Assembly: GCA_963849735.1 (NCBI GenBank)
Contig: CAWKJE010000016.1
Location: 54,086-118,085 of the forward strand
DNA: 64,000 nucleotides
From: an uncultured delta proteobacterium
GTDB lineage: Bacteria > Myxococcota_A > Polyangia > Fen-1088
Direction of reading: 5' to 3'
Part shown: positions 1 through 64,000 of the stretch, piece by piece
How positions within the stretch are numbered: position 1 is the stretch's first letter
How the letters are laid out: each line of letters opens with the position of its first letter
Made by a program: the position numbers and the translations under genes
The notes under the pieces: generated by a model
The model's database searches: none
What the model saw: only the letters and a program-made list of their open reading frames with translations
What the model was told of the DNA's origin: nothing

Positions 1-1
1 C

Positions 2-562
2 GTGCCCACTCTAATCGGTTTGGCGATGACCACGTGGTTCTTGTGGACCTATCGCAGGCTGGACGTCACCACCAGCACCTGGAGCGTGCTCTGGCCCACG
101 TTGATCCGCGGCGTGGGCCTAGGTCTGCTCGTCACCCCCGTCATGACCGTGGCGATCAACGCGGTTCCCACCCGCAAGGCGGGCATGGCCTCGTCCATGC
201 TCAGCCTGATTCAGCAAGTTTCCGGCTCGCTGGGCATCGCCGCACTAGCCGCCGTGCTGGTTCGGCGCACGACTTTTCACCTGGCCGTGGTCGGGCAGGG
301 CCTGGCGGCGGCCAATCCCGTGCTCGGGCAGGCCACGCGCGCGGTGGCCGAGCGCGTGCTGGCGCTAGGTCGAGCGCCGGCCGATGCGACGGCAGCGGCC
401 CGGGCACTCGCCCTTGGCCATGCCGCAGGCGCCGCCCAGGTATTGGCCTTCGACGATGCCTTCCTCGTGGGCGCGGGCATCGTGCTCCTGGGTATGGCGC
501 CTGCGCTGTTCCTGACCAAGCGGGCGGCTGCGCGTGCGCAACCGGAGGGAATGGTCGAGTAA
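2..562 (+). CDS. MFS-type efflux transporter, C-terminal fragment (5' end outside window)
   Basis: Multiple predicted TM helices. The motif run VGLGLLVTPVMTVAINAVP...SMLSLIQQVSGSLGIAALAAVLV is typical of the EmrB/QacA-type MFS C-terminal half. The ORF runs off the window start. Confidence 0.55.
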   Translation: MPTLIGLAMTTWFLWTYRRLDVTTSTWSVLWPTLIRGVGLGLLVTPVMTVAINAVPTRKAGMASSMLSLIQQVSGSLGIAALAAVLVRRTTFHLAVVGQGLAAANPVLGQATRAVAERVLALGRAPADATAAARALALGHAAGAAQVLAFDDAFLVGAGIVLLGMAPALFLTKRAAARAQPEGMVE

Positions 563-614
563 GCGACTCGGGCCTCTGGCGAGCGGGCGAACGCTTCGGC
601 GCACTAGCTGGTCG

Positions 615-2054
615 CTAATTGGTCGACACCACCCCGGTGGTGAGGTTGATGGACCACTGCGCGGAGTAGCTCAGGCTCCAGGTCCCGTTGCTATAGGTGA
701 GCGGCAGCCACAGGTAGGTGGAGAGGCTCAGGTTGTTGGAGTTCCAGATGTCGGAAGCATAGATGTAGGTCGTGGTCTGGGTACCCACGATGGGGATCAC
801 GTAGGTGGGCTGCGAGTTCCAGGTCGAGCCGTTCGCCCCGAGGAATGTGAAATTGGTGTTCCACGGCCCGGTGATGGAGCCGGTGGAGGTCAGGTACCGC
901 GCCTGGTTGGGCGCCCACCCGGTCTGGCCCGAGCTGACGCCGTAGTAATCGCCGTTGGCCTTCCAGAACGCGTAGGCCTCGAGGGTGTCGTTGGCCCAAA
1001 TCTTGGTGGTGCTCTTTACCGTCAGATAGTCGCTCGAGAGCAGGTAAACCTCTGTGTCCCTGAAGTCTCCTGCCGCGTTGCCGCCCGGCCCCCCGGTAGA
1101 CACGAAGTAGGCCGTCCCATCGGGATCCTGCCACAGGTTGCAGTCGCGGGAGCCGTTGCCGCCGGGCTGGAAGTGGTCCACGTAGGTGTAGTTCCCGTCG
1201 ATGGTGGGGCTGGTGAAGACCACCGCCTCGGAGTCACAATAGCCACCGCTGGCCCCGGAGCATGATTCCATGTCCCAGTGGGCCCACATCACGTAGAGGT
1301 TGGTGGAGGCGTTGTAGATGACCTTGGGCCGCTCTATGATCAAATTCGTGTTGTTGAGCACCGGATTGGTCTGGGTGGTGACCACTGAGTTGCGATGCAC
1401 CCAGGTGGTGAGATCCTTCGAGGCATAGCAGCTGACGGCGTGGAAGTTGCCCGTCCCGTTGGTGTTGAGGGTCTTGTCCTCGCCAAACCAATACCAGGTG
1501 TCGCAGACCTTGATGAAGCCCCCCCCGTGGGCCTGGATATGCGTGCCGGTGCTGTCGTTCCAGGACCCGGTGTTGTTGATGGTGGCGGTGACATCCCCGT
1601 CGGCGCTGGCTGGGCAGCTGCCGCCATCGACGGCCGACGTGCCGCCCAATCCAGCCGCGCCGTCAATCCCGTTCGCACCACCCGTCCCAACCGCGCCGCC
1701 TTTGCCAGTCGCCCCACCCGCACTGGTCGTGCCTCCCGCCCCGCTTGCACCGCCGCTGCCGGTGGCACCGCCCGCGCTCCCGCCGCCCGTGCCGCTCGCC
1801 CCGCCGTTGCCGCTCCTGCCACCCACACCGCTCTCTCCCCCGTTGCCGCCTCCTGAGCCGGCTGCCCCACCCTTGGCGCTCACTCCGCCACTGCCGCTGG
1901 TGGCTCCGCCACTGGTCTCCCCGCCTAGGCCCGAAGCACCGCCGCTTACGTTTCCTCCTTGCCCGCTCCCTCCCGTACCCGAGGAACAGCCCGAAAACCC
2001 GAGCAACATGGCGAGCAGGGACGGTCCCAGAGCTGCGTTACGCTTCACGATCAT
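615..2054 (-). CDS. Glycoside hydrolase family 43-like lipoprotein (arabinanase/xylosidase/arabinofuranosidase class)
   Basis: Start ATG at 2054 with a GAGGAG SD. Lipoprotein signal MIVKRNAALGPSLLAMLLGFSGC. Long G/S/T linker, then a 5-bladed-propeller GH43-like core (GGGFIKVCDTWYWFGEDKT..., WDMESCSGASGGYCD). The track ORF 615..2108 is over-extended at its 5' end. Confidence 0.65.
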   Translation of the reverse strand: MIVKRNAALGPSLLAMLLGFSGCSSGTGGSGQGGNVSGGASGLGGETSGGATSGSGGVSAKGGAAGSGGGNGGESGVGGRSGNGGASGTGGGSAGGATGSGGASGAGGTTSAGGATGKGGAVGTGGANGIDGAAGLGGTSAVDGGSCPASADGDVTATINNTGSWNDSTGTHIQAHGGGFIKVCDTWYWFGEDKTLNTNGTGNFHAVSCYASKDLTTWVHRNSVVTTQTNPVLNNTNLIIERPKVIYNASTNLYVMWAHWDMESCSGASGGYCDSEAVVFTSPTIDGNYTYVDHFQPGGNGSRDCNLWQDPDGTAYFVSTGGPGGNAAGDFRDTEVYLLSSDYLTVKSTTKIWANDTLEAYAFWKANGDYYGVSSGQTGWAPNQARYLTSTGSITGPWNTNFTFLGANGSTWNSQPTYVIPIVGTQTTTYIYASDIWNSNNLSLSTYLWLPLTYSNGTWSLSYSAQWSINLTTGVVSTN

Positions 2055-2191
2055 GGCTTCTCCTCGGCGCGGGTATGCGAGCGCTCTTCGCAAGTTGCCA
2101 TGATCCATCGACAGCTGGGAGCCGGCAATGGTCCACTCGATCTATCAGTGGTCCGTCTGTGAGTCTACGGAAGAGCTACCGCGGGCAGGTG

Positions 2192-3187
2192 CTAGCTCAT
2201 GGCGTGACGGTACGCAGCCGGGCTCAAGTGCTGAAACTGACGGAAAGACTGGCAGAAGTGGCTCGGGTTGGCAAAGCCGCAAGCCGTGGCGATTTGCTTG
2301 AGCGGGGCGCGCGAGTCGAGCAGCATGCGCGCGGCCTCGTGAATTCTCACCTCCGCGGCGAAGCGCGCAGGCGTCAACCCGGTTCGCAGCCGGAAGAGGT
2401 GACTGAAGTGGCTTCGCGTCATGCCATGCTCGGCCGCCATGGCAGCGACCCCGATGGCCTTGGGCAGACGGGTCACGATGAGCGAACGCACGGCGTCTAG
2501 GAGGCGGTCACCTTCGCCCGACTGGCGCCTGGTCTTGAGCGCCCAGCGTTCATAGCCAAAAACCAGCTCGAACAGAGTTTGCTCCACCTCGATGCGATCG
2601 CGGAAGTCCTTCTTGATGGCGCCGCGGAAAAGGCGCAGGGCTATGGCGGTGAGGGCCGCGTCCGGGGGAGTCTCGACCAGCGAGCCCACGGCGGCGACTT
2701 GCTTGGCTACCCTGCCCAGCAGGTAGGGGTGGTAAACCCCGATCCAGCCAAACGTCCACCCGGGCGAGTCGGCGGGGAGGTAGTAACGATGGCGCGACGG
2801 CACGATGGCGAAAAATCCCGTGCCGGGAACGGCTCTTTGCGGCTCTTTACCGTAGAGTTGGAAATGTCCCCACCCGGCCAGGGTGAGCTGGAAGAAGAAA
2901 AGATGTGGGTCCCTGGGTCCCAAGCGGCGCATGCCATCCCAGCGATAGCTGTCGGGATCAGTGCGCGTCTCGATGTTGCCGAAGAACGCGGTAGCTGGCG
3001 TCCACCACACCGGGGCCCGCACCGGCGCGCGCGACAGATCAGAGAGCTGGCGCAGCACCTTCGCCCACTCCGGTGGCGGCGCCGGACCCGGATTTCTGCT
3101 CGCCACCACCTCGGAAGCGAGCACCTCGTCCGAGCGGCGGCGCCAGAGAGCCGCGCGCGATCGGGGAGGGCTCTTGATCCTCATCAA
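2192..3187 (-). CDS. AraC-family transcriptional regulator
   Basis: C-terminal double HTH of the AraC/XylS type (GMTRSHFSHLFRLRTGLTPARFAAEVRIHEAARMLLDSRAPLKQIATACGFANPSHFCQSFRQFQHLSPAAYR). It is divergent from the GH27 gene. Confidence 0.8.
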   Translation of the reverse strand: MMRIKSPPRSRAALWRRRSDEVLASEVVASRNPGPAPPPEWAKVLRQLSDLSRAPVRAPVWWTPATAFFGNIETRTDPDSYRWDGMRRLGPRDPHLFFFQLTLAGWGHFQLYGKEPQRAVPGTGFFAIVPSRHRYYLPADSPGWTFGWIGVYHPYLLGRVAKQVAAVGSLVETPPDAALTAIALRLFRGAIKKDFRDRIEVEQTLFELVFGYERWALKTRRQSGEGDRLLDAVRSLIVTRLPKAIGVAAMAAEHGMTRSHFSHLFRLRTGLTPARFAAEVRIHEAARMLLDSRAPLKQIATACGFANPSHFCQSFRQFQHLSPAAYRHAMS

Positions 3188-3392
3188 TAGAACATACTTC
3201 TAACATCCCCGACATTGCAGCGCGAATCGCGCGTCCCTATCCTCACTAGACGAGCCGTTAGCTTTGGCGCAAAATAATGTCGGTTACGCCTATCGCCAAT
3301 ACGGGCGACTTCAACACGGCGACTTCGGACCGGGGAAGCGACCCGCTCATGGGTCATTTCCAGTCAGGCCACTAAGGGTCAAAGGATTTTCC
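3188..3392. promoter_or_regulatory. Divergent intergenic control region between the AraC-family regulator and the GH27 gene
   Basis: A 205-bp, relatively AT-richer spacer between divergently transcribed genes. It ends in AAAGGA-N9-ATG for the GH27 gene. The operator positions themselves are not determined. Confidence 0.35.
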
Positions 3393-5585
3393 ATGACAGC
3401 AAGAGGTTTCCTCGCTAGCAGTGTGTGTATCCGCCGCGCTCTCGCTTACCAGCCTGGTGGCCGAGCGCGCCCGCCGCGGGTGACATATGGGTTTGCGCTA
3501 ATCGGTGCCCTGGCTTTCGCCAGCGCCGCTCCCGCCTTCGCCGCGCAGACCAATATGACCATCTCGACCACCGCCGCACCCGCGACACCACGAATCCTCG
3601 GCTCCTCCGTGGTCGGCGCGATTGCCGGCAGTCCGTTCTTGTACACGGTTTCCGCAACCGGGCAGGCGCCTCTCACCTTCGCCGCCACCGGGCTGCCTAG
3701 CGGCCTCACCCTCGACGCGTCCTCGGGCACCATCTCCGGCACCACGCCCGCGGCGGGGAGCTATCCCATCGGCCTGACCGTGAGCAACGGCTCGGGCAGC
3801 GCTAGCGCTACCCTGACTCTGACTGCCGGATCAACGGTCGCCCTGACCCCGCCCATGGGCTGGAACAGCTACGACTCCTTCGGCTCGAGCGTGACCGAGA
3901 GCCAAGTGCTGGCCGCGGCCCAGGCCACCAAGACCTTGCTCCAGCCCTACGGCTGGAACACGATTGTCATCGACTATCTCTGGTACGATCCGGAGGACGT
4001 CATCGACCAGTATGGGCGCTGGCTGCCCTCGCCGAGCAAGTTTCCCTCGTCGGGCAGCGGTGGCGCCAATGGCTTCAAGCCGCTCGCGGCCCAGATACAT
4101 GCGCTCGGGCTCAGCTTCGGCATCCACCTTATGCGCGGCATTCCGCGCAAGTCGGTCAGCGCCAACAGCCCTATCGCCAACTCGACCTATACCGCGTCGC
4201 AGGCGGGCAACACCAGCGACACCTGTGCGTGGGACCAGCACATGTACGGGGTCAACGCCACCACCGACGCCGGCATTGCCTGGTACAACTCCATATATTC
4301 GCAGTACGCCGATTGGGGCATCGATTTCGTCAAGGTCGACGACATGATGAATCCCTATACCGCCGGCGATCCCCTGCACACCGCCGAGGTGGAGGCAGTG
4401 CATAATTCCATCGTGGGCACTGGCCGCTCCATGGTATTCAGCCTCTCGCCCGGTCCCATCCAAACCTCGGACGTGGCCGTGCTGAACGTCAACGCCAATA
4501 TGTGGCGTCAGGTGAACGACTTCTGGGATACCAACGGTCTCAGCACGGTCTCGGATGAGTTTACCGCGTCATTAAGCTGGTCGACCACAACCGGCATCAC
4601 CCCAGGGCACTGGCCCGATGCCGATATGCTGCCGCTGGGAACCATCGGGACCCGTGCCTGCGCCTTCAGCCACAACCAACAGGTGCAGGTCATGACCCTG
4701 TGGGCCATCATGCCGTCACCCCTGATTTTCGGTGGCATGCCGACCGATCTCGCCAATGACACCTGGACCCTGCCTCTGCTCACCAACGAGGAAGTGCTGG
4801 CGGTCAATCAAGACGCCCAGGGCAGCCGTGGCGTACAGGTCGCCAAGCAGGGCAACACCGAGGTGTGGAAAAAGGCCATGTCGGGCGGCCGCGTGGCCGT
4901 CGCCCTCTTCAATCACGACAGCTCCCAGGACGACAGCGTTTCGGTCACTTTCTCCACGCTTGGGGTCACCGGGACGCCCGCGGTACGCGATTTGTGGCAA
5001 CGCGCCGACGTGACCGGCATGACCAGCGGTATCTCGGCCAGCGTTCCCTACACTGGCGCCCTGCTCTATCTGTTGACTCCGCCAGGAGCGGGAGGAACCG
5101 GGGGCACTGGTGGCGGAGGTGGCGTGGACGGCGGGGCCGCCGGGGCTGGCGGCGGTTCCGGGGCAAGCGGAGGCGCCGGAGCGACGGGCAGCGCTGGCAC
5201 GGCGGGCGCGGGCGGAAAGGGCAGCGGCGGCGCCGCGAGTGGCGGATCATCTGGATCGGGTACAGGTGGCAGCCTGGGCGGCGGCGGCGCGAATGGCAAC
5301 GGCGGCGCGGCTGGTCGAGGGTCAGGGGGAGCGGAAACCGGAGCACAGGGAGGTAGCTTGCCCGGCAGCGGAGGCACGGCGGTGTCCGGCTCCGGCGGGG
5401 CCAAGACGAGCGCTGCCGGCGGAGGCGCGGTAGCCACCTCGAGCGCAACGGCGGGAAGCAGCGGTTGCTCTTGCACCGTGGGCTCGGCCCATGGTCGGTC
5501 GGATTGGTACTGGTGCAGCACGGGGGTTGGCTTGGCCTTCGCCCTGGCGGCGCGCAAGCGGCGTGACCGCTCCTCACAAAAGTAA
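3393..5585 (+). CDS. Secreted GH27-family hydrolase (alpha-galactosidase / beta-L-arabinopyranosidase class) with an N-terminal Ig-like domain and a MYXO-CTERM-type tail
   Basis: Signal peptide MTARGFLASSVCIRRALA...AFAAQT. A He_PIG-like Ig repeat region. The GH27 signature is MGWNSYDSFG...IDYLWY...GIDFVKVDD. A long G/S/A-rich linker follows, and the C-terminus is GCSCTVGS-(hydrophobic helix)-ARKRRDRSSQK. The track ORF starts earlier (3264) without a signal peptide. Confidence 0.75.
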   Translation: MTARGFLASSVCIRRALAYQPGGRARPPRVTYGFALIGALAFASAAPAFAAQTNMTISTTAAPATPRILGSSVVGAIAGSPFLYTVSATGQAPLTFAATGLPSGLTLDASSGTISGTTPAAGSYPIGLTVSNGSGSASATLTLTAGSTVALTPPMGWNSYDSFGSSVTESQVLAAAQATKTLLQPYGWNTIVIDYLWYDPEDVIDQYGRWLPSPSKFPSSGSGGANGFKPLAAQIHALGLSFGIHLMRGIPRKSVSANSPIANSTYTASQAGNTSDTCAWDQHMYGVNATTDAGIAWYNSIYSQYADWGIDFVKVDDMMNPYTAGDPLHTAEVEAVHNSIVGTGRSMVFSLSPGPIQTSDVAVLNVNANMWRQVNDFWDTNGLSTVSDEFTASLSWSTTTGITPGHWPDADMLPLGTIGTRACAFSHNQQVQVMTLWAIMPSPLIFGGMPTDLANDTWTLPLLTNEEVLAVNQDAQGSRGVQVAKQGNTEVWKKAMSGGRVAVALFNHDSSQDDSVSVTFSTLGVTGTPAVRDLWQRADVTGMTSGISASVPYTGALLYLLTPPGAGGTGGTGGGGGVDGGAAGAGGGSGASGGAGATGSAGTAGAGGKGSGGAASGGSSGSGTGGSLGGGGANGNGGAAGRGSGGAETGAQGGSLPGSGGTAVSGSGGAKTSAAGGGAVATSSATAGSSGCSCTVGSAHGRSDWYWCSTGVGLAFALAARKRRDRSSQK

Positions 5586-5636
5586 CCTATTCGTGCAGCG
5601 TCGTTCCTCGTAAGATTCGTGGCCGGAGGCTCCGCC

Positions 5637-7121
5637 ATGATTCGAGATCCGCGCCGCACCGTTTCCATGCTGATCGCCGCCGTGGCTGCGCTATCGGCCA
5701 AGCCCGTGCTGGCTGCCTCGTTGCAGCAGGTGACGGACTGGGGGGCCACCGGCGTCCCCACCTACATCGCCATGTTCATCTATGTGCCCGACAAGCTGGC
5801 GACCAACCCGCCGATCCTGGTGGTTTCGCACTACTGCTCGGGAGATGCGGCCGGGGTTTTCTCCGAGGCCCAGGGCGGCGGCATCGTGGCGGCCTCCGAC
5901 CAATACGGCTTCATCATGATCTATCCGCAGAATCACCTCCCGGGCACCACCCGCAACTGCTGGGATGTGGGCTCGACCGCGTCGCTCACCCACAATGGCG
6001 GGGGCGACACCCAGGCCATCGCCGAGATGGTGCAATACACCATCACAACCTACAAGGCCAATCCCGACCGGGTGTACGCCACGGGGACTTCGTCCGGGGC
6101 CATGATGACGGAGGCCTTGCTGGCCGTCTACCCCGATGTGTTCAAAGCCGGCGCCGAGTTCTCGGGCGTGCCGGCCGGCTGCTGGTCCGACGGCTACGAC
6201 CCGAGCAATCAATGGAGCGGCAACTGCGCTACCGGCGTGACCACGTTCACGGCGCAGCAATGGGGTGACAAGGTGCGCGCCATGTATCCGGGATATTCCG
6301 GCTATCGTCCGCGCATCCAGCTTTGGCACGGCGCGGCCGACACCACCATAAGCCCCAACAATCAGACAGAAGCGATCAAGGAGTGGACCAACGTCCTCGG
6401 GCTCGGCAGCGACCCGACCTCGACCACCAGCGTGTCACTCAACAGCCACTCCTGGACCCGGCAAAGCTGGCAAAACGCCTGCGGCTACACGGTGCTCGAC
6501 GCCTGGCTGGAGGCCAATGGCCCGCACGGCACCGACGCCAACCTCAATGCGCAGTACGTGATCCCCTTCTTGGGGCTGGACAAGAGCGCGGCTACCGATC
6601 CGGAAATTGCCCAGTGCGGAACTACCGATGCCGGCACCCCCAGCGCGGACGGAGCGGTGGGCGGTGGGGGCGGCAGCAGCGAGGGCAGCGGCGGCAGCGG
6701 CGGCAGCGGTGGCGGCGCAGGGGCGGGCGGCAGCCCAAACACCGGCGGCAGAGGTGGCACCAGCAGCGCAGGGGGCGCGGCGGGTAGCGCAGCGGGCTCC
6801 GGGGGGAGCAAGAGTGGGAGCGGCGGAAGTCTCGGCAACGGCGGCGGCAGCACTAGTAGCGGCAGCACTAGTAGTGGTGGTACGAGCGCGGGCGGCGCTA
6901 ACGGAAGCAGCGGCGGCGCGAGCGCGGCGAGCGCCTCGGGCGGGTCGGCAAGCGGCGGTAGCGCCTCGGGCCAGGGTGGCTCGGCGAGCGGCGGCGCATC
7001 GGCGAGCGGGTGTAGCTGCAGGTTGGGGCAGAGGTCGGCTGCTCATCCACGCCGCGCCGAAGTGGCCATGGCCATGGCGCTATTGCTGCTGGCCTGGACG
7101 GGAAAGCGTCGCCGGGCCTAG
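5637..7121 (+). CDS. Secreted esterase of the PHB-depolymerase/feruloyl-esterase (CE1-like) family with a MYXO-CTERM-type tail
   Basis: GGAGG SD before the ATG at 5637, followed by a signal peptide. An esterase_phb-like core (HYCSGDAAGVFSEAQGGG...YATGTSSGAMMTEALLAVYPDVFKAGAEFSGVPAGCW) includes the GTSSG nucleophile elbow. A G/S-rich linker leads to the C-terminal GCSCRLGQRS...AMAMALLLLAWTGKRRRA. Confidence 0.75.
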   Translation: MIRDPRRTVSMLIAAVAALSAKPVLAASLQQVTDWGATGVPTYIAMFIYVPDKLATNPPILVVSHYCSGDAAGVFSEAQGGGIVAASDQYGFIMIYPQNHLPGTTRNCWDVGSTASLTHNGGGDTQAIAEMVQYTITTYKANPDRVYATGTSSGAMMTEALLAVYPDVFKAGAEFSGVPAGCWSDGYDPSNQWSGNCATGVTTFTAQQWGDKVRAMYPGYSGYRPRIQLWHGAADTTISPNNQTEAIKEWTNVLGLGSDPTSTTSVSLNSHSWTRQSWQNACGYTVLDAWLEANGPHGTDANLNAQYVIPFLGLDKSAATDPEIAQCGTTDAGTPSADGAVGGGGGSSEGSGGSGGSGGGAGAGGSPNTGGRGGTSSAGGAAGSAAGSGGSKSGSGGSLGNGGGSTSSGSTSSGGTSAGGANGSSGGASAASASGGSASGGSASGQGGSASGGASASGCSCRLGQRSAAHPRRAEVAMAMALLLLAWTGKRRRA

Positions 7122-7152
7122 ACCTGCTACCCTTCCCTACCCGGTGCCATGA

Positions 7153-7177
7153 CCGCTGCGCGTTGCCCGCGCAGGCC
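7153..7177. terminator. GC-rich hairpin downstream of the esterase gene
   Basis: CTGCGCG-ttgcc-CGCGCAG, a perfect 7-bp stem 35 bp after the stop. There is no clear U-tract, which is common in high-GC genomes. Confidence 0.3.
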
Positions 7178-7264
7178 ATGCGCTGGCGCTTAGAGTCAAG
7201 AGAATGCGGACTCTGCCCCCTTCTCATGCTCTGCCCCTGCAACGTTCTACAATAGAGCCCAGCC

Positions 7265-10200
7265 ATGAAGCCCAACGAGTTCAACTATTTGATCGCCGTG
7301 ACGCTTGCCACCCTGGCGAGCGCGTGTAACTCCCACCTCCTGCTCTCGTCGGGCGATCCCAACGTCGTGGTCATCAGCCAACCCACGATCGTCGGAGGAG
7401 GAGGAGGAGGAGCCCCCCCCCCCACCCCCACCCAAGAGTGATGCCGGAAGCTCGCCTTTCACCACCACCGTTACCCTCACGCCGGATGCTGGTCCCAAGC
7501 CGGTGGACACGGCCCCGCCGGTGGAAAATCTCTCCTGTCCGGCGGGCGAGGTCAGGCTGCACGTGCGCGACGTCTGGTCTGACCCCGTGGATCCGCCCAG
7601 CATGAAGACCCTGACCACTCCGCCCACCAGCGTGCAGATCATGGATCCCAACAACAACTACATCGTCTACGCCGCCCGCGTCGATGGCCCCAACTGCAGC
7701 TACTACTCGGTTTGCCTGCCGAACACCATTACCACCATCCAGCTCAAGCCGGTGGGTGCCGACGGCTGTGCCACCGGCAGCCAGTCGGGCAACTTCAACC
7801 TTTCGGCCTATACCAAGAACAGCGACATCTGGATCGAATACACCGGCACCGACGCCACCATCCAGGCCGACTACACCGCCTATCCCACCGCCAATGTCGG
7901 GCCCAACCAGTTCCACATCACCTCCGACAGCTCCACCCTCCAGTACCCCGCGTGCAAGATCGGCACGCCGCCTGACGAGACCACGCCCAGCGGCTACACC
8001 AAGGTCGAGTTCCGCTGGCCCTGGAACGATCCCACCGATCCCGCCACCCCCTACCCCGGCTCGGGCTGCCCGGTCAATTTCGCCAAAACCATGGGCTTCA
8101 GCGTGCCCCCCTACCCCTCGAGCCTCAGCGTTACCGGTCTCACCTGCCCCATGGAGGCCGTGCTCGAATTCCAGGACGGGCAATGCCCATGGTACTACGT
8201 GATGATCCCCAACAGCGACTGGCCGACCACCGGCACCGGGCCGTCGATCGTGTTCCGCTATCCCGACAACTCCAAGAACCTCTACACCAACAGCATCCAA
8301 CTCCCCGCCCGCGATCCGAGCCAGACCGAGTACTGGATCGCCTACGCCGGCGCCCCCGACAACACCATCGCCTCGGTGACGGTGTGCCAGGACTGGTCGC
8401 TGCAGCCCAACTCCTACTTCATCTACACCGCCAATCCCGGACCTGGCTATCAGAACTGCGGGGGCAGCGTGGCGGCCGTCGATCCTTGCAGCCCACCCCA
8501 GCCGGCCAATTACCACACCGTGCACTTCCGCTACCTCTGGGCCGGCCAGAAGACCTTCACCATGTTCCCCAGCCAGGACATAATGCCGAAGTGGATTGAG
8601 CTGGAAGTGACCCCCCCGAACGGCGGCGCGATCGAGGTCATCTGCCAGCACGAGCAGGAACGGCCCTGGTACGAATGTCCGGTGCCCGACACCGCCTTCA
8701 GCGCGACCACGACCTGGCGCGCGGTGGACAAGCTCCACAACCCGGAATGGAACACCGTCCAGCCCTGGCCGTTCGGGACCGCAGCGGCGACCCCGGGCGA
8801 ATACTGGATCCGCTGGTACTACGGTAAGCCCGACATACCGCGCAGCTCGCCCCCGCCCAATTTCATGATCTTCAACTACTACCCCGACGGGACCAACGGC
8901 GACTGGTCGGCCACTGGCAACTGGAACGACAGCATGTGCGCACCCAAGCCGCCCGCCACTCCGGTGGTGGTGGGCTTCAACCAGGGCGGATGGTTCCCCT
9001 ACAGTCAGACCCAATATCAGTACCCCTACGGCGGCTCGCTGGCCTACATCTACCCGCAGGCCAACCAGAGCCAGGTGCAGGACCTCTTCAATGCCTTCAC
9101 CTTCGAGCGCTACAATTTGTGGAAGCAGAACTGGGTCCTGACTGATACCAACGCCTGCGGCGCCGGGACGGCCCGGGTGTACAGCGATGACCCGACGGGA
9201 ACGGTGAGCGAGGGGCAAGGGTACGGCATGGCCATGGCGGCCGCCATCGGCGACAAGGACCTCTTTGATCAGCTCTGGAACTTCATCCGCGACTATCGCT
9301 CCGAGGCGAAGTACTGCGGCCTCATGGGCTGGATGTTCCCGGCGGCGGCGACTGACGCCACGGCTCAGTATTGCCAAACCCAGGACTCCTTCGCCCCCAG
9401 CGGGGGCGACCACGACAGCGCTTTCGACGGCGACGTCGACATCGGCATCGGCTTGCTCTTCGGTGCCCTGCAATGGCCGGAATACCTCAGCGCGGCCCAA
9501 GACTGGCTCACCCGCATGGAGTGCGAGGTCAACACGGCCTACGGCGACGGGTACAACTACCCCTCCGCCGGGGACAGCTGGAACAAGAACTGCGAAAACG
9601 ACACCCAGTGCGGCTACGACCCCAAGACGGTGAACCAAGTCTACCTGGATTACTATCCCCCGGGGTACTTCCGCGTGTTCGGCGACTTCTTGACCAAGTA
9701 CCCGCCCTCTTCCGGCAACAACGCCGCAAACGGCCAGAGCCATCACGACTTCTGGTACAAGACCGCCGAGACGGTGTGGAAATTGGTGGAGATTCTGCTA
9801 CGACCAAGCGGGCGTGCATCCCGGCCTCATGGGTGACCAAGCCACCATCCTCACCGCGTGCAGCTCGGGCGGCGGCGAGCCCTACGAGTGGGGCCGCGCC
9901 CTCTGGCGCCTTGCCATCGACGCCGCCTGGTTCGGCAACAACACCAGCCTGCCCGAAAACGCTCCCAATTCTTCCACTCACTACGCGGGCAAGTCGCAGA
10001 TCCAGGCCAAGATGGACAACATCCAGGACTTCTACGCCAACTTCTACAAGAAGAACCCGCCCGTAACGGACGCCAACCAGTTCTCGACCATCTGCGACCA
10101 GATGGGCACCGACGGGACCATCACCAACTGCGACCCCGCCTACGGCCACAACTCCTACACCGTCAACCTGGCCCTCTGCCCCTTCGCCACCCTGTTCAAC

Positions 10201-10362
10201 GACGGTGGCGCCACCACCAGCGCCATCCGCCAGGCTGCGATAGAGGAGTCGGTATCCACCACCATACAGAACGACCACTACTTCCAGGAATCACTGGGCG
10301 TGTACTCCATGCTGTTCCTGTCGGGCAACTTCCCCAACCCGATGACAGCGGCGGGCAACTGA
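7265..10362 (+). pseudogene. Large lipoprotein with a C-terminal GH8-family catalytic domain; its reading frame is broken twice (frameshifted gene or sequencing indels)
   Basis: Frame 2 from 7265 gives the lipoprotein signal MKPNEFNYLIAVTLATLASAC and stops at 7442. After an 11-C homopolymer (7413-7423) the long ORF continues in frame 0 (track ORF 7305..9836). GH8 hallmarks are present: TVSEGQGYGMAMAAAIGDKD (catalytic Glu region) and AFDGDVDIGIGLLFGALQW (close to the GH8 PROSITE pattern). The C-terminal part of the domain continues in frame 1 (track ORF 9814..10362, ...NDHYFQESLGVYSMLFLSGNFP), so there is a second shift near 9780-9815. The middle ~500 aa is a W/Y/P-rich domain of unknown type. 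Confidence 0.55.
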
Positions 10363-10506
10363 GACAGCAACCGTCTGAGCGGGCGGGCGCGCCTCGGCCG
10401 GCACGGTGGCGGTCTCGCCGCCACCGGCGCTCTCGTCTCGCCCCGCAGCGGTTGCGTCGCTTATCCTCTTGCCAAGGGCCAGCGAGACCCCCAAGATCGT
10501 GCCACC

Positions 10507-11304
10507 ATGAGTCAACGTTTCGCTTGGATTGCCTTCGCCACCGTCTTGGGTGCCGCGGGGCCCGCGCTTGCCATCACCAAGACTGACCGGCGCGCCAAGG
10601 AGAACGAGGCGCGCGAGGCATGCCTCGACGGCAACTACACCGGAGGAGTCGCCATCCTCTCTAAGCTGTTCGTCGAGACCAAGGACATGACGTACATCTT
10701 CAACCAGGGCCGCTGCTTCGAACAAAACCAGCGCTATCAGGACGCCATCGCGCGCTTTCGAGAGTACCTGCGCGCCGGGCGCAATAGCCCGGACGCCGCC
10801 GGCCAGGCCGAGGCCGAGCGGCACATCGCCGACTGCCAGGAGATGCTGGCCCAGGAGCACGCATCCCCCGCTACGCCTCCACCTGTCTCGGCCTCACCGC
10901 CCGCGACTCCTGCTGCGTCAGAGCCTGCCCCGACGCCCGGACCCGCCATCGTCGGCCGGCCCACGGCGGAGCCCGCTGCCACCGCCAGCGAGGCGGGGTT
11001 ACGCACGGGCGGCGTGGTAGTGGCGGCGGTTGGCGTCGCAGCCCTGGGCACCGGCGTCGCCCTCAACCTGAAAGCCAACAGCGCCACCGAGGCCATGTAC
11101 TCCACCAACGGCTACACCCAGGACTCCGACCGCAAGACCTATACCACCCTGGCCTGGGTCGGCTACGGGGTCGGCGCGGCCTGTCTCGCCACCGGTGCCG
11201 TCCTCTACACGGTCGGGCTCCGGGCCAGGGGGGGCAGCAACGTCGCGCTCGTCCCTGCCGTCGGCCCCACCTTCGCTGGCGCTGCCCTCGCAGGAGGATT
11301 CTGA
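10507..11304 (+). CDS. Hypothetical secreted/membrane protein (TPR-like N-domain, Pro-rich linker, two TM helices)
   Basis: Signal peptide MSQRFAWIAFATVLGAAGPALA. The helical region resembles one or two TPR units. A P/A/T-rich linker and predicted C-terminal TM helices follow. The stop overlaps the next start (ATGA), indicating translational coupling. Confidence 0.45.
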   Translation: MSQRFAWIAFATVLGAAGPALAITKTDRRAKENEAREACLDGNYTGGVAILSKLFVETKDMTYIFNQGRCFEQNQRYQDAIARFREYLRAGRNSPDAAGQAEAERHIADCQEMLAQEHASPATPPPVSASPPATPAASEPAPTPGPAIVGRPTAEPAATASEAGLRTGGVVVAAVGVAALGTGVALNLKANSATEAMYSTNGYTQDSDRKTYTTLAWVGYGVGAACLATGAVLYTVGLRARGGSNVALVPAVGPTFAGAALAGGF

Positions 11305-13223
11305 TGAAGACATCATTCCTCGCACGGCGAGCCCGTGCTCTGTCCGTCACACTCCTCGGCATCGCCTTGGGTGCCCTACCAGTCGCGGGTTGCTTCAAAG
11401 CGGCCCCCGACACTTCCCAGCTCAAGTGCACGACCCAGGCCGGCTGCCCCGCCGACTACTACTGCGCATCCGACCAAAAGTGCCACCTGGGGGCCGCAGA
11501 TGGGGGCGCGGGCTCCGGCGCAGGTGGCGCCGGGGGAGCTGCGCTCGACGGACCAGGCAATACCGGCGGCGCACGCGATGGCGCGTTGACGTACGGAGGG
11601 TCCGATGGCTCATCCGCGCTCACGGAGGGTGGGCCAAGCAGCCAAGGCGGAGGCGGAGTTGGCCAGGGCAGCCTTGGCTCGGGAGGAGTTGCTGGCGGTC
11701 CCGTAAACGGGGGCGCCTCTGGCGGCGCACTGCCGGGCTCTGGAGGCTCACCCGGCGACGCCAGCCACGGAACCGGAGGGATGGCTCCCGACGCTCCACT
11801 CTCCGCCGGGGGCGCTGGCTCGCCTGACGCGCTCATCACTCCCGATGCTTCGACCACGTTGGCCATAGGCGCAACGTGTACTAGCCCCAGCCAGTGCACG
11901 AGCGGCTACTGTGTCGACGGCGTTTGCTGCTCCGAGCCATGCAGCGGTCAGTGTCAATCGTGCAGTCAAGCCGGATCGCCTGGACAATGCGTTGCGATCA
12001 AGGGCTCTCCTATCGCGCCGCGGGCTGCCTGCGCCGGCAAGGGTACCTGCCAGGGGCAGTGCAACGGGAGCGGACAAGAGTGTACCTTCGACAACACCAC
12101 GGTCTGTGCGCCCCAGAGCTGCTCGCAGGGGGTGCGCACCAACAAGTCAATATGCGATGGCAAGGGCGACTGTCCAGTTCAGACCACCACCGCCTGCACC
12201 GACAACCAGTGCACAACCGACGGCACCGACTGCTCGACCTGCACCGACAATTCCTCGGCCACCACTTGCTCGGGCGGCCACTGCGGCCCGACAGTTGATA
12301 ACTGCGGCAACACGGTTAGCTGTGGGACCTGCGCCACCGGAACGTGCGTAAGCGGAACCTGCTGCGTCCCAAACTGCACCGGCAAGTGTGGCGGCGCCGG
12401 CGACACCTGCGGAGGAACATGCACCGGCACTTGCGGGGCCGGGAAGACCTGCGTGAACGAGTCATGCGTGTGTGCTCCGAACTGCACCAACAAGTGTGGC
12501 GGCGCCAGCGACGGGTGCGGAGGAACGTGTACCGGCACCTGCGGATCCGGACAAAACTGCTATCAGCAACAATGCTGCACTCCAGTCGGGCAGAGCCAAA
12601 CCTGCGGAACTGCCACGTGTGGCAAGGTGACTGACAACTGCGGCAACCAGGTTACCTGCGGCACCGGTACCTGCCCGTCGGGACAGACGTGCAACACCAG
12701 CGGGTCCTGCGAGTGCCCGCTCGGCAGCTATCTCTGCAGCACCTGCCTCGGCTGGGGTTTTCAATCGGGCGTCGGCTCGTGGGAAGTTAACACCACCATA
12801 CCGAACGCCATTTTGGGTAGCCTCGCTCAGGCCGCGCTGCATCCGCCGGATGCCACCAACTCTCTGACATTCTTTGCCAGCACGGATCCCAACGGTCCCA
12901 ACGCAGCGACTATCATGACCCCGTTGTGCTCAGGCGGCGGCGCGGTGAGCCTCAACGGGCTGACCTTGAGCCTGGAGATCTATGTCGACGCTACGCTCGA
13001 CGGCAGCACCATCATGTGGCTCGGTGAATACCAGGGTGGGGAACAGACGGGCGGTTCCTTGGGGGATGGCAGTACGCTGACCGCCGGCACGTGGTACAGC
13101 TTCACCGCAACCGGCCCCGTCAGCGACGCTCCGCCCTTGGATACGGTCTGGCTCATCATCGGCACGAGCTCCTCTTCCTCCTGGAGCGGCGACGTTTACC
13201 TGGCTGACATACAGTTCAAGTAG
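11304..13223 (+). CDS. Cys-rich-repeat secreted lipoprotein (myxobacterial CxxC-rich repeats) with a C-terminal beta-sandwich-like domain
   Basis: Lipoprotein signal (...LGALPVAGCF). There are more than 10 repeats of the type C-T/A-x-K-C-G-G-x-x-D-x-C-G-G-T-C-T-G-T-C-G-x-G-x-x-C, resembling the Myxococcales cysteine-rich repeat family. The C-terminal ~170 aa has a lectin/CBM-like character. Confidence 0.6.
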   Translation: MKTSFLARRARALSVTLLGIALGALPVAGCFKAAPDTSQLKCTTQAGCPADYYCASDQKCHLGAADGGAGSGAGGAGGAALDGPGNTGGARDGALTYGGSDGSSALTEGGPSSQGGGGVGQGSLGSGGVAGGPVNGGASGGALPGSGGSPGDASHGTGGMAPDAPLSAGGAGSPDALITPDASTTLAIGATCTSPSQCTSGYCVDGVCCSEPCSGQCQSCSQAGSPGQCVAIKGSPIAPRAACAGKGTCQGQCNGSGQECTFDNTTVCAPQSCSQGVRTNKSICDGKGDCPVQTTTACTDNQCTTDGTDCSTCTDNSSATTCSGGHCGPTVDNCGNTVSCGTCATGTCVSGTCCVPNCTGKCGGAGDTCGGTCTGTCGAGKTCVNESCVCAPNCTNKCGGASDGCGGTCTGTCGSGQNCYQQQCCTPVGQSQTCGTATCGKVTDNCGNQVTCGTGTCPSGQTCNTSGSCECPLGSYLCSTCLGWGFQSGVGSWEVNTTIPNAILGSLAQAALHPPDATNSLTFFASTDPNGPNAATIMTPLCSGGGAVSLNGLTLSLEIYVDATLDGSTIMWLGEYQGGEQTGGSLGDGSTLTAGTWYSFTATGPVSDAPPLDTVWLIIGTSSSSSWSGDVYLADIQFK

Positions 13224-13303
13224 CGCGCTGCACACACAAATGCGCCAGAGCCGAGCGTTCTTCCCGTCCGCGGCTCAGGATCGGGTTAGAACGTGGTTGC
13301 TTG

Positions 13304-15286
13304 CTACTTACCGTACCCGGCGGCGACTACGGTGACTTGCACGGCGTCTTCCGTGGCATCGGTCGGGTACCCGAAAACGATGGCCCCTTCATAGAAGGTT
13401 CCGTCGCTTTGGTTGGCGCCCCCGTTCGGTTTGCAGCAGTCGCCGCCGCAGCCAAGGATGAGCGCGCCTTGCTTCTTCATGGGGCTCCATCCATTTGCCG
13501 GAAGGGAACCCTGATAATACGTGCTCAAGCTGCCGGATGTTGCGTCGCCCCCACGAAGTACGAACTCCGTGGTCCCGTTGTTCCTGAGCACAGCAGTTAC
13601 ATAGGCGCTGGTCTGGGTCGGGTCGCTCTGGTTCTTGCCATATTGCGGCGAGCCTTCGGAGAACAACCCAGCCTCCAGATCGGCCATCACCCACGGGCCC
13701 GACCCAGCCCCGGTGCCCCAGGCCGCGGTCGAGCTGAAGTTGATGGCATCCATAGCGGCCGGGCCATCCCCAGTCCGATCGGTTTCACTATTCCCGTAGT
13801 CGAAGCAACAACCCCCGTTGGAGTGCGTGCCGCTGGTCACCATGTAGATGCCCTCGGGCTGGGCGCCGGTGGCCATGCCCGTTTTGGAGCCGTCGTGCCA
13901 GTAGCAATTACCGGGTTTGATGAAGAGCGAGTAGACTTTGTGGCCGCCCACGGTGAGCGACTCATTGGTCGCATTGGCCGGGCTGCTGGACGTCGAGGCC
14001 GGGACTTCAGTCGACCCCTGGTACCACAGGTCGTTGCCCTTGCCCGACTGGTCGTACACCACTGTTATCACGCAGGTGGAGCCCGCGCAGAAGGTGTCCT
14101 GGGGCCCTGAGTCGGCGATGCCACCCGGGGCAAGGGTCAGTATATCCTGCGTCGTATTGTCCGAGCGCCTCACCTGGTAGAGCTTGCCGCTGTAGGCAGC
14201 ATAGAGAGCGCGCACCGTGCTGTGCGCGGCCACGCACGGGGTGTTGGCGGCACCATAGATATCGCAAGGCCCCATGGCTCCGCTCGCCCCCGCCGCTCCG
14301 CCATCTGCACCTCCCGAGCCAGGCGATCCGCCCGCGTTGCCTCCGGCCGCCGTGGAGCTGCCACCCGTGTGACCGCTAGCGCCGCCCGCACCGCTGGCTC
14401 CTCCCCCATGGGAACCACCTGCACCCGCCTGCCCACCACCCGCTCCCCCGCTAGCCGCACTGCTCTTTTGCAGCACGATCGATCCGGTCAGGGTTGGGCT
14501 GGTGCTCTGGGGAGTCAAGGTGAGCCCGGAAGCGGTAGCGCAATACTGGTATTGGCCATTGCCATCGATGGTCATCGTGTTGCCCGACGTGGCGTAGTTG
14601 CCATTGTTTGAGGCGCTGGGGGATACCAGGCCAATTCCCCCTGACTGACTTACCGTGCCAGTGCAGTTGCATCCGCCACCGCTCGCCGACTCGCAATCCA
14701 GGGCGGTGTAGCCAAGAGCACTGCCGAGCAGGCTGGCCCAGCCCGAGCATCCCACCTGCGTCCCCGACACCAGCAAACACGAGGCCGCCAGGGGGAACTG
14801 CTCGGTGCCCTGTGTGGTTGTGTTGTCCGTGTAGGTGTAAGTGGGTCCGGGGCTGGCCGTCCACGTTCCCGTCACCTGCAAGGACCCGGTCACCGACACC
14901 GATGGGCAACTGGGGCCGGAGCCGATATCCTGCAAGTTCAACTGCCCGGTGACGCCCAGACAACCCGAGGCTACGCTCCAGGTTCCCACCAGGTCGCCTC
15001 CACAGGGGGTGGCGCTAGAGCTGGCGGCACAGGTGCTGCCGGCCTGGGATCCACCTTTGCCGCCGGCGCTTCCTCCCGCGCCGCTTCCCGCGGCACCGTT
15101 GCCAGCACCGCCCGAGCTCGTAGCTCCCGCAGCCGTGCTCCCACCTCTGCCGCTTGCGCCACCCGAGCCGCTACCTCCGCCTCCCCCATTGGAAGAGGAT
15201 TTCACGGAACAACCGGTGGACACGACCGCAAGACAAAGTGCGGCATTCAGCAGGGCTGACCTGGGGAAAGCGTGGGTACGTGACAT
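13304..15286 (-). CDS. GH54-like alpha-L-arabinofuranosidase lipoprotein; a novel N-terminal 8-Cys domain replaces CBM42
   Basis: Start ATG at 15286 with a GGAG SD. Lipoprotein signal MSRTHAFPRSALLNAALCLAVVSTGCS. G/S linker, then a ~190-aa Cys-containing domain. The C-terminal ~320 aa is co-linear with the fungal AbfB (GH54) catalytic domain (GPCDIYGAANTPCVAAHSTVRALYAAY...CCFDYGNSETD...GSGPWVMADLE...TFYEGAIVFGYPTDATEDAVQ). The protein stops right after the catalytic domain, with no CBM42. The track ORF to 16162 is an antisense over-extension. Confidence 0.75.
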   Translation of the reverse strand: MSRTHAFPRSALLNAALCLAVVSTGCSVKSSSNGGGGGSGSGGASGRGGSTAAGATSSGGAGNGAAGSGAGGSAGGKGGSQAGSTCAASSSATPCGGDLVGTWSVASGCLGVTGQLNLQDIGSGPSCPSVSVTGSLQVTGTWTASPGPTYTYTDNTTTQGTEQFPLAASCLLVSGTQVGCSGWASLLGSALGYTALDCESASGGGCNCTGTVSQSGGIGLVSPSASNNGNYATSGNTMTIDGNGQYQYCATASGLTLTPQSTSPTLTGSIVLQKSSAASGGAGGGQAGAGGSHGGGASGAGGASGHTGGSSTAAGGNAGGSPGSGGADGGAAGASGAMGPCDIYGAANTPCVAAHSTVRALYAAYSGKLYQVRRSDNTTQDILTLAPGGIADSGPQDTFCAGSTCVITVVYDQSGKGNDLWYQGSTEVPASTSSSPANATNESLTVGGHKVYSLFIKPGNCYWHDGSKTGMATGAQPEGIYMVTSGTHSNGGCCFDYGNSETDRTGDGPAAMDAINFSSTAAWGTGAGSGPWVMADLEAGLFSEGSPQYGKNQSDPTQTSAYVTAVLRNNGTTEFVLRGGDATSGSLSTYYQGSLPANGWSPMKKQGALILGCGGDCCKPNGGANQSDGTFYEGAIVFGYPTDATEDAVQVTVVAAGYGK

Positions 15287-15536
15287 AAAGCTCCTCTTGC
15301 CGTGACGGATAGAGTCGGGCCAATGGGCCATCGCCTGAAGACACGCCGGGACATGGGATCGCGACATGTTCGTCTCATCTATTGTCAGGACCAAGCAGAA
15401 TTGCCAATCGCCCCGCCCTCGTGGGTGCGGCCGCCCCCCGCTGCCGAGACGTCGCCGCGTGCGGGCCGGACACTCCGCCCACGTGCGTGCGGCCGCCCCT
15501 GCCCATTCACGCGGGCGACGGTGTCTAGCTACCAAG

Positions 15537-17654
15537 ATGACACCCACCTCAGCGCTACCCAGGGCTTCCTCGGTTCTTGCCCTCCTCCTGGCCGCCACCC
15601 TAGGCTGCTCGACCAATAACTCGACCCCTCCGGCTGGCAGCGGCGGCTCGGGACGCGGGGGCAGCGGGGAAGGCGGCCGGCCGGCGAGCGGCGGCATCGT
15701 GGCCAGCGGAGGGTCCTCCGCCAGCGGCGGCACCACCTCGACCGGGGGAATGGCAGCCGGGGGAAAGGCGAGCGGCGGCACGGCCGGAAGCGGAGGCCAG
15801 GCCCCGGCGGGCGGGGCGGGAGGTGGCTTGGGCTCGGGCGGTGCCAGCGGCTCCGGGACCGGGACCGGAACCGCAACGGGCGGCGGGGCGGGGACGGGCG
15901 GCCAGAACGGCGGAGCCACCGGCCCGGGCGGCAAGGGCTCGGCCGGTGCCACGGGCACGGGCGGGAGCAGCGGGCCGTCGACGACCTCGGCGTGCACGCC
16001 GTCATGCGCCAACAAGACCTGCGGCAGCGACGGTTGCAATGGCACCTGCGGCGGGTGTCCTCCCACCCAGATGTGTGGCGCCAGCGGCAGCTGCCAAACC
16101 CCGAGCGGCTCGGGCATTACCGTCGATACTACCTCCCAGCTCACCCCGATTTCCCCCGACATCTACGGCGTGGCCTTCGCTACTGCCACGGGCGACGACT
16201 CTTACAAGGTCGCCACCCTGGACCGCTGGGGCGGCGATGCCGAGACCAGCTACAACTGGCAGAAGGATCTGCACAACTCCGGCGGAGACTGGATGTGCGC
16301 GAACTACACCGGGGGTGGGACCGGGAACAGCAGCGACACCTTCGTGCAGACCAACAAGACCTGGGGGATCGACACCCTGATGACCATTCCCATCACGGGC
16401 TGGCTGGCCAACGTGGCCACCTCTACCGATACAACCTACAGCTCACTCCTCGGTCAGAACCTCAGCTTCTGCAACTATCCCCAGCTCGCCGACGGCGGGC
16501 TCCTGACCTCGAGCACCTGTTGCCAGGCCATCGGCGCCCAGGAATCGACCCTGGTCGACAAGGGCTCGAACCACCTCGACACCAGCTTCATGGGTAACTG
16601 GGTGACACACCTGGTCTCGACCTTCGGATCGGCGGCCAGTGGCGGGGTGAAGTATTACCAGCTCGACAACGAGCCCGACAACTGGCAGGGCCTGCGCCAG
16701 GACATCTATCCCTCGCTCTATCCTCCGGGCACCAACTGCATGGATTACTCGGTGGCGATTGCCTCGGGCAACGAGGCGGGCGCATCGCCCAACGAGGACA
16801 TCATGAACCGCTCGGTGGCCTACGCTACCGCCATCAAAACCGCCGATCCCACGGCCCAGGTGCTGTTCCTGTCCGTCATGAACCCGGACGACACCATCAA
16901 CCTGATGCAGACCGAGTGCGGGGTCGGGAGCTGGGGCAGCGCCACCGTCCCCTACACCGCCACCAACTCTTACGCCATGGCCATGCTGGCCAGGGGCAAG
17001 CAATACGAGAGCACCAACCAGCAGCGCATCTTCGACTGCATGGACACCCATTACCCTGGCACCGCGCAGGCCATGTGGACAAACACCTTCTCTAAGTTCC
17101 AGGGCTGGATCGACTCCAGCTACCCCGGCACCGCCACCTGCATCAGCGAGTACAACGTGGCCAACGACACTTCCGACCCCACCACGACCAGCCAGGAGGC
17201 CGACTATCTCGGCACCTTCGGGGTGATGGGCGTCCGCCTGGCCGCGTACTGGACAACCCTTACCCATACCGACTCGAGCAGCAACAGCCTCGTGCACAAT
17301 TACACCTACAACGCCTTCGCCATGTTCCGCAATTACGACGGCGCGGGCAGTACCTTCGGTAACGTTTCCGTGGGCGCGGCCAGCTCGTACAGCGGCGTGC
17401 ATGCCTACGCCGCCACCGATTCGGCCACCAGCCCGAGCAAGCTCTGGCTCATGCTCGTCAACACCGGCACCACCGCCCAGAGCAGCATGACCATCGCCAT
17501 CAAGGGCTTCACCCCCGCTGCCACCGCCCAAGTCTATCAATCGACCGGCGGCGCCGCACCTGCGGCCGGCACCAGCGTGGCCATCGGCAACGGCCAGATC
17601 TCGGGCGTGTCCATCGCCGCCAACACCGTCATGCTCATCGCGCTGACCCACTGA
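15537..17654 (+). CDS. GH44-family glycoside hydrolase lipoprotein (endoglucanase/xyloglucanase class) with one N-terminal Cys-rich repeat
   Basis: Lipoprotein signal MTPTSALPRASSVLALLLAATLGCS. A G/S/A linker, then CTPSCANKTCGSDGCNGTCGGC. The GH44 hallmark is ATLDRWGGDAETSYNWQKDLHNSGGDW, followed by a TIM barrel and a C-terminal beta-sandwich. The track ORF starts at 15366 in the leader. Confidence 0.7.
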   Translation: MTPTSALPRASSVLALLLAATLGCSTNNSTPPAGSGGSGRGGSGEGGRPASGGIVASGGSSASGGTTSTGGMAAGGKASGGTAGSGGQAPAGGAGGGLGSGGASGSGTGTGTATGGGAGTGGQNGGATGPGGKGSAGATGTGGSSGPSTTSACTPSCANKTCGSDGCNGTCGGCPPTQMCGASGSCQTPSGSGITVDTTSQLTPISPDIYGVAFATATGDDSYKVATLDRWGGDAETSYNWQKDLHNSGGDWMCANYTGGGTGNSSDTFVQTNKTWGIDTLMTIPITGWLANVATSTDTTYSSLLGQNLSFCNYPQLADGGLLTSSTCCQAIGAQESTLVDKGSNHLDTSFMGNWVTHLVSTFGSAASGGVKYYQLDNEPDNWQGLRQDIYPSLYPPGTNCMDYSVAIASGNEAGASPNEDIMNRSVAYATAIKTADPTAQVLFLSVMNPDDTINLMQTECGVGSWGSATVPYTATNSYAMAMLARGKQYESTNQQRIFDCMDTHYPGTAQAMWTNTFSKFQGWIDSSYPGTATCISEYNVANDTSDPTTTSQEADYLGTFGVMGVRLAAYWTTLTHTDSSSNSLVHNYTYNAFAMFRNYDGAGSTFGNVSVGAASSYSGVHAYAATDSATSPSKLWLMLVNTGTTAQSSMTIAIKGFTPAATAQVYQSTGGAAPAAGTSVAIGNGQISGVSIAANTVMLIALTH

Positions 17655-17711
17655 CGCGGCGATCGCGGCCCGGGTCGCCAGCCGCCGGTCGGCAACCGCC
17701 GGGAAAAGGGC

Positions 17712-17750
17712 TTGACTTTGTCGTCCGCAGGGACAGCATGTCCCTTCTAA
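17712..17750 (+). promoter_or_regulatory. Candidate promoter/operator upstream of the sulfate ABC transporter operon
   Basis: TTGACT (17712-17717), followed by the inverted repeat GGGACA-gca-TGTCCC (17730-17744), about 35 bp before the sbp ATG. Confidence 0.3.
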
Positions 17751-17779
17751 GAGACAACGATCCCTTGGAGTAGCTCACG

Positions 17780-18793
17780 ATGAAAATCCGACTAGTCGCA
17801 TCCCTTTTGGCCCTTCTCGCCGGGCTCTTGCCCACCGCGCTTGCCCAGGGCAAGGAGGTTTCCCTGCTCAACGTATCGTACAATCCCACCCGCGAGCTCT
17901 ATAGCGCGCTCAACGCCGCCTTCGCCCGCTCCTGGAAGGCCAAGACTGGCGATGACGTCAAGGTCAGCCAATCCCACGGCGGCTCGGCCAAGCAAGCCCG
18001 CTCGGTCATCGACGGCTTGGATGCCGACGTGGTCACCTTGGCCCTGGCTTACGACATCGACGCCATCGCCGAGAATACCGGCAAGCTGCCCGCTGACTGG
18101 CAGAAGCGGCTACCCTCGAATGCCTCGCCCTACACCTCGACCATCGTGCTAGTGGTGCGCCCGGGCAATCCCAAAGCCATCAAAGGCTGGGACGACCTGG
18201 TGCGGCCCGACATCAAGGTGATAACCCCCAATCCCAAGACCTCGGGCGGCGCGCGCTGGAACTACCTGGCGGTGTGGGGATACGCCACGAGTAAGTGGGG
18301 CGGTGACGAGGCCAAGGTGCGCGATTTCGTCGCCCGCCTCTATCGCAACGTCCCCGTGCTGGATTCCGGAGCGCGCGGCGCCACCACCACCTTCGCGCAG
18401 CGCCATATCGGCGACGTGCTCATCGCCTGGGAGAACGAGGCGCTCATGCTGCAAGCCGAGCTCGGGCGCGACAAGATCGAGATCGTGGTGCCCACGCTGA
18501 GCATCTTGGCCGAGCCCCCGGTGGCAGTGGTGGACAAGAACGCCGCTCGGCACGGCACGGCCGCCCTGGCCAAGGCCTACCTCGACTACCTGTACTCGAC
18601 CGAGGGCCAGGAAATCATCGCCAAGAGCTTCTACCGGCCGCGCGCGCCCGAAGTCGCGGCCCGGTACGCCTCGCGCTTCCCCAAGCTCAAGCTGCTCACC
18701 GTCGACCAAGACTTCGGCGGCTGGCAGAAGGCGCAGAGGACGCATTTCGCGGACGGCGGCACCTTCGACCAGCTCTACTCGGCGGAGAGGTGA
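17780..18793 (+). CDS. sbp: Sulfate/thiosulfate ABC transporter substrate-binding protein
   Basis: Signal peptide. Strong family resemblance ([11 protein letters not shown]...[32 protein letters not shown]...[19 protein letters not shown]). Confidence 0.85.
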
Positions 18794-18916
18794 CGCGCGC
18801 CCACTACGGCGCGACGAGCCACCCGCACCCGACCGTCAAGCTCATAGACGCCTGTCCGTTTTACCAGAATTGGGGTTGACAGGCACGATGAGCGGCGCCC
18901 ACACTTTATCTCGAGC

Positions 18917-19789
18917 ATGAACACCCCGGCAGCCTCGGATGCAAGGTCGCGAGCAGCGCGCTCGGGCTGGCGCGTTGGACCGTTACCTGGATTCCACCCT
19001 ACCTTGGGCTTCGTCGTGCTCTATCTCAGCCTGGTGGTGCTCATGCCCCTGGCCGCCCTGGTGCTGAAGGCTTCTGGTCTCGGATGGTCCGAGCTGTGGA
19101 CCACGATCAGCAGCACCCGCGCGCTGGCAGCCTACCGCCTCAGCTTCGGTGGCGCCCTCGTCGCCGCCGCCATCAACGCTGGCGCAGGCTTCCTCCTGGC
19201 CTGGGTTCTGGTGCGTTACCGCTTCCCGGGCCGCGCCCTGGTGGATGCCGTGATCGATCTTCCCCTGGCTCTCCCCACCGCGGTAGCCGGGATTGCCCTG
19301 ACCGCCATCTACGCTCCCACCGGCACCTTGGGCGCCTTCCTCGAAAGCCACGGGGTCAAGGTGGCCTTCTCCCCGCTCGGAGTCGTGCTGGCCATGGTCT
19401 TCGTTGGCCTCCCCTTTACCGTGCGCGCGGTGCAGCCGGTCCTCATGAGCCTGGACCCTCAACTCGAAGAAGCGGCAGCCGTCCTCGGCGCATCACGCCT
19501 GCGCACCTTTCTGCGCGTCATCCTGCCCGTGCTCATCCCCCCCGTGCTCACGGGCTTCGCCCTGGCGTTCGCGCGCGCCGTGGGTGAGTACGGCTCGATA
19601 GTCTTCATTTCGGGCAACATGCCCAACCAGACCGAGATCGTGCCCCTGCTCATCGTCACCAAGCTGGAGCAGTTCCAGTACCAGAATGCCGCCGCGCTCG
19701 CTCTCGTCATGCTAGCGGGCTCCCTCGTGACCTTGATGGGGGTGAATCTACTGCAAGCCTGGAGCCGGCGCGGGAGCGACCATGGCTGA
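18917..19789 (+). CDS. cysT: Sulfate ABC transporter permease
   Basis: Six-TM ABC permease with the EAA loop (EAAAVLGASRLRTFLRVILP). It is the first of two adjacent permeases after sbp. Confidence 0.8.
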   Translation: MNTPAASDARSRAARSGWRVGPLPGFHPTLGFVVLYLSLVVLMPLAALVLKASGLGWSELWTTISSTRALAAYRLSFGGALVAAAINAGAGFLLAWVLVRYRFPGRALVDAVIDLPLALPTAVAGIALTAIYAPTGTLGAFLESHGVKVAFSPLGVVLAMVFVGLPFTVRAVQPVLMSLDPQLEEAAAVLGASRLRTFLRVILPVLIPPVLTGFALAFARAVGEYGSIVFISGNMPNQTEIVPLLIVTKLEQFQYQNAAALALVMLAGSLVTLMGVNLLQAWSRRGSDHG

Positions 19790-20714
19790 CCCCGGCGAGG
19801 CGGCGGCGTCCACCCAAGGGGGGGCGGCCCCGGGCGCCCCGGCCGACTTGCCGCAAGCGCTCACCCGGATCCGCGCCCGACCGGCCCTGCTCGGCGAGTC
19901 ACTAGCAACCCGCGCGGTGCTCATCTCGATCGCGCTCGTCTTCCTCGTCCTGGTCGTGATCCTGCCCCTCTTGGCCGTCTTCTCCCAGGCCCTGCAGAAG
20001 GGTGTTGGGGGCTACCTCGAGGCCCTCGCCAAGCCCGAAACCGTGTCCGCCATCAAGCTCACCCTGCTGACCGCGCTCTTGGTGGTGCCCCTCAACACCG
20101 TCTTTGGCTTGGCGGCGGCCTGGCTCATCGCCAAGTTTCGCTTTCCCGGCCGCAACCTCCTCATCACCCTCATAGATCTGCCGTTCTCGGTATCCCCCGT
20201 CATCTCCGGGCTGCTCTTCATCTTGCTCTTCGGCGGACGAGGTTGGTTCGGCGACTGGCTGGCCGACCACAACCTCAAGATCGTCTTCGCCACCCCCGGC
20301 ATCGTGCTCGCCACCGCCTTCGTCACATTCCCCTTCGTCGCGCGCGAAGTATTGCCAGCTCTGCAAGCGGCTGGGGACGCGGAAGAAGAGGCCGCCCTGA
20401 CTCTCGGGGCGGGATCCTGGCGACTGCTCCGGCAGATTACCCTACCCAAGATCCGTTGGGCCCTGCTCTACGGCATCATTTTGTGCAACGCCCGTGCGAT
20501 GGGCGAGTTTGGTGCGGTATCGGTGGTGTCAGGACATATCCGCGGTGTCACCAACACGGTGCCCCTGCAGGTCGAGATCTTGTACAACGAATACGACTTC
20601 GTGGGCGCCTTTGCCGTGGCGTCGCTCCTCACCTTGCTCGCCCTGGCCACCCTGGTGGTGAAGAAGGTGGCCGAGCACGTTCAGGCCCGCCATGAACCGG
20701 GAGACTCGCGATGA
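19782..20714 (+). CDS. cysW: Sulfate ABC transporter permease
   Basis: Second permease, with EEAALTLGAGSWRLLRQITLP. It overlaps cysT by 8 nt and cysA by 4 nt. Confidence 0.8.
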   Translation: MADPGEAAASTQGGAAPGAPADLPQALTRIRARPALLGESLATRAVLISIALVFLVLVVILPLLAVFSQALQKGVGGYLEALAKPETVSAIKLTLLTALLVVPLNTVFGLAAAWLIAKFRFPGRNLLITLIDLPFSVSPVISGLLFILLFGGRGWFGDWLADHNLKIVFATPGIVLATAFVTFPFVAREVLPALQAAGDAEEEAALTLGAGSWRLLRQITLPKIRWALLYGIILCNARAMGEFGAVSVVSGHIRGVTNTVPLQVEILYNEYDFVGAFAVASLLTLLALATLVVKKVAEHVQARHEPGDSR

Positions 20715-21790
20715 CAGCGACTTCTAATGACCTGGTGGTCGAACAGTTGGCGAAGCGCTTTGCCACCCACAGCCCCGCGGTGGCCAATGCCAGCTTTACC
20801 GCCCCGGCGGGGGGATCACCACCCTCCTCGGTCCCTCGGGCTCGGGCAAGACCACCGTGCTACGCATCATCGCCGGTCTGGAAACGGCCGACGCGGGCCG
20901 AGTGCGGGTGGGCAGCGCTGATGTCACGGAGGTCCCGGTACAAAAGCGCGGCTTCGGCTTCGTCTTCCAGGGCTTCGCCCTCTTTGGCCACATGACGGTG
21001 GCGGACAACATCGCCTTCGGGCTGCGCACCCACCGAGTGCCACGGGCGGAAGCGAACAACCGTGTCGCCGAGCTCTTGCAGCTAGTCCAGCTCGAGGATT
21101 ATGGCCAGCGCTACCCGGCGCAACTCTCCGGCGGCCAGCGCCAACGGGTCGGCTTGGCGCGCGCGCTGGCCCCAAGGCCCATGGTCTTGCTCCTCGACGA
21201 GCCGTTCGGTGCCCTTGACACCCGCGTCCGCGTCGAGCTGCGCGAATGGCTGCGGCGGCTGCACGAGGCCACTCACCTCACCACTATCCTGGTCACCCAC
21301 GACCAGGAAGAGGCCTTGGACCTGTCTGACCAGCTAGTGATCATGGACGGCGGCAGAGATCCAGCAGGTGGGCGCCCCCGCCGAGATCTACGAAAGACCT
21401 GCCACCCCCTTCGTAGCTTCCTTTCTGGGGGTGGCCAACGTGTTGCGCGGCCAGGTGCGGGCGGGACGTGCGACCATGGGGTCGCTGTCCATGCAAGCTC
21501 CCGCCCACATCCGCGACGGCGCATCCGTGCGGGTCATTGTTCGCCCCCACGACATACGCGTCCTGCCCAACACGAGCGCCGCCTTGCCCACGGGCGCCAA
21601 CAACGCCGTCATCCGGCGTGTGGTCAGCCTGGGCGCCTACGTCAAGCTTGACCTCAGCCTGCCCAACCGCGACCTCATCACCGTTCATGTTCCCCGACGC
21701 GAGTTCGCCAATCTAGCTCTCGAGCAGGGCGAGCAAATCGTGCTCGATCTGAGCGAAGCCCGCGTGTTCGAGGAAGACTACGCCATCTGA
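20711..21790 (+). pseudogene. cysA: Sulfate ABC transporter ATP-binding protein CysA, interrupted by two 1-nt frameshifts as sequenced
   Basis: The N-terminus (MTATSNDLVVEQLAKRF...) is in frame 2 up to a G6 run at 20809-20814. The Walker A GGITTLLGPSGSGKTT, LSGGQRQRV and the Walker B LLLDEPFGALD are in frame 1. At ~21350 (ggcagagatcc) the sequence shifts again into the frame that encodes the CysA C-terminal TOBE domain (QIQQVGAPAEIYERPATPFVASFLG...). Deleting one base at each site restores a canonical ~360-aa CysA. Confidence 0.7.
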
Positions 21791-21868
21791 TCTGCCCCTC
21801 CTCTGCTCTGCCCCTCTCGCCTCCCCCTGAATCGCGGCACACGACGGCCGGGGCCCGGCCACCGCGCC

Positions 21869-22849
21869 TCAGATCTCCCAGTCGGGCGCAGCCGACTTCG
21901 CCCCGTCTTTCGCGATGACCCGGACCCGCACATCGTCGGCCAGGACCAAAGAGCGCGGCGGCACACTATGCAACAAGAAGGCGTTAGCACCGATGGTGCT
22001 GCCCTCCCCGACCACCGTCTCACCACCCACGATGGTGGCGCCCGCGTATATGGTAACGTTGTCTTCGATGGTCGGGTGGCGCTTCTTGCCGCGCAACTGT
22101 TGCCCGGCGGCGAGCGAGCGCGCTACCAGACCGACGCCCTGATACATCTTAACGTGATTGCCGATCGCCGAGGTCTCACCGACCACCGTGCCCGTGCAAT
22201 GGTCCACGAAGAAGTGATCGCCGATCTTGGCCCCGGGGTGCAAATCCATGCCCGAGCGCCCGTGCGCCCACTCCGTCATCATCCTCGGGATGAGCGCCAC
22301 ACCGCGCAGGTAGAGCTCATGCGCCATGCGCTGGGCCGCGATGGCCTCGACGAAGGGATAGGCCACGATGACCTCTTCCTTGCTCAGGGCGGCCGGATCG
22401 CCGTTGTAGGCCGCCTCGACGTCGGTCGCCAGCACTTCCCTGACGGCGGGCAAGCGAGCCAGGAAGGCCATGGAGATCAGGCGGGCCGCCGTGGTCGGGT
22501 CCTTGTCGGGCAACTCGGGGGGCGGCGCGTACTCGATACTGCGGGCAATCTCGCGGCTGAGGCGACCAGCCACCTCGTCCACCACCTCGGAAACTGCCGA
22601 ACGCACCGCGGCCGTGGCAATCGCCGATTCGTCGAAGAATCCCGGAAAGAGCAAGCGCAGCAAGTCTTCCGTGATGCGGCCCACCGCACGCCGCGAGGGC
22701 AAGTTCTTCCCGTCGAGGTGGTTGATGCCTCCCGTCTCCTGGTATGACTTGATCAGCGCTTGCGTCAGCTCTTGGGTGCTCATCTTTGGGCTCCACGCCC
22801 GGCTTCGGCTCCACGCCGGGCACATGCGCCCGGACCAGGCTCCGCGCAC
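21869..22849 (-). CDS. cysE: Serine O-acetyltransferase (long form)
   Basis: Left-handed beta-helix hexapeptide repeats (GAKIGDHFFVDHCTGTVVGETSAIGNHVKMYQGVGLV...DNVTIYAGATIVGGETVVGEGSTIGANAFL) and a SATase N-terminal helical domain. Confidence 0.8.
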   Translation of the reverse strand: MRGAWSGRMCPAWSRSRAWSPKMSTQELTQALIKSYQETGGINHLDGKNLPSRRAVGRITEDLLRLLFPGFFDESAIATAAVRSAVSEVVDEVAGRLSREIARSIEYAPPPELPDKDPTTAARLISMAFLARLPAVREVLATDVEAAYNGDPAALSKEEVIVAYPFVEAIAAQRMAHELYLRGVALIPRMMTEWAHGRSGMDLHPGAKIGDHFFVDHCTGTVVGETSAIGNHVKMYQGVGLVARSLAAGQQLRGKKRHPTIEDNVTIYAGATIVGGETVVGEGSTIGANAFLLHSVPPRSLVLADDVRVRVIAKDGAKSAAPDWEI

Positions 22850-23185
22850 CGAACTATGAACCCTGGCCGCGCTCTCGACAACCCATCTGTGCGGACCGGA
22901 GCGCCAGCCTCGCCAGCTTGGCCATCCTCACCATGTTCGCCATCCTCGCTATCGCCACTGTCTTCGCCATCTTCGCCGTCTTCGCCATCCTCGCCGTGCT
23001 CGGCATGCCGCCTCCAGCCGTTTCCCCTTCCGCGCAGGGTGGCGCAGCGCTGGCATGTCTTGCCGAGTCAACGGCACCACTCGGCGAGCCGCGGGCTAGC
23101 CTGCTCCCTTATGCTAGACGGATGTCTCCCGCCCATGCCGGTTGTCCGCGTGAGCGCGCCGGTGCTTCGTGCTAGGAAGGGGAGC

Positions 23186-24364
23186 ATGACAAGCTCAGGG
23201 CGCGCCCGCGCATATCACACCGACACCATCTGCGTCCAAACTGGCTCCCGCAAGGACACCACCTTCAACGCCGTCGCGGTTCCCATATACGCTACCTCGA
23301 CTTTCGCTTTCGAGGCCCCCGGTCAGACCAAGGGCTTCGACTACAGCCGCACCGCCAACCCGACGCGCTCTGCCTTGGAGGAGTGCCTGGCCGCCCTGGA
23401 GGGTGGTGCCGGCGCCTCGGCTACCGCCACCGGCATGGCAGCGGAGACCACGGTTATGGCTCTCTTCCCGGCCGGCAGCCACGTCATCGCCGGACACGAC
23501 ATCTATGGCGGCAGCTACCGGCTCTTCGCCAACGTGCTGTCCGCGCGTGGCCTGGAGTTCTCCTTCGTCGACATGGCCAGTCCGCGCAATGTCGAGGAGG
23601 CGATCCGTCCCAACACCCGCGCCATCTGGATCGAGACCCCGAGCAATCCCCTGCTCAACCTGGTCGACATCACCGCCATCTGTGCCATCGCGAGCCGCCA
23701 CGGCCAGGTCACTATCGTCGACAACACCTTCATGTCCCCCATCTTCCAGAAGCCGCTGGCCTTGGGCGCTGACATCGTGGTCCACTCCACCACGAAGTAC
23801 CTCAACGGGCACAGCGACATGGTGGGCGGCGCCATCATATCCCGCACACGGGAACAGGCCAGCGCGGTGGCCGCTTTGGTCAACGCGCTGGGTACCTGCT
23901 CGTCGCCCTTCGACTGCTGGTTGGTATTGCGCGGTATCAGGACCCTGCCTGTCCGCATGCAGGCCCACGCCCGCAACGCTCACGCCCTGGCGGAGTTTCT
24001 CGCCCGGCACCCGGCGGTAGAGCGTGTCTATTATCCTGGTCTCGCCAGCCATCCCCAGCATAGCCTGGCCCAGAGCCAGATGAGCGGCTTCGGCGGCATG
24101 CTCTCCTTCGACATCCGCGGGGGCAAGGACGCGGCCTTCCGCTTCATTCAGACGCTCGAGCTCTTCGCCTTCGCCGAGTCCCTGGGCGGAGTGGAATCGC
24201 TGGTCGAGCACCCGGAAACCATGAGCCACGCATCCATGACCGCGGAGGCACGTCGTGCGGCCGGGATCACCGCGGCCAATATCAGACTCTCGACCGGCAT
24301 CGAGAGCGCGGATGACCTGGTGGCCGACGTCGCCAACGGCTTGGCCGCCGCCAGCGGCGCGTGA
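23186..24364 (+). CDS. PLP-dependent Cys/Met-metabolism enzyme (cystathionine gamma-synthase/gamma-lyase family)
   Basis: AGGAAGGGGAG SD before the ATG at 23186. The family is unmistakable (YSRTANPTRSALEECLAALEGG...IWIETPSNPLL...VVHSTTKYLNGHSDMVGGAI, with the PLP-binding Lys in TTKY). The track ORF (22760) is over-extended upstream. Confidence 0.8.
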   Translation: MTSSGRARAYHTDTICVQTGSRKDTTFNAVAVPIYATSTFAFEAPGQTKGFDYSRTANPTRSALEECLAALEGGAGASATATGMAAETTVMALFPAGSHVIAGHDIYGGSYRLFANVLSARGLEFSFVDMASPRNVEEAIRPNTRAIWIETPSNPLLNLVDITAICAIASRHGQVTIVDNTFMSPIFQKPLALGADIVVHSTTKYLNGHSDMVGGAIISRTREQASAVAALVNALGTCSSPFDCWLVLRGIRTLPVRMQAHARNAHALAEFLARHPAVERVYYPGLASHPQHSLAQSQMSGFGGMLSFDIRGGKDAAFRFIQTLELFAFAESLGGVESLVEHPETMSHASMTAEARRAAGITAANIRLSTGIESADDLVADVANGLAAASGA

Positions 24365-24479
24365 GCGAGCGCAGGGGCCGTCCCTCGCGCACCTCCCGGC
24401 TCGCCTGCCCTACCCCTTGCCGCCGGGGAGGGGAGCGAAAGGGCTTGCTATGTCCTGTTTAGAAGACTAGTGTCTTATC

Positions 24480-26042
24480 ATGCCTAACGATCAGCAGACA
24501 ACGACGTGGATGGCCCCCGTGAACACCTATGCCCGCTTGCGCCTTCTGTTCGCGGTTTGCCCGGCGCTGACCCTGATGGCCGGGCTAGCGCTCGCCTCGG
24601 CCGCGCTGGCGCAAGACAATCCCACGCTCGCCCCGGCCGCGCTGGCGCAAGACAATCCCACGCTCGCCCCGGCCGCGCCAGCGCAACCAGCCGCGGTAGT
24701 CCAGACACCAGCGGCCCCTTCGGCGGCGGAGCCCGCGCCGCTTCCGCCCCTGCCCGCTTCCGCGCCGCCGGCCAGCGCGAGTGCCGCCGCGCCCACTGCG
24801 ATCATCCCGGCCGGGCCGCCGCGCCAGAGTCCCATCGTCACCGCCGAGGAAGCCGGGTTCGGCATCAGCAGCCGCGACGGTGCCTACCAGGTGCGCATCC
24901 ACGGCCAATTACAAGTCGACGGTCGCGCCTTCTTCGCCAACCCGGCCTTACGCGAATCCGACACCTTCCTGGTCCGGCGTGCTCGCCCCACCATCGAGGT
25001 GACATTGGCCGGGCTGGCCGATGCGCTCATCACCCCGGACTTCGCCGGGGGCACGGCCCAGCTCTACGACGCCTACATCGACTTGCACCCGCTGCCCTGG
25101 CTCCGGTTGCGCGCGGGCAAGTTCAAGCCGCCCGTGGGGCTCGAGCGCCTGCAATCCGACAACAACCTCGTCTTCACCGAACGCGCCCTCGACCAGGACC
25201 TCACCGCTCAGCGTGATATCGGCGCCCAGCTCTGGGGCGACGCCGCCGGAGGCATCCTGCGCTATGAAGCTGCCATCCTCAACGGCGTGCCAGATTCGGG
25301 CCTTAACGACACGGGCGGTGCCTTCAGCAAGAGCCTAGCCGGGCGTCTCTTCGTCCAGCCCTTTGCCCTACCGCCCCTGCGCGGGCTGGGACGCCTGGGA
25401 GTCGGCTTCGCCGCGGAGACGGGCGACGAAACCGGCAGTAGCGCCATCACTGGCGGTGCCGCGACGGGAACCTGGCTGCCCACCTATAAATCGATCGGGC
25501 AGAACACCATCTTCTCCTACCTGACCAGCACCACCGATCCCACCCAGAACGTGATCGCGCTCAACCGGCATACCCGCCTAAATCCTCAAATCTACTACTA
25601 CTACGGCCCAGCTGGTCTCGAGGCCGAGTACCTGTTCGAGAGCCAAGGAGTAGCGAAGAACGGCGTCGCCACCGAGCTGCATAACTCGGCTGGCCACCTG
25701 ACCCTGGCCTACGTCATCGGGGGTAATTGCAGCTACGAGGGCCCCCGGGTCAAAAAACCCTTCAGCCTGGCAACCGGCACCCTGGGCGCGCTGGAGCTCG
25801 GAGCCCGCTACAGCCGGCTGGCCATCGACAGCGCGGCCTTCCCCGCCCTGGCCGACCCGACCAAATCGATTACCACGGCGAATGCCTTCGGCTTCGCGCT
25901 CAACTGGTACCTGACGCAAAGCCTGCGCGTTGCCGCAACCTACGACCAGACGACTTTCGACGGCGGAGCCAAGAGCGGCACCATCACCGCCGACCGGACG
26001 GGCGAGAAAGTCCTGATCGCCCGCCTTCAGGTGGGCTATTGA
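24480..26042 (+). CDS. Outer-membrane anion-selective porin, phosphate-selective porin O/P (OprO/OprP) family
   Basis: Signal peptide. The beta-barrel pattern follows the Porin_O_P family (VRIHGQLQVDGRAFF...LYDAYIDLHPLPWLRLRAGKFKPPVGLERLQSDNNLVFTERAL...). A perfect 36-bp tandem duplication sits in the N-terminus. Confidence 0.7.
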   Translation: MPNDQQTTTWMAPVNTYARLRLLFAVCPALTLMAGLALASAALAQDNPTLAPAALAQDNPTLAPAAPAQPAAVVQTPAAPSAAEPAPLPPLPASAPPASASAAAPTAIIPAGPPRQSPIVTAEEAGFGISSRDGAYQVRIHGQLQVDGRAFFANPALRESDTFLVRRARPTIEVTLAGLADALITPDFAGGTAQLYDAYIDLHPLPWLRLRAGKFKPPVGLERLQSDNNLVFTERALDQDLTAQRDIGAQLWGDAAGGILRYEAAILNGVPDSGLNDTGGAFSKSLAGRLFVQPFALPPLRGLGRLGVGFAAETGDETGSSAITGGAATGTWLPTYKSIGQNTIFSYLTSTTDPTQNVIALNRHTRLNPQIYYYYGPAGLEAEYLFESQGVAKNGVATELHNSAGHLTLAYVIGGNCSYEGPRVKKPFSLATGTLGALELGARYSRLAIDSAAFPALADPTKSITTANAFGFALNWYLTQSLRVAATYDQTTFDGGAKSGTITADRTGEKVLIARLQVGY

Positions 26043-26240
26043 GAAAAGGACCCTGGGAGGGTCCTTTACATCCCCCGCGAGGAGCGCAGTCGGGCAAAGC
26101 CCGCCTGCGCTCACGCGACTAAGAAAAGGACCCTGGGAGGGTCCTTTACATCCCCCGCGAGGAGCGCAGTCGGGCAAAGCCCGCCTGCGCTCACGCGATT
26201 AAGAAAAGGACCCTGGGAGGGTCCTTTACATCCCCCGCGA
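26039..26240. repeat. 2.5 tandem copies of an 80-bp REP/MITE-like element with nested hairpins, immediately 3' of the porin gene
   Basis: The unit is TAAGAAAAGGACCCTGGGAGGGTCCTTTACATCCCCCGCGAGGAGCGCAGTCGGGCAAAGCCCGCCTGCGCTCACGCGAC. Copies lie at 26039-26119, 26120-26199 and (partial) 26200-26240. Hairpin 1 is AGGACCC-tggga-GGGTCCT flanked by A- and T-runs, which looks like a bidirectional terminator. Hairpin 2 is GAGCGCAG-T-CGGGC-aaa-GCCCG-C-CTGCGCTC. Confidence 0.7.
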
Positions 26241-26278
26241 AGAATACTGAGGGCTGGCCGCGGCCGGCAGCCGACCAC

Positions 26279-26320
26279 CAGTTGACCGGCAGTTGACCGG
26301 CAGCTGACCGGCAGTTGACA
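26279..26320. repeat. Four tandem 11-bp repeats (CAGYTGACCGG) ending in a perfect TTGACA, upstream of araB
   Basis: cagttgaccgg / cagttgaccgg / cagctgaccgg / cagttgaca at 26279-26320. The final unit gives a consensus -35 hexamer about 78 bp before the araB ATG. Confidence 0.6.
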
Positions 26321-26397
26321 GCACACGCATCCATCGGACATTCTGAGTCTCCCATGGAGCAGCGCAGAATATCCTTTTCCACCACCCGGGAGGGAGC

Positions 26398-27999
26398 ATG
26401 AGCCCGAGCGACGTCAGACAGGCCATAGCGAGCGGCCAGACCGCCCTGGGCATCGAGCTCGGCTCGACACGTATCAAGGCGGTCCTGATCGGGCCCGATC
26501 ATGCGCCCATCGCCTCGGGCAGCCACGCCTGGGAAAACCGCTACGAGAACGGCGTTTGGACCTACCCCATCGAGGAAGTGTGGACGGGCGTACAGGAGAG
26601 CTTTCGCGCCCTGGCTGACGATGTGCGAGCCAAGTACCAGCTTCCGCTCAAGACCGTGGGCGCTCTGGGCTTGAGCGCGATGATGCATGGCTACCTCGCC
26701 TTCGACAAGAATGGCAAGCTCCTGGTCCCCTTCCGCACTTGGCGCAACACCATCACGGCCCAAGCGGCGGCTGACCTCACCCGGCTATTCCAGTTCAACA
26801 TCCCCCAGCGCTGGAGCATCGCCCATCTCTACCAGGCCATCCTCAACCAAGAACCTCACGTGCGCGACATCACCTTCCAGACCACCCTGGCCGGCTACGT
26901 CCACTGGCGGCTCACCGGTCAAAAGGTGCTGGGAGTAGGCGAAGCCTCCGGCATGTTCCCCGTCGACAGCGCAACCAACACCTACCATGCCGGTATGCTG
27001 AGGTCACTGAGCTCGGAGCTCCAGGGGCGGAAACTGCCCTGGCAGCTGGAAGCCATCCTGCCCAAGGTCCTGATGGCGGGCGAGCCCGCCGGCATCCTCA
27101 CCCCAGAGGGCGCCAAGCTCGTCGACCCCACCGGCCAGCTGGCCGCGGGCGTCCGACTCTGTCCCCCCGAGGGCGACGCCGGCACGGGCATGGTCGCCAC
27201 CAACAGCGTGGCGGAACGAACCGGCAACGTCTCCGCGGGCACCTCCGTGTTCGCCATGATCGTGCTGGAAAAACCGCTAGGCAGGCTTTATCCCGAGATC
27301 GACATGGTCACCACCCCCACGGGCAGACCAGTGGCGATGGTGCACAGCAACAACTGCACCTCTGATCTCAACGCCTGGGTCGCGCTGTTCAAGGAGCTCG
27401 CCCTGGCGCTAGGGGTCGAGACCAGCGAAGCCAAGCTCTTCGAGATCCTCTATGGCCGGGGCTTGGCTGGCGAAGCCGATGCCGGCGGTCTTCTGGCCTA
27501 CAACTACGTTTCCGGCGAGCATCTCACCGGCATGGAAGAAGGCCGACCGCTCTTCGTCCGCACCCCGGAAAGTCGGTTCACCCTCGCCAATTTCATGCGC
27601 GTACACCTGCTCTCGGCGCTGGCTGCGCTGAAGATCGGGCTGGCCATCTTCGCCGAGGAAGAGGTAAGGATCGACCGGGTGCTGGGACATGGTGGGTTCT
27701 TCAAGACCGAGGGCGTGGGACAAAGGATCATGGCCGCGGCCATGAACGTGCCCGTCTCGGTGATGGAGACCGCGGGCGAGGGGGGAGCCTGGGGCATGGC
27801 CTTGCTGGCAGCCTATATGCTGCACAAGAGGGCCGACGAGGCCCTGGAGGCGTATCTGGCCACCAAGGTCTTTGCCGGGCAGGTGGGCACTACCGTCACG
27901 CCCGACCCGGTGGACAGCGCGGGTTTCGCCACCTTTATGGAGCGTTACCGGCGCGGGCTGGCCATCGAGAAGGCGGCGATCAGCCACCTCAGGGCCTGA
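26398..27999 (+). CDS. araB: FGGY-family sugar kinase, L-ribulokinase by operon context
   Basis: FGGY N-terminal ([16 protein letters not shown]) and C-terminal domains. It sits directly upstream of araA-araD. GGGAGGGAGC SD. Confidence 0.7.
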
Positions 28000-28312
28000 C
28001 ACTAGGGCCTGACACTAGGGGCCTGGCCAACTCGTCGGGCGCCCCATAGCGCTTGCACGTAGACGCCGGAAGGCTGCTGCAATAAGCGATCCGACTGTAG
28101 TCGAGTTGCATCGTCAGCCCCCTCGGCGCCGCCGCTTCTGGCTTCACGACCCGCCCCATTAACCCTCTGGCACGGCTCGACTCACCGCTGCCGCAGGCCA
28201 ATGATTACGACAAGTTACGCCGGGCATTTGCCACAGTCCCCCCCGCCAACGCGACGGACCTAACATCCTCGCCACCGGGGCGGGCAAGGGGGTGGCCCGA
28301 CCAGTTTTATTG

Positions 28313-28345
28313 TTGACATTACGGGCCCTTGTCTTCATCGTCCTA
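28313..28345 (+). promoter_or_regulatory. Candidate internal promoter in the 465-bp araB-araA spacer
   Basis: A perfect TTGACA (28313-28318) sits in an AT-rich patch (ttttattgTTGACAtta) about 150 bp before the araA ATG. Confidence 0.3.
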
Positions 28346-28463
28346 CCGTCTGACGGCTAGCAGCCGAACAGCCGGGAAATGTCAAACCCAGTGGCACCAA
28401 CGCCTCCTACTGCGAAGGCGACGAAATAAAGCCGCTGAACACCTAACCAGCGAGAGTGCGCAA

Positions 28464-29960
28464 ATGAGCAACACCCAAGAAGTATGGTTCTTGACCGGCA
28501 CCCAGGACTTGTACGGCCAGGAGACCCTGAACAAAGTGGCAGAGCACTCCCGCACCATCGCGGCCTACCTCGACGCGGCAGAGAGGCTGCCCGTGCGAGT
28601 CGTCGGGAAGCCTATCCTCAAGGGCCCGGATGCCATTTCCCAGATATGCCTCGAGGCCAACGCGGCTCCCGCCTGTGTGGGTGTAATCACTTGGATGCAC
28701 ACCTTTTCCCCGGCCAAGATGTGGATTCGCGGCCTCACGCAGCTAACCAAGCCCCTCGCTCATCTGCACACTCAGTTCAATCGCGAGCTGCCCTGGGCCA
28801 CGATCGACATGGATTTCATGAACCTCAACCAGTCGGCCCACGGTGACCGTGAGTTCGGCTTCGTGGCGGCCAGGCTACGGCTCGAGCATAAGATCGTGGT
28901 CGGGCACTGGCAAGACAGCGACGTGATCGCCGAGCTGGCGGACTGGGCGCGTGTCGCGTGTGCCGCGGCCGAATCGCGCAAGCTCAAGATCGTGCGTTTC
29001 GGCGGCATGAACATGCGCGAAGTGGCGGTGACAGGCGGTGACCGCGTCGAGGCCCAGATCAAGCTGGGCTGGTCGGTAAACGGCCACGCCGTCGGCGACT
29101 TGGCAGGGCGCATAGCCGAAGTGCGCGACGCCGACGTCGACCATCTGGTCGATGAATACGAGACCCAGTACACCCTCGCCCGCAGCTTGCTCAAAGGCGG
29201 CGAGCAACGCGAGATCCTACGCGACGCTGCCAGGCAGGAGCTCGGGCTACGCGCCTTTCTGACCAGTGGGGGCTACGGCGCCTTCACCACTACCTTCGAA
29301 GATCTCTACGGGCTCCACCAGCTCCCCGGGCTAGCCTGCCAGCGCCTCATGGCCGAAGGCTACGGCTTCGGAGCCGAGGGGGACTGGAAAACCGCCGCTC
29401 TGGTGCGGTTGATGAAGGTGATGGCCGCTGGCCGCGCCGGTGGAGTGTCATTCATGGAGGACTACACCTACCACCTGGTGAAGGGGGAGGAGAATGTCCT
29501 GGGCGCCCACATGCTCGAGATCTGCCCTTCGATTGCCGAGGGCAAACCCTCCCTCGAGATCCATCCCCTGGGTATCGGGGGCAAGAACGATCCCTGCCGC
29601 CTCGTCTTCAATGCAGCGCCGGGGCCCGCGGTGGCTGTCGCCCTCATCGACATGGGGGGGCGGATGCGCCTCATCGTCCACGAGCTCGACGTCGTCAAGG
29701 CCGAGCATGCCATGCCCAAACTGCCCGTGGCACGCGCGCTCTGGGTACCACGCCCTGACTTCCGCCGCGGTTGTCAGGCTTGGCTCCTCGCGGGAGGAGG
29801 TCATCACACCTCGTTCAGCCGAGCCGTGACGGCCGGTGCGCTCGAGGACTTGGCGGCTCTCTTGGGTGTTGAAAGCGTGCGCATCGGGCATGGCACCGAG
29901 CTCGCGACGCTCAAGCAGGAGCTGCGCTGGAACGACGACGCTTTCCGCCGCAACCGCTAG
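28464..29960 (+). CDS. araA: L-arabinose isomerase
   Basis: Full-length AraA family (MSNTQEVWFLTGTQDLYGQETL...MHTFSPAKMWI...EGDWKTA). The track ORF 28329 is over-extended. Confidence 0.9.
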   Translation: MSNTQEVWFLTGTQDLYGQETLNKVAEHSRTIAAYLDAAERLPVRVVGKPILKGPDAISQICLEANAAPACVGVITWMHTFSPAKMWIRGLTQLTKPLAHLHTQFNRELPWATIDMDFMNLNQSAHGDREFGFVAARLRLEHKIVVGHWQDSDVIAELADWARVACAAAESRKLKIVRFGGMNMREVAVTGGDRVEAQIKLGWSVNGHAVGDLAGRIAEVRDADVDHLVDEYETQYTLARSLLKGGEQREILRDAARQELGLRAFLTSGGYGAFTTTFEDLYGLHQLPGLACQRLMAEGYGFGAEGDWKTAALVRLMKVMAAGRAGGVSFMEDYTYHLVKGEENVLGAHMLEICPSIAEGKPSLEIHPLGIGGKNDPCRLVFNAAPGPAVAVALIDMGGRMRLIVHELDVVKAEHAMPKLPVARALWVPRPDFRRGCQAWLLAGGGHHTSFSRAVTAGALEDLAALLGVESVRIGHGTELATLKQELRWNDDAFRRNR

Positions 29961-29975
29961 GGGTCGACGAGGCAA

Positions 29976-30674
29976 ATGAATTCGAGCTACGGCGAGCTCA
30001 AGGAGCAGGCCTTCCGGGCCAACATGGAGATCCCGCGCCGTGGTCTGGCCATCTACACTTTCGGCAACGTGTCCGCGTTCGCACCCGAGCGCGCGGTCTT
30101 CGCCATCAAACCGAGTGGCGTGGCCTACGAAAGCCTCACCGCCGCCGACATGGTGGTGGTCGACCTGGAGGCCAAGGTGATCGAGGGCGGCATGCGCCCC
30201 TCCTCCGACACCAAGACGCACGCCGCCCTCTACCGGAAATTTCCCGGCCTCGGTGGCATCGTCCACACCCACTCCACCTACGCCACCGCCTGGGCGCAGG
30301 CCCGTCTGCCTATTCCCATCTACGGCACCACCCACGCGGATCACCTCGGAGAGGACGTCCCTTGCACCGCGGTCATGACCGCGCAGGCTGTGCAGGGTGA
30401 CTATGAGGCCGAGACGGGGGCGCAGATCATTGACTGCTTCCGCACCCGCAACCCCGACCAGACGCCGATGGTGCTGGTAGCAGGGCACGGTCCCTTCACC
30501 TGGGGCAAGACGGCGGAAAAGGCGGTGTACCACGCGGTCGTGCTCGAGGAGCTGGCCAAAATGGCGGCTATCACTCGTGCTCTCGATCCGCAAGCCGATC
30601 GTCTGCCCGACTATCTCGTGCGCAAGCATTTCGAACGCAAGCATGGCAAGAACGCCTACTATGGACAGGGGTAG
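29976..30674 (+). CDS. araD: L-ribulose-5-phosphate 4-epimerase
   Basis: Class II aldolase/adducin fold with AraD motifs (NMEIPRRGLAIYTFGNVSAF...IVHTHSTYATAWAQA). Confidence 0.9.
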   Translation: MNSSYGELKEQAFRANMEIPRRGLAIYTFGNVSAFAPERAVFAIKPSGVAYESLTAADMVVVDLEAKVIEGGMRPSSDTKTHAALYRKFPGLGGIVHTHSTYATAWAQARLPIPIYGTTHADHLGEDVPCTAVMTAQAVQGDYEAETGAQIIDCFRTRNPDQTPMVLVAGHGPFTWGKTAEKAVYHAVVLEELAKMAAITRALDPQADRLPDYLVRKHFERKHGKNAYYGQG

Positions 30675-30796
30675 GGCGGGTGGCCGCTCCCGCCCGAGCT
30701 TGCCCGCTCTCCGCTCCGTGATCCCCGCTTCCTGATCGATGACAACGACCGCGACCGAGCTCAAGTCACTTTAACCCACGAGAGGACTGGTCCACC

Positions 30797-32329
30797 ATGC
30801 GACGAGCATTACCACTGTTATGGCTACCGGGACTGTTGGCAGGTTTCGCGACTGCGGCCCGCGCACAAGAGAGCGAGGGCACCAATGCTCCCCCCAGCCA
30901 GGGCTCGGCGCCTGAGCAGCCGGCGCCCGCGGCTGCCGCCCCCGCTGAAGTGGCCGCCGCTGCTGAAGTGGCTGCCGCTGCTCCCGCCATCGCCCCCCCC
31001 GGGTCGCTGGCGCCCAAGCTGGGCGACTTCTCCGCACATGGTTACTTCCGAGGTGGCTTCGGCGCCAACATCGACCAAAAGGGCCGACAGACCTGCTTCC
31101 AGCTCAGTCTGCCCAACGGCATGTTCTCCAAGTACCGGCTCGGCAACGAGTGCGAGGTGTGGGCCGAGCTCGACACTCGCACCGTGGTCTACGTTGGCGA
31201 CGACGGCTCGGTGGCGAGCGTGCACTTTATGCCGGTGGCCTACATCCCCACCACCTATGTCGGCTATGTCCCCAACGGCGCCACCTCGACCTTCGCCGAG
31301 TCGGGTCAGCCCTCAACCGGTGCGACGGTGGCCTTTCCCAACCTCTACGCCGACATCAAGGGCATTCCTTGGCTATACGGCGGGACGGCCTGGGCGGGCA
31401 CCCGCTACTACAAGCGCGAGGAGGTCTATATCAGCGACTTCTTCTACTGGAATCCCTCCGGCGTAGGGGCCGGAATCGAGGACGTCTCCCTCGGCCAGAT
31501 CTGGCAGGCCGCGCCCGATTCTTTGCGAGGCGTCACATTCAGCTATGCGGCTTTCGCCGTCGATGGCGAGCCCAATGCGAATCCTCCCTTGCCCCCCGTA
31601 AACGACCTCGGGATACGTAGCGATTTCCAGATACGCGGCTTCCGGCCCTACCAGGGGGGAGAGCTCCAACTCGGCTTCCAGTTCATTGGCGATCGGAGCA
31701 ACGACAATCCCACGGCAGGCGTCGGTCTGGCCGGTCCCACCTATGGCGGGTGGGGCATCACCATCCGTCACATCCAAGAGGTGCTAGGCGGCGACAACAA
31801 GCTGGTCTTCCAATATGGCAGAGGCGGCGGCACCGGCTTTGGTACTCTTGCGCGCTTCTACTACCCCGACTTTTCCCTGAACTACAGCACGAGCGAGTCG
31901 CGCTGGCGGGCACTGGACGTGCTCACCATCCAACCCACTGACTGGTTCGGCTTGCAGGCTGACGTCGTCGCCCAGCACGACAACTCCACCCCCTCGCAAA
32001 CGGGGTACTGGTTCTCCGCCGGTACCCGCGCCAGCATCGGCTTTACCCAGCATGCCAAGTTGCTCGGTGAAGTGGGCCACGACAGCTTCTTCGTGACCAA
32101 CGGCCAATCCTTCACCTCGAATTGGCGCGATCTGACCAAGCTCACTGGCGCGGTGGCGTTGTGCTCGGCCAAGGGCTTCATGGCCCGTCCCGAGCTCCGC
32201 CTCTTCTACACCTGGGCGATGTGGAACGGCCGGGCGCGCACGGCCGGCATCGATTCGGGCAACGTCTATCAGAACACCAGCAACCTGAGCGGCGCCACTG
32301 CCGGTCTGCAAGCCGAGGCCATCTGGTAG
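30797..32329 (+). CDS. Putative outer-membrane carbohydrate porin (OprB/LamB-like beta-barrel)
   Basis: Signal peptide MRRALPLLWLPGLLAGFATAARAQ. Aromatic-rich alternating beta-strand pattern and a C-terminal ...AEAIW. It is embedded in the ara cluster. The family assignment is tentative. Confidence 0.45.
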   Translation: MRRALPLLWLPGLLAGFATAARAQESEGTNAPPSQGSAPEQPAPAAAAPAEVAAAAEVAAAAPAIAPPGSLAPKLGDFSAHGYFRGGFGANIDQKGRQTCFQLSLPNGMFSKYRLGNECEVWAELDTRTVVYVGDDGSVASVHFMPVAYIPTTYVGYVPNGATSTFAESGQPSTGATVAFPNLYADIKGIPWLYGGTAWAGTRYYKREEVYISDFFYWNPSGVGAGIEDVSLGQIWQAAPDSLRGVTFSYAAFAVDGEPNANPPLPPVNDLGIRSDFQIRGFRPYQGGELQLGFQFIGDRSNDNPTAGVGLAGPTYGGWGITIRHIQEVLGGDNKLVFQYGRGGGTGFGTLARFYYPDFSLNYSTSESRWRALDVLTIQPTDWFGLQADVVAQHDNSTPSQTGYWFSAGTRASIGFTQHAKLLGEVGHDSFFVTNGQSFTSNWRDLTKLTGAVALCSAKGFMARPELRLFYTWAMWNGRARTAGIDSGNVYQNTSNLSGATAGLQAEAIW

Positions 32330-32348
32330 CCAGAGAGGAGACGCCATC

Positions 32349-33512
32349 ATGAGGTCCATAGTCATCCCCGCCGCCACCCTCACCGCCATTGCCCTGGCAC
32401 TGTCTCTGACCGGACCAGCGTCGGCCGCCGCCAAACCGGCCAAAACGACCGGCCCGGCCGTCACTTCCCGCCCGTTCGGCGAGCTTGCCGACGGCAAGAA
32501 GGTTACCCTCTACACCCTGAGCAACGGCAACGGGGCCGAGGTCAGGATCATCGACTACGGGGCCATCGTGGTGTCGTTGACCGTGCCCGATCGGCAAGGC
32601 CACCCTCGTGATGTCGTCCTCGGCTACGACAATCTCGCCGGCTACGCCAAGGACAAGGATTTCTTCGGCTCCATCGTCGGCCGCTACGGCAACCGCATTG
32701 CCGCCGGCAAGTTCGAGCTCGATGGCAAGAGTTACCAGTTGGACCTGAACAACGGGCCCAACCATCTCCATGGTGGATCCGACGGCTTCTACAAGAAGCT
32801 GTGGCGGAGCGAAGCGGTCAAGGGCAAGAACGGCCCGGGGGTTAAGCTCACCTACGTCAGCAAGGATGGCGAGGAGGGCTATCCCGGCACCGTCACCCTG
32901 ACTGTGACCTACACCCTGACCAAGGACAACGGCTTGCGCATCGACTATCGCGGCACGACCGACAAGACCACCATCCTCAACCCGACCAATCACTCGTACT
33001 TCAATCTCAGCGGCGACGCCACCCACCCCATCCTGGACGAGGAGTTGACCATCGCTGCCGACCAGACCACGCCCGTTGGCCCCGGCCTCATTCCCACCGG
33101 CAAGCTGGCCAATGTCGCCGGCACGCCCATGGATTTCCGCAAGCCGACCCCAATAGGCGCTCGTATCGCGGCGCAGGACGAGCAGCTCGCCCTAGGCAAG
33201 GGCTACGACCACAACTGGGTGTTGCGCAAGACCGCCAAGCAGGTAACTGAGGCAGCCGAGCTCTACAATCCGACCAGCGGCATAGTCATGAAAGTGCTGA
33301 CCGATCAGCCCGGGCTCCAGTTCTACTCGGGCAACTTCCTCAACGGCACCATTCACGGCAAAGGCAGCGTCCCCTACCAACATCGCACCGCCCTGTGCCT
33401 GGAGGCCCAGGACTTCCCCGACGCCCCCAACCACCCCAACTTCCCCAGCGCCGTGCTCCGGCCCGGCCAGCAATACACCCAGACCACCATTTATCAGTTC
33501 TCCACCCGCTGA
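32349..33512 (+). CDS. galM: Aldose 1-epimerase (mutarotase), secreted/periplasmic
   Basis: Signal peptide plus aldose-epimerase motifs (GYDNLAGY...FFGSIVGRYGNRIAAGKFELDGKSYQLDLNNGPNHLHGG). Confidence 0.85.
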   Translation: MRSIVIPAATLTAIALALSLTGPASAAAKPAKTTGPAVTSRPFGELADGKKVTLYTLSNGNGAEVRIIDYGAIVVSLTVPDRQGHPRDVVLGYDNLAGYAKDKDFFGSIVGRYGNRIAAGKFELDGKSYQLDLNNGPNHLHGGSDGFYKKLWRSEAVKGKNGPGVKLTYVSKDGEEGYPGTVTLTVTYTLTKDNGLRIDYRGTTDKTTILNPTNHSYFNLSGDATHPILDEELTIAADQTTPVGPGLIPTGKLANVAGTPMDFRKPTPIGARIAAQDEQLALGKGYDHNWVLRKTAKQVTEAAELYNPTSGIVMKVLTDQPGLQFYSGNFLNGTIHGKGSVPYQHRTALCLEAQDFPDAPNHPNFPSAVLRPGQQYTQTTIYQFSTR

Positions 33513-33596
33513 GCGGTCTGCCGCTCTGCCGTCAAAAGCCACCCGGGCGCGCGGTCGCGCCGCCACTTCCCTCACCCCACTAGGGAGACCAGAGTT

Positions 33597-35303
33597 ATGA
33601 ACAAAGGTGCCATTTTCAATTCGGCTGACTGGGTAGCGATCACCCTCTTTTTCCTGGCCATGATCGCCATCGTCTGGGCCTCCGTGCGCAAGAAAGTGCA
33701 GGACGGCGCCGGGTACTTCCTTTCCGCCCGCGACGCCAAGTGGACCACCATCGGCACCTCCATCTTTACCTCGAACATCGGCTCCGAGCACCTGGTGGGT
33801 CTGGCCGGCGCCGGATTCGCCACCGGCCTGGCGATGGCCCACTGGGAGATGCACGCCTGGCTCATCCTGGTCCTGGGCTGGGTCTTCGTGCCCATCTACG
33901 ACCGCATCAAGGTCTTCACCATGCCGGAGTTCCTCGAGCTGCGCTATTCCGCCGGCTCGCGCACCATCCTCAGCTTCCTCACCATCGCCAGCCTCGTCCT
34001 CACCAAGTTGTCCGCCACCCTGTACGCCGCCGACGTCGTATTCAAGGTCTTCCTGGGCGTCGACTCCATCCAGATCATGGGCCACCAGGTCGACATGTTC
34101 TGGGTCATTTCCCTCAGCCTGGCCTTCATCACCGGCATCTACACCACCGTGGGCGGCATGCGGGTCATCATGTACACCTCCGTGCTCCAGACCCCGGTTC
34201 TCCTCCTCGGTTCCTTCTTCATCCTGTTCATGGGCCTTTCCGCTCTCGGTCACGGCAGCCTGATCTCCGGCTGGCATGCCATGTTGACGGCCGTCGGCAC
34301 CAACATCCACCTGGTCCGTCCCATGAGCGACAAGTCCTTCCCCTGGCTGGCCGTGCTGCCCGGCTCCGCCATGATCGGCTTCTGGTACTGGTGCACCGAC
34401 CAATACATCGTCCAGCGTGTGCTCGCCGGACGCAGTGAGAAGGATAGCCGCCGGGGCACCATCCTGGCCGCCTACCTCAAGCTCACCCCGGTCTTCATCT
34501 TCATGATCCCCGGCATGATCGCCCTCGCCCTGACCAAGATGCCCGGCAGCGGATTCGCTACCAGCGGCGACGCCGCCTACACCTCGCTGGTGGCCCAGCT
34601 CCTGCCCCACGGCATCCGTGGCGTCGTGGCCTGCGGCATGCTCGCCTCCCTCATGGCCTCGCTGGCCTCCAAATTCAACGCCTCCGCCGCGCTGTTCACT
34701 ATGGACTTCTACCAGAAGTGGCGCCCCAAGTCCTCCGGCCGCACCCAGGTAGTGGTCGGTCGCATCGCCACCGCCGCCATCGTCCTCATCGGCATCCTCT
34801 GGATCCCGGTTATGAAGACCCTGGGCAAGAATCTGTACGAGTACCTCCAGAGCGTGCAGGGCTACATGTCCCCCGCCATCGCCGTCCTGTTCGCCGCCGG
34901 CATCTTCTGGAAGCGCGCCACCGCTCCCGCCGCCTTCTGGGCCTTCCTGGTCGGCGCCTTCGGCGGCTTCTTCCGCCTCGGCCTCGACCTCGTCATCGAC
35001 CGCCCCCTCAAAGACGGCCGCGCCACCGCTGCCCTTCTGCAAGACAAGTGGGGCATCCTCTTCAACCTCGACCAGATCCACTGGCTCTACTACGCCGAGC
35101 TCCTCCTCATAGTCAGTGCCATCCTCCTCGTCGTCATAAGCCTCCTCACCCCGGCCCCCGCCCCGGAAAAGGCCAAGTACACCGCTTTCGGCACCACCCC
35201 CGAAGAGAAAGCCGCCAGCCGCGCCAGCTGGAACAAGTGGGACGTCATCCACACCGCCATCATCGTCGGCGTGGTCGTGGCGTTCTATGCGTACTTCTGG
35301 TAG
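33597..35303 (+). CDS. Sodium:solute symporter (SSS/SGLT family), probable arabinose/pentose uptake
   Basis: 13-14 TM helices and the SSS signature region (GSEHLVGLAGAGFATGLAMAHWE, and so on). Confidence 0.85.
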   Translation: MNKGAIFNSADWVAITLFFLAMIAIVWASVRKKVQDGAGYFLSARDAKWTTIGTSIFTSNIGSEHLVGLAGAGFATGLAMAHWEMHAWLILVLGWVFVPIYDRIKVFTMPEFLELRYSAGSRTILSFLTIASLVLTKLSATLYAADVVFKVFLGVDSIQIMGHQVDMFWVISLSLAFITGIYTTVGGMRVIMYTSVLQTPVLLLGSFFILFMGLSALGHGSLISGWHAMLTAVGTNIHLVRPMSDKSFPWLAVLPGSAMIGFWYWCTDQYIVQRVLAGRSEKDSRRGTILAAYLKLTPVFIFMIPGMIALALTKMPGSGFATSGDAAYTSLVAQLLPHGIRGVVACGMLASLMASLASKFNASAALFTMDFYQKWRPKSSGRTQVVVGRIATAAIVLIGILWIPVMKTLGKNLYEYLQSVQGYMSPAIAVLFAAGIFWKRATAPAAFWAFLVGAFGGFFRLGLDLVIDRPLKDGRATAALLQDKWGILFNLDQIHWLYYAELLLIVSAILLVVISLLTPAPAPEKAKYTAFGTTPEEKAASRASWNKWDVIHTAIIVGVVVAFYAYFW

Positions 35304-35318
35304 AGGGGGCGACCGAGA

Positions 35319-38300
35319 TCACAAGATCGTAACACTCACCCCTGCCCCGAACGTCTCGTTCGCCAGGGGCAGCAGGTGCTGGTGATGGGTCAGGAAGATC
35401 ACCTGGGTCTGCTCGGACAGGCGAGCCAAGGCTTGCAGTCCGGCGCGGGCGCGCTCGTCGTCGAAGTTGACAAAGAGGTCATCGGCGATAAAGGGCAGCG
35501 GATGGCCTTTGGCGATCTGGAGCTCGAGGGCGGCCAGGCGCAGGGCCAGGAATAGCTGATCCCGGGTACCGTCGCTCATGTGCTCGGCATCCACCGCCTT
35601 GCGCTCCGGTCCCGGGCGAATGCCGGTCAGCTTGGGCGGATCGGCGTCGGCGTCCACGGTCAGACGGGCAAAGGATGCTAGCGTCAGCCCGGCAAAGATC
35701 TCGCTCGCCCGCGCCAGCAGGGGCTCTTGGATCTGCTCCCGGTAGCGCTCGATGGCCCAGCCCAACAGGCGCTCCGCGGTCCTGACCTCGAGGTAGCGTT
35801 CGGTGGCCTCGGCCATGCGCGCCAGGGCACCTTGCCTGCGGGTGGCCGCACTGGCGGCGTCGTCACCCCCGGTGATATGGCCCAGCTCCGTCTGAGCATG
35901 GCTGAGCGACGCCGAGAGGGTCTGCACCCGGTCGCGCAGCTCGTCCTGGTCGCGCTTGACAGCGCTCAGGCGCTCGGGCAACCGGGCAAGCTCGACGCCC
36001 GCGGCCTCGGCCTCAAGCTCGGTCAAGGTCAAGCCATCCCCGGCCCGCTCGGCCGCCGCCTTGGCCTGGCTCGCCTGCTCCGTCAGAGCGCGGCTCAGGT
36101 CCGAGCGGGTGATGGCCAGGCGCAGAGTCTCGATCTCGGTCGTGCCCGCCGCCTCAAGGAGCGGCGTCAGCAGGGCGCGCTCCTCTTCGATCTTGGCCGC
36201 GGCCGCCTTCACCTCTTCCCTCTGCCTACGGATTTCGTCGTCCAGCCGCTTTGCCTCGCGTTCCTGGTCCCTGGCCGTCGTCAGCCTGGTGGTCAGGGCC
36301 ATCGATAGCTCCAGCGCACTACGCCCCTCGAACCCATCGCCATCCGGCCCCATGGTCAGCGCCAGCTCCATCGCTTGCCGCTCGAGATCCTCCAGGTCCC
36401 GCCGCATACTCTTGATCCGACCTTCCGGATCGCCAATCGCGGCTAGCCCCTCTTCGATCTGGGTGAACAGGGTCAGGGCACCGTCCACCGCCGCCGCGTC
36501 CAACCCCGCCAGCCCGGCCAGCCGGGTGGCTTCGCTCCAGGCGTTGCCCCACGCAGCCTTGGCCAGGTCGGCCTGATCGGCTTTGTCGACCAACTCCACC
36601 AAGGCCCGCCGCCCATTCGCGACCTGGCGGATCAGCTCGTCCCGCCGCGCCTGTCCTTTGACCGCGGCGTCCACCAGTCCCTGCGCCTCCTGGAGCAACA
36701 CCGCGGGACACGTCTCCCGGGCCAGGGCGTGCCCGACAGCGTCCAGGGCGCGCAGCACCGCGCCCCCCGCCACGGTGACCGCCTCCGCGAGCTGAGCCGC
36801 GTCCGCTTGCGCCTGTTCCAGTGCCTCGGCGGCCTTGAGCACACTGGCCCGAGCCCCCCGCCACTCCTCATAATGACTAAGAGGCAGGGCGGGAAACCCA
36901 AGCTTTCCAGCCTCGGCCTGCCAGGCGCCTTCCGGCGCCGCCAGCTCAGCTCTAAGATGATCAAGACGCGTCTCCGCGTCGGCCAGCTTGAGCCTCGCTT
37001 GCTCGAGCTGATCCAGTTTCGCCTGCAGCTCGGCCGCCTCCTGGGCGCCAGCGTGACGTTGGTCGGCCTTGTCGTCGGCCTCCTTCACCTGCCGCTCGAA
37101 CTCAGGGGCGGCTTGCGCCAGCAGAACCCTACCATGTCTTATCTCCTGCCAGGTCAGGTCACGCCGCGCGCGGGCGGCGCCGAGATCGTCGCGGGTCACG
37201 GGGTGATGGGATCGCCGGTACTGCTCGATGCCGAGCGTGGCTGCCGCTAGCTCGCGCGCCAGCTCACCCCGCCGCTCGGTGGCCGCGCGCAACTCTACCT
37301 GCAGCCGCTCGACTTGAGCCCGGAGGCCGATGACGAGATCCCCCGGCGGCAGCGCCAGCGTCTGCAGCCGCGCAACGGGAAGCTGCCAGATCCCGAGCTT
37401 GCTCTGCTCCCCGCACAGGACCCGCTGTGCCTTGCTGACCTTGCCGGCTTCGCGTCTGGCCGCGGCCTCGCAATCCCCCAGTTTCACTAGTGCATCCAGG
37501 GCCGCCTTTAGCTCGGCCGAGATTTCCACCGTTGCCTGCTGGGCGAGCTCGACCTGGTTCTCGGCAATCTCCCGCTGCTTGGCCGCCACGGCGCCGGCGG
37601 CCGCAGCGCAGGCTTCCCCGGTGGCGCCCTGCTTCTTGAGCAAATCCTGCAGAGTGCGGCGCAAGGGTAGCGGAGGAAGGCGGGCGCGCAGCGCGACGGC
37701 GTCGCCATCGGGCCAGCCGAGTTGCCGGGTCAGGTTGTGAACAGTCACCCAGAGGGTAGTAATCTTGGCTTCCAGCTTGGCTATGTCGCTTGGGTGCCTG
37801 GCCGTCTGCTGCCTCGCGGCCTCCAGGGCCAAAATGCGTGGCGCCTCCGCCAGAGTCAGTCGATCCAGGGTGACCTTGGCCCGTTCCCCGCGCGCTTCCG
37901 CAAGATACCGGTCGGCGCTATCGCGCAAGACGGCCGCCCTCGCCATGGCGGCAGTGGCCTGCTCGAGCTTACGGCCGGCATCCGGCGGGAGCAACACGAC
38001 ATCTCGATTCGCCTGCAAGGCCAGGCTGGCCTCCGCCTGGGCCCGCAGGAACGGCGCCACCCTACGCACGCGCTCGAGCCGGATACGCTCGCGCTCGCGC
38101 TCATCGAAACGAGCATTAGCCTCGGCAAGCTGCCGCTCGAGCTCGCACACCTGCTCGCTGCGCTCGAGCCAAACCCCGGCTTTGACCGTGGTGCGCTTCA
38201 ACTCCGCCTCGGCCTCCTCCAGAACGATCTGGGCCTTGTAGTACTCCCGCTCGCTCGACCTGCGCTTGGCCCACAAACCGTCGGCTTCCTGGTCGAGAGC

Positions 38301-38783
38301 CTGCTGCAGGTCCCTCAGGTGGGTGATATTCCCGGACGACTGGAGCAAAGTCTTGCCCACGTCATTCTTGGCAGCCAGGATTTGCCTGCCCCCGGACACG
38401 AGTCGTTCGTGGTCCAGGCCGAAGACCAGACGAAAGACATCGCGCGTGGCCCCGCCCAGGAAAGTCGCCAGGGCATCCTCCGGCAGCGGCTCGCCCTTGG
38501 CTCCATAGAGCGACCTCGGCTTCCTGACCCGGCGAAGCTCCAGCACCCTCTCGTCGTGGGAAAGCACGGCCCCGATACAGAGCTCCGCCTTGGGGTGAAG
38601 AAAGCCGTAGCTGGTCTCCCGCTCGATGCCGAAAAGCAGCTCGAGTATTGCCGCCTGCACGGTCGATTTGCCCGCTTCGTTACGGCCGACGACCAGGTGG
38701 AAGTCACGCGGCGTGCGCGGCCAGTTGATGGGCTTGCAGGTAAAGTGGCCGAACCTTACCAGGTCCAACCGATCAATGCGCAC
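35319..38783 (-). CDS. SbcC/YhaN-like AAA ATPase with long coiled coil (DNA repair exonuclease ATPase subunit family)
   Basis: Probable GTG start at 38783 with a GGGAGGG SD. N-terminal VRIDRLDLVRFGHF...GRNEAGKSTVQAAILELLFG (Walker A). About 900 aa are Ala/Glu/Arg/Leu-rich coiled coil. The C-terminal ABC signature/D-loop region is ...DDLFVNFDDERARAGLQALARLSEQTQVIFLTHHQHLL. The track ORF is over-extended to 38933. Confidence 0.7.
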   Translation of the reverse strand: MRIDRLDLVRFGHFTCKPINWPRTPRDFHLVVGRNEAGKSTVQAAILELLFGIERETSYGFLHPKAELCIGAVLSHDERVLELRRVRKPRSLYGAKGEPLPEDALATFLGGATRDVFRLVFGLDHERLVSGGRQILAAKNDVGKTLLQSSGNITHLRDLQQALDQEADGLWAKRRSSEREYYKAQIVLEEAEAELKRTTVKAGVWLERSEQVCELERQLAEANARFDERERERIRLERVRRVAPFLRAQAEASLALQANRDVVLLPPDAGRKLEQATAAMARAAVLRDSADRYLAEARGERAKVTLDRLTLAEAPRILALEAARQQTARHPSDIAKLEAKITTLWVTVHNLTRQLGWPDGDAVALRARLPPLPLRRTLQDLLKKQGATGEACAAAAGAVAAKQREIAENQVELAQQATVEISAELKAALDALVKLGDCEAAARREAGKVSKAQRVLCGEQSKLGIWQLPVARLQTLALPPGDLVIGLRAQVERLQVELRAATERRGELARELAAATLGIEQYRRSHHPVTRDDLGAARARRDLTWQEIRHGRVLLAQAAPEFERQVKEADDKADQRHAGAQEAAELQAKLDQLEQARLKLADAETRLDHLRAELAAPEGAWQAEAGKLGFPALPLSHYEEWRGARASVLKAAEALEQAQADAAQLAEAVTVAGGAVLRALDAVGHALARETCPAVLLQEAQGLVDAAVKGQARRDELIRQVANGRRALVELVDKADQADLAKAAWGNAWSEATRLAGLAGLDAAAVDGALTLFTQIEEGLAAIGDPEGRIKSMRRDLEDLERQAMELALTMGPDGDGFEGRSALELSMALTTRLTTARDQEREAKRLDDEIRRQREEVKAAAAKIEEERALLTPLLEAAGTTEIETLRLAITRSDLSRALTEQASQAKAAAERAGDGLTLTELEAEAAGVELARLPERLSAVKRDQDELRDRVQTLSASLSHAQTELGHITGGDDAASAATRRQGALARMAEATERYLEVRTAERLLGWAIERYREQIQEPLLARASEIFAGLTLASFARLTVDADADPPKLTGIRPGPERKAVDAEHMSDGTRDQLFLALRLAALELQIAKGHPLPFIADDLFVNFDDERARAGLQALARLSEQTQVIFLTHHQHLLPLANETFGAGVSVTIL

Positions 38784-38787
38784 GGCA

Positions 38788-40047
38788 TCATCCCTCCCCG
38801 ACGAGGCGAGCGAGCAGCCCCGGTTTGACGGCCTCGAGCAGGGCCGAGACATCGCCATCGCGAATAGCGCGCAGGTGCGGCACCAGGTCGAGTAGCTCAC
38901 CCGGCACCTTGCCCGCCAGCACCTGCAGGTCATCGAGTAGGGAATGCTTCAGCTCCGGGTCCCGAGGCGCCTGGTCGAGCAGGCGCGCCAGATCGGAGAT
39001 CGCGTCTTGTCGGGCCCCGAAGTCTGCGGGACGCAGAGCAGGAGAAGTCCCCACCACCACCTTCTCGATCCAGACCTTGCCGCTACCCAGCGCGGCCGCC
39101 TGACTGGTCACCTCGGCGCGCAGCTGATCACGCCCGCCCAGGAAAAGCTCACCGTGTGCGAGGGTCCTGCCGACCAGCTTAACCCGGACGGCCAACGGCC
39201 GGCCGTCCGCCTGCCGCTCGACCAGCTCCGCGAGCTGCCTGCCCACCAGGAACACGACCTCATCCCGGTTGCGGGCCGTGTCGACCGCGACCTCGAGCAT
39301 ATGCCAGCGCACGACGTCGGTGAAAACCCGCTCGATCCCGACGATTTCCCCACCCTCCGCGGTGATGAGCACCGCCCCCCGCGGTCCCGTCTCGCGCACG
39401 TGACGCCCCTGCAGATTGCCGGGGAAGACGATGGGGGGCTGGCGGCTCGGCAGACAATACTCGTGGACGTGCCCTAGCGCCCAGAACTGATACCCGCGAG
39501 CGACCAGGTGTCCCACCGTGCAGGGCGCGTAGCTCCTGTGCGACTCGTATCCCTCGAGGGCGGTGTGGAGCACACCGATGTTCAGCCACCCGGGCACCGG
39601 GTCAGGATAGTGGACGACCAGGTTATCCTCGACCGCGGCCTGCCCGTAACTCTGGCCGTGCAGGGCCACCTGCAGCTCCGGCAGGCGGAAGGTTTCGGGA
39701 CGCTTCTTGCCGAAAACCCGCACGTTGCCCGGCAACAGCAGCCGCCGGGTGACGTCGCTCTGGGCGTCGTGGTTGCCGAAGGCGAGGAAGACGGGGATAC
39801 CTGCCTTCGCCAGCCGTGCCATCTCCTTGACGAAGAAAAGGCCGGTGTTGAAGTCTTTCCATTCCCCGTCGTAGAGATCGCCCGCTATGATCATGAAGGC
39901 CACGCCATCCTCGATGGCACGGCCCACCAGCCCAGAAAAGGCCTCGCGCGTGGCGGAACGGAGCAGATCCGTGGGAGCGTCTCCATAGCCCGCCAGCCCG
40001 GCCAGGGGGCTGTCGAGGTGGATGTCTGCGGTATGGAGGAACTTCAT
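38788..40047 (-). CDS. SbcD/YhaO/Mre11-like calcineurin-type metallophosphoesterase (nuclease subunit)
   Basis: MKFLHTADIHLD...IIAGDLYDG...AFGNHD...LGHVHE are the phosphoesterase motifs I-V. It lies immediately upstream of, and is co-directional with, the AAA ATPase. Confidence 0.75.
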   Translation of the reverse strand: MKFLHTADIHLDSPLAGLAGYGDAPTDLLRSATREAFSGLVGRAIEDGVAFMIIAGDLYDGEWKDFNTGLFFVKEMARLAKAGIPVFLAFGNHDAQSDVTRRLLLPGNVRVFGKKRPETFRLPELQVALHGQSYGQAAVEDNLVVHYPDPVPGWLNIGVLHTALEGYESHRSYAPCTVGHLVARGYQFWALGHVHEYCLPSRQPPIVFPGNLQGRHVRETGPRGAVLITAEGGEIVGIERVFTDVVRWHMLEVAVDTARNRDEVVFLVGRQLAELVERQADGRPLAVRVKLVGRTLAHGELFLGGRDQLRAEVTSQAAALGSGKVWIEKVVVGTSPALRPADFGARQDAISDLARLLDQAPRDPELKHSLLDDLQVLAGKVPGELLDLVPHLRAIRDGDVSALLEAVKPGLLARLVGEG

Positions 40048-40373
40048 GGGGCCTCGGATCAGTTGGCTCACCTTAGCGCCCGGCGCTGACCGCCGTCCAC
40101 ATTCCCACGCGCAGGCCAGCGGGTGAAGGCTGAGCACCACGATCGCAGGACGGCCAGGCTGACGGCGGCAAAATGTGTGCGCTTTGCCCTCGCATCGTCC
40201 TTGCCTATCCCACTGCACATCCGTATAGTACGTGGGTATAGCATACCCGTGGCGGGCGTCGAGGATCTGCGCCGGCAAATCGCGGAATTGGCGGCCAGGT
40301 GGCAGGTTGGACGTGGCGACGACTACGACATTGCCGTGGCCGGGCTGCTCGAACTCGGGTAGACAATGCCGGA

Positions 40374-40955
40374 ATGAAACTGCTTCATTTCGGATGGCTG
40401 GCGCTCGCGGCCTGCGCAACAGGCACAACCGAGGCGACCCCGCCCCGCCTTGCTCCTGCGGTTGCATCGCCGATGGGCATTATCGGCACGGCCGGGCCAT
40501 CCGGCCTGACCGTGGTCGGCGACACCCCTGATCTGCACTTCCGCCTGCTCCTGAGCGGCAATCACGTCGCTATCGGCCATGGCGATGGCAACTTCATCGT
40601 CGACGACATCGAGGCTCAGGTGAGCACGGTGGCGGCGCGCGATATCAGCCCCGCCACCGCCAGCCAGAGCGGAATCGAGCTGCTGCGCACCCATGCGAGG
40701 TGGCAATGCGCACGCATGTCCGAGGCGCTCGGCCACGAGGTGGCGCCGGAAGAGATAGAGATCTTAACATCGGAAAAGATGCCCGCTGCCCTGGTCTGGT
40801 CTGCCGGCGACCTGCTGTACGTGACCGCCGCGTACGACCACAACGTGGTGGCTCTGTCGGTGCGGTCCAAGGCTGGAGTCGACTTGGCCGCCAAGGCCGA
40901 GTATTGGATGGCCTCGCTCTCCGTCTCGCCCTACCCTATCGCATCAGCGCCCTAG
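40374..40955 (+). CDS. Hypothetical lipoprotein
   Basis: MKLLHFGWLALAACATG carries a lipobox. There is no recognisable domain. It sits between the divergent SbcD-like gene and the convergent SNF2 gene. Confidence 0.4.
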   Translation: MKLLHFGWLALAACATGTTEATPPRLAPAVASPMGIIGTAGPSGLTVVGDTPDLHFRLLLSGNHVAIGHGDGNFIVDDIEAQVSTVAARDISPATASQSGIELLRTHARWQCARMSEALGHEVAPEEIEILTSEKMPAALVWSAGDLLYVTAAYDHNVVALSVRSKAGVDLAAKAEYWMASLSVSPYPIASAP

Positions 40956-41020
40956 CGCTCGTCCCCTCTCTCGGAGCTCGGTCGTCGTATTGCACGGGCA
41001 GGAAGACGGTGAAGGTAGAT

Positions 41021-44000
41021 TCATGGACTCTCGGGGCTTTCCTCCTCGACATCGCCTTCTGCCGTGTCCGCGCCGCTGCGACGGATGAGGTCGAGCAGAT
41101 CTTCGCTATCCAGGCGGGCGGCGGCGTCGGCTCCGTCGAGAATGCTGGCGGCGAGCTGACGTTTCTCCTCGTGCAAGGACAGCACGGCCTCCTCGATCGT
41201 GCCACGAGCCACCAGACGGATGACCGTCACGGGGCGCTCTTGACCGATGCGGTGGGCGCGGTCGGTGGCCTGATCTTCGACGGCGGGGTTCCACCAGGGA
41301 TCGAGGTGGATGACGTAGGTGGCGGCGGTGAGATTGAGCCCGGTGCCGCCAGCGCGCAAGGACAGGAGAAACGCATCGGCCTCTCCCGCCTGAAATGCAG
41401 CTACACGCCGGGCGCGCTCCAGTGCCGGCGTTGAGCCGTCGAGGCTAAGAGTGCGCAAGCCAGCCCGGTCGAGGAGCGGTCGGGCGATGTCGAGGAAGCT
41501 GGTAAACTGGCTGAATACCAGGGCACGGTGGCCCTCGTCGCGTAGCTCGACGAGCAAATCGACCAGCGCCGCTAGCTTCGCCGAACCGGCACTGCTGTCC
41601 TTCACCACCAGGCGGGGGTGGCAACACAAGAGCCGCAAGCGGGTTAGCGCAGCGAGAATCTTGATCCGTTGTTGCGCCTCGTCGCCGCCAGTCGCAGCGC
41701 CCGTGGCCAGGCTCTGCAACGCCTCGATGCGCGCGGCTTCGTAAAACCGCCGTTCCAGCGGGCTAAGCTCGATAGTCTGGTTCATCTCGGTGCGCGGCGG
41801 CAGCTCGGGCGCCACCTCGGCCTTGGTCCGGCGCAGGAGGAATGGCCGCACCACCCGGGCCAGGGCGGCTTGGCGAGCGCGGTCGTGGTGGCGCTCGACG
41901 GGCAAAGCAAAGCGCGCTCGGAACTGCTCCCACGAACCGAGCAAGCCCGGGGTCACCAGGCGGAAGATGGCCCATAGCTCGCCCAAGTGATTTTCGATCG
42001 GGGTGCCCGTGAGCGCCACACGGAAGTCGGCCTGCAGATCACGGATGGCCCGGAACCTTTGCGTGAGGGCATTCTTCACCGACTGGGCCTCGTCGACGAT
42101 CAAGGTCGCGAACCTGATGGCGGCCAGGGCTTCGGCGTCGCGCGCGGCGATGGCATAGCTCGTGACCAAGAGATCGCCGTGACCCAGAGCCGCGCACAGG
42201 GCCGCGCGCTCGGGACCGCGGTACACGCGCACCGCGAGCCCGGGCGCGAACTTGGCACTCTCGGCCGCCCAGTTGGCCACCACCGAGGTGGGGGCGATGA
42301 CCAGGGCCGGCCCGAGATCGGAGCGCCGCAGGAGCAGCGCCAAAGCCTGCAGGGTCTTACCGAGTCCCATGTCGTCGGCCAAACAAGCACCGAGGCCCCA
42401 CGTCGCGAGCCGGGCGAGCCAGCGAAAGCCATCCTCTTGGTAGTGGCGCAGGCAGGCCTGCAAGCCCGCCGGCAACACCGCCGCGTCGCCCCGCGCGGCC
42501 TCGATCTTGCCCAGCACGGCACGAAAGGCCGGCACCAGGTCGAGCTGGCGCGGATCCTCCACTACGTCGGCCAACACCGGCGCGGCCAGCAAACCGATCT
42601 CGAGAGCGCCCTGGTTGTCGAACACCACGTCGTCGAGGGCGGCCAGCTTATCGCGCAGATCGTCCTCGATGGCGGCAAAGCGGCGCGGACCCAGCTTCAC
42701 GAAGCGCCGCCCCGCCCGCACCGCGGCCAACAACTCCAACAGCGAAATCTGCATGTCGTCGATCTCTGCCCCACCCTCGGCCCCGAACCAATCGCGCCGG
42801 CGGCTCACCGCGACCTTGAGCGATGTGCGAAAGACCCGATCCACACGGATCTCACCCGCCGGCCACTCGATGGAGCCGAGCTCGGGCAGTCCGCGCAGCT
42901 TGCCCAGCACTTCCAGTGCGCTTCTGTCGTCGCTCACGTCCCAGCACCATGGCCCGCTCGACGTGGCGTCGTCGAGGCCCAACGCCTGCGCCAGGTGAGC
43001 GCCCCGCTCGCGCTCGGCCCCGAGGGGGCGGGGCGAATGCAGGCGTCGCCCATCACGCGCCAGCATGACCTCGGGCGGGCCCTCACCGGGCGCGAAGACC
43101 GGGCCGTCGGCAATGGGGCGCACCACCATCGCTATGCGTAAGCCCGACTCGGGCAGCGGCTCCAACCTACACACGATGGTGGTCGGCGGTTCCACCTGTT
43201 CGCCGCGTACCCCATCGGGCAAGTGCACGTCCAGCGAGTCTTGCATGCGCGGCAGACGGAGCACCAGCTCGTCGACCGCCTCGTTCGGCAGCACCACGGG
43301 AAACTTGGCCATGGCCCCCAAGAGCGCCATAGCATCGGAGCCCAGCAGCGCCAGCACACAAAGGTGGCGCTCCTCGTCCAGCCACACCAGGTGGCGCCCA
43401 TCCTCGACCAAAGTCAGCAGCACCCCTGGATCGACCTCCACCCCGCCCAAGCTGGTACGCAAGCGGAACCCACCCTCCACCTCGTCCAGGGTCAAGGCCA
43501 CCCTCGCCTTGCGTACTGACAACGGGGTGGACCGATCGGCAGCGAACACCCGCGACGAGCCCGCCAAGGCAGCGAGCGCTCGCCAGCCCTGGCGTGGGTT
43601 CAGAGACTGCGAACGCCTGTAGTAGTAGGCGCTTGGCTCTCGGGCATCCATCAACACTTCGAAGACGGCCTGGTCCGCGGGATCGCGACGCACGGCTCCC
43701 TGGTCATCGAGGCTCTCCAGACTCAGGCGCTGGCCTCGCGACCAAGCCCCCCGCTTGCCCAATTTCTGCACGATCGGAAGCACGGATATGCCCTCGGGCT
43801 GGCGCGAGATCTGCCAGATGAGTCGTTGGGATTCCTCGGCCGCCGGAACCGCGACTTGGGCTAGCCGGGAGTCGAGGTGGCCGAGCAAGCGCGACCAGCC
43901 GGGAACTCGCAGTATGGGTGCGAGCAGATCGGCCAGCGCGTCCGCCGGATCGCACAAGGCCGCGCTGATCTCCTCGAGGGCCGTCACCACGTGGACACAG

Positions 44001-45019
44001 GACGAGCGATCGCGACAGCGTTTGCACACGAAGCCGAGCTGGCCGCTGTCCCACGCCGCCAGCCGCACGGTCAAGAAGGGCTGGCCTGCCGAGCTAGTAG
44101 GCACGCCCCCCTCGGAGATGTGCCATTCCCGGTAGCCGAGCTCGGGTGGATCTGCCTGCAGGGTGATCCGGCCGGGTAGGAAAGTCCCCGCCGGGCGCAA
44201 CGGGCATTGGGCAGCCACCTGGTCGCGACGGTCCCGAACCAGCTGCAAGAAGCGCAATAGGTTGGGATCGGAAGGCAAGCGGGCGCGGGCCGTACGTTCG
44301 GCCTGGAGATGCGTCATCGAGGCCAGCACATGGGCCGCCCGGTGCAGGTATGCCTTGGCCGAGGACACCAAGTGCTCAGCCAACTCGGCCCGAAAGAATC
44401 TCGGTGCCGCCACGGTTTTGGCCGTCACCAGCACGGCATCGCGCACGGTCCGAGGCAACTGTTGCGGGGGAAAGCCATAAAAATTGTCAGCCGACGTCGA
44501 TGGGTACGGATCCCCCAAACGCTCGCTCACGCCGTGGCGCTCGCACCACGCCTCGAGGGCCTTGATCTCCGTAGGCGGAGCCAGGATGCTGGGCGAGGCA
44601 GTTGTCTCCGCTGCCAGGCGGCCGCGCTCGGGGACAGGGATGGCGATTTTCGCGAGACCGGTCGCGGGCTCATCGTCGTCAAAGTCGTCGAAGTCGTCGA
44701 GGTCATCGAAGTCATCTGGGTCATTGTGGTCATCGGGCCTGCCGGCGGGGGGCGAGTCGCTGAGCCAGTTCCACAAGTGGTCCCGCACGTTAGCGGCGAC
44801 CTCGGAAGAAAAGCGATTCGCAACCAAGACCTCGGCCTCCTCACGGCACAGGTCCCGGACCTGCCGACACCGCAGTATGGATGAAACCACCTTCACCACG
44901 CGCCTGACCGCCGAGGGCAGCCCGACAAGGAATTCCGCAACAGGAGCGGAGAGCAGAAATTCCTGGCTATCGACATGGAGAGCTGCAGGAATGGCGGCGA
45001 ACGATGTGGGTGCGGGCAT
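41021..45019 (-). CDS. SNF2-family helicase with N-terminal SWIM zinc finger
   Basis: SWIM CxC-Xn-CxH (FVCKRCRDRSSCVHVV). SNF2_N (LADDMGLGKTLQALALL...DEAQSVKN). Helicase_C (LLSLRAGGTGLNLTAATYVIHLDPWWNPAVEDQATDRAHRIGQ). There is an acidic DDF-repeat tract near the N-terminus. Confidence 0.85.
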   Translation of the reverse strand: MPAPTSFAAIPAALHVDSQEFLLSAPVAEFLVGLPSAVRRVVKVVSSILRCRQVRDLCREEAEVLVANRFSSEVAANVRDHLWNWLSDSPPAGRPDDHNDPDDFDDLDDFDDFDDDEPATGLAKIAIPVPERGRLAAETTASPSILAPPTEIKALEAWCERHGVSERLGDPYPSTSADNFYGFPPQQLPRTVRDAVLVTAKTVAAPRFFRAELAEHLVSSAKAYLHRAAHVLASMTHLQAERTARARLPSDPNLLRFLQLVRDRRDQVAAQCPLRPAGTFLPGRITLQADPPELGYREWHISEGGVPTSSAGQPFLTVRLAAWDSGQLGFVCKRCRDRSSCVHVVTALEEISAALCDPADALADLLAPILRVPGWSRLLGHLDSRLAQVAVPAAEESQRLIWQISRQPEGISVLPIVQKLGKRGAWSRGQRLSLESLDDQGAVRRDPADQAVFEVLMDAREPSAYYYRRSQSLNPRQGWRALAALAGSSRVFAADRSTPLSVRKARVALTLDEVEGGFRLRTSLGGVEVDPGVLLTLVEDGRHLVWLDEERHLCVLALLGSDAMALLGAMAKFPVVLPNEAVDELVLRLPRMQDSLDVHLPDGVRGEQVEPPTTIVCRLEPLPESGLRIAMVVRPIADGPVFAPGEGPPEVMLARDGRRLHSPRPLGAERERGAHLAQALGLDDATSSGPWCWDVSDDRSALEVLGKLRGLPELGSIEWPAGEIRVDRVFRTSLKVAVSRRRDWFGAEGGAEIDDMQISLLELLAAVRAGRRFVKLGPRRFAAIEDDLRDKLAALDDVVFDNQGALEIGLLAAPVLADVVEDPRQLDLVPAFRAVLGKIEAARGDAAVLPAGLQACLRHYQEDGFRWLARLATWGLGACLADDMGLGKTLQALALLLRRSDLGPALVIAPTSVVANWAAESAKFAPGLAVRVYRGPERAALCAALGHGDLLVTSYAIAARDAEALAAIRFATLIVDEAQSVKNALTQRFRAIRDLQADFRVALTGTPIENHLGELWAIFRLVTPGLLGSWEQFRARFALPVERHHDRARQAALARVVRPFLLRRTKAEVAPELPPRTEMNQTIELSPLERRFYEAARIEALQSLATGAATGGDEAQQRIKILAALTRLRLLCCHPRLVVKDSSAGSAKLAALVDLLVELRDEGHRALVFSQFTSFLDIARPLLDRAGLRTLSLDGSTPALERARRVAAFQAGEADAFLLSLRAGGTGLNLTAATYVIHLDPWWNPAVEDQATDRAHRIGQERPVTVIRLVARGTIEEAVLSLHEEKRQLAASILDGADAAARLDSEDLLDLIRRSGADTAEGDVEEESPESP

Positions 45020-45282
45020 GGACGCGAAATCCTACGTCCATGGCTAGCACAGGCCACGATGACTAGAATGTAATTCACCTCATCATGTGTATCTGGTGAC
45101 ATCTTCGATCGCGGCCATGGTCGGGAAGTGCGGCACAGCGTCAGGCGCGTCGAAGCCGGTATGAACCGCCACTGCCAGGATGGCCGTCGCGGGATCCCTC
45201 GAGCAGTACGCTACCGAATTGCCGACCGGGTTGCCTCGGCCGCCGGCGATCTCGGCACCCTTGCCGCTATCCCCAATCCGCA

Positions 45283-45678
45283 TCAGCGGTTCGCGAGAGT
45301 GCGAAATCCTTTCCCGCGCAGCAACCGTTGGTCACTGGTCACCAGGGTCAGGTCGTAAGCGGCCGCGCTAGCCGCCAAGAAGCGATCTGCCGGATCGTCG
45401 TGCTCGGCTTGGATGCTCCGGCTATAGAGCGCCACCTCGAAGGTTAGCCGAGCATCGTGCATGGGCACCTTGGCCAGCGCGGCCTCGACCCAATCCCGGG
45501 GGCTGCCCCGCACCGACACCCGCCCCCGCTCGGCCAGCAGCAGGAACTCCCACACGCTGATCGGCGACAGCCACAGCTCCGTCTCGCGAGCAAGCAGCAA
45601 CTGCGCCACACGCCGGGAAAGGTGCTCGGGGGCGAGGTGGCTCCAGATCCAGATGTGCGTGTCGAGGAGCAGCTTCAC
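45283..45678 (-). CDS. vapC: PIN-domain ribonuclease toxin
   Basis: GTG start with a GGGAGG SD. PIN acidic tetrad positions are VKLLLDTHIW (D), WEF (E), DPADRFL (D) and LVTSDQRL (D). It overlaps the upstream antitoxin by 4 nt. Confidence 0.75.
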   Translation of the reverse strand: MKLLLDTHIWIWSHLAPEHLSRRVAQLLLARETELWLSPISVWEFLLLAERGRVSVRGSPRDWVEAALAKVPMHDARLTFEVALYSRSIQAEHDDPADRFLAASAAAYDLTLVTSDQRLLRGKGFRTLANR

Positions 45679-45914
45679 TTGGTCGCCTCCCAGCCGACCA
45701 ACGCACTCGACGGACCAGTTATGTCGTGCGCGATTGCCGCGGTACCCCGCATGTCGCCCAACCAGTTGCGCGTCGCCGGCGGAGGGGTGGGGGGAATGAT
45801 CTCCGCCACCGGCTTGCCAAAGCGAGTGACCTGCAAAGGCCGCCCTGTCCTCCGCACCCGTTCGAGCGCCGCCAGGCAAGTCGCCTTGAACTTCGAAATC
45901 GGCATGCTCTCCAT
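45675..45914 (-). CDS. Phd/YefM-family antitoxin
   Basis: MESMPISKFKATCLAALERVRRTGRPLQVTRFGKPVAEIIPP is a typical Phd/YefM N-terminus. The exact start codon is uncertain. Confidence 0.55.
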   Translation of the reverse strand: MESMPISKFKATCLAALERVRRTGRPLQVTRFGKPVAEIIPPTPPPATRNWLGDMRGTAAIAHDITGPSSALVGWEATK

Positions 45915-46082
45915 GATCTGGCGATCCATTGCTTCATTATTACCATGGTCAACGACCATGGTCCAATCGGCGTCGAGGCTCTGGGCCACCCGAAAGGCGT
46001 TAGGCACTGGAGCTCAGTTGTCGGTAAACGGGCCGGAGCGCTGCTTGGGTGCCGTGCCGCCTTGCGCTCTAGATCGCGTGCC

Positions 46083-47237
46083 TCACCCCGCCAGCCGGTT
46101 GCTGTACACGCGCGGCACGCGGGTGTTGATGCTGGTGAGCACCTCGTGCGGGATGGTGTTGGCCCAGGCAGCCATCTCTTCGATGGTGACGCCCGGGCCA
46201 TCGCCTCCTAGTAGCACTGCCTCGTCGCCGTTCCAGGCACTGTCCCAGCCGATGGCCACCATTACCTGGTCCATGCAAATGGTCCCGACCACGGGATAGC
46301 GGCGGCCGCGGATGACGACTTGGGCTTTGCCCGACATGGAGCGCAGGTAGCCGTCGCCGTAGCCCACGGGCAAGGTCACTACCCGGGTCTCGGCGTCGGC
46401 CTGCCATCGGGCGCCGTAGCTCACACTGGCGCCGGGCTGGATCACCTTGAAGTAGACGACCTGGGAGGACCAGCGCAAGGCCGCCCGGACGGGCAGGGTG
46501 CGCGCGATGTGGGGGGAGGGATAGGCGCCGTAGAGCAAGATGCCGGGCCGCACCATGTCCAGCCGTGCCTCGGGTAGCTGCAGCACCGCCCCGGAGTTGG
46601 AGATGTGGCGGGTCGGACAGGGCAGCGAGTGGACGCGGTAGAAATCGACCGTCTCCAGGAAGCGCTCGAGTTGCAGGTGCGCGAAGGAGAGGTCCTCCGC
46701 GTCGGCAGTGGCGAAGTGGGAAAAGATACCCTCCACCTTGGTATGACGACAGCGTAGCGACGCCTCCAACAGTTTGGCCGCGTTGTGCCAGTGCACGCCG
46801 ATGCGCTCCATCCCCGTGTCGACCTTCAAATGCACGCGCGCGGTCCGCCCCAGCGCCGCCGCGCAACTCTCGATGGCGCCGAGCTTGTCGAGCGACGAGG
46901 CGGTAAGTATCAGATCGTGGGCGAGGAAGAGGGGAATCTGCTCACCCACGATGCCGCCCATCACGAGCACCGGCGCCCGCACTCCCGCGCTGCGCAAGCG
47001 GAGGCCCTCTTCGAGGTAAGCAACGCCGAGGCAGGGTGCGCCCAAGCGGTCGAAATGGCGGCCAACCTCTACCAGCCCGTGGCCGTAGGCATTGGCCTTG
47101 AGCACCACGAGCACGGGCACGCCGGTCAGCTGGCGCAAGAGCTGGTAGTTGGCCGTGAGCTGGCCCAGGTCAACGTGCAACGCAGTTGGTCGCGGCCCCT
47201 GCCCCAGCGCGATCGTCGGCTCGTTGATCTCCGGCAT
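46083..47237 (-). CDS. alr: Alanine racemase
   Basis: PLP-binding N-terminus VLKANAYGHGL and a full-length Alr fold. The start is at 47237. Confidence 0.85.
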   Translation of the reverse strand: MPEINEPTIALGQGPRPTALHVDLGQLTANYQLLRQLTGVPVLVVLKANAYGHGLVEVGRHFDRLGAPCLGVAYLEEGLRLRSAGVRAPVLVMGGIVGEQIPLFLAHDLILTASSLDKLGAIESCAAALGRTARVHLKVDTGMERIGVHWHNAAKLLEASLRCRHTKVEGIFSHFATADAEDLSFAHLQLERFLETVDFYRVHSLPCPTRHISNSGAVLQLPEARLDMVRPGILLYGAYPSPHIARTLPVRAALRWSSQVVYFKVIQPGASVSYGARWQADAETRVVTLPVGYGDGYLRSMSGKAQVVIRGRRYPVVGTICMDQVMVAIGWDSAWNGDEAVLLGGDGPGVTIEEMAAWANTIPHEVLTSINTRVPRVYSNRLAG

Positions 47238-47699
47238 GACTGCCCCTGTGTACCACGAGAGCCCGATGGGCGAATTAGGCTTGACGGCCTCTTCGTGCAG
47301 AGTCGCATCGTCGAAGCCTCGACCCGGGCTTCCCCGCGTCCTCCTCTAAGCCCCCATGCGGCGGAGCTGTGCCGCATGGCGCCATGGCTTGCGGCTTGAG
47401 AGCGAGACCAGCAAGTGTCACCATGCCCCTGTCCACGATCGTTCGTAGAGTTGTGCATGGCAAACCTCGCGGCAGGCATCTACGCCATAATGATCATTGC
47501 CCCTACCTCACCGGCCGCCGACTCGGCTTTCCTGGCGGCCGAGCATGGATTTGGGTTACGGTATCCACGGGATCTTCCCAACAGTAGTGGCCGATGCTAT
47601 CGCGGCGGTGGTGGTGCTCGAGACCCACGATCCAGCTGCGGTCACGAGCGTGACCGGGCGGACAGCAGCACGACTGCCGAGGCGTGGTCCTAATAGGCT

Positions 47700-50315
47700 A
47701 TGCTACCTCTGCGCGGAATTCTCAGGCTTTACGACCCGCTCGACGGCGAGCTCGTCCTGATCGCACGCTCCGAATGGTTCTTCTGCCGAGCCGAGAGCGG
47801 ATACCACGAGGTAGATTCCGGAATAGCGATCTGGCGCTTGCGCCAGCTCTCGGGCTACCGGCTGGAGCGCGCGCACACCTTCCTGCAAGAGGCGCGCCTT
47901 CCCGACTTCGATGTCGGGCGGATGTGCCACGTTGGGCTGCACGACTATCGGCCGATCAACATTATCATCGCGGCCATCCGCGACCACCGTGTGGTAGTCG
48001 TGCAAAGAGGGGCAGCGCCCCCCCCCGCCAAGAGCGCCACGGCCGAGCTGCGCGGCCTGGTGGCCCAGATCGACCAGCGCGGCACACTGCTTTTTCAGGG
48101 ACGGCAGTACAAGTTGGTGCTGGCTGGTAACCTCGATCGACTTTCCAGCCGCGACCGATATGAGGTGGTCTCGCAATCCGCGGCCCGCGGCGTGCTAGAT
48201 GGCCTGGCCAAAGAATCACCCGCTTCCGCGCAGGCCCTCGGCCAGGCGAGTGAGAAGATCGGCAAGGACTGGCGTCCCCCGTTTTCGCAGCCCGAAGGCC
48301 TCGTGCTGTTACGACGGATTCCCGTCCCAGCGGCGGCATCCAGGGGCGATGGGCCGGCCATCACGCCCTCGCAGATGAGAGAGATGCTGGAGAAGGGAGA
48401 TCCGGCTGAGCCGACAATTCGCCTGGTCAATGTTGAATCCCCGGTTTTCGTCCCCGGGGTGGAGTCGAACAGAATTTCATATGCCATCGATGGACCGGTG
48501 GCCAAGGTCGCCTCGGTGAAGATGCTCGTGCGCTCGGTGCCGAGCAAGGGAGATCCGGCGGTGGTTCAGACATTGACCATCGATGGGCCCTACGCGGCAT
48601 CGGGTGATCTAGACTGGGACGGCAAGGCGCTTACCCCAGGTGGGTTCATCACCCTCCGGGGAGCGCCGTACGAGATCGCCTTCGAGCTGACTTCGAAGTC
48701 GGGCAAGGTATCCACCAGCAATACGGGCAAGATAAGCTTGGAAGTGCAGGAGACAAAGATCTTGGTCGACGACACGGGACCGCTGTCGGTGGACGACGAC
48801 TGGAAGGCGACGGTGGCTGCCTTCATCGCGGAGCTCGAGAAGAGTGGCATGCCGGGCGACTGCGAAGGCAAAGTCGTCATCGATAGCCCACTCTTCAAGA
48901 CCAACGAAGGTGAGATGTACACCGACATTTCCTTCCTGGCCTACGAAGCGAGCGCTGACACCGGGCCGGCGCTGCCGTTGCTGGCTGCGATCAAGCTCAA
49001 GTCCAAGGACGGTTCCGGCAAACGGTTCGCGCCGGCGCTGGTCGGGACGCGCCTCTTGTGGGACTTCCAGCTCGAGACATCGAGTGAGCTCGATGCAGCG
49101 CTGGGAACCCGGGGCGTAGCGCCCCCAGCTAAGACCTTCATGAAGAAGGTCGGCGCGTACGAAGAAGCGGCGACGCAGCCCAAGGGGGCGTCCGCGCACC
49201 TGAAGGTGGGCGGATTGCGGGCCAAGTCAGAGGACCGCGCACGGGCCGGACGACAGTGGCAGGCGGGCGGCGATTGGACTATGACGGCGCCCGACCACCG
49301 GGATTGGGCGGCATTCACGGGCTGCGGCGCCAGCGCATCCGACGCGGTCGCCGATTCCGCGGTCTACTTCAGCGCCGGACGGATGGCCGGCGACACGTTC
49401 AAGGTGCGCGCGGTCGTCGACGTGGACGAGAGATTCGACGTGGTCGACGACGCTGCCCCTTACAGCGCGCCGCCGGCGAGAGTATCGAACGTCATCAAGA
49501 TCGTCGTCTGGCGGCGAGTGGCGATTGTCGGAAACTGGATCGTGGGCACGACCACTACGCCGGTCACCATCCCGCCCCTGACCGCCGAGTACAAACGCGC
49601 GGCCATGTTGATCGAGCCGGCACCCGGGGTGGTCCCGACCGATATCGAGGCGACTTGGATCAAGGCCTATCAGGTGACGGTCGACGCCTACGTGAACGAC
49701 GAAGAGGCCTTCGTGGACAAAGCGTTGGCGCGTGACTCGCAGGGATGGCCCGTCAGATACCTCGATTTCATGGAGTACTGGGAGAAGGACAAACCCGATG
49801 CCGGCTTCTTCGGCGAGCTTTGGGAGCGCATCAAGACATTCTTCGGTGGCGCCGACGAGCAAAGCTATAAGGAGAAGTGCGAGAAGCATTGGTTGAAAGT
49901 AGTGAAGCAAGTAACGCGTGGCATGGCGATCCCGGACAACGGCATTACTGCTATCAAGTTCGGTCGTGTAGGTCCGCACAACCAAAATCCTAGCCCAAGC
50001 AGCTATACGGCTGGAGTCGCTCCGGCGATTGCTGGAGTGACGACTCGGACGAAAGCCGTGTTCTTTCAGTTCACGCTTGGGGCTGACACCAAGACCTTCA
50101 TCCATGAGGTAGGCCACACGCTGTTCCTCGCGCACGCTCCTGGCCATTTCCAGCCACCTAAGCAACCCGACGGGTACGTGCCCGAGGCGCACGACAAGGA
50201 TCAAGTCTGTCTCATGTCGTACCATCCCAATAAGATGCATCTCTGCGGCCTATGCCTGCTCAAGCTCGGTGGCCGCGACTACCGGAAAATCAAGAATGAC
50301 GGAACGCTCCTGTAG
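47700..50315 (+). CDS. Hypothetical 871-aa cytoplasmic protein with C-terminal HExxHxxxxxH (metzincin-like spacing) motif
   Basis: No signal peptide. C-terminal FIHEVGHTLFLAHAPGH followed by a Cys-containing tail (CLMSYHPNKMHLCGLC). I recognise no other domain. GC is lower than the flanks. Confidence 0.5.
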   Translation: MLPLRGILRLYDPLDGELVLIARSEWFFCRAESGYHEVDSGIAIWRLRQLSGYRLERAHTFLQEARLPDFDVGRMCHVGLHDYRPINIIIAAIRDHRVVVVQRGAAPPPAKSATAELRGLVAQIDQRGTLLFQGRQYKLVLAGNLDRLSSRDRYEVVSQSAARGVLDGLAKESPASAQALGQASEKIGKDWRPPFSQPEGLVLLRRIPVPAAASRGDGPAITPSQMREMLEKGDPAEPTIRLVNVESPVFVPGVESNRISYAIDGPVAKVASVKMLVRSVPSKGDPAVVQTLTIDGPYAASGDLDWDGKALTPGGFITLRGAPYEIAFELTSKSGKVSTSNTGKISLEVQETKILVDDTGPLSVDDDWKATVAAFIAELEKSGMPGDCEGKVVIDSPLFKTNEGEMYTDISFLAYEASADTGPALPLLAAIKLKSKDGSGKRFAPALVGTRLLWDFQLETSSELDAALGTRGVAPPAKTFMKKVGAYEEAATQPKGASAHLKVGGLRAKSEDRARAGRQWQAGGDWTMTAPDHRDWAAFTGCGASASDAVADSAVYFSAGRMAGDTFKVRAVVDVDERFDVVDDAAPYSAPPARVSNVIKIVVWRRVAIVGNWIVGTTTTPVTIPPLTAEYKRAAMLIEPAPGVVPTDIEATWIKAYQVTVDAYVNDEEAFVDKALARDSQGWPVRYLDFMEYWEKDKPDAGFFGELWERIKTFFGGADEQSYKEKCEKHWLKVVKQVTRGMAIPDNGITAIKFGRVGPHNQNPSPSSYTAGVAPAIAGVTTRTKAVFFQFTLGADTKTFIHEVGHTLFLAHAPGHFQPPKQPDGYVPEAHDKDQVCLMSYHPNKMHLCGLCLLKLGGRDYRKIKNDGTLL

Positions 50316-50316
50316 A

Positions 50317-51525
50317 ATGAGTAGCTGTAGCGCGACTCGCTGCTCTGGACATCGTTCGGCCATGGTGGCACTTGCGGCATTTGTATTAGCACAGGGGTGT
50401 CATGGTTGTGCGAGCGGGAGCAATGTATTTTCCGCGTCGGCGGTGAACAGTGAACAATCGAGGGTCATCATGCGACGTTTTGGGCTTGCCATCCCTGGAG
50501 TAGCGACTTCTTACGCAATAGATGATGAGGCGATCTACGTGCTCGGCACCTCTGGCAGCCGCAATCAGCTCGTAACAACGGAGTACTACGAGTCCGGCGT
50601 GGAACCCCACGAGCTGCGCTCTTTCAAACCGTCTTTCTGGGGCGTGGACGTGCCCGACGGGGCGGAGCTCTTTGCCCCAACCGGCGGAATTACGCCGGAA
50701 AACGCACGCCAGTACTGGGTAGGGTGGCTGCTGGGCCAGCGGGTTTCCATGCTCGCGCTGATGCAAAAGCACCCGGTCGAAGCGGATCTGGCCGCCGACG
50801 AGACCGCCCTCTTTCCCCCGGTCATGGACAAGGCCGGGGTGGCCGCGCTCTATTCCTGGCGGCCGGTGGCTCAAGGGGTTGCGCTCTGGCGGCGCCTGTT
50901 CACAGGCGCGGTCAAGACCAAACCTTCAGTCACCACCGAGGCACTGACCGAGATACCCGGGCGGCCGGTGGTGTCCGTGGTCGGGGCGATTCCGGGGGAG
51001 CCGACACAGCACGCCATCATCGGATGGGCGGAAGACACGGCCGCCGGCGCCGTGCTGGGCATCGCGGTCGTGCGTCCCGACCAAATACGCGTCATGCGCT
51101 CCGACCCTATCCCAGGGTTCATCCCATTCGTCCACCAGCGCCCCGGGATCTGGGCGTCGGCGCCGCCGACCGCCGAACGCTATGAGTTGAAGTTGGCGCT
51201 GGAGTCCCGCGAAGAGCCCCACCGCTACCAAACCGCGCAGCTCTCCGTCGCTGCGCAGTCAGGCGAGCGGATGACCTCGCTCCAGGCCGACCTACCCACC
51301 GGGCAACTGCATGCGGCGGCCTACGACTACGCGAAGGACCACGTCGGGGCCTTTGCCAACCAGGAATTTCTGACCAAGGACGGCCGGCTGTGGAGCGGTC
51401 CGCCATTCAGGTTGACGAAGCAGGGAGTCTCGCTCGATGATCCGCTCACCATCCTGATGACCTACACACAAGCCTACTGGGGCGAGCGGTCCGCCGACGG
51501 TGGGCTGTCGTTTCATATACTCTGA
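50317..51525 (+). CDS. Hypothetical protein (403 aa from ATG 50317), partner of the HExxH protein
   Basis: It starts 2 nt after the upstream stop (TAGAATG). The Cys-rich N-terminus (MSSCSATRCSGH...VLAQGCHGC) is possibly a weak lipobox. I recognise no domain. GC is low. Confidence 0.4.
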   Translation: MSSCSATRCSGHRSAMVALAAFVLAQGCHGCASGSNVFSASAVNSEQSRVIMRRFGLAIPGVATSYAIDDEAIYVLGTSGSRNQLVTTEYYESGVEPHELRSFKPSFWGVDVPDGAELFAPTGGITPENARQYWVGWLLGQRVSMLALMQKHPVEADLAADETALFPPVMDKAGVAALYSWRPVAQGVALWRRLFTGAVKTKPSVTTEALTEIPGRPVVSVVGAIPGEPTQHAIIGWAEDTAAGAVLGIAVVRPDQIRVMRSDPIPGFIPFVHQRPGIWASAPPTAERYELKLALESREEPHRYQTAQLSVAAQSGERMTSLQADLPTGQLHAAAYDYAKDHVGAFANQEFLTKDGRLWSGPPFRLTKQGVSLDDPLTILMTYTQAYWGERSADGGLSFHIL

Positions 51526-51547
51526 GCTCGATATCGGCACGAACGCG

Positions 51548-51875
51548 TACCGACCACGGGGATAACGGCCCAGAATGACCGGAGCACCGCACGCCGGCGT
51601 TGCGCAGGCGAAGCCCCTCTTCGAAGTAGTCTACGCCGAGGCGCAGCGCGCCACTCGGTAGAAATGGCGCCCACCTCCACCAGCCTGTGGCCCTAGGCAT
51701 TGGCCCTCAACGCCACGCGCACCGGCACCCCGGTCAGCTGACGCACAAGGTAGTACTCGGCCGCAAGCCGCTCCGAGTCATCGAGCAACGCGACAGGTCA
51801 CAGCCCCTGCCCGAGCACGATCGCCGACTCGTTGATCTCCGCCATTACCGTTTGTGCACCACGAGGTTGCCCCGA
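51548..51875 (-). pseudogene. Decayed duplicate of the alr 5' end (first ~95 codons plus about 30 bp of upstream sequence)
   Basis: It aligns base-for-base (with indels and an in-frame stop) to 46945-47270. The conserved regions include the GVDYFEEGLRLRNAGVR vs GVAYLEEGLRLRSAGVR region and the start-codon context gatctccgccatTACC vs gatctccggcatGACT. Confidence 0.65.
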
Positions 51876-52044
51876 TAGAGCCGCTAGGGCACCTCCTAAG
51901 ACCGCTCACATCAGGGTGTTCTCCGGGATGGTCCATTTGTGCGGCGAGTTTCCTGCTGCGCGCGCGATGCAAAAAGGGTTAATGTAATCCCGCTGTCCGT
52001 TCCCCCTCACGAGGAACAGCTACCACCCTGCAAGGAGATATTCG

Positions 52045-54030
52045 ATGAAGATGAAGTCCGCTGTGCTTGCGATGGCGATGGCATCCGGCGCAATAGCGTC
52101 AGGAATCATGCCCGGCGCGTGCGGCTCCGGGACCACGGGCCAAGGAGGCAACGGGGGAGCAGGGGGATCGTCCCAATCCGGTGGCTCTTCCGGTAGCGGT
52201 GGGAGCAAGAGCAGCGGCGGAAGCGCCAACAGCGGCGGGAACAGCGCCAGCGGCGGGGCCACCAGCCCGTCGGGTGGCGGAGCGGGAGGGAGCGCCGGCA
52301 GCAGCGGAACGGGAGCAACCTGCACCGCCACTGCCGACGTCAAACCCTGCGGCGGCAGTGTGACGGGAACCTGGACCGTCACGTCGGGGTGCCTGCAGAT
52401 ATCGGGTCCGGTAAACGCCCAGGCAGTCTTCGGTCTTACTTGCCCGACGGTGCAAGTGACCGGAAGCCTTCAGGTAACGGGAACCTGGACCGCCAACTCC
52501 GACACCACTTTCACGGACAACACAACTACGACCGGCAGCGAGCAGATCACGCTGCCAGCCGGCTGCCTGCTCCTCTCCGGAACGACTACCACATGCGCAA
52601 AGATAGTTCAGGAAATGAGAAGCACATACGATACGGTATCCTGCACGGACGCCACGGGCGGAGGTTGCACTTGTTCGGCAACCGTCAATCAGCAGGGTGA
52701 GATGGGTCTGGTAGTGGGCTCCGCAGCCGCGCAGACGAGCGGCAATTACACAACGTCCAGCAACACCATCGCGAATTCCGGGGACTCGAACACCTACTCG
52801 TACTGCGTCGCGAACAACACTCTGACCGTGACCCCGGTTGATCCGTTTTCGGCGACCGGCACCATCGTTCTGCAGCAAGGCACCGCTGGCACTAAAGGAA
52901 GCGGAGGAGCAGCAGGAGGAGGAAATGGTGGCAGCACTGGAGCGGCCGGGACGAGTGCCACCCATGCTGGTGGCGCGGGCGGCACGTCAGGCGCTGGCGG
53001 CGTAGCCGCCAGCGGCGGTTCCTCCGGTGGTGGCGGGGTCGCCCAGAGAAGCAGCGGGCCATGCGACATCTACGCGGCCGCCAAAACCCCCTGTGCCGGA
53101 GCCTACAGCATGGTCCGCGCGCTCTCCAGCACATACACTGGCCCTCTGTTTCAGGTGCGGAGTGGAAGCTCGACAACGAACACGGGCACGGGCGGCAGCA
53201 CCCAAGATATCGCAATGACCACGGACGGCTACGCGGATACTTCCAGCGTGGATTCGTTCTGCTCTGGCACGACGTGCACCGTCTCGAAGCTCTATGATCA
53301 GTCCGGCAACGCCAATGATCTCGTGACCGGGACCGGAGGTCCCGCGGGCAACGGAACCCGCTCGGGGGACACTGACTACGAGTCGAGCATTACGACCAAA
53401 GGCCAGATAACGGCGGGAGGCCACAAAGTCTACTCGCTCTACATGAATGAGTACGAGGGCTATCGGACCCCGCTCAAGGCCGTGGGCAAAGGCATGCCCA
53501 CCGGCAATGCCGCGGAGGGCATCTACGAGCTCGCCGACGGCACTCACTTCGGCGGCGCGTGTTGCTGGGACTTCGGCGATGTTTCTCCCGATCCCAACAC
53601 GTATGTCACCATGAACACTATCTTCTTCGGCACCGGCTACTGGGGTTCCGGCGCGGGTAGCGGGCCATGGTTCATGGGGGACTTCGAGGGCGGTGTCTGG
53701 GCCGGAGGCTCGGGAGCGTCGAGTGCGAACAATCCCCAAAGCCCGTCCATGGCCGTGCCTTTTGCCCTCGGCATCCTCCACACGCCGGTTGGGCAATATG
53801 AGCTCAGAATGGCCGATGTGCAGAAAGCCTCTGATCTGACCACTGCATATAATGGCACTTCGCCTAAAGGGTGGGGTAATGCAGGAGGAATCGGCCTGGG
53901 TATCGGCGGTGACAACAGCAACAACTCGTACGGAACCTTCTACGAAGGCGCCATCACCAACGGCGCCCCGTCAGAAGCAACCGACCTCCTGGTGATGAAG
54001 AACATCCAAGCGGTGGGTTACTCGAAGTAA
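52045..54030 (+). CDS. GH54-like alpha-L-arabinofuranosidase lipoprotein, paralog of 13304..15286 (same N-terminal 8-Cys domain, no CBM42)
   Basis: Lipoprotein signal MKMKSAVLAMAMASGAIASGIMPGAC. A G/S linker and a ~190-aa Cys domain homologous to that of the other paralog. GH54 catalytic domain: GPCDIYAAAKTPCAGAYSMVRAL...CCWDFGDVS...GSGPWFMGDFE...TFYEGAITNGAPSEATD. Confidence 0.75.
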   Translation: MKMKSAVLAMAMASGAIASGIMPGACGSGTTGQGGNGGAGGSSQSGGSSGSGGSKSSGGSANSGGNSASGGATSPSGGGAGGSAGSSGTGATCTATADVKPCGGSVTGTWTVTSGCLQISGPVNAQAVFGLTCPTVQVTGSLQVTGTWTANSDTTFTDNTTTTGSEQITLPAGCLLLSGTTTTCAKIVQEMRSTYDTVSCTDATGGGCTCSATVNQQGEMGLVVGSAAAQTSGNYTTSSNTIANSGDSNTYSYCVANNTLTVTPVDPFSATGTIVLQQGTAGTKGSGGAAGGGNGGSTGAAGTSATHAGGAGGTSGAGGVAASGGSSGGGGVAQRSSGPCDIYAAAKTPCAGAYSMVRALSSTYTGPLFQVRSGSSTTNTGTGGSTQDIAMTTDGYADTSSVDSFCSGTTCTVSKLYDQSGNANDLVTGTGGPAGNGTRSGDTDYESSITTKGQITAGGHKVYSLYMNEYEGYRTPLKAVGKGMPTGNAAEGIYELADGTHFGGACCWDFGDVSPDPNTYVTMNTIFFGTGYWGSGAGSGPWFMGDFEGGVWAGGSGASSANNPQSPSMAVPFALGILHTPVGQYELRMADVQKASDLTTAYNGTSPKGWGNAGGIGLGIGGDNSNNSYGTFYEGAITNGAPSEATDLLVMKNIQAVGYSK

Positions 54031-54315
54031 GCACGGCAGGCGCTAGGAGAGCGGCACGTGCCGGAAGGAATTCGGCGGCGTGCTGACCGTCTGTCAACCT
54101 TTAGACCAAGGGCTCGACCGGCAGCAGCCATAGCAGTCGGGCCCAGTCTCGTACGCCCCACAGCCAGTATTCATTTTGGCATCTAATGGCGTGACGCTGC
54201 CGGCGCCACCTTGGTGAGCACACATCTGGCCACCCAAGCGCCCCCAACCGCAGTTATTCGCCGCAGTTATTCGCACCGCTGCGCCGATGAAGTGCTATAG
54301 TCAGATGGCTGGGCT

Positions 54316-55554
54316 ATGACCATGCTCGGCTTGTCGCAATGTGAGATGGCGATGCAGGACGGTTCACGTGCCCCACGTTCACAGCGGCTTGCGCTGCGCA
54401 GCATTGCGCCTTTGCTCGGATTCTGCCTGGCCTTGGGTTGCGTCGACCTCACCCCTCCGGCAGCGTTGGTGAAGTACCGCAATGGCGCCGGAGGCGGAGG
54501 GTCGGGAGTAGCCGGGGACAGCGCGGCGGGAGGGGCGGGAGCGGGTGCTGGAGCCGGGGCGGGTGCTGGAGCGGGGATGGGGACGGGGGCGGGCGAAGCC
54601 GGTGGAGGGCCGGCCGGGGGTGGGGGAGCTGGCGGGTTGGGCCCATCGTCTGGGCTGGGAGGCGGTTCGCCGGATACGGACGGTGCGGCGGCGGGAGGGG
54701 CGATTGACGGCAACAGCCAGCCCGGCGGCGGGGGCAATCCCGGTGGGGGCGCAACGAAGCAGGATGGAGCAGCGGGGGGCGCGGCAGCGGGGGGCGCGAC
54801 ACTTGGGGCGGGCGGGGCTCCGGGCACGGGCGGCCAGTCTGTGGCGAGCGGTGGGACTAGGGCCATGGGCGGCAGCTCGGGAGCTGCGGGAGCCACGGGC
54901 AAGGGCGGCACAACGGGAAAGCTCGATGGCTCGGCGGGCGCCGGCGGAGCGGTGGCGTTCGATTGCGCTCAGGCGATCAAACCCACGGGCGGCCTCGTCA
55001 CCGACTTCACCGATTGGAATGCGACGACCAAGACTTGGGGGGGCACGAGCGCGCTGACCGGCAATGTCTGGCAATACGGCAACTCGGGCACCAGCGTGGC
55101 CATCGCCCAGGTCGAGGGAACCCCTCCCGGCTTGCACATGGGCGGGACCATTCCCAACGGCGCATACTACGGCGGGGTCGGGATGACCTTCTATTCCTGC
55201 GTTACAGCGGCCTCATTCAGCACCATCTCGTTCAAGGTCTACGGCAGCGCAGCAGGCTGCTCGATCGCGCTCCAGCTTGACACCTACGACGAGTGGCCGG
55301 TCGAGAGCACGCCGCCGGGAGGGTGCAAGGGGGACGGGGGCACCAGCTGTTACCAGTTCCCCGCCAAATCCGGTGTGATAGACTTTTCGTCCGCGGTGGC
55401 GGCGCCGGGCACGACGGTGTCGGTGACCCTCTCGTCCCTGAGCAACTGGTCGGCGAGTGTGGCGGGTCAGATCGTCGGCTTGCAGTGGCAGTTCACCCCC
55501 AACGGTGGGGCATGCACGCCCGACGTGACCTTCACCGCTATCGAGTTCCAGTAA
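54316..55554 (+). CDS. Putative carbohydrate-binding lipoprotein (G/A-rich linker plus C-terminal beta-sandwich CBM-like domain)
   Basis: Probable lipoprotein signal (...IAPLLGFCLALGCVD). A long G/A-rich low-complexity region. The C-terminal ~190 aa has a CBM-like aromatic pattern (WNATTKTWGG...NVWQYGNSG...GLQWQF). The start codon is uncertain (54316-54352). Confidence 0.45.
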   Translation: MTMLGLSQCEMAMQDGSRAPRSQRLALRSIAPLLGFCLALGCVDLTPPAALVKYRNGAGGGGSGVAGDSAAGGAGAGAGAGAGAGAGMGTGAGEAGGGPAGGGGAGGLGPSSGLGGGSPDTDGAAAGGAIDGNSQPGGGGNPGGGATKQDGAAGGAAAGGATLGAGGAPGTGGQSVASGGTRAMGGSSGAAGATGKGGTTGKLDGSAGAGGAVAFDCAQAIKPTGGLVTDFTDWNATTKTWGGTSALTGNVWQYGNSGTSVAIAQVEGTPPGLHMGGTIPNGAYYGGVGMTFYSCVTAASFSTISFKVYGSAAGCSIALQLDTYDEWPVESTPPGGCKGDGGTSCYQFPAKSGVIDFSSAVAAPGTTVSVTLSSLSNWSASVAGQIVGLQWQFTPNGGACTPDVTFTAIEFQ

Positions 55555-55575
55555 CGAAGCGCACCGGTGACGGTG

Positions 55576-56078
55576 CTAGCGCGCGGCCGGAAAAGCAAGC
55601 GCGAGATCGCCGCAGCTCAGAGCGGTAGGCCGCCGGCCTTTGGCATAAGGGAAGACCAGGATGCGGGTGCGCTCTTGCCCGGGCTCGATGGACTCGGATT
55701 TGTCGGCGGGCTGGTTGAATTCGGCCTGGGCATGCCAATCCACGACCAGGGGATGGAAGGCCTGGCCCGGCCCGCTCAGCAGGCAGGTGTCGTAGGCGAA
55801 GGTCTGTTCTTGCGCGCTCTGGTTGCGCACGGTCACCAGCGCCCAGATCAGAGATTGCCCCTCTCCGGGGGCGAGCAAATCCCACCCTCGCCCACGTACT
55901 CATCCGGGCCTTGCTTGGCTTCGCTGAGGGTCAGCCCCCAGCCGTCGGAGTTCTTTGACACCGGCTTGTTCATGAGGACCGAGGAGCAGGCGGAGACGCC
56001 GGCCAGGCAGACCACGGCCAAGATGGCGCCGGCGGAACGCTCGGTGATGCTTGCGCTGACAGAGTGCTTGGTCCTCAT
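55576..56078 (-). pseudogene. Small lipoprotein, reading frame broken once near a G5 run (55855-55880)
   Basis: The N-terminal part (MRTKHSVSASITERSAGAILAVVCLAGVSACSS...) is in one frame (track ORF 55848..56111). The C-terminal ~100 aa is in another (track ORF 55576..55878). The two overlap around ctccgggggcgagc. Confidence 0.4.
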
Positions 56079-56219
56079 CTGCATGGCCTCCAAGTTTTCC
56101 AAGTTCCGCACCCGCGCCTACCACCAAATCCTGGGTTTCTTCTAGGCCAAGCGCGAGCCGAAGACAAGCCCCGCACCACCGACGATGGCTCGCCCGCTGC
56201 CTTGACCGTCAACAGGCTT

Positions 56220-56705
56220 CTACAGCTTGCACAACACCCGGGGCGGGATGAGCCACAGCAAGGTGCCGCGATCCTCGCGCCCGCGCTCCACCCGGATCAG
56301 AGCCACGCCCCCCTTGCGATAGTCGAAGGCCTGGTGCCGCTTGCCGCCCAGGAGCCGGGCGGTCACCATGGATATCCAGTTCTCGTGGCCGACCAGCACG
56401 ACGGTATCCTCGTCGGCAAAACCCGCGAGGGCCTTACGGATGCCGCCCCAGTCACCATCGGCCAGCGCAGGCACCACGGTCGGGCTGCCCTGGCCCCAGG
56501 CCTGGGCCAGGATGTCGGCGGTCTGGCGCGCGCGCAGCAGAGGACTGGTCAGGATGCCCTTGGGCGCAGGGGCAAAACGGACCAGACGCTGGGCGACTTG
56601 CTGGAAGCGCCGCTCGCCCTCAGCGGTCAGACGTCGTTCGGCGTCGTTCTTGACGTTTGCGTCGAGGGGGGCGGCGATGGCGTGGCGAATAAGCAGCAGG
56701 TCCAT
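56220..56705 (-). CDS. sixA: Phosphohistidine phosphatase SixA (histidine phosphatase superfamily)
   Basis: LLLIRHAIA...RRLTAEG catalytic RHG-type motif. About 160 aa. It is co-operonic with the upstream CHAD gene. Confidence 0.7.
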   Translation of the reverse strand: MDLLLIRHAIAAPLDANVKNDAERRLTAEGERRFQQVAQRLVRFAPAPKGILTSPLLRARQTADILAQAWGQGSPTVVPALADGDWGGIRKALAGFADEDTVVLVGHENWISMVTARLLGGKRHQAFDYRKGGVALIRVERGREDRGTLLWLIPPRVLCKL

Positions 56706-56718
56706 TCTGGCTACTTAT

Positions 56719-57735
56719 CTAGCACTCGCCGGTCAGGGGTAAAGGGCCAACCAAGGTCAGCCCCTTTCTCACCAGTGTCAATGGAGCGGCGGAGAGCAGC
56801 TCGTCGTGGAGCTTGTGCATAGCCTCGGCCGCCCACGCGGTTTCGGCCCGCGCCGCCGAGGCTGCGGCCGGATTACCTCGCTTGCTATCGGCAACTGCCT
56901 GCCGGGCCAACCACTCCGCCAGCACGTGGTGATCGTGGAGCGCCCCGATGCGGTCTTGCAGACTCTTCCAGGGCTTGGTCGCTCCCGGTTCGAGCAGGGC
57001 AATCTCGCCCAGGATTTCCACCCCATAGCGCAACCGGCGGGCCCGCCGCCGCAGCGCATGCAGCGCCGTGATGTCGAGGATCGCGCCCAGTTGCTCGAAT
57101 CCTTCCAAGACGAGCTTGCCTTCGCGATCGAGAAGGCCGCCGCAGCGCATGAGCACGACCGGAGGCGAGGGCACGGCGCAGGCGATAAGGGCGGACAGGT
57201 CACGCCGCAAGCGCGAGATCTCCAGGTCGAGGAGGGTCCCCACCATGCGGGCGCGCCCGCGCCGCCGGCTGTCGCCTAGGCGGTGGCGCAGCCGCCTTTG
57301 CTCCGGCGTACGCTCAGCCAGCGCATCGAGGTGCGCGCTGTAGGTCGCGAGCAGCACGTCTAGATCGCGAGCCAGCCCTGCACTACGAGCCAGGTCGCGC
57401 AGCAGAGCTTGGGCGCGCCGGGCACGCTTGCCCTCGGGCTTGTCAGCCAGGAGGCCGATGGCAACCCGCAGGCGCCGCCCAGCCACGCGCAGCTGGTGAA
57501 TAGCCTCCTCATCGCCAGCAAGCGCGGCTGGAAAATGGCGGAAGAGCATGTCCGCGCGTTGGCGGAGCAGGTGTGCTCCCAGGCGGCCCGCGGAGCGCGC
57601 GGCCCTGCTGACTCTCGCTGGCCTGGTCGGTTCAGCCAAGCCGGCGGGCGGGGCCAGGGTGACCGGCGTCTCGATGACGCGGGGATGGGGGTCGACGACG
57701 TGGGGCTGGGCGGCGATGACGTGGGGAGTGGTCAC
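56719..57735 (-). CDS. CHAD-domain protein
   Basis: The conserved CHAD helix is IHQLRVAGRRLRVAIGLLAD, with His/Arg-rich helices throughout. The exact start is uncertain (possibly downstream of 57735). Confidence 0.6.
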   Translation of the reverse strand: MTTPHVIAAQPHVVDPHPRVIETPVTLAPPAGLAEPTRPARVSRAARSAGRLGAHLLRQRADMLFRHFPAALAGDEEAIHQLRVAGRRLRVAIGLLADKPEGKRARRAQALLRDLARSAGLARDLDVLLATYSAHLDALAERTPEQRRLRHRLGDSRRRGRARMVGTLLDLEISRLRRDLSALIACAVPSPPVVLMRCGGLLDREGKLVLEGFEQLGAILDITALHALRRRARRLRYGVEILGEIALLEPGATKPWKSLQDRIGALHDHHVLAEWLARQAVADSKRGNPAAASAARAETAWAAEAMHKLHDELLSAAPLTLVRKGLTLVGPLPLTGEC

Positions 57736-58029
57736 GATGGCAAAGGACGTCCGAAGGGGGGCAAGCTAGCGCTGATGGCGCGCAGGTCAGGCTAGCACTG
57801 ATAGGGGAGGCTGGCGGGTGATACTGCAAACCACAGCGATCGGGTGCTAGGCGCGTGCCAGGGGCACCTGCTGGACACCTCCCCGGGAGCTCAGCCGCGC
57901 TGCCCCGGCTGTCAGGGAATTTCGCCACTCCGGCAGGGTTCCTGACTGGAGTAAGGCTAGCGCGAGGTTGGTGAAGTCGTAGAATTAAAGCGTCGACTCG
58001 ACCGTCTGAGCGGTAATACAGTTCCAAGC

Positions 58030-58677
58030 ATGAGGTGCATCATGAAGACGATGTTGCTGGCTGTCATTTGCGTTGCGATGGGCCACGCCAACATCGCCCT
58101 GGCCCAAGTCGAGGCGGCTCCTGACCAGATGGCCGGGCCGGATGGTCAGCCGCCCCAGGCAGTACAGCCCCCCACCCCTGCCCCCACTCAGCCTCCCCCC
58201 GCCCCACCTGCGCAGCCACCTCCTCCCCCGCAAGACGTGGCGAGCCAGCAGGCGCAAGCGCCGGGCATGCCCGCTCAGGGCCCGGCATCCGGACAATGGG
58301 TCTACACCGGCCAATACGGCTGGGTTTTCATGCCCTACGGCGACCAGTACGTGTACGAGGGCTCGTCATATGACGAGTACCCGTACTCCTACGTTTACTA
58401 TCCCAGCTACGGTTGGGCTTGGTTGGCGGCGCCCTGGGTCTGGGGCTGGGGACCATACCCGTTCTTTGGCGTGTGGGGTCCCGGACGCTTCGGCTGGTAT
58501 CACGGGCTCTACCACGCCGGTTACGGCTGGGGCGGCTATCGTGGTGGCGCGCCGGGATATGGGGGAATGCGGGGTGGGGTTGCGGCTCACGGCGCCATTC
58601 GTGGCAACAGCTTCCATGCCGCTCCCTCGAGCGGCAGCCGCGGAGGCCACATCGGCGGCCACGTAGGCCGCCACTAA
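58030..58677 (+). CDS. Hypothetical secreted protein (Pro/Gln-rich segment followed by a W/Y/G-rich domain)
   Basis: Signal peptide MKTMLLAVICVAMGHANIALA. The PPQAVQPPTPAPTQPPPAPPAQPPPPP tract is followed by YGWVFMPYGDQYVYEG...WVWGWGPYPFFGVWGPGRFGWYHGLYHAGYGWGGY. Confidence 0.45.
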   Translation: MRCIMKTMLLAVICVAMGHANIALAQVEAAPDQMAGPDGQPPQAVQPPTPAPTQPPPAPPAQPPPPPQDVASQQAQAPGMPAQGPASGQWVYTGQYGWVFMPYGDQYVYEGSSYDEYPYSYVYYPSYGWAWLAAPWVWGWGPYPFFGVWGPGRFGWYHGLYHAGYGWGGYRGGAPGYGGMRGGVAAHGAIRGNSFHAAPSSGSRGGHIGGHVGRH

Positions 58678-58689
58678 GGTCGGCGCCCC

Positions 58690-60300
58690 TTAGTTCTTGA
58701 CCGATTGCGCGACCACGACCGAGTAGTTGGCAAAGCTCTCGATGCGGGCCGCGCGCGATTGAAATCGGTCCACGTCGCGGTTGTCGAGGATCCACGCTTG
58801 GGTATCGGAAGGGCAGCGGTCGATCCCGAAGGTGTAGCGCCCGAAGGAGCGCACGCCCTGAAACTCGCCGCCGCCAGCCTCGTACACCACGGTGCGGGCG
58901 AATTCGCGTGGGTCTGTCCGATCATAGAACAGGACGAAGGCGTAAGAGAAGCAAGGGTTGTTGGTCGCGCAGATGTTGCCCGAGACGGCGTGGCTGGCAG
59001 CGCGGATAGCGGGTCCGTAGCCGGGATAGAACGCCCCCGCGGTCCGATCGCGGTAGTCCCCGAAGTAATCGTAGCTGAAGGCAGCGAAGAGCGCGACATG
59101 CACAACCACCAGCAGGCCGGCCACGAGGCGAGTCTTCGCCACCGCGCGCAGCCCGACCGCGGCGAAGAATACCAAAGGTGGCCAGAGGAGATTGATGCGG
59201 TTGATGTTCACCTCCTGCACCATGGCCAGAAGGATGGCGCTGGCCAGCCAGAGCAAGAAGAGCACGCGCGGCTCGAAAGTGCGCCATCTCCGCGGACGCG
59301 AGATAACCGCAAGGAGCCCGACCAAGGCGAACGCCATGCCGAAGGGATAAAGGATCCCGTGATTGGCAAAGGCGTTCCAGATGAGGCCGTCGTCTTGCTT
59401 CGCCACCACGCTCCACAAGGTGTTGAGGTTGTCCCAACAGCGCGCGAGCACGTGGCGGCCGAAGAGTGACGAGACGGTCTTGTAGCGGGCCACGGTGGGC
59501 ATGACCGGGATGCCGATCCCGGCCAGGCGAAAGCTCTGCACGCTATGGCCATGGTCGCCGTTGGCCCAGATGACAGCCGCGATGGGCGTCGCCACGGCAG
59601 CGAAGGCGGCGACCGCGAGACCCAGCGCGGCGAGGCGAACGCGACGCGTCCACAGGAGATAGCAGGCAGCCATCAACAAGAACGCGGGCACGGCAAAATA
59701 GGCGGTGCCATAGGCGTAAAGGCACAGCCCGAAGACCGCGCCAGCGACGATCAGAAAGCGCGGCCGCCGAGTACCTTCGAGGAGCAGCCAGAACGCGAGC
59801 AGAAACATGCTCGGCAGCAGATTGCACTCGAGGGCCCAGCGGCTCATCATCACGTGCCACGGGCAGAGGGCCAGCAGCAGGACCGCCCAGAGCGCGGTCT
59901 TGCGGTCGCAGCTCTTGCGCACCAAGGCGTGGAACACCACGAGCGACGCCAGGCCGCCCAGCAGATTGACCGCGCGCACTGACGCTTCGCTGAGCCCGAA
60001 CCAGGCGATGAAGGGCATGGCCAGATAGGCGGAGAGCGCGTTCATGCCCGAGCCCCAACCAATGAGGAAGGCGGGATAGGCAATGCCATGGCGATCGACG
60101 CCGAACTTCAGGATCGAGTAGGCGTCATAGCCCAGCGATGCCTCGTCGTTGTTGAAGCCGTTGGGCACGCTCTGGCGGGCCACCACGCGCACCGCACAGC
60201 CAACTGCCAGGATGGCCAGCAGCAATAGGCGTTCCTGACCGAGCCAGGTGGGGAAGGCCCGGCGCAGAGCCGTGCCAAAGTCAGCGAGCCGTCGGCGCAT
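58690..60300 (-). CDS. GT39/GT83-type (ArnT/PMT-like) membrane glycosyltransferase
   Basis: Multi-TM protein with the N-terminal loop motif NDEASLGYDAYSILKFGVDRHG characteristic of the PMT_2/ArnT family. Confidence 0.7.
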   Translation of the reverse strand: MRRRLADFGTALRRAFPTWLGQERLLLLAILAVGCAVRVVARQSVPNGFNNDEASLGYDAYSILKFGVDRHGIAYPAFLIGWGSGMNALSAYLAMPFIAWFGLSEASVRAVNLLGGLASLVVFHALVRKSCDRKTALWAVLLLALCPWHVMMSRWALECNLLPSMFLLAFWLLLEGTRRPRFLIVAGAVFGLCLYAYGTAYFAVPAFLLMAACYLLWTRRVRLAALGLAVAAFAAVATPIAAVIWANGDHGHSVQSFRLAGIGIPVMPTVARYKTVSSLFGRHVLARCWDNLNTLWSVVAKQDDGLIWNAFANHGILYPFGMAFALVGLLAVISRPRRWRTFEPRVLFLLWLASAILLAMVQEVNINRINLLWPPLVFFAAVGLRAVAKTRLVAGLLVVVHVALFAAFSYDYFGDYRDRTAGAFYPGYGPAIRAASHAVSGNICATNNPCFSYAFVLFYDRTDPREFARTVVYEAGGGEFQGVRSFGRYTFGIDRCPSDTQAWILDNRDVDRFQSRAARIESFANYSVVVAQSVKN

Positions 60301-60446
60301 GCGCTCCCTACCATACAGGGAATGGGCAGCCAGATCCCAGCACTGCTAGAGCACCGGATGGTCGGGCACCCATCGGGGAGGTCCGGGATCGGCAGCGCGG
60401 GTTGCCCTGGCCCAGACCGCCCCATCGATGCTATGAGGGCTATGCC

Positions 60447-61616
60447 ATGGACGAGCTCAAGCTCCGCTACGGTTGTAATCCCCATCAGGCGCCGGCTCGG
60501 GTTTATGCGCGGGAGCGCGCCCTGCCCTTGCGCGTGCTCGGGGGTACACCGGGCTACATCAACTTGCTCGACGCCCTCAATGCCTGGCAGCTCGTGCGCG
60601 AGCTGCGCTCCACCCTCGAGTTGCCCGCGGCCGCCTCGTTCAAGCATGTCAGCCCGGCCGGGGCCGCGGTCGCCGTGCCCATGAGCCGAGAGCTCTTGGC
60701 CGCATCCTTCGTCGCCGATCTGGAGCTTTCGCCCCTCGCCACTGCCTACGCCCGCGCCCGCGGTGCCGACCGGCTGTGCTCGTTCGGCGACTTCGCCGCC
60801 CTTTCCGAGGTGGTGGACGTGGCCACGGCCAACGTGCTCAAGCGCGAGGTCTCCGATGGACTGATCGCTCCCGGCTATGAGCCTGCCGCCCTCGAAATTC
60901 TGCGTAGCAAGCGCAACGGCACCTATTGCGTGCTGGAAATGGATCCCGCCTGGCAGCCTCCGGAAACCGAGAGCCGCGAGGTCTTCGGCATCGTGTTCGA
61001 GCAGCGGCGCAACTGGGTGGTGCCCGGCCCCGCCCACCTGGCCGATATCGTGACCAAGAAACGCGAGCTTCCCGCTACCGCTGTACGTGACCTGTTGCTC
61101 GCCCTCATCACCCTGAAGTACACCCAGTCAAACTCGGTCTGTTACGCCTACGACGGCCAAGCCATAGGCATCGGCGCCGGACAGCAGTCGCGCATCCACT
61201 GCACGCGCTTGGCGGGAGCCAAGGCGGATCGTTGGTTCTTGCGTCAGCACCCGGCCAGCCTTGCTCTCCCCTTCCGCCCCAGTCTCGGTCGACCGGAGCA
61301 GAACAACGCCATCGACCTTTTCCTGGAGGACGCGCTCTCGCCGGCCGAGGAGGCGGCCTGGCTCACCACCTTCACCACCCCTCCCCGGCGCCTGACCAGC
61401 ACGGAAAAGCGGGCCTGGCTGGACCGCCAGCATGGGGTCAGCCTGGCCTCGGACGCTTTCTTCCCCTTCCGCGACAACGTCGACCGCGCCTCGCAAAGCG
61501 GGGTCTCGTACCTCGCGCAGCCGGGCGGCTCGGTGCGCGATGATGTGGTCATTCAAGCCGCCGACGAATACGGCATGGTGATGGCGATGACCAAGCTAAG
61601 GCTCTTTCATCACTGA
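60447..61616 (+). CDS. AICAR transformylase-domain protein (PurH C-terminal domain only; no IMP cyclohydrolase/MGS domain)
   Basis: It starts MDELKLRYGCNPHQ (compare PurH LRYGENPHQ). It ends ...GGSVRDDVVIQAADEYGMVMAMTKLRLFHH, matching the PurH C-terminus (...TGxRHFRH). Confidence 0.7.
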   Translation: MDELKLRYGCNPHQAPARVYARERALPLRVLGGTPGYINLLDALNAWQLVRELRSTLELPAAASFKHVSPAGAAVAVPMSRELLAASFVADLELSPLATAYARARGADRLCSFGDFAALSEVVDVATANVLKREVSDGLIAPGYEPAALEILRSKRNGTYCVLEMDPAWQPPETESREVFGIVFEQRRNWVVPGPAHLADIVTKKRELPATAVRDLLLALITLKYTQSNSVCYAYDGQAIGIGAGQQSRIHCTRLAGAKADRWFLRQHPASLALPFRPSLGRPEQNNAIDLFLEDALSPAEEAAWLTTFTTPPRRLTSTEKRAWLDRQHGVSLASDAFFPFRDNVDRASQSGVSYLAQPGGSVRDDVVIQAADEYGMVMAMTKLRLFHH

Positions 61617-61638
61617 GGGCGCGCTCGGGGCGGGCGCT

Positions 61639-61666
61639 CGGGGCGATCGGTGCTGGCTACGCCCCG
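61639..61666. terminator. Hairpin between the convergent purH-like and cysH genes
   Basis: CGGGGCG-N14-CGCCCCG. It overlaps the cysH stop codon. Confidence 0.3.
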
Positions 61667-62427
61667 TTGCTGTCGCTGAAGTTGATCCCGCAGTAGTGCG
61701 GCGCCTCTGAGCCCGCGCCCGCATCTGAGCCTTGCACGCGCAGGTGACGCCAGCGGCCGGCCCGCTCGTCTTCGCCAGGCTCTATCGGGGTGGTGCAGGG
61801 ATAGCAGCCAATGCTGGCGTAGCCCTGGGCATATAGGGGATGATCGGGAAGGCCGTGCCCGGTTAGGTACGCCTCGACCTCGCTCTTGCTCCAGTCGTAG
61901 ATGGGCGAGAGTTGGTACCCCTTGGTGCGCGGATCGGCAGCGAGGGGACGCAGATTGGCCCGCCGGCCGCCCTCTTCCCGCCGCAGGCCATTCACGAGCA
62001 CCGGGGTGGTCTTGCCAGCCAGGTAGCGCAGCAGGGGCTCCTCCTTGCGCAGGCGGCAACATTCCGGCTGCCCGTCGACGTGGGCAAAGAGCTTCTTGCC
62101 GAAGCGTGTCTCCTGCTCCTCCAGGGTCAGCTCTGGGTAGAGAGTGACCAGGTTCAGCTGCCACTGCCGCATCACCAGGTCGCGTAAGCGCAATGTAGCG
62201 GCAAAGTGATAGCCCGTATCGACAAATACGATCTCGCTCGCCAGCCCCAGCTCGTGGAACATGTGCATGAGCACGAGCGAGGTACGCTGCATACTCGAGA
62301 GCAGCACCACGCTGCTACCGAAATGATCGACAGCCCAACGCACTCGCCCGCTCGCCGACAGCTGCTCCAGCTCCGCCTGGGCAAGCTCGACGCTGGTGCG
62401 GTCGCCAGCCGAGATCGGTAAGGCCAT
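61657..62427 (-). CDS. cysH: Phosphoadenylyl-sulfate / adenylyl-sulfate reductase (thioredoxin-dependent)
   Basis: PAPS_reduct fold with ECCRLRKEEPL and the C-terminal SIGCYPCT motif of the Fe-S-containing CysH type. Confidence 0.8.
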   Translation of the reverse strand: MALPISAGDRTSVELAQAELEQLSASGRVRWAVDHFGSSVVLLSSMQRTSLVLMHMFHELGLASEIVFVDTGYHFAATLRLRDLVMRQWQLNLVTLYPELTLEEQETRFGKKLFAHVDGQPECCRLRKEEPLLRYLAGKTTPVLVNGLRREEGGRRANLRPLAADPRTKGYQLSPIYDWSKSEVEAYLTGHGLPDHPLYAQGYASIGCYPCTTPIEPGEDERAGRWRHLRVQGSDAGAGSEAPHYCGINFSDSNGA

Positions 62428-62472
62428 GACGATATTGTCTCTAGCAGACCGAGCCGTAGGTGCAAGCCACCC

Positions 62473-63720
62473 CTAACCCGGCAGCTTGGTCTTGATGCGC
62501 TCGACCGCCTCCTCGATATTCTCTCGGAAGCCAAAGGCCGATAGACGAAGATAACCCTCGCCGCAGGCACCAAATCCGGCGCCAGGGGTGCCGACCACGT
62601 GCGCTTCCGCGAGCAAGCGATCGAAGAACTGCCATGAGCCCACGCCGGCGGGCAGCTTGAGCCAGATGTAGGGTGCGTTCACGCCGCCGTACACGCGATA
62701 ACCCGCTCCGGCGAGCCCGGCGCGGATGATGCGCGCGTTTTCCATGTAGTAGTCGAGGTTGGCGCGCACGGCTCGACTGCCCGCGGGGGAGAAGACGGCG
62801 GCGGCCGCTCTCTGCACGGGGTAGCTGACCCCATTGAACTTGGTGGTATGACGGCGGTGCCACAGCCCATGCAGCGCCACCTCGGCACCGCTGGCGTCGC
62901 GGGCACACAGATCTTTGGGGATCACGGTGTAGGCGCAGCGAGTCCCGGTGAAGCCCGCAGTCTTGGAAAAGCTGCGAAACTCGATAGCCACCTGGCGCGC
63001 GCCCGGAATGGCAAAGATGGTGTGGAGGTAATCGGGCTCGCTGATGAAAGCCTCGTAAGCCGCGTCGAAGAGGATGATCGAGCCGTGCTCCCGTGCGTAG
63101 GCGACCCATTTTTCCAGGGCAACGCGCGACATCACGGCTCCCGTCGGGTTGTTGGGCGAGCACAGGTAGATCAAGTCTACTCGTCCGCCGGGCAGGGGCG
63201 GATCGAAGCCATTTTCGGCGGTGGTGGGTAGGTACACCAGCTTGCCGTAGCGACCGTCGGCCGCCATCGCTCCGGTGCGCCCCGCCATCACGTTGGTGTC
63301 GACGTACACTGGATAGACCGGATCGGTGACCGCCACCACGTTGTCGACGGCGAAGATCTCCTGGATGTTGGCGGTGTCGCACTTGGATCCGTCGGAGACG
63401 AAGACCTCGTCCTCCGCTACCTCCGCGCCTTGGCTGCGCAGATGGGCCACGATGGGCTCGATCAGGAAGTCGTACCCGCGCCCACGATCGTCGTAACCCC
63501 GAAAGGTTTCCCGATGCCCCATCTCTTCCGCGGCGGCCTTGAGGGCATCTACTATGGGGGGCGGCAAGGGCAGCACCACGTCGCCGATCCCCAGGCGAAT
63601 GATGCGCGCCGACGGATGCGCGGCCGCGAAAGCGCGCACCCGCTTGCCCACCTCGGGGAAGAGATATCCGGCCTGGAGCTTGGCGTAGCTCGGGTTGATA
63701 GTTGCCATGGCCGCCACCAT
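62473..63720 (-). CDS. dapL: LL-diaminopimelate aminotransferase
   Basis: N-terminal [17 protein letters not shown] plus an aminotransferase class I fold with the PLP Lys region ([15 protein letters not shown]). The start was chosen after a 24/21-bp tandem duplication at the 5' end. The track ORF runs to 63765. Confidence 0.75.
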
Positions 63721-63782
63721 AGCGCTTTCTTTGCTAGCCATAAACGCGCTTTCTTTGCCGGCCATAAACGGTCAGACTGCTC

Positions 63783-64000
63783 ATGATGATCGCCCCCAGG
63801 CTCGCGCCCACGCCCAGGCTCACGACCACCCTCACGCTCCTCCTCGCCTTACCCGCCCTGCTCGGCTCCAGCTCGACCGCCGGCGCCGATGCCAGCTCGG
63901 CCAGGCAAGACCCTCGCCTGGTCGTGCTGAGCGCGCTCAAGAGCGAGCTTGCGCGTTCGCAGCAAAAGCTGCGCCTGCCCGGTGAAGATGCCCCGTATTT
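63783..64000 (+). CDS. Possible secreted protein, N-terminal fragment (runs off the window end)
   Basis: ATGATG at 63783, open to the window end. It encodes a signal-peptide-like MIAPRLAPTPRLTTTLTLLLALPALLGSSSTAGADA, then ...LVVLSALKSELARSQQKLRL (TolC/OMP-like start?). The frame is not listed in the track because it has no stop. Confidence 0.3.
   Translation, partial: MMIAPRLAPTPRLTTTLTLLLALPALLGSSSTAGADASSARQDPRLVVLSALKSELARSQQKLRLPGEDAPY

Follow-up and report, generated by a model that had tools for sequence, protein, structure and literature searches.

A ten-cysteine domain of Polyangia GH54 arabinofuranosidases, a candidate carbohydrate-targeting module

Results

Two GH54 genes in a Polyangia contig

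The window, i.e. the whole stretch of DNA that was analysed, comprises 64,000 nt (contig CAWKJE010000016.1, forward-strand positions 54,086-118,085, assembly GCA_963849735.1) and stems from an uncultured delta proteobacterium (GTDB Bacteria; Myxococcota_A; Polyangia; Fen-1088), a soil myxobacterium. It contains two paralogous genes of the same architecture, here named A and B (Table 1). The product of gene A, whose N-terminus reads MSRTHAFPRSALLNAALCLAVVSTGC, is composed of a signal, linker 1, a domain with ten cysteines (ten-Cys domain), linker 2 and a GH54 catalytic domain, which is followed by the stop codon. Signal peptides ending in a lipobox-like xxG/A-C motif suggest that both proteins are lipoproteins; in the gene A product, Cys26 would be the lipidated residue.

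Genes for the degradation of plant polysaccharides are located upstream of gene A, while a cluster for arabinose catabolism and uptake (araBAD, LamB, epimerase, SSF) lies at a distance of 11 kb. The divergently oriented GH44 lipoprotein gene probably has its true start near 15537, judging from the sequence. An ABC transporter beside the GH44 gene was considered as a sugar system and rejected. Its binding protein belongs to SBP_bac_11, which we take to be sulfate-type, and it adjoins a Cys/Met PLP enzyme.

Table 1. Positions of the genes and protein regions within the window
Feature	Position	Strand	Evidence
Gene A, 660-aa probable lipoprotein	13304..15286	-	ORF, translation, Pfam, PDB alignment
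Gene A signal peptide, residues 1-26, ends in lipobox-like VSTG-C	15209..15286	-	sequence
Gene A linker 1, residues 27-84, G/S/A-rich, low complexity	15035..15208	-	sequence
Gene A ten-Cys domain, residues 85-274, 190 aa	14465..15034	-	translation
Gene A linker 2, residues 275-337, G/S/A-rich, predicted disordered	14276..14464	-	sequence; pLDDT <30
Gene A GH54 catalytic domain, residues 338-660	13307..14275	-	PF09206; 6sxt/1wd3 alignment
Gene A stop codon	13304..13306	-	sequence
Gene B, 661-aa paralog, same architecture as gene A	52045..54030	+	Pfam, sequence
Gene B signal/lipobox	52045..52122	+	sequence
Gene B linker 1	52123..52317	+	sequence
Gene B ten-Cys domain, residues 92-278	52318..52878	+	alignment to gene A domain
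Gene B linker 2	52879..53058	+	sequence
Gene B GH54 catalytic domain	53059..54027	+	PF09206
Plant-polysaccharide genes upstream of gene A (context)	615..9836	mixed	Pfam
GH43	615..2108	-	Pfam
AraC-type regulator	2192..3187	-	Pfam
GH27 alpha-galactosidase	3264..5585	+	Pfam
Esterase	5619..7121	+	Pfam
GH8	7305..9836	+	Pfam
GH44 lipoprotein gene, divergent from gene A	15366..17654	+	PF12891, E 1.3e-27
Arabinose catabolism/uptake cluster (context)	26398..35303	+	Pfam
FGGY kinase, araB-like	26398..27999	+	Pfam
araA	28329..29960	+	Pfam
Class II aldolase, araD-like	29976..30674	+	Pfam
LamB-type porin	30797..32329	+	Pfam
Aldose 1-epimerase	32349..33512	+	Pfam
SSF symporter	33597..35303	+	Pfam

The catalytic domains

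Both genes are members of family GH54 as judged by full-length matches to PF09206 (ArabFuran-catal). A Pfam scan assigned residues 340-658 of gene A (E 1.4e-127, profile 1-314/315) and residues 339-660 of gene B (E 6.6e-81, profile 1-315/315) to this family. The gene A domain is co-linear with residues 1-317 of Aspergillus AbfB (6sxt/1wd3, 482/483 residues; E ~1e-88), contains all of the motifs GPCDIY, CCFDYGN, GSGPWVMADLE and TFYEGA, and its stop lies two residues past the aligned region. Pfam searches at E<=1 with the two proteins and with the ten-Cys domain alone did not match CBM42 (PF05270), and the predicted fold of the ten-Cys domain is not the beta-trefoil of CBM42. Two statements of the initial annotation were borne out by these data: the C-terminal ~320 aa of gene A are a GH54 domain co-linear with fungal AbfB, on which the Pfam and 6sxt/1wd3 alignments agree, and the protein ends right behind it without CBM42.

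At the catalytic positions of AkAbfB, presumably E221, D297 and the vicinal disulfide C176-C177, the alignment revealed the E of VMADLE, the D of CGGDCC and the CC of GGCCFDYGN in gene A, with GDFE, GGDNS and ACCWDFGD at the corresponding sites of gene B. By alignment, the Glu nucleophile, the Asp acid/base and the vicinal Cys-Cys are conserved in both genes. GH54 enzymes of the AkAbfB type use a retaining chemistry mediated by Glu and Asp (PMC6887791). The two proteins are predicted to possess alpha-L-arabinofuranosidase activity, with which the co-location with araBAD is consistent.

The ten-Cys domain had been described as standing "in place of the usual C-terminal CBM42". This wording treats the fungal enzymes as the standard case and overstates the oddity of the protein, because bacterial GH54 enzymes commonly lack CBM42. 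This module is absent from all of the 120 relatives closest to the GH54 domain, which are bacterial wherever the source is named; their accessory parts are ricin-type modules, T9SS tails, a dockerin, the ten-Cys domain, or nothing annotated. In actinobacterial relatives, ricin-type lectin modules (PF14200/PF00652) occupy the positions that are held by the ten-Cys domain in Polyangia.

The ten-Cys domain and its predicted fold

A ~190-aa domain between G/S linkers was recovered as annotated, except that its start had been set to 14464, one base off the in-frame position 14465. The domains of genes A and B can be aligned residue by residue (48% identity; E 1e-38 to 1e-40 in tblastn), as had been claimed for the paralog at 52045..54030 and within the 40-50% identity that had been expected. 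The number of conserved cysteines had to be corrected from eight to ten, all of which align between the two genes. The conserved stretches quoted previously (PCGG-GTW-V-SGCL, TDNTTT-G-EQ, GGGC-C--TV-Q etc.) were all found in the alignment, and the agreement of the two sequences over these stretches is far beyond chance. By contrast, the catalytic domains of the two genes share only 38% identity. No third copy of the domain was detected in the window by tblastn.

Modules of this family are ~185-190 aa long, presumably extracytoplasmic, rich in Thr, Ser and Gly (S+T+G = 45% in gene A) and almost uncharged. All ten cysteines are kept in 138 of 176 full-length instances and presumably form five disulfides; the co-loss of cysteines across the family, with the first and third Cys as the variable positions, did not define any pairs. 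Modelled alone, the gene A domain yielded a fold with a pLDDT of 94.3, which is mostly antiparallel beta with one main helix in the middle of the domain and loosely resembles that of lipocalins/calycins. The residues G17-T18-W19 are situated at the start of strand 17-29, G17 being invariant and W19 present in at least 90% of the members, but such a short motif alone is weak and the role of the Trp may be purely structural. Conserved aromatic residues are few (W19, W58, Y147, Y162/Y164). In a two-domain AlphaFold model of gene A, calculated from a shallow alignment, linker 2 had a pLDDT <30 and the pTM was 0.55. Because the linker is disordered and the pTM is only 0.55, fixed docking of the ten-Cys domain onto GH54 is not predicted, which is a weak negative without PAE. 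The ~60-residue G/S linkers and the confident stand-alone fold rather argue for autonomy. The domain is a contiguous, non-catalytic module within a carbohydrate-active enzyme that is predicted to fold independently, and its earlier interpretation as a functional module holds in the sense of an autonomous, linker-flanked and conserved unit.

Database searches with the ten-Cys domain gave no match in Pfam and NCBIfam at E<=1, and both full proteins gave PF09206 only. A profile search of PDB sequences yielded only a chance match to a coat protein (E 0.79); none of the Pfam CBM models and PDB chains matched the domain. No close structural relative was found by Foldseek at E<=1e-3, and in structure comparisons lipocalin-type structures aligned weakly to 73-99 of the 190 residues. 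Comparison of the domain profile with a Lipocalin_4/DUF5640-like segment of the representative P0152 by hhalign revealed no relationship (probability 0.15%). Weak Lipocalin_4/DUF5640 matches among the long representatives are probably not part of the ten-Cys domain; they most likely originate from a separate N-terminal segment of P0152. Literature searches on GH54 in myxobacteria/Sorangium, on bacterial GH54/CBM42 and on lipocalin-like CBMs revealed nothing on the domain. Neither a significant Pfam match nor misaligned cysteines, both of which had been named beforehand as findings against the proposal, were encountered.

Distribution, architectures and gene neighbourhoods

A profile search retrieved 2130 cluster representatives at 50% identity. 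Among the 150 of 2130 that were inspected, a sample leaning to relatives of the GH54-fused copy, all named sources are uncultured Polyangia/Myxococcales. The ten-Cys domain is not peculiar to genes A and B; it represents a large, Polyangia-restricted and so far unannotated family. The commonest form among the listed members is a free-standing putative lipoprotein of ~230-350 aa, and the lipobox-like pattern [LVIAT][AGS][GA]C also occurs in family members. Public gene calls often start within the ten-Cys domain, which hides it from domain surveys and poses a practical annotation problem.

Scanning a genome collection with a tightened family alignment revealed 35 genome loci, of which 26 intact and two frameshifted ones have the domain N-terminal to GH54. 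It is C-terminal to GH54 in L030 and P0131, in the latter with a spacer of only ~4 residues and hence at the position of CBM42 in fungi. Two to three tandem copies exist in P0063 to P0069. Other non-catalytic companions are Lcl_C and unassigned ~200-aa modules; the unassigned modules of P0142, P0117, P0065 and P0063 matched neither the ORFs of the window nor Pfam. Proteins with the domain carried no catalytic Pfam family other than GH54, which was present on 11 of 28 long representatives and was, among the listed profile-search matches, the only Pfam partner of the domain.

Twelve domain genes that had been called as free-standing were sampled. GH54 genes adjoin five of them (P0034 locus, L040, L041, L044, L046), one (P0023, L001) is a frameshift-split fusion, and three have no glycoside hydrolase nearby. 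The domain genes of L040 and L041 lie within araB/araA/araD clusters, and the P0034 locus further holds GH51, GH39-CBM6 and an AraC regulator. Fused genes adjoin araA, SSF, LamB and epimerase genes at L021 and L024. The same gene set as in the arabinose cluster of the window flanks domain genes in other genomes. Among the Pfam-annotated neighbours, SusC/D-type genes were absent; only LamB-type porins and SSF symporters were present.

Discussion

It is proposed that the products of genes A and B are GH54 alpha-L-arabinofuranosidases tethered to the membrane of a Polyangia (Myxococcota) bacterium. In cis, their ten-Cys domain would bind a plant polysaccharide decorated with arabinofuranose (arabinan, arabinoxylan or arabinogalactan) and thereby keep this substrate close to the catalytic domain. 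Free-standing lipoprotein copies beside GH54 genes would act in trans as surface glycan-binding proteins. The chances that the domain is a new non-catalytic module targeting arabinan or arabinoxylan, in cis or in trans, appear to be about even. A more far-reaching interpretation is put forward tentatively, namely a new CBM family with a disulfide-stapled, calycin-like barrel as yet unused among CBMs, which would be specific for Araf-glycans, confined to Polyangia, and used both fused to GH54 and as a free surface lipoprotein in arabinose loci.

The CBM42 of fungal GH54 enzymes has a substrate-targeting role and the ricin-type modules of the actinobacterial enzymes are presumed to have the same. 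The suggestion of the initial annotation that the domain is a substitute carbohydrate-binding module finds indirect support in architecture and gene neighbourhood. Its occurrence on either side of GH54 and in tandem copies resembles the modular behaviour of CBMs, and it is fused to GH54 in some genomes and encoded separately beside it in others (Rosetta-stone pattern). On the other hand, no likeness in sequence or structure to known CBMs was found in Pfam, PDB and Foldseek searches. Lipocalin-like barrels classically bind small hydrophobic ligands rather than polysaccharide, and we know of no CBM family with a lipocalin-like fold. The scarcity of conserved aromatics and the free-standing genes without a nearby glycoside hydrolase also speak against glycan binding.

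It is conceivable, albeit unlikely, that the domain is a specific protein partner which binds or stabilises GH54 (cleft extension, folding, export or regulation) instead of contacting a glycan itself, free-standing copies forming complexes with adjacent domain-less GH54 enzymes. Such a pattern of fusion in some genomes and separate neighbours elsewhere is classically seen with interacting proteins; among the members seen, GH54 is the sole catalytic partner, and P0131 has hardly any linker between the domain and GH54. However, in genes A and B the domains are parted by long disordered linkers and the model gave no sign of docking. Arrays of tandem copies fit poorly, as do proteins in which the domain is joined to Lcl_C or another module but not to GH54, and the three free-standing copies with neither GH54 nor another glycoside hydrolase in the vicinity. 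It seems equally improbable that a calycin barrel holds arabinose, an arabino-oligosaccharide, a feruloyl group or a lipid in its calyx, for product capture and hand-over to a porin or transporter or for envelope association. The G-T-W motif at the first strand and the position of domain genes beside porin and transporter genes in ara clusters would suit such a function, yet the likeness to lipocalins is weak and partial, was not significant in Foldseek, and was confirmed neither by Pfam lipocalin models nor by hhalign. Moreover, the very polar, uncharged composition is unlike that of a lipid binder, and tandem copies and enzyme fusion are more typical of polymer-binding modules.

Least probable is a spacer or envelope-anchoring domain, i.e. 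a protease-resistant, disulfide-stapled stalk that holds the enzyme on the surface or in the matrix. The domain of genes A and B is indeed placed next to the predicted lipid anchor, with a flexible linker on either side, and shares its richness in Cys, Thr and Ser with many stalk modules of cell surfaces. However, cell-surface anchoring, which the initial annotation had offered as an alternative, fits poorly because the proteins already possess a predicted lipid anchor and the position of the domain varies; in L030 and P0131 it is distal to the anchor. It is also the sole folded domain of many putative lipoproteins, is more conserved between genes A and B than the catalytic domain, and shows an association with GH54 and ara genes that is unexpected for a generic spacer.

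Polyangia are abundant degraders of plant biomass in soil, and the majority of the proteins that they secrete lack annotation. The ten-Cys domain is absent from the curated Pfam and NCBIfam libraries, widespread in Polyangia and mostly found with GH54 and arabinose genes. Its importance lies in the size of a family of 2130 representatives that has no Pfam/NCBIfam match and is tied to GH54 arabinofuranosidases and L-arabinose catabolism. If arabinan or arabinoxylan is bound, the domain would found a CBM family of its own, probably with a fold new to CBMs, it would explain the targeting of myxobacterial GH54 enzymes that lack CBM42 or CBM13, and myxobacteria would also deploy free-standing glycan-binding lipoproteins. 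Should the interpretation as a new CBM family be true, it would provide, by analogy, a myxobacterial counterpart of the surface glycan-binding proteins (SGBPs) of Bacteroidota.

The likeness is one of organisation only: as with the SGBPs, the free-standing ten-Cys lipoproteins appear to be non-catalytic, and their genes neighbour those of glycoside hydrolases, porins and transporters for a single glycan. The two groups differ in phylum, fold and outer-membrane transport context, SGBPs being Ig-like/beta-sandwich chains, and the SusC/D-type genes of that context are missing from the Pfam-annotated neighbours in Polyangia. Within the calycin superfamily, the bacterial lipocalin-like lipoproteins BACUNI_01346 (4QRL), BT_0869 (3HTY) and potempin E (8EHC) align to 70-78 of 190 residues, which was not significant in Foldseek. 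By comparison, the ten-Cys domain is about twice as large, has ten cysteines, carries its helix in the middle instead of at the C-terminus and does not match any Pfam lipocalin model.

Fungal AkAbfB (1WD3/6SXT) consists of a GH54 beta-sandwich and a C-terminal CBM42 beta-trefoil, and the catalytic domain of gene A is co-linear with the fungal one over its whole length. This type of enzyme is a two-module protein with one non-catalytic accessory module (PMC6887791), and the same is true of genes A and B. However, their accessory module resembles CBM42 neither in sequence nor in predicted fold, it is in the family usually N-terminal and joined by a long G/S linker, and the proteins have a bacterial lipoprotein-type signal and lack CBM42. 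The actinobacterial GH54 enzymes are closer, since their catalytic domains are 66-69% identical to that of gene A and the accessory module can be located at either end. What separates the two groups is the nature of this module, which is a known beta-trefoil lectin of the ricin type (PF14200/PF00652, presumably CBM13) in the actinobacterial enzymes and an unclassified ten-Cys beta domain in those of Polyangia.

The ten-Cys domain and its predicted fold

The domain that precedes the catalytic part of the GH54 enzymes of genes A and B forms a genuine family that is widespread and, it appears, has not been described before. Pfam and NCBIfam scans at E<=1 returned no family for it, a 64-sequence domain profile gave only a chance match against all PDB chain sequences, its homologues carry the public name "hypothetical protein", and full-text literature searches found nothing on it. 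The initial annotation had called the domain novel, and this view holds, as no Pfam family was matched and the Cys residues of the paralogs align. By tblastn, the window contains only two copies, those of genes A and B, which align position for position at 48% identity (E about 1e-38), confirming that the paralog shares the domain; the catalytic domains are 38% identical. Each copy contains ten Cys, all of them aligned, and not eight as had been reported, which was the sole factual error. Of 176 non-redundant instances of full length, 138 have the complete set of ten; variation concerns the first and the third Cys, and disulfides are presumably formed. The composition of the gene A copy is strikingly polar and uncharged (S+T+G 45%, D+E+K+R+H only 4%).

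The AlphaFold2 model of the domain, calculated from the 64-sequence alignment, is confident (mean pLDDT 94.3, pTM 0.86) and comprises some eleven antiparallel strands, of which three span 13-16 residues, and one main helix at residues 96-107. At best, this predicted fold can be called calycin-like, and no solved structure is closely related to it. The G-T-W conserved at its first strand is reminiscent of the lipocalin G-x-W motif; a sequence-level link to lipocalin families, sought with Pfam and with hhalign against a Lipocalin_4-like segment, was not found.

Organization of genes A and B

Both genes follow the same plan (see table). PF09206 (GH54 catalytic) matched residues 340-658 of gene A at E 1.4e-127, covering nearly the entire profile, and gene B at E 6.6e-81 (Pfam). 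Residues 337-658 of gene A are co-linear with residues 1-317 of Aspergillus AbfB (6sxt and 1wd3, 482/483 residues; PDB sequence search, E about 1e-88), and every motif quoted earlier for this co-linearity is present in the alignment. In this alignment, the nucleophile and the acid/base of AkAbfB are matched by Glu in VMADLE and Asp in CGGDCC, and its vicinal disulfide by the neighbouring Cys pair in GGCCFDYGN. The enzymes of genes A and B are ordinary new members of the known GH54 family. AkAbfB uses retaining chemistry by Glu/Asp and consists of two domains, catalytic and CBM42 (PMC6887791). Gene A stops two residues beyond the AbfB-aligned region and Pfam detected no CBM42 (PF05270) in it even at E<=1, so that the reported absence of this module is correct. 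The ten-Cys domain had been placed at 14464-15034; it does lie there, but this start is one base out of frame and has to be 14465. Lipidation and localisation of both products, and of the family, are predicted from sequence.

The public protein P0206 is gene A of the window called from an internal GTG (MGTWSV...), with 561 instead of 660 aa. Its catalytic domain is otherwise identical but has Asn for Asp in GPWVMA[D/N]LE (residue 536, about 13673..13675), two residues ahead of the Glu that corresponds to the AkAbfB nucleophile; strain variation or a difference in assembly may account for it.

Features of the window (nucleotide positions, or residues where indicated) and gene orders at loci with the ten-Cys domain (L, fetched genome loci; P, public homologous proteins)
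Feature	Position	Strand	Description
Gene A	13304..15286	-	ATG at 15286; 660 aa
Gene A signal peptide	residues 1-26	-	terminates in lipobox-like VSTG-C, by sequence
Gene A linker 1	residues 27-84	-	G/S/A-rich
Gene A ten-Cys domain	residues 85-274, 14465..15034	-	190 residues
Gene A linker 2	residues 275-337	-	G/S/A composition
Gene A catalytic domain	residues 338-660	-	GH54
Gene B	52045..54030	+	paralog of gene A
Gene B ten-Cys domain	52318..52878	+
639-aa protein	11304..13223	+	directly beside gene A; probable lipoprotein
GH44 gene	15366..17654	+	divergent from gene A; short Cys-rich unit ahead of catalytic domain
ABC system	17780..24364	+	SBP_bac_11, two BPD_transp_1 permeases, ABC_tran, then Cys/Met-metabolism PLP enzyme
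L-arabinose module	26398..35303	+	araB-like FGGY kinase, araA, araD-like class II aldolase, LamB-type porin, aldose 1-epimerase, SSF symporter; complete; Pfam
Three adjacent genes	35319..45019	-	AAA_27/SMC_N (1204 aa), metallophosphoesterase (559 aa), SNF2-family helicase (1332 aa)
Gene B neighbour	47700..50315	+	large protein, no Pfam match
Gene B neighbour	50269..51525	+	large protein, no Pfam match
Gene B neighbour	54316..55554	+	large protein, no Pfam match
P0034 locus			GH39-CBM6, GH51, GH54, domain, unknown, GH39, GH54, AraC
L040			fused domain-GH54, GH39, araB, GH54, domain, GH54, porin-like gene, regulator, araA, araD
L041			SSF, epimerase, LacI, araA, araD, araB, domain, convergent GH54
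L044			GH54 gene overlaps domain gene by 4 nt
L046			flanked on both sides by GH54 fragments
L001			fusion split by frameshift

Family size and architectures

With the domain alone as query, a word-indexed search yielded 62 proteins (E 2e-50 to 8e-16), most of them of 230-330 aa with signal peptide, lipobox, G/S linker and domain, ending in ...TGTIVLQKQ-stop. When 1.84 billion cluster representatives were searched exhaustively with a profile, 2130 matched at E<=1e-3, of which 899 reached E<=1e-10 and 244 reached E<=1e-30, so that the domain, initially described from two paralogs, is far from unique to them; 150 of the 2130 were inspected, a sample leaning to relatives of the GH54-fused copy. 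Scanning one genome per species revealed 35 loci, several copies per genome, all from uncultured Polyangia, Polyangiaceae, "Myxococcales" or delta-proteobacterial MAGs. At these loci, 26 intact and two frameshifted genes encode the domain followed by GH54, and in all 46 fetched loci 31 of 51 domain-bearing ORFs also encode GH54, the sole catalytic Pfam family on the domain-bearing proteins inspected. The order is reversed in L030 and P0131, the latter with a spacer of only about four residues and the domain in the position that CBM42 occupies in fungal enzymes. Two or three tandem copies occur in P0063 to P0069, small Cys-rich modules precede the domain in L015 and L018, and two Lcl_C/DUF1566 domains accompany it in L011 (4001..5545). 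Modules of ~200 aa without family assignment are joined to it in P0142/P0161, P0117/P0098 and P0065, and a MopE-type Cu-binding motif (Pfam) in one protein, probably P0081 by its sequence.

At least three partner modules of ~130-200 aa recur without a Pfam match (identities: P0142-C/P0161-C 71%, P0098-mid/P0117-C 32%, P0063-N/P0068-N 56%) and are additional Polyangia surface modules lacking annotation. L006 (3527..7910) and L019 each have a tandem pair of domain-GH54 fusion genes and another GH54. At the single arabinose locus L040, one fused gene is accompanied by a domain gene standing alone and by two GH54 genes that lack the domain; the system is, as judged from these loci, locally expanded.

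Gene neighbourhoods

Upstream of gene A, the window encodes GH43, an AraC-type regulator, GH27, an esterase and GH8, and the arabinose module lies eleven kb downstream of it. The same arabinose gene set recurs near domain/GH54 genes on other Polyangia contigs. Neighbourhoods were inspected for 12 homologues called free-standing and located on long contigs: five adjoin GH54 genes and one more is a fusion that has been split. GH53 galactanase is found near two, GH8 with a beta-helix protein near one, and the remaining three have nothing relevant among their neighbours. Fused genes adjoin araA/SSF (L024) or SSF-LamB-epimerase (L021). Fusion in some genomes and adjacency in others, together with these neighbourhoods, indirectly connect the domain with GH54 and with the use of L-arabinose, which is the strongest functional evidence at hand.

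Other genes of the window deserve mention. The GH44 gene probably starts further downstream than listed; a signal of lipoprotein type (MTPTSALPRASSVLALLLAATLGCS) begins near 15537. The 639-aa protein has long G/S tracts, a ~190-aa C-terminal region, many small Cys-rich repeats (C..G.CG...D.CG..V.CG.C-like) and no Pfam match; a 412-aa neighbour of gene B shows a long G/A linker besides a lipoprotein-type signal, and its C-terminal domain of ~200 aa has no assignment. The ABC system, presumably sulfate-type from its family set, separates the glycoside hydrolase genes from the arabinose cluster and has no relation to the ten-Cys domain. The three genes at 35319..45019 may form a module for DNA repair or a defence-like function.

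Possible function

The domain behaves like a carbohydrate-binding module (CBM): it is predicted to fold independently, is bounded by linkers and non-catalytic, can precede or follow the catalytic domain or be repeated in tandem, is specific to a single enzyme family and substrate pathway, and is more conserved between the paralogs than the catalytic domain. A role in substrate targeting is therefore favoured, and we give about an even chance to a putative module for arabinofuranosyl-decorated plant glycans, acting in cis or in trans. When fused, it would target GH54 to the substrate in cis; when free-standing, it would be a surface glycan-binding lipoprotein acting in trans. The CBM suggestion of the initial annotation thus gains indirect support.

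Against substrate targeting count the lack of similarity found to known CBMs, the few conserved aromatic residues and the bias of the 150 inspected representatives to GH54-fused relatives. Calycins classically bind small hydrophobic ligands, which also speaks against it, and the domain might instead capture products or bind phenolics or lipids; despite the lipocalin-like G-T-W, we regard this as improbable. A GH54-specific protein partner would accord with GH54 as the sole catalytic family found with the domain, but is similarly doubtful: in a two-domain AlphaFold model (27-sequence alignment) the pTM of 0.55 and the disordered linker (pLDDT below 30) mean that the domain is not predicted to dock onto GH54 in a fixed manner, a negative that is weak because only 27 sequences were aligned and PAE is lacking. 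A stalk or anchor, to be set beside the lipobox-linker architecture on one side and the higher conservation of the domain on the other, is very unlikely. If the favoured substrate-targeting module is indeed a CBM, it would constitute a new family with a fold that, to our knowledge, known CBMs do not use. In any case, the domain is a well-defined experimental target with clear predictions.

Comparison with other GH54 enzymes

With the catalytic domain of gene A as query, at least 7066 homologues were obtained. None of the closest 120 carries CBM42; its absence is therefore normal for bacterial GH54, and the proposal that the domain stands in place of the usual CBM42 overstates the oddity. The ten-Cys domain, whole or as a piece, is present on 33 of the 120, and nearly all of these matches start with the first residue of the protein as called. 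Public calls of domain-GH54 fusions often begin inside the domain, N-terminal truncation being systematic in high-GC low-complexity linkers, and the domain is thereby hidden from surveys. A few of the 120 bear a T9SS tail or a dockerin, and the actinobacterial members possess ricin-type modules, N- or C-terminal. The slot that the ten-Cys domain occupies on GH54 is thus the one held by established lectin modules in other lineages.

Follow-up and report, generated by a model that had tools for sequence, protein, structure and literature searches.

A decayed direct repeat of the alr 5' end brackets a candidate effector-immunity gene pair in a genome of the Polyangia

Introduction

There are several ways in which a gene can receive foreign DNA in its 5' part. 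Campbell-type integration, in which a non-replicating circle enters by a single crossover, is the standard outcome of plasmid insertion and is routine in Myxococcus genetics. The dusA-specific genomic islands depend on a dedicated tyrosine integrase, span tens of kb and have att repeats that are short and semi-conserved (Farrugia et al., 2015, PMC4482086). Small gene pairs can also be exchanged as units. [quoted passage not shown] Among described pairs, Tpe/Tpi (the VgrG2b C-terminal domain with PA0261, and Tpe1 with Tpi1) has as its toxin domain an HExxH zinc peptidase that travels with the VgrG spike. Immunity is provided by a protein that is exported to the periplasm and, in some lineages, takes the form of a lipoprotein (Wood et al., 2019, PMC6899460).

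The locus described here was found in a window of 64 kb, which is the whole stretch of DNA that was analysed. It contains the alanine racemase gene alr, a second and decayed copy of the 5' end of this gene and, between the two, a pair of genes that may belong to an effector-immunity family.

Results and Discussion

The direct repeat of the alr 5' end

The gene and the two arms of the repeat are as follows.

46083..47237, minus strand: alr (copy A), intact, encoding an alanine racemase of 384 aa
46969..47259, minus strand: repeat arm A, alr from +1 to about +270 and, before it, 22 nt or more of upstream sequence; weaker similarity extends to about 47285
51578..51865, minus strand: repeat arm B, a decayed promoter-proximal region and the first ~270 nt of alr, with weaker similarity to about 51890

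Both Pfam domains of the alr product are complete, Ala_racemase_N (PF01168, 1-220 of 220, E = 7e-66) and Ala_racemase_C (PF00842, 1-127 of 127, E = 2.4e-42), and the gene is therefore intact, as had been supposed. Its GC3 is 0.87. Arm A and arm B gave a single blastn alignment of 292 nt with 77.4% identity and E = 8e-58, and the padded arm segments had a mean column identity of 81% with MAFFT. These values are in agreement with the figure of about 80% that had been estimated by eye. Both arms are on the minus strand in the same orientation, about 4.6 kb apart, and a repeat search of the window recovered them as families D1, D2, and D10 with a spacing of 4608-4610 nt. Copy B is the sole other alr-like piece within the 64-kb window (blastn).

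The original prediction was that B carries the alr 5' end with about 30 bp of upstream sequence. In a fine alignment, there is clear similarity upstream of the ATG as far as about -22, and a plausible one extends to about -47, so upstream bases are indeed included. The other end had been placed too far into the gene. The similarity stops near +270, not at +290 or +330, and the inner end of B is at about 51578 rather than 51548. B was also correctly described as decayed, as stop codons lie in frame and three 1-nt indels are present. The PLP-lysine motif, intact in A as VLKANAYGHG, reads ALRANA*GH in B.

The window is metagenome-assembled sequence, and a repeat in such a sequence could be an assembly artefact or a chance similarity. 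There is practically no likelihood of this. The E value of the alignment is very low for a chance match, and four independent assemblies, which come from different studies (two from ENA, one NCBI MAG, and one from Logan), all have the same layout, including B. Two of the four assemblies differ from each other by 15 allelic differences within B, and B also matches the alr genes of other species. An artefact is refuted by the agreement among the assemblies, and the direct repeat can be regarded as real.

Decay of copy B

In a tree with nine other alr genes, A and B were sisters with a bootstrap of 1.0. The branch leading to B (0.141) is about twice as long as that leading to A (0.069). The substitutions derived in B are distributed over the three codon positions as 14:10:9, a pattern that rests on 33 polarised B-specific changes with the ancestral state inferred from 273 nt. 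Those derived in A are distributed as 1:2:7. Divergence between functional alr genes, represented by A and the gene of locus L008, follows a pattern of 8:8:42, from which that of B differs (chi-square p = 1.4e-4).

The sister relation, together with the even spread of changes over the codon positions of B, indicates that the divergence is neutral decay after an old event. B is thus a pseudogene fragment that has decayed neutrally since an old duplication within the lineage. Because a third-position bias is absent from its changes, any functional period would have been short. B may never have been functional, or only briefly, and a functional period may cover up to about one third of the substitutions. 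The original prediction had left a choice between a homeologous donor and an old event to account for the divergence. A homeologous donor for the alr arm is disfavoured, as A and B group together to the exclusion of every alr sampled, and the changes in B are even over the codon positions. An old event agrees with the same even distribution and with the long branch of B. The phylogeny of the two 5' copies had been expected to tell which one is native. It joins the two as sisters, and B is not a homeologous allele.

Copy A was also compared with eight related alr genes by sliding identity, and no break in identity was found at nt 270-330. A is not mosaic, and its 5' part has the same ancestry as its 3' part. 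A role of B as a functional small ORF or as a promoter element is unsupported; it evolves like neutral DNA both in the comparison of A with B and between strains. Codon-position analysis can serve as a way to date and polarise an otherwise silent scar.

Tandem duplications are common, and B could be what is left of a second complete alr, an alternative that the original prediction had itself named as a refutation. A tandem or segmental duplication would have been followed by the arrival of the cargo or by a deletion, and only the first ~270 nt of the copy next to the neighbouring GH54 gene would have survived. The sister relation of A and B would fit a duplication within the lineage, and the promoter region is still present in B, as expected of a copy of the whole gene. 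However, at least two events are needed, and their endpoints have to coincide with the boundaries of the cargo. The upstream similarity ends at about -47, so that the duplicated unit would have brought almost no upstream DNA with it, and the lack of a third-position bias in B would allow a second gene only a short functional period. This origin is considered rather unlikely.

The bracketed segment and its surroundings

The DNA between the arms, with the gene that follows, is composed of these features.

47238..47699, no strand: non-coding spacer of 462 bp between the divergent alr (copy A) and the effector-like gene
47700..50315, plus strand: 871-aa protein (p871), candidate T6SS cargo effector, with Ig-like beta-sandwiches within the N-terminal ~590 aa
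49467-50315, plus strand: C-terminal ~280-aa metzincin-like zinc peptidase domain of p871
50269..51525, plus strand: lipoprotein of ~390-418 aa, candidate immunity protein, start uncertain (50296, 50317, 50362)
51526..51577, no strand: junction of 52 nt, from the stop codon of the immunity gene to the truncated end of B
52045..54030, plus strand: GH54-type alpha-L-arabinofuranosidase, divergent from B (Pfam ArabFuran-catal, E = 6.6e-81)

The unrelated DNA in the bracket amounts to about 4.3 kb. It holds the two cargo genes and nothing else, in accordance with the two ORFs that had been counted there. The 462-bp spacer has no codon periodicity, no Pfam match or integrase-like remnant in any six-frame piece, and no similarity to any retrieved locus outside the source species. 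No promoter consensus is present in it. The sole match in 46900-52100 is at 51412-51441, and a promoter and terminator scan gave nothing above chance. On the right-hand side, the homology with the nearest relative of the cassette (L062, 72.8% nucleotide identity) ends at 51527, at the stop codon of the immunity gene. The alr homology begins at about 51578, 52 nt past this last cargo stop codon. The right-hand boundary of the cargo is sharp.

There are no tRNA genes, no Rfam families, and no convincing terminal inverted repeats at the locus. Together with the six-frame Pfam scan of the spacer, these feature searches bear out the earlier observation that an integrase, a tRNA, and inverted-repeat termini are lacking. 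[quoted passage not shown] The event is old enough for genes to have disappeared, and the absence of an integrase says little because about 0.14 neutral substitutions per site have accumulated since then. Such an origin would still be expected to leave other traces than those found. Neither an integrase nor a remnant of one is present between or beside the repeats, and the repeat is about 290 nt that were probably once near-identical, not a short att core. In addition, the 5' and 3' parts of A are not of different ancestry, and the cassette has no such flanks in five other loci. An island of this type is very unlikely.

The bracketed DNA has a GC content of 62.9%, compared with a mean of 65.7% for the window and about 66% for the flanks, which had been put at about 70%. 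The segment between the arms is lower in GC, as predicted, but the difference does not reach one SD of 400-nt windows. The dip is limited to 49.5-50.6 kb (57.6%), in the part that varies between strains. GC3 periodicity is normal in both cargo ORFs. The GH54 gene, outside the bracket, is equally low (63.0%), and its GC3 of 0.72 is below that of either cargo gene. Composition was therefore rejected as a marker of foreign origin; the contrast is weak, and the repeats do not delimit it.

The ATG of the GH54 gene is 199 bp from that of B. A larger block at 35.3-51.9 kb contains SbcCD-like, SNF2, and toxin-antitoxin genes, alr, and the cassette. Its gene content is suggestive, and the whole block may be one island inside an arabinan-utilisation region.

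The cargo genes

The C-terminal domain of p871 contains the motif HEVGHTLFLAH. The three His and the Glu are invariant and correctly spaced, with a Phe at the Gly position of HExxHxxGxxH. The HExxHxxxxxH motif and a Met are invariant. A match to a serralysin site was weak (E = 0.011), and Foldseek found no significant PDB match for the domain. A fold search with full-length p871 returned Ig-like sandwiches only, and a domain-only model was needed. In sequence searches, the domain had no PDB match at E <= 1 and no Pfam family. It is for this reason not assigned to the Tpe/Tpi family (VgrG2b C-terminal domain), to which the similarity would be one of working only. The domain forms the C-terminus of proteins of 270-2000 aa, and its relatives are fused to OmpA or PG_binding_1 modules. 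This uncharacterised family is rare, with 200 cluster representatives among 1.84 billion proteins.

The lipoprotein gene always follows the homologue of the 871-aa protein, with an identity of 41-43% (tblastn). Its product has been called as 351-354 aa in public records. The in-frame upstream extension encodes a hydrophobic stretch and then a Cys at all nine of the nine loci, mostly as [AL][QH]GC (for example, VLAQGC). No Pfam match was found for the lipoprotein.

It had been stated that the cargo has no recognisable homologs. Both ORFs do have homologues, and they form a conserved pair in Polyangia. The pair was found in L026, L029, L055, L056, L057, L058, L059, L062, and the P0016 contig, never with alr. 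Within Polyangia it occupies at least eight other genomic contexts, the neighbourhoods of which differ; three of these cassette loci share a 'home' synteny. The gene pair is an independent, relocatable two-gene module. A vgrG gene adjoins the pair in L057, where tssJ, K, L, M, and tagF are also present, and in the P0016 contig, and a DUF2169 gene is about 5 kb from it in L055. No linkage to T6SS genes was seen in five other loci, and there are no T6SS genes within the 64-kb window. Flanking gene-fragment repeats are also absent around the cassette in five other loci. The alr bracket is thus a single case rather than a trait of the module. The possibility had been raised that the cargo genes also occur on plasmids or other replicons. 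This was not borne out, as p871 had no match among plasmids, phages, and viruses (PLSDB, INPHARED, IMG/VR), although absence from these collections is weak evidence.

Strain polymorphism

The same locus in L001 was compared with that of the window, which delimits one further feature.

49500..51870, no strand: strain-variable block (effector C-terminal domain, immunity gene, and copy B)

The flanks of the two differ by 0.05-0.2%, and there are only 3 differences in the 1800 nt that encode the N-terminal 600 aa of the effector. In its C-terminal part dS is 0.37. In the lipoprotein, 78 of the first 93 residues differ, and dS is 0.075 for the remainder. There are 15 differences in the 333 nt of copy B, the last of them at 51868. 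The features of a polymorphic toxin are therefore present, namely a conserved N-terminal part, a variable C-terminal toxin domain, and a linked variable immunity gene. The C-terminal domain, the immunity gene, and B behave as a recombination block with its right end at about 51870.

Taken together, the vgrG, T6SS core, or DUF2169 genes near homologous loci, the invariant HExxHxxxxxH and Met, the Cys after a signal-like stretch, and the polymorphism between co-occurring strains make the cargo pair a candidate T6SS-type metallopeptidase effector with a lipoprotein immunity gene, in which the functions of toxin and immunity are predicted from sequence. It would be a candidate for a new family of envelope-targeting T6SS effector-immunity pairs in myxobacteria, whose T6SS toxins are poorly known.

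The recombination block also bears on the origin of the repeat. [quoted passage not shown] Linear DNA from a close relative that had the pair just upstream of alr would have found its anchor through homology with alr or with the sequence downstream of it, and an illegitimate junction would have formed at nt ~270 of the recipient's alr. A would then be derived from the donor, and B would be the original 5' end of the recipient. The exchange of the C-terminal domain, the immunity gene, and B as one block between strains, with a right end at about 51870, is in keeping with this. Nevertheless, in the donor the pair must already have been located 47 nt upstream of alr, so that the question is only moved back by one step, and the comparison of A with its relatives reveals no boundary of a donor and recipient mosaic. 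The process is in addition reported to be orders of magnitude rarer than ordinary homologous recombination (PMC5361080). An origin of this kind is judged unlikely.

Proposed origin of the repeat

A Campbell-type single crossover with a circle is proposed for the alr-fragment repeat, which would make it the scar of an old duplicative insertion. The probability of this is put at somewhat below an even chance. In the ancestor, alr and the GH54 gene would have been divergent neighbours. A circle that contained about -47 to +270 of a near-identical alr, together with the two genes, would have recombined with the chromosomal alr by a single homologous crossover. The 4.3-kb segment, consisting of the 462-bp spacer, the effector-like gene, and the downstream lipoprotein gene, would have been inserted in this way, with a duplication of the alr promoter and the first ~270 nt. 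Copy A would have kept its connection with the remainder of alr and its function. Copy B would have been left beside the GH54 gene as a truncated, promoter-bearing stump and would then have decayed neutrally.

Two results are as expected from this type of integration. The 292-nt direct repeat is a duplication in the same orientation on both sides of the insert. One arm is continuous with the gene, and the other is truncated and has the presumed native upstream flank, as B adjoins the upstream region of the GH54 gene. A circular donor and an empty site were not found in the databases or in relatives. A search for alr that covered 185,579 species genomes and also JGI metagenomes gave nearest matches of 83-84% protein identity, with no synteny on either side. 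The nearest match to the GH54 protein was 66% identical and in a sugar-utilisation cluster without alr. There was no empty site to be found, as no relative in public data is close enough. The Campbell-type integration of the original prediction thus reproduces the topology exactly, but it is not distinguishable from other duplicative routes. The mechanism is no longer provable.

The scar is real and fairly ordinary, and it overturns no current understanding. It is a clean natural example in which the duplication of a gene fragment allowed an important cell-wall gene to receive foreign DNA at its start and yet not be inactivated. A broader proposal can be made, although it is speculative and very doubtful. 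Orphan effector-immunity cassettes in Polyangia might spread without a recombinase, by means of small circles with a captured housekeeping promoter and 5' end. A single crossover would keep the gene intact, and the alr stump would be the footprint of the event. Because the strain-variable block ends at the outer edge of the stump, the stump might also anchor later swaps of the cassette. If this is true, islands could be inserted by a self-repairing route that needs no integrase.

Comparison with known systems

The alr locus resembles Campbell integration in that a fragment is duplicated directly around the insert, and a fragment with the promoter and 5' end gives one intact gene and one 3'-truncated stump. 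It differs in being natural and old, with arms that are now ~78% identical, and no vector, replicon, or circular form was found. The dusA islands also insert into the 5' end of a housekeeping gene, where a replacement 5' end keeps the gene intact and the far boundary of the insert retains the original 5' end as a stranded piece (PMC4482086). The alr locus, in contrast, is without an integrase and has a 290-nt repeat and a 4.3-kb insert of two genes.

In the modules of Vibrio cholerae, as in the cargo pair, the N-terminal part is constant, and the variable C-terminal part recombines between strains together with the immunity gene (PMC5361080). The Vibrio remnants are the 3' ends of effectors or immunity genes inside T6SS clusters (PMC5361080), whereas at the alr locus an unrelated housekeeping gene has left the stranded remnant, and T6SS genes are far from the pair, which is an orphan. 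In comparison with Tpe/Tpi, the cargo domain is on a free 871-aa protein and not fused to VgrG, and a sequence relation is not detectable. However, the combination of a zinc-peptidase toxin with a periplasmic or lipoprotein immunity protein matches the logic that is suggested for the cargo pair.

Duplication of the alr Start

The gene for alanine racemase, alr, is intact in the window, and a decayed copy of its 5' end (copy B) lies about 4.6 kb from it in the same orientation. Two genes, here called the cargo, are found between them.

46083-47237, minus strand: alr (copy A), intact alanine racemase of 384 aa, both Pfam domains complete
46969-47259, minus strand: repeat arm A, blastn partner of arm B
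47700-50315, plus strand: cargo gene for an 871-aa protein, the putative effector
50269-51525, plus strand: cargo gene for a predicted lipoprotein, the putative immunity protein
51578-51865, minus strand: repeat arm B, decayed alr start, blastn partner of arm A

The arms gave a single blastn alignment of 292 nt (77.4% identity, E = 8e-58), and padded segments had a column identity of 81% with MAFFT. They are 4608-4610 nt apart and were also recovered by a repeat search; blastn found no further alr-like fragments in the 64 kb. The similarity extends from about +270 back past the ATG to at least -22, plausibly -47. Copy B contains in-frame stops and three 1-base indels, and the PLP-lysine motif KANAYGH has become RANA*GH. 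The repeat is real and well beyond chance, and the second decayed start of the original prediction, about 80% identical with a stop and indels, was thus found. The layout, copy B included, is common to four independent public assemblies (two ENA, one NCBI MAG, one Logan), two of which differ at 15 positions in copy B. Copy B is therefore not an assembly artefact.

The topology is that of a ~290-nt duplication with the cargo exactly at the junction. One arm runs into intact alr; the other is truncated and has a different upstream flank. A circle bearing approximately -47 to +270 of alr together with the cargo could have crossed over once with the chromosomal alr. This would give the observed topology in one step, with alr never inactivated, and for these reasons the predicted Campbell-type single-crossover integration is kept as the most economical model. 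The fit to the topology is exact, but rivals reach the same end state, and the model is favoured tentatively, at a little under an even chance.

Upstream of alr, a (G)GTACA(C/A) or TACAAT-like element (47246-47262) ends about 9-12 nt before the ATG. It is conserved in copies A and B and at alr loci of distant relatives (L008-L011, L013, L020, and L022). Its position suggests a -10 box very near the start codon, and the alr mRNA may be leaderless.

Ancestry and Age of Copy B

A tree was built from 273 nt at the start of A and B, aligned with their orthologous stretch in nine further alr genes from species genomes. Every bootstrap replicate placed A and B as sisters; the nearest other alr in the set was from a Myxococcales MAG (L008, 83% amino acid identity). 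Three-point branch lengths were 0.069 for A and 0.141 for B. When the A/B differences were polarised with five outgroups, 33 changes were derived in B (14:10:9 over codon positions 1:2:3) and 10 in A (1:2:7). Ordinary functional divergence, as between A and L008 over the same stretch, is 8:8:42, and the pattern of B differs from this (chi-square p = 1.4e-4). Copy B thus appears to have been free of coding constraint for practically the whole time since it split from A, and A to have been kept under purifying selection, A being the functional copy and B the decayed one. A long-lived second racemase was rejected for B since its changes lack coding bias, while the 33 sites leave room for a short functional phase. 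A transient second alr copy that was truncated later would leave the same end state as the Campbell-type model and is considered unlikely.

The similarity of A to its relatives does not shift at the repeat boundary, so A is not a mosaic of a foreign 5' part and a native 3' part. Together with the tree and the codon-position pattern, this points to a duplication that took place within the lineage or drew on a near-identical donor. The A/B divergence of 21% would then reflect age, about 0.14 neutral substitutions per site. A homeologous donor or an old event had been proposed; with A and B sisters and B unconstrained, the donor was rejected and the old event stands. Homology-facilitated illegitimate recombination with linear DNA from a close relative would also produce the end state of the Campbell-type model, and is judged quite improbable. 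Both circulating alleles carry B, which differs between them by 4.5%, and thus B is older than their split.

Elsewhere in public data, the nearest alr has 83-84% protein identity and shares no neighbours with the window on either side. The nearest GH54 (alpha-L-arabinofuranosidase) has 66% identity, and its surroundings are a hemicellulose cluster in which alr is absent.

Composition and Surrounding Genes

The window has a mean GC of 65.7% (SD 3.4% over 400-nt windows), and the flanks of the bracket were measured at ~66%, not the ~70% first reported. The DNA between A and B was correctly described as lower (62.9%), but only 49.5-50.6 kb is clearly low (57.6%) and the remaining contrast is weak. 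The GH54 gene (52045-54030, plus strand), outside the bracket, has 63.0% GC and a GC3 of 0.72, below those of the cargo genes (0.77 and 0.74). Since GH54 is as low as the bracketed DNA and the dip is confined, composition does not delimit an insertion.

As predicted, integrase, tRNA, and inverted-repeat termini are lacking: searches at the bracket found no tRNA genes, Rfam families, terminal inverted repeats, or integrase remnants. A site-specific island of the dusA type, with a new 5' end brought in and the integrase lost afterwards (PMC4482086), could also have left what the Campbell-type model leaves. The length of the repeat, the non-mosaic A, and the lack of any integrase remnant speak against this origin, which is very improbable. 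Overall, reading the duplication as insertion-associated is reasonable and has partial support, with the points on GC, donor, and cargo homologues corrected. The duplication is a lone scar, old and decayed and of a known kind, and its mechanistic interest is thus modest.

The left 35 kb of the window are given over to arabinan/hemicellulose utilisation, with genes for GH43, GH8, GH44, alpha-galactosidase, an esterase, a sugar ABC transporter, araA, araD, ribulokinase, LamB, mutarotase, and SSF. It is followed by an SbcCD-like pair, a 1332-aa SNF2 helicase, a Phd/PIN toxin-antitoxin pair, a RES fragment, alr, the cargo, B, and GH54. Since GH54 would match the left sugar cluster in function, everything from 35.3 to 51.9 kb may be secondary. 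The RES fragment looks like a truncated RES toxin gene.

45083-45283, minus strand: 66-aa ORF with a RES-domain match, directly after the Phd/PIN pair; uncalled in the NCBI MAG contig (L002)

Relatives of the Cargo Pair

Both cargo ORFs have proper third-position GC periodicity. They had been described as without recognised homologs, but relatives exist for each. For the 871-aa protein there are 42 word-indexed homologues, most of them in Polyangia MAGs, and a homologue of the second ORF (41-43% identity) lies downstream in every locus examined. The pair is found between cyaY and groES/EL in L026. It directly adjoins vgrG, tssJ, K, L, M, and tagF in L057, and vgrG and DUF6484 in the P0016 contig; DUF2169 is 5 kb away in L055. 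A "home" synteny with 205-aa, 617-aa, and 280-aa proteins is common to L029, L056, and L059, with a Kelch protein in L029 and L059 and ABC and GATase genes in L029 and L056. The 205-aa protein follows the pair at L059 4941-5558, L029 13026-13634, and L056 7569-7913. A relative in the window (34% identity, 10507-10932, within ORF 10507-11304) is 37 kb from the pair.

No alr or alr fragment was found at the other pair loci, and a search of five other loci gave no flanking direct repeats around the cassette. In L062, the closest relative of the cassette (72.8% nucleotide identity), homology stops exactly at the stop codon of the second gene, 52 nt before B, and the DNA that follows is not alr. 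The prediction had suggested looking on plasmids and other replicons; the effector gene had no match in plasmid, phage, or IMG/VR sequences.

An inverted, truncated N-terminal piece of another gene like that for the 871-aa protein follows the immunity gene in L062 (3210-3506, minus strand; 52% amino acid identity to window residues ~117-185). The alr case is thus not the only one with gene fragments beside such a cassette. Downstream of the immunity gene in L055 (10575-12570), two small ORFs are each preceded by a repeated intergenic segment (67 nt and 88 nt, 78-80% identical), with a 43-nt tandem array after; this may be an orphan-gene array. The SbcCD-like AAA_27 and Metallophos pair and the SNF2 helicase occupy 35319-45019 in the window, between the sugar cluster and alr, and the L029 copy is adjoined by an SNF2 gene, an Eco57I-type methylase, and a Peptidase_S24 protein. 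Such neighbours hint that the pair favours defence-island-like regions.

Strain Variation

The window was compared with one conspecific contig, L001.

~49500-51870, features on both strands: strain-variable block, last difference at 51868

Divergence is 0.05-0.2% in the flanks and over the effector gene's first 1800 nt. The block is 4-60% divergent between conspecific assemblies and covers the effector C-terminal domain (dS 0.37, dN 0.069), the immunity-gene N-terminus, and copy B (15 of 333 nt). In the first 93 residues of the lipoprotein 78 positions differ, with length and lipobox retained; the remainder has a dS of 0.075. The segment 50316-50545 is essentially unalignable, with equal length (231 nt) in both. 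The 2.1 kb beyond 51868 contain a single difference. At the sequence level, the block looks like allelic swapping of a toxin-immunity module, which accounts for the GC minimum there. Polymorphic toxin loci that are exchanged by recombination typically combine, as here, an N-terminus that stays constant with a toxin end and an immunity gene that vary (cf. PMC5361080). That the block ends at the outer edge of B may be coincidence.

A second strain-variable spot (54700-54900, 22 differences in 200 nt) lies within ORF 54316-55554, in a stretch of very high GC (76%); Pfam and NCBIfam gave no match for this ORF.

Predicted Function of the Cargo Pair

The C-terminal ~280 residues of the 871-aa protein are zinc-peptidase-like and contain HEVGHTLFLAH. 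Without exception, 22 homologues share H802, E803, H806, H812, H831, M839, and two Cys. AlphaFold models are confident over most of this domain, and it has a weak match to the serralysin zinc site; Foldseek and sequence searches gave no significant PDB relatives. An exhaustive HMMER scan found only 200 relatives of the domain among 1.84 billion cluster representatives. The domain is usually C-terminal in proteins of 270-2000 aa, some of which also have OmpA or PG_binding_1 cell-wall-binding modules.

The second gene is called as 351-354 aa in public records (start ~50470). In 9 of 9 loci, an in-frame upstream extension (50269-50470 in the window) codes for a hydrophobic segment with a Cys at its end, mostly as [AL][QH]GC (e.g., VLAQGC), a lipoprotein-type signal. 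The gene therefore appears to be systematically under-called.

Somewhat more probably than otherwise, the pair consists of a metallopeptidase effector that acts on the envelope and a lipoprotein immunity protein that faces the periplasm, with delivery by a T6SS in at least some hosts. No T6SS genes are present in the window. This enclosed, uncharacterised effector-immunity-like family is a more useful lead than the scar. The proposed mode of working resembles that of Tpe/Tpi, the VgrG2b C-terminal domain with PA0261 (PMC6899460), although the two pairs have no detectable sequence relationship.

Follow-up and report, generated by a model that had tools for sequence, protein, structure and literature searches.

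Among described systems, the closest to the locus reported here are the Tpe-Tpi pairs, exemplified by the VgrG2b C-terminal domain and PA0261 of P. aeruginosa and by Tpe1 and Tpi1 of A. baylyi (PMC6899460). Tpe effectors are zinc metallopeptidases without a Sec signal, delivered by the T6SS and toxic only in the periplasm, and the adjacent gene encodes an immunity protein that depends on its signal peptide and in certain lineages takes the form of a lipoprotein (PMC6899460). Modular T6SS cargo effectors (MIX, FIX, RIX and WHIX, or those served by DUF4123 or DUF2169 adaptors) likewise place a conserved N-terminal module on varied cell-wall-directed C-termini. The same logic as in the Tpe-Tpi pairs is predicted for two genes, ORF1 and ORF2, which are known from sequence alone and lie in the 64-kb stretch of DNA analysed here (the window). 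The pair probably consists of an orphan T6SS cargo effector acting in the target periplasm and its lipoprotein immunity protein. The effector family would be new and the protein families are undescribed, while systems of this kind are well known. The features of the two genes, with the evidence used to delimit them, are as follows.

47700..50315, + strand: ORF1, 871 aa from an ATG start (list of open reading frames, homologues, hydropathy)
47700..48389, + strand: ORF1 N-terminal module, aa 1-~230 (partial homologues P0024-P0042; AF2)
48414..48767, + strand: ORF1 Ig/FN3-like beta-sandwich, aa 239-356
48768..49877, + strand: ORF1 conserved middle region, aa 357-726 (alignments of homologues; AF2 model)
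49878..50312, + strand: ORF1 C-terminal metzincin-type catalytic region, aa 727-871 (profile against the PDB)
50103..50135, + strand: putative zinc-binding motif HEVGHTLFLAH, aa 802-812, with H802, E803, H806 and H812 (family alignment)
50190..50255, + strand: H831 … C837-L-M839-S-Y841 … C849-G-L-C852, a Met-turn with Tyr (family alignment)
50317..51525, + strand: ORF2, predicted exported lipoprotein of 402 aa and candidate cognate immunity protein (downstream adjacency in homologous loci)
50317..50400, + strand: ORF2 signal peptide with lipobox-like end, aa 1-28, …ALAAFVLAQG-C28 (hydropathy, pattern, conservation)
50524..51522, + strand: ORF2 all-beta, propeller-like body, aa ~70-402 (AF2 prediction)

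Both reading frames and the motifs quoted in a preliminary description of this DNA are real: FIHEVGHTLFLAHAPGH, which contains the zinc motif, occupies aa 800-816 of ORF1, and CLMSYHPNKMHLCGLC occupies aa 837-852. That description had recognised no domain, which agrees with single-protein queries of ORF1 (no match in Pfam, NCBIfam, PADLOC or PDB sequence searches); the family profile, however, reaches the metzincins. ORF1 has about 22 close, full-length homologues and belongs to a large, unannotated family of 932 cluster representatives (E<=1e-3). Searched against the PDB, the profile of the catalytic region matched metzincins only (60 matches listed), with serralysins at the top (E 1.3e-4) and, by HMMER, an alignment spanning the zinc motif through the Met-turn, the latter against SLMSY. 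Distant family members match Reprolysin_4/5 and the NCBIfam serralysin model. The earlier guess of a metzincin, made from an HExxH with a third His at +6 and without the usual Gly, is thereby borne out.

The family signature is HExxHx[LM]F[LM]xH…H…CxMxY…CxxC. Ten of its residues (H802, E803, H806, H812, H831, C837, M839, Y841, C849 and C852) are invariant across 58 divergent homologues, and the same set, namely the zinc motif, H831, C837, M839, Y841, C849 and C852, is near-invariant over 163 motif instances, so that neither the zinc motif nor the H831/Cys/Met/Tyr set can be put down to chance. As expected of metzincins, the third zinc-ligand His stands six residues past the second across the 163 instances, and a Met-turn is present as CxMxY in 161 of them, most commonly 25 residues past the third His. 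The Gly of HExxHxxGxxH is missing: position 8 of the motif is Phe809 in ORF1, and over the family it is F in 140/163 instances (86%), Y in 12, M in 5, L in 3 and G in 1, a family-wide departure from the metzincin consensus. ORF1 ends about 20 residues past the CxxC.

Serralysins (M10B, metzincin clan) and ORF1 can be aligned over zinc motif, spacer length, Met-turn and the following Tyr (HEIGHALGLSH…SLMSY against HEVGHTLFLAH…CLMSY), a likeness restricted to about 55 residues of ORF1. ORF1 differs in the replacement of Gly by Phe in 86% of its family and in the extra invariant H…C…CxxC set, and its identification as a serralysin was rejected, with neither an RTX beta-roll nor a T1SS signal matched in Pfam or NCBIfam. 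The archaemetzincins (M54; HExxHxxGxxHCx4CxMx17CxxC) also have the Met-turn inside a Cys-rich segment, and the shared CxM … CxxC arrangement suggests a second, structural metal site, for which H831 and the three Cys beside the Met-turn would be the putative ligands in ORF1. Unlike archaemetzincins, ORF1 has Ala rather than Cys after H812, a CxM-x9-CxxC spacing and another biological context; the match to 3zvs_A was marginal (E 0.17, zinc motif only), and an archaemetzincin with its Cys4 structural zinc site was likewise set aside.

The Tpe enzymes themselves are thermolysin-like gluzincins with Glu as third ligand, whereas this position in ORF1 is His812 and a Met-turn follows; VgrG2b was absent among the 60 matches listed, and a Tpe-type (VgrG2b) metallopeptidase was rejected. 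The peptidase of VgrG2b is fused to VgrG, while ORF1 would be a separate cargo with its own N-terminal module, Ig-like domain and large middle region. The immunity proteins resemble each other neither in size nor in fold: PA0261 is described as disulfide-dependent, and ORF2 is a predicted 330-aa beta-propeller.

No signal peptide was found in ORF1 (best 10-residue Kyte-Doolittle mean 1.29 in the first 45 aa), as previously noted, nor any TM-like 19-mer by hydropathy. An effector gene without a Sec/Tat signal thus adjoins a partner gene with a signal peptide, as is usual for cargo effectors, and ORF1 is predicted to be a T6SS cargo effector made of the N-terminal module, the Ig-like domain, the middle region and the metzincin-type catalytic region. 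The partial matches P0024-P0042 are confined to aa 1-~230/310, and the N-terminal module recurs in other proteins, joined to LysM, PG_binding_1/2 or OmpA-like regions in place of the protease. Its AF2 model is alpha/beta with pLDDT about 70, and its domain profile found no Pfam or PDB match; in Pfam it resembles none of the MIX, FIX, RIX or WHIX families, nor PAAR or other known T6SS loading domains. We infer that it is a candidate delivery or loading domain that can be swapped. The conserved core common to the whole family begins at the Ig/FN3-like beta-sandwich, and the middle region, without a structural match, holds a low-confidence insert (aa 496-549) in the AF2 model. OmpA-like modules occur in 10/40 relatives, PG_binding_1 in 7/40 and LysM in others, all without signal peptides; these modules point towards bacterial cell walls and may indicate envelope targeting.

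ORF2 begins at ATG 50317, a single base after the ORF1 stop codon (TAG, 50313-50315), and has 402 aa (403 codons including the stop), which corrects the 403 aa and 2 nt spacing given earlier. Public gene calls place its start at M52 (351 aa); judged from the homologues, this start is too short, since the upstream 51 residues are kept as protein in 8/8 independent loci. The N-terminus had been described as Cys-rich, but it is a predicted signal peptide with a lipobox-like Cys (AFVLAQG-C28) and not a metal-binding tail. Its Kyte-Doolittle hydropathy is 2.79 and it fits a PROSITE PS51257-style lipobox pattern. The n-region, h-region and Cys are kept in every homologous locus; the pattern itself is satisfied by the partners of the window, L013, L006 and L008 and is absent from 5/9 partner N-termini, where the Cys is retained nonetheless. 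The body is predicted to be a beta-propeller (AF2 model of pTM 0.74 with 28 strands), and Foldseek returned generic 7-bladed propellers, the clathrin terminal domain among them, at TM 0.34-0.42. At this size and with this fold, the partner hardly deserves the epithet "small" that it had received.

The partner lies directly 3' of the effector gene in 8/8 close-clade loci checked by tblastn, and in four more close loci the effector gene is followed on the same strand by a gene for 354-384 aa, matched by size and place, not by sequence; counting these four, the partner follows immediately in all close-clade loci for which the sequence suffices. A remote partner homologue follows the core gene in 45/58 distant loci, and hhalign relates the two partner families with a probability of 96.9% (E 1.8e-10, 320 columns). 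Adjacency of effector and partner therefore persists across phyla (Myxococcota and Acidobacteriota), with both proteins diverging in parallel. Conserved adjacency to an exported partner together with parallel divergence is, as far as sequence comparison can indicate, what characterises the immunity genes of antibacterial toxins that act on the envelope. No homology to a housekeeping enzyme appeared, HExxH is never lost among the homologues and these stay linked elsewhere, three points on which the preliminary description had staked its reading.

The preliminary description had also proposed that homolog neighbourhoods be checked, and T6SS genes (vgrG, DUF4123 and DUF2169) were found there. The close homologues with T6SS links share 52-59% identity. 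The upstream neighbour in locus L011, at a distance of about 320 nt, is a divergent vgrG (HMM E 4e-194; PDB VgrG 7q5p, E 8e-175). The P0016 contig carries effector, partner, vgrG and DUF6484 genes in this order, co-directional with gaps of 20-130 nt, and a gene for a DUF2169 adaptor is found 5 kb upstream in L008. The vgrG genes beside close homologues are of T6SS type (Phage_GPD and Gp5_trimer_C; best PDB matches T6SS VgrG1). Further away in the family, DUF4123 is present in 22/82 distant loci (Pfam E 1e-28 to 1e-37), or 16/39 of those having 3 kb or more of sequence upstream, and vgrG in 4/82; L093 additionally has the sheath genes for VipA/VipB and one for a ClpV-like ATPase. In the distant loci vgrG, DUF4123, small genes, core and exported protein recur in this order, so that the relatives show the vgrG, DUF4123, effector, immunity succession of modular T6SS cargo effectors.

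According to the mechanism we propose, ORF1, lacking a Sec signal, would be synthesised in the cytoplasm and loaded onto the VgrG spike, probably via the ~230 aa of its N-terminal module. Injection into Gram-negative neighbours would follow, and there the metzincin-type zinc endopeptidase would cut a substrate in the cell envelope, be it a protein associated with peptidoglycan or a peptide. ORF2 would be exported by the Sec/Lol route to become a periplasm-facing lipoprotein whose beta-propeller would bind and block an incoming or sister-cell effector, thus giving self-protection. Secretion of ORF1 itself by the T6SS, its periplasmic action, its inhibition through direct binding, the loading role of its N-terminus and its substrate are all what we infer. 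A more specific and rather unlikely version would make the first ~230 residues an undescribed Myxococcota T6SS loading domain swapped among cell-wall-directed effectors; the metzincin core, with its Phe-for-Gly zinc motif and His/Cys3 second metal site, would kill by proteolysis of outer membrane-wall tether proteins and not by cutting peptidoglycan, and the propeller lipoprotein would be a dedicated protease inhibitor.

Linkage to T6SS genes is seen at the level of the family: HMMs found neither vgrG nor DUF4123 in the window, and of about 11 distinct loci in the close clade only 3 have a T6SS gene nearby, the rest being in ordinary chromosomal contexts. Several contact-dependent killing systems exist in myxobacteria. 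ORF1 could reach its target by another route, for instance an extracellular contractile injection system (eCIS), outer-membrane vesicles or cell lysis, and still be an antibacterial toxin whose immunity protein is exported, and an N-terminal module unlike known T6SS domains would suit this; the reading is improbable, however, given the T6SS-type vgrG adjoining two close loci, the T6SS-specific nature of the DUF4123 and DUF2169 adaptor families, and the finding of eCIS-type sheath, tube or baseplate genes in none of about 100 loci.

The setting of the window copy bears on a somewhat less probable reading, in which a cytoplasmic or leaderless protease and its lipoprotein regulator remodel the envelope of the producer for housekeeping or developmental purposes, without antagonism. 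Two flanking features matter here.

46083..47237, - strand: intact alanine racemase gene (alr), flank (Pfam Ala_racemase_N and Ala_racemase_C)
51587..51848, - strand: decayed duplicate of the alr 5' end, a pseudogene remnant (direct repeats; alignment)

The alanine racemase gene is divergent from ORF1 and outside the system. The remnant shares direct repeats D1/D2/D9 with it (78-83% identity, spacing 4608-4610 nt), and its alignment contains an in-frame TAG and frameshifts. Because this decayed 5' end lies directly downstream of the pair, the pair is read as inserted between alr and an arabinofuranosidase gene, which supports the insertion supposed earlier. In the Polyangia loci L006, L099 and L101 the pair occupies a syntenic position beside the same 205-aa, Kelch and ABC genes, which suggests vertical inheritance and, with the peptidoglycan-binding modules of relatives, would favour a producer function. 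Against this stand the patchy distribution of the pair and the insertion in the window, the polymorphic-toxin-like exchange of N-terminal modules, the linkage of the family to T6SS genes, and the predicted location of the two proteins in different compartments of the producer, which makes regulation in cis hard to picture.

Metzincins typically cleave proteins and many are virulence factors, and the carriers of ORF1 are soil predators and saprophytes. It is nevertheless very improbable that ORF1 is an anti-eukaryotic T6SS protease directed against host or prey proteins and ORF2 an unrelated co-transcribed lipoprotein: the core stays adjacent to an exported partner family, with parallel divergence, in both Myxococcota and Acidobacteriota, and the OmpA-like, PG_binding and LysM modules point to bacterial walls.

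Least credible of all is a two-gene anti-phage system, with the metallopeptidase as abortive-infection effector and the partner as sensor or regulator: the pair does lie beside defence-island-like genes in the window (an SNF2/SWIM helicase matching PADLOC DpdE/ZorD at E 6e-232, a PIN-Phd toxin-antitoxin pair and an AAA_27 ATPase) and L006 has SNF2/DUF3670, Eco57I and HTH-M78 upstream, but defence genes are absent near most homologous loci, the linkage of the family is instead with T6SS genes (vgrG, DUF4123 and DUF2169), ORF1 and ORF2 each match 0 PADLOC-DB families at E<=0.1, and a partner with signal peptide and lipobox is ill-suited to be an intracellular sensor in a cytoplasmic defence pair. 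The earlier proposal of a toxin/immunity or defence pair consequently keeps its first half, on T6SS linkage, an export signal on the partner only and adjacency across phyla, and loses its anti-phage half. The foreign composition also claimed for the pair is only mild, with a GC of 0.61-0.64 against about 0.655 in the window and a GC3 of 0.74-0.77 against 0.80-0.87 in neighbouring genes.

The two genes, which in our assessment probably encode a type VI secretion system (T6SS) effector and its immunity protein, are placed as follows:

47700-50315, + strand: ORF1, the predicted effector gene, 871 aa, stop codon TAG at 50313-50315
50317-51525, + strand: ORF2, the partner gene, 402 aa, ATG one base after the ORF1 TAG

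Both ORFs of the coupled pair proposed in the preliminary description are real; the partner measures 402 aa and not 403, and the gap is one base and not 2 nt. The motifs reported for the large protein were located in ORF1 at aa 800-816 (FIHEVGHTLFLAHAPGH) and aa 837-852 (CLMSYHPNKMHLCGLC), and hydropathy agreed with the reported absence of a signal peptide, the N-terminus being non-hydrophobic and no TM-like segment being present. Single-sequence searches with ORF1 and ORF2 gave no direct match in Pfam, PADLOC, NCBIfam or PDB sequences. The GC content of the window is ~65%, and a promoter and terminator scan returned signals at background level.

The C-terminus of ORF1 is read from its sequence as a metzincin-type catalytic site, because of its conserved motif residues and because its profile matches are confined to metzincins. 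H802, E803, H806, H812, H831, C837, M839, Y841, C849 and C852 are invariant in 58 divergent members, as are a few Trp, Pro, Gly and Arg residues. Searched against the PDB, a profile built on the C-terminal 147 residues matched metzincins only: serralysins ranked first (E 1.3e-4; the alignment spans the zinc motif to SLMSY), then came ADAM/ADAMTS, MMPs, snapalysin and archaemetzincin. Distant members also reach Reprolysin_4/5 and the NCBIfam serralysin model. The canonical metzincin Gly position is occupied by Phe in 140 of 163 motif instances and by Gly in one, and CxMxY follows the zinc motif in 161 of the 163. Three traits are regarded as specific to the family: the Phe-for-Gly substitution, a Met-turn bearing Tyr, and a His and three Cys that probably form a second metal site.

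A word-indexed search found ~22 full-length ORF1 relatives (46-69% identity) and ~20 proteins that match over aa 1-~230/310 only, beyond which they have PG_binding_1/2, OmpA-like or other regions; Polyangia and Myxococcales MAGs, together with metagenomes, are the sources of the close homologues. An exhaustive profile search of 50%-identity clusters yielded 932 representatives at E<=1e-3, mostly from soil Acidobacteriota and Myxococcota, and 183 at E<=1e-30. The core conserved in these relatives begins with an Ig-like domain (aa ~239) and reaches the C-terminal end, and their N-terminal parts are variable: OmpA-like in 10 and PG_binding_1 in 7 of 40 sampled, with LysM, Ig repeats and a recurrent 'ARTAHDLxHVNRL' N-terminus also found. 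A genome scan with the alignment of close homologues (A1) gave 7 loci, and a further search with the broad alignment (A5) added no proteins to those already found. The profile of the N-terminal module (aa 1-~230) had no relatives in PDB or Pfam, and the module resembled none of the neighbour genes of the distant operons. Pfam, NCBIfam and PDB have no entry for the effector family, for its zinc-site variant, for the N-terminal module or for the propeller immunity family, and the 932 representatives are without an assignment in these databases.

Some members, of ~1,600-1,830 aa, carry two cores (P0097, P0102, P0103, P0120, P0121, P0124, P0127, P0132, P0138, P0144, P0148, P0151, P0181, P0182 and P0192); in the second of these the motif is degenerate (HE[MLIF]SHxxY[LM]xH), and this core is possibly a pseudo-protease domain. 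At locus L006 (10001-11593; = L014) the effector homologue is 530 aa long, lacks the N-terminus and begins at the equivalent of aa 344, with an intact partner next to it and with SNF2/DUF3670, Eco57I methyltransferase and HTH-Peptidase_M78 genes upstream; this copy may be in decay or may have had its N-terminus replaced.

The ORF2 partner was found by tblastn directly downstream of the effector gene in 8 loci (L001, the window copy; L002/L010; L006/L014; L008; L011; L012; L013), and four more close-clade loci have a same-strand gene of 354-384 aa after the effector gene, matched by size and position and not by sequence. The partner start often overlaps the effector stop or falls within a few tens of bases of it. 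The public partner call P0043 (351 aa) begins at M52 and leaves out the N-terminal 51 residues (window 50317-50469), and the same cut occurs in P0044-P0047, P0050 and the L002 gene call. The tblastn alignments start at residues 11-23, indicating that the omitted residues are conserved as protein; the public calls thus require correction, as they remove a conserved signal peptide and lipobox. This N-terminus has a charged n-region and an h-region of strong hydrophobicity (KD 2.2-3.2), and its Cys is invariant. The window protein (ALAAFVLAQG-C28) and those of L013, L006 and L008 match a lipobox pattern in PROSITE style, which the AHGC and ARGC partner variants do not. The body of ORF2 is predicted as an all-beta propeller (pTM 0.74), for which a fold search returned only generic propellers.

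Linkage to T6SS genes was observed among both close and distant homologues. In L011, a Polyangia MAG with an effector 52% identical to ORF1, a divergent vgrG lies ~320 nt upstream (local HMM E 4e-194; phmmer against PDB VgrG 7q5p E 8e-175). On the contig of P0016 (effector 55% identical) the effector gene is followed by the partner, vgrG (Phage_GPD, Phage_base_V and Gp5_trimer_C domains) and DUF6484, in that order, co-directional with short gaps, and in L008 (59% identical) a DUF2169 adaptor gene occurs 5 kb upstream. By a rough estimate, not computed, that assumes <=10 vgrG genes per ~8,000-gene genome, a randomly chosen gene would have vgrG no more than two genes away in 2 of 11 loci with a probability of the order of 1e-3.

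The distant set comprised 82 loci, 80 from a metagenome scan and two from Acidobacteriota genomes. Clustering of neighbour genes revealed a recurring order of vgrG, DUF4123, a ~256-aa unknown, a ~95-aa gene, a ~250-aa LysM/PG_binding gene, the core gene and a ~500-aa signal-peptide gene. Pfam matches verified DUF4123 (E 1e-28 to 1e-37) and VgrG, and in L093 VipA/VipB and a ClpV-like ATPase as well. By six-frame HMM, DUF4123 occurs in 22/82 loci (16/39 of those with >=3 kb upstream), vgrG in 4/82, and the downstream exported protein in 45/58 loci with >=1.2 kb downstream. The HMM of this downstream family matches the window partner at E 1e-10, and hhalign against the ORF2 family gave a probability of 96.9% (E 1.8e-10, 320 columns); on these profile comparisons it is a remote homologue of ORF2, so that the pairing of effector and partner is ancient and spans phyla.

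In the distant operons the gene for the ~250-aa LysM and PG_binding_1 protein immediately precedes the core gene (L015:7051-7809, L045:83-838 and L097:4674-5312), and in Polyangia proteins P0024-P0029 an ORF1-type N-terminal module is followed by a LysM-like motif and PG_binding domains; this may point to a co-effector or an accessory for wall targeting that is fused in some cases and encoded separately in others. Between the DUF4123 and effector genes, 33/82 distant loci contain a ~150-300-aa family (N-terminus 'MLVIR.EQL.AF…'; L015:6018-6716, L070:329-1102, L072:3729-4631) with no Pfam match, a candidate additional adaptor or chaperone.

Past gene structure, conservation and genomic linkage, all functional steps are ones that we infer. 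ORF1 would be a leaderless cargo effector; the leading candidate for docking on VgrG or an adaptor is its segment aa 1-~230, which also occurs on other cell-wall-directed proteins. Once the T6SS has fired, the target periplasm would be the place where the metzincin domain cuts an envelope substrate, presumably at the peptidoglycan layer, since relatives carry OmpA-like, PG_binding and LysM modules; the bond cut may lie in peptidoglycan peptides or in wall-associated proteins. ORF2, exported and probably lipidated at C28, would bind the protease and so protect the producer and its kin.

Neither vgrG nor DUF4123 was detected in the 64-kb window. Delivery by another route is unlikely, if conceivable for this particular copy. 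Housekeeping remodelling of the envelope is similarly unlikely, and an anti-eukaryotic effector beside an unrelated lipoprotein is very improbable; T6SS linkage, modular N-termini and conserved pairing disfavour both. The preliminary description had offered a toxin/immunity module or an anti-phage defence pair: the neighbourhoods of homologues, where T6SS genes (vgrG, DUF4123, DUF2169) are linked, support the former, and the latter is hardly credible, as PADLOC gave no match and the partner is exported.

Effector-immunity pairs of the T6SS are a well-known kind of system, and the present one is therefore useful rather than surprising. To our knowledge, the T6SS metallopeptidases described so far as acting in the periplasm are gluzincins. 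The mechanism proposed for ORF1/ORF2 mirrors that of the experimentally established pairs VgrG2b C-ter/PA0261 and Tpe1/Tpi1, in which Glu is the third ligand (PMC6899460), but their enzyme clan (gluzincin) and immunity fold differ. Membership of ORF1 in T6EC12, a new HExxH T6SS effector, was ruled out, as the latter has HELSH and Asp/Glu ligands (bioRxiv 10.64898/2026.09.28.754971), and a paper on conflict systems (Kaur et al., 2020; PMC7159879) was not relevant to the pair. The literature searched on metzincins and T6SS yielded nothing pertinent and no metzincin-clan T6SS effector, so that ORF1 is possibly the first of its clan. A testable role, that of a T6SS metzincin effector, is proposed here for a large unnamed family, together with a dedicated immunity family of propeller lipoproteins. 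If this is confirmed, antibacterial effectors would gain a new enzymatic class, and a new protease-inhibitor pair and possibly a new delivery domain would be added as well.

Two alr features flank the pair:

46083-47237, - strand: intact alr, on one flank
51587-51848, - strand: decayed copy of the alr 5' end, just downstream; counterpart at 46977-47240

The decayed copy (~265 nt including ~40 nt of upstream sequence; 78-83% identical; in-frame TAG and frameshifts) suggests that the cassette arrived in company with an alr gene or recombined by way of one, and is followed by an arabinofuranosidase gene. Arabinose/hemicellulose genes are interrupted by a 35.3-51.9 kb block containing an AAA_27 ATPase, a SNF2/SWIM helicase, a PIN-Phd toxin-antitoxin pair, alr and the effector pair. 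Several other Polyangia (L006, L099, L101) carry the pair elsewhere, at a position syntenic among them, which makes the window copy look like an orphan effector-immunity cassette that was relocated or acquired horizontally.

Another gene pair (~265-286 aa and ~603-639 aa; weak TPR match only) recurs in the vicinity of the effector pair in a number of Polyangia loci:

10507-13223, + strand: 265-aa and 639-aa genes in the window, 35 kb from the effector pair
L099 8732-11417; L101 7828-10536; L008 4025-6741; L018 891-3563: the same type of gene pair elsewhere

These genes were considered as members of the system, as their homologues are found close to the pair elsewhere, and were rejected as shared Polyangia synteny.

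Between the arabinose-utilisation genes, 35319-45879 (-) resembles a defence island, with an AAA_27/SMC-like ATPase (1204 aa), two small unknown ORFs, an SNF2 helicase (1332 aa; SWIM-like CxC…CxH; very strong PADLOC matches to DpdE, E 6e-232, and ZorD) and the PIN-Phd pair; a RES fragment was called in L001. Long Gly/Ser/Ala-rich low-complexity linkers follow the N-termini of two ArabFuran-catal (arabinofuranosidase B) genes and of an ORF beside them (13304-16162, -; 52045-54030, +; 54316-55554, +), and give rise to many spurious overlapping ORFs on both strands.
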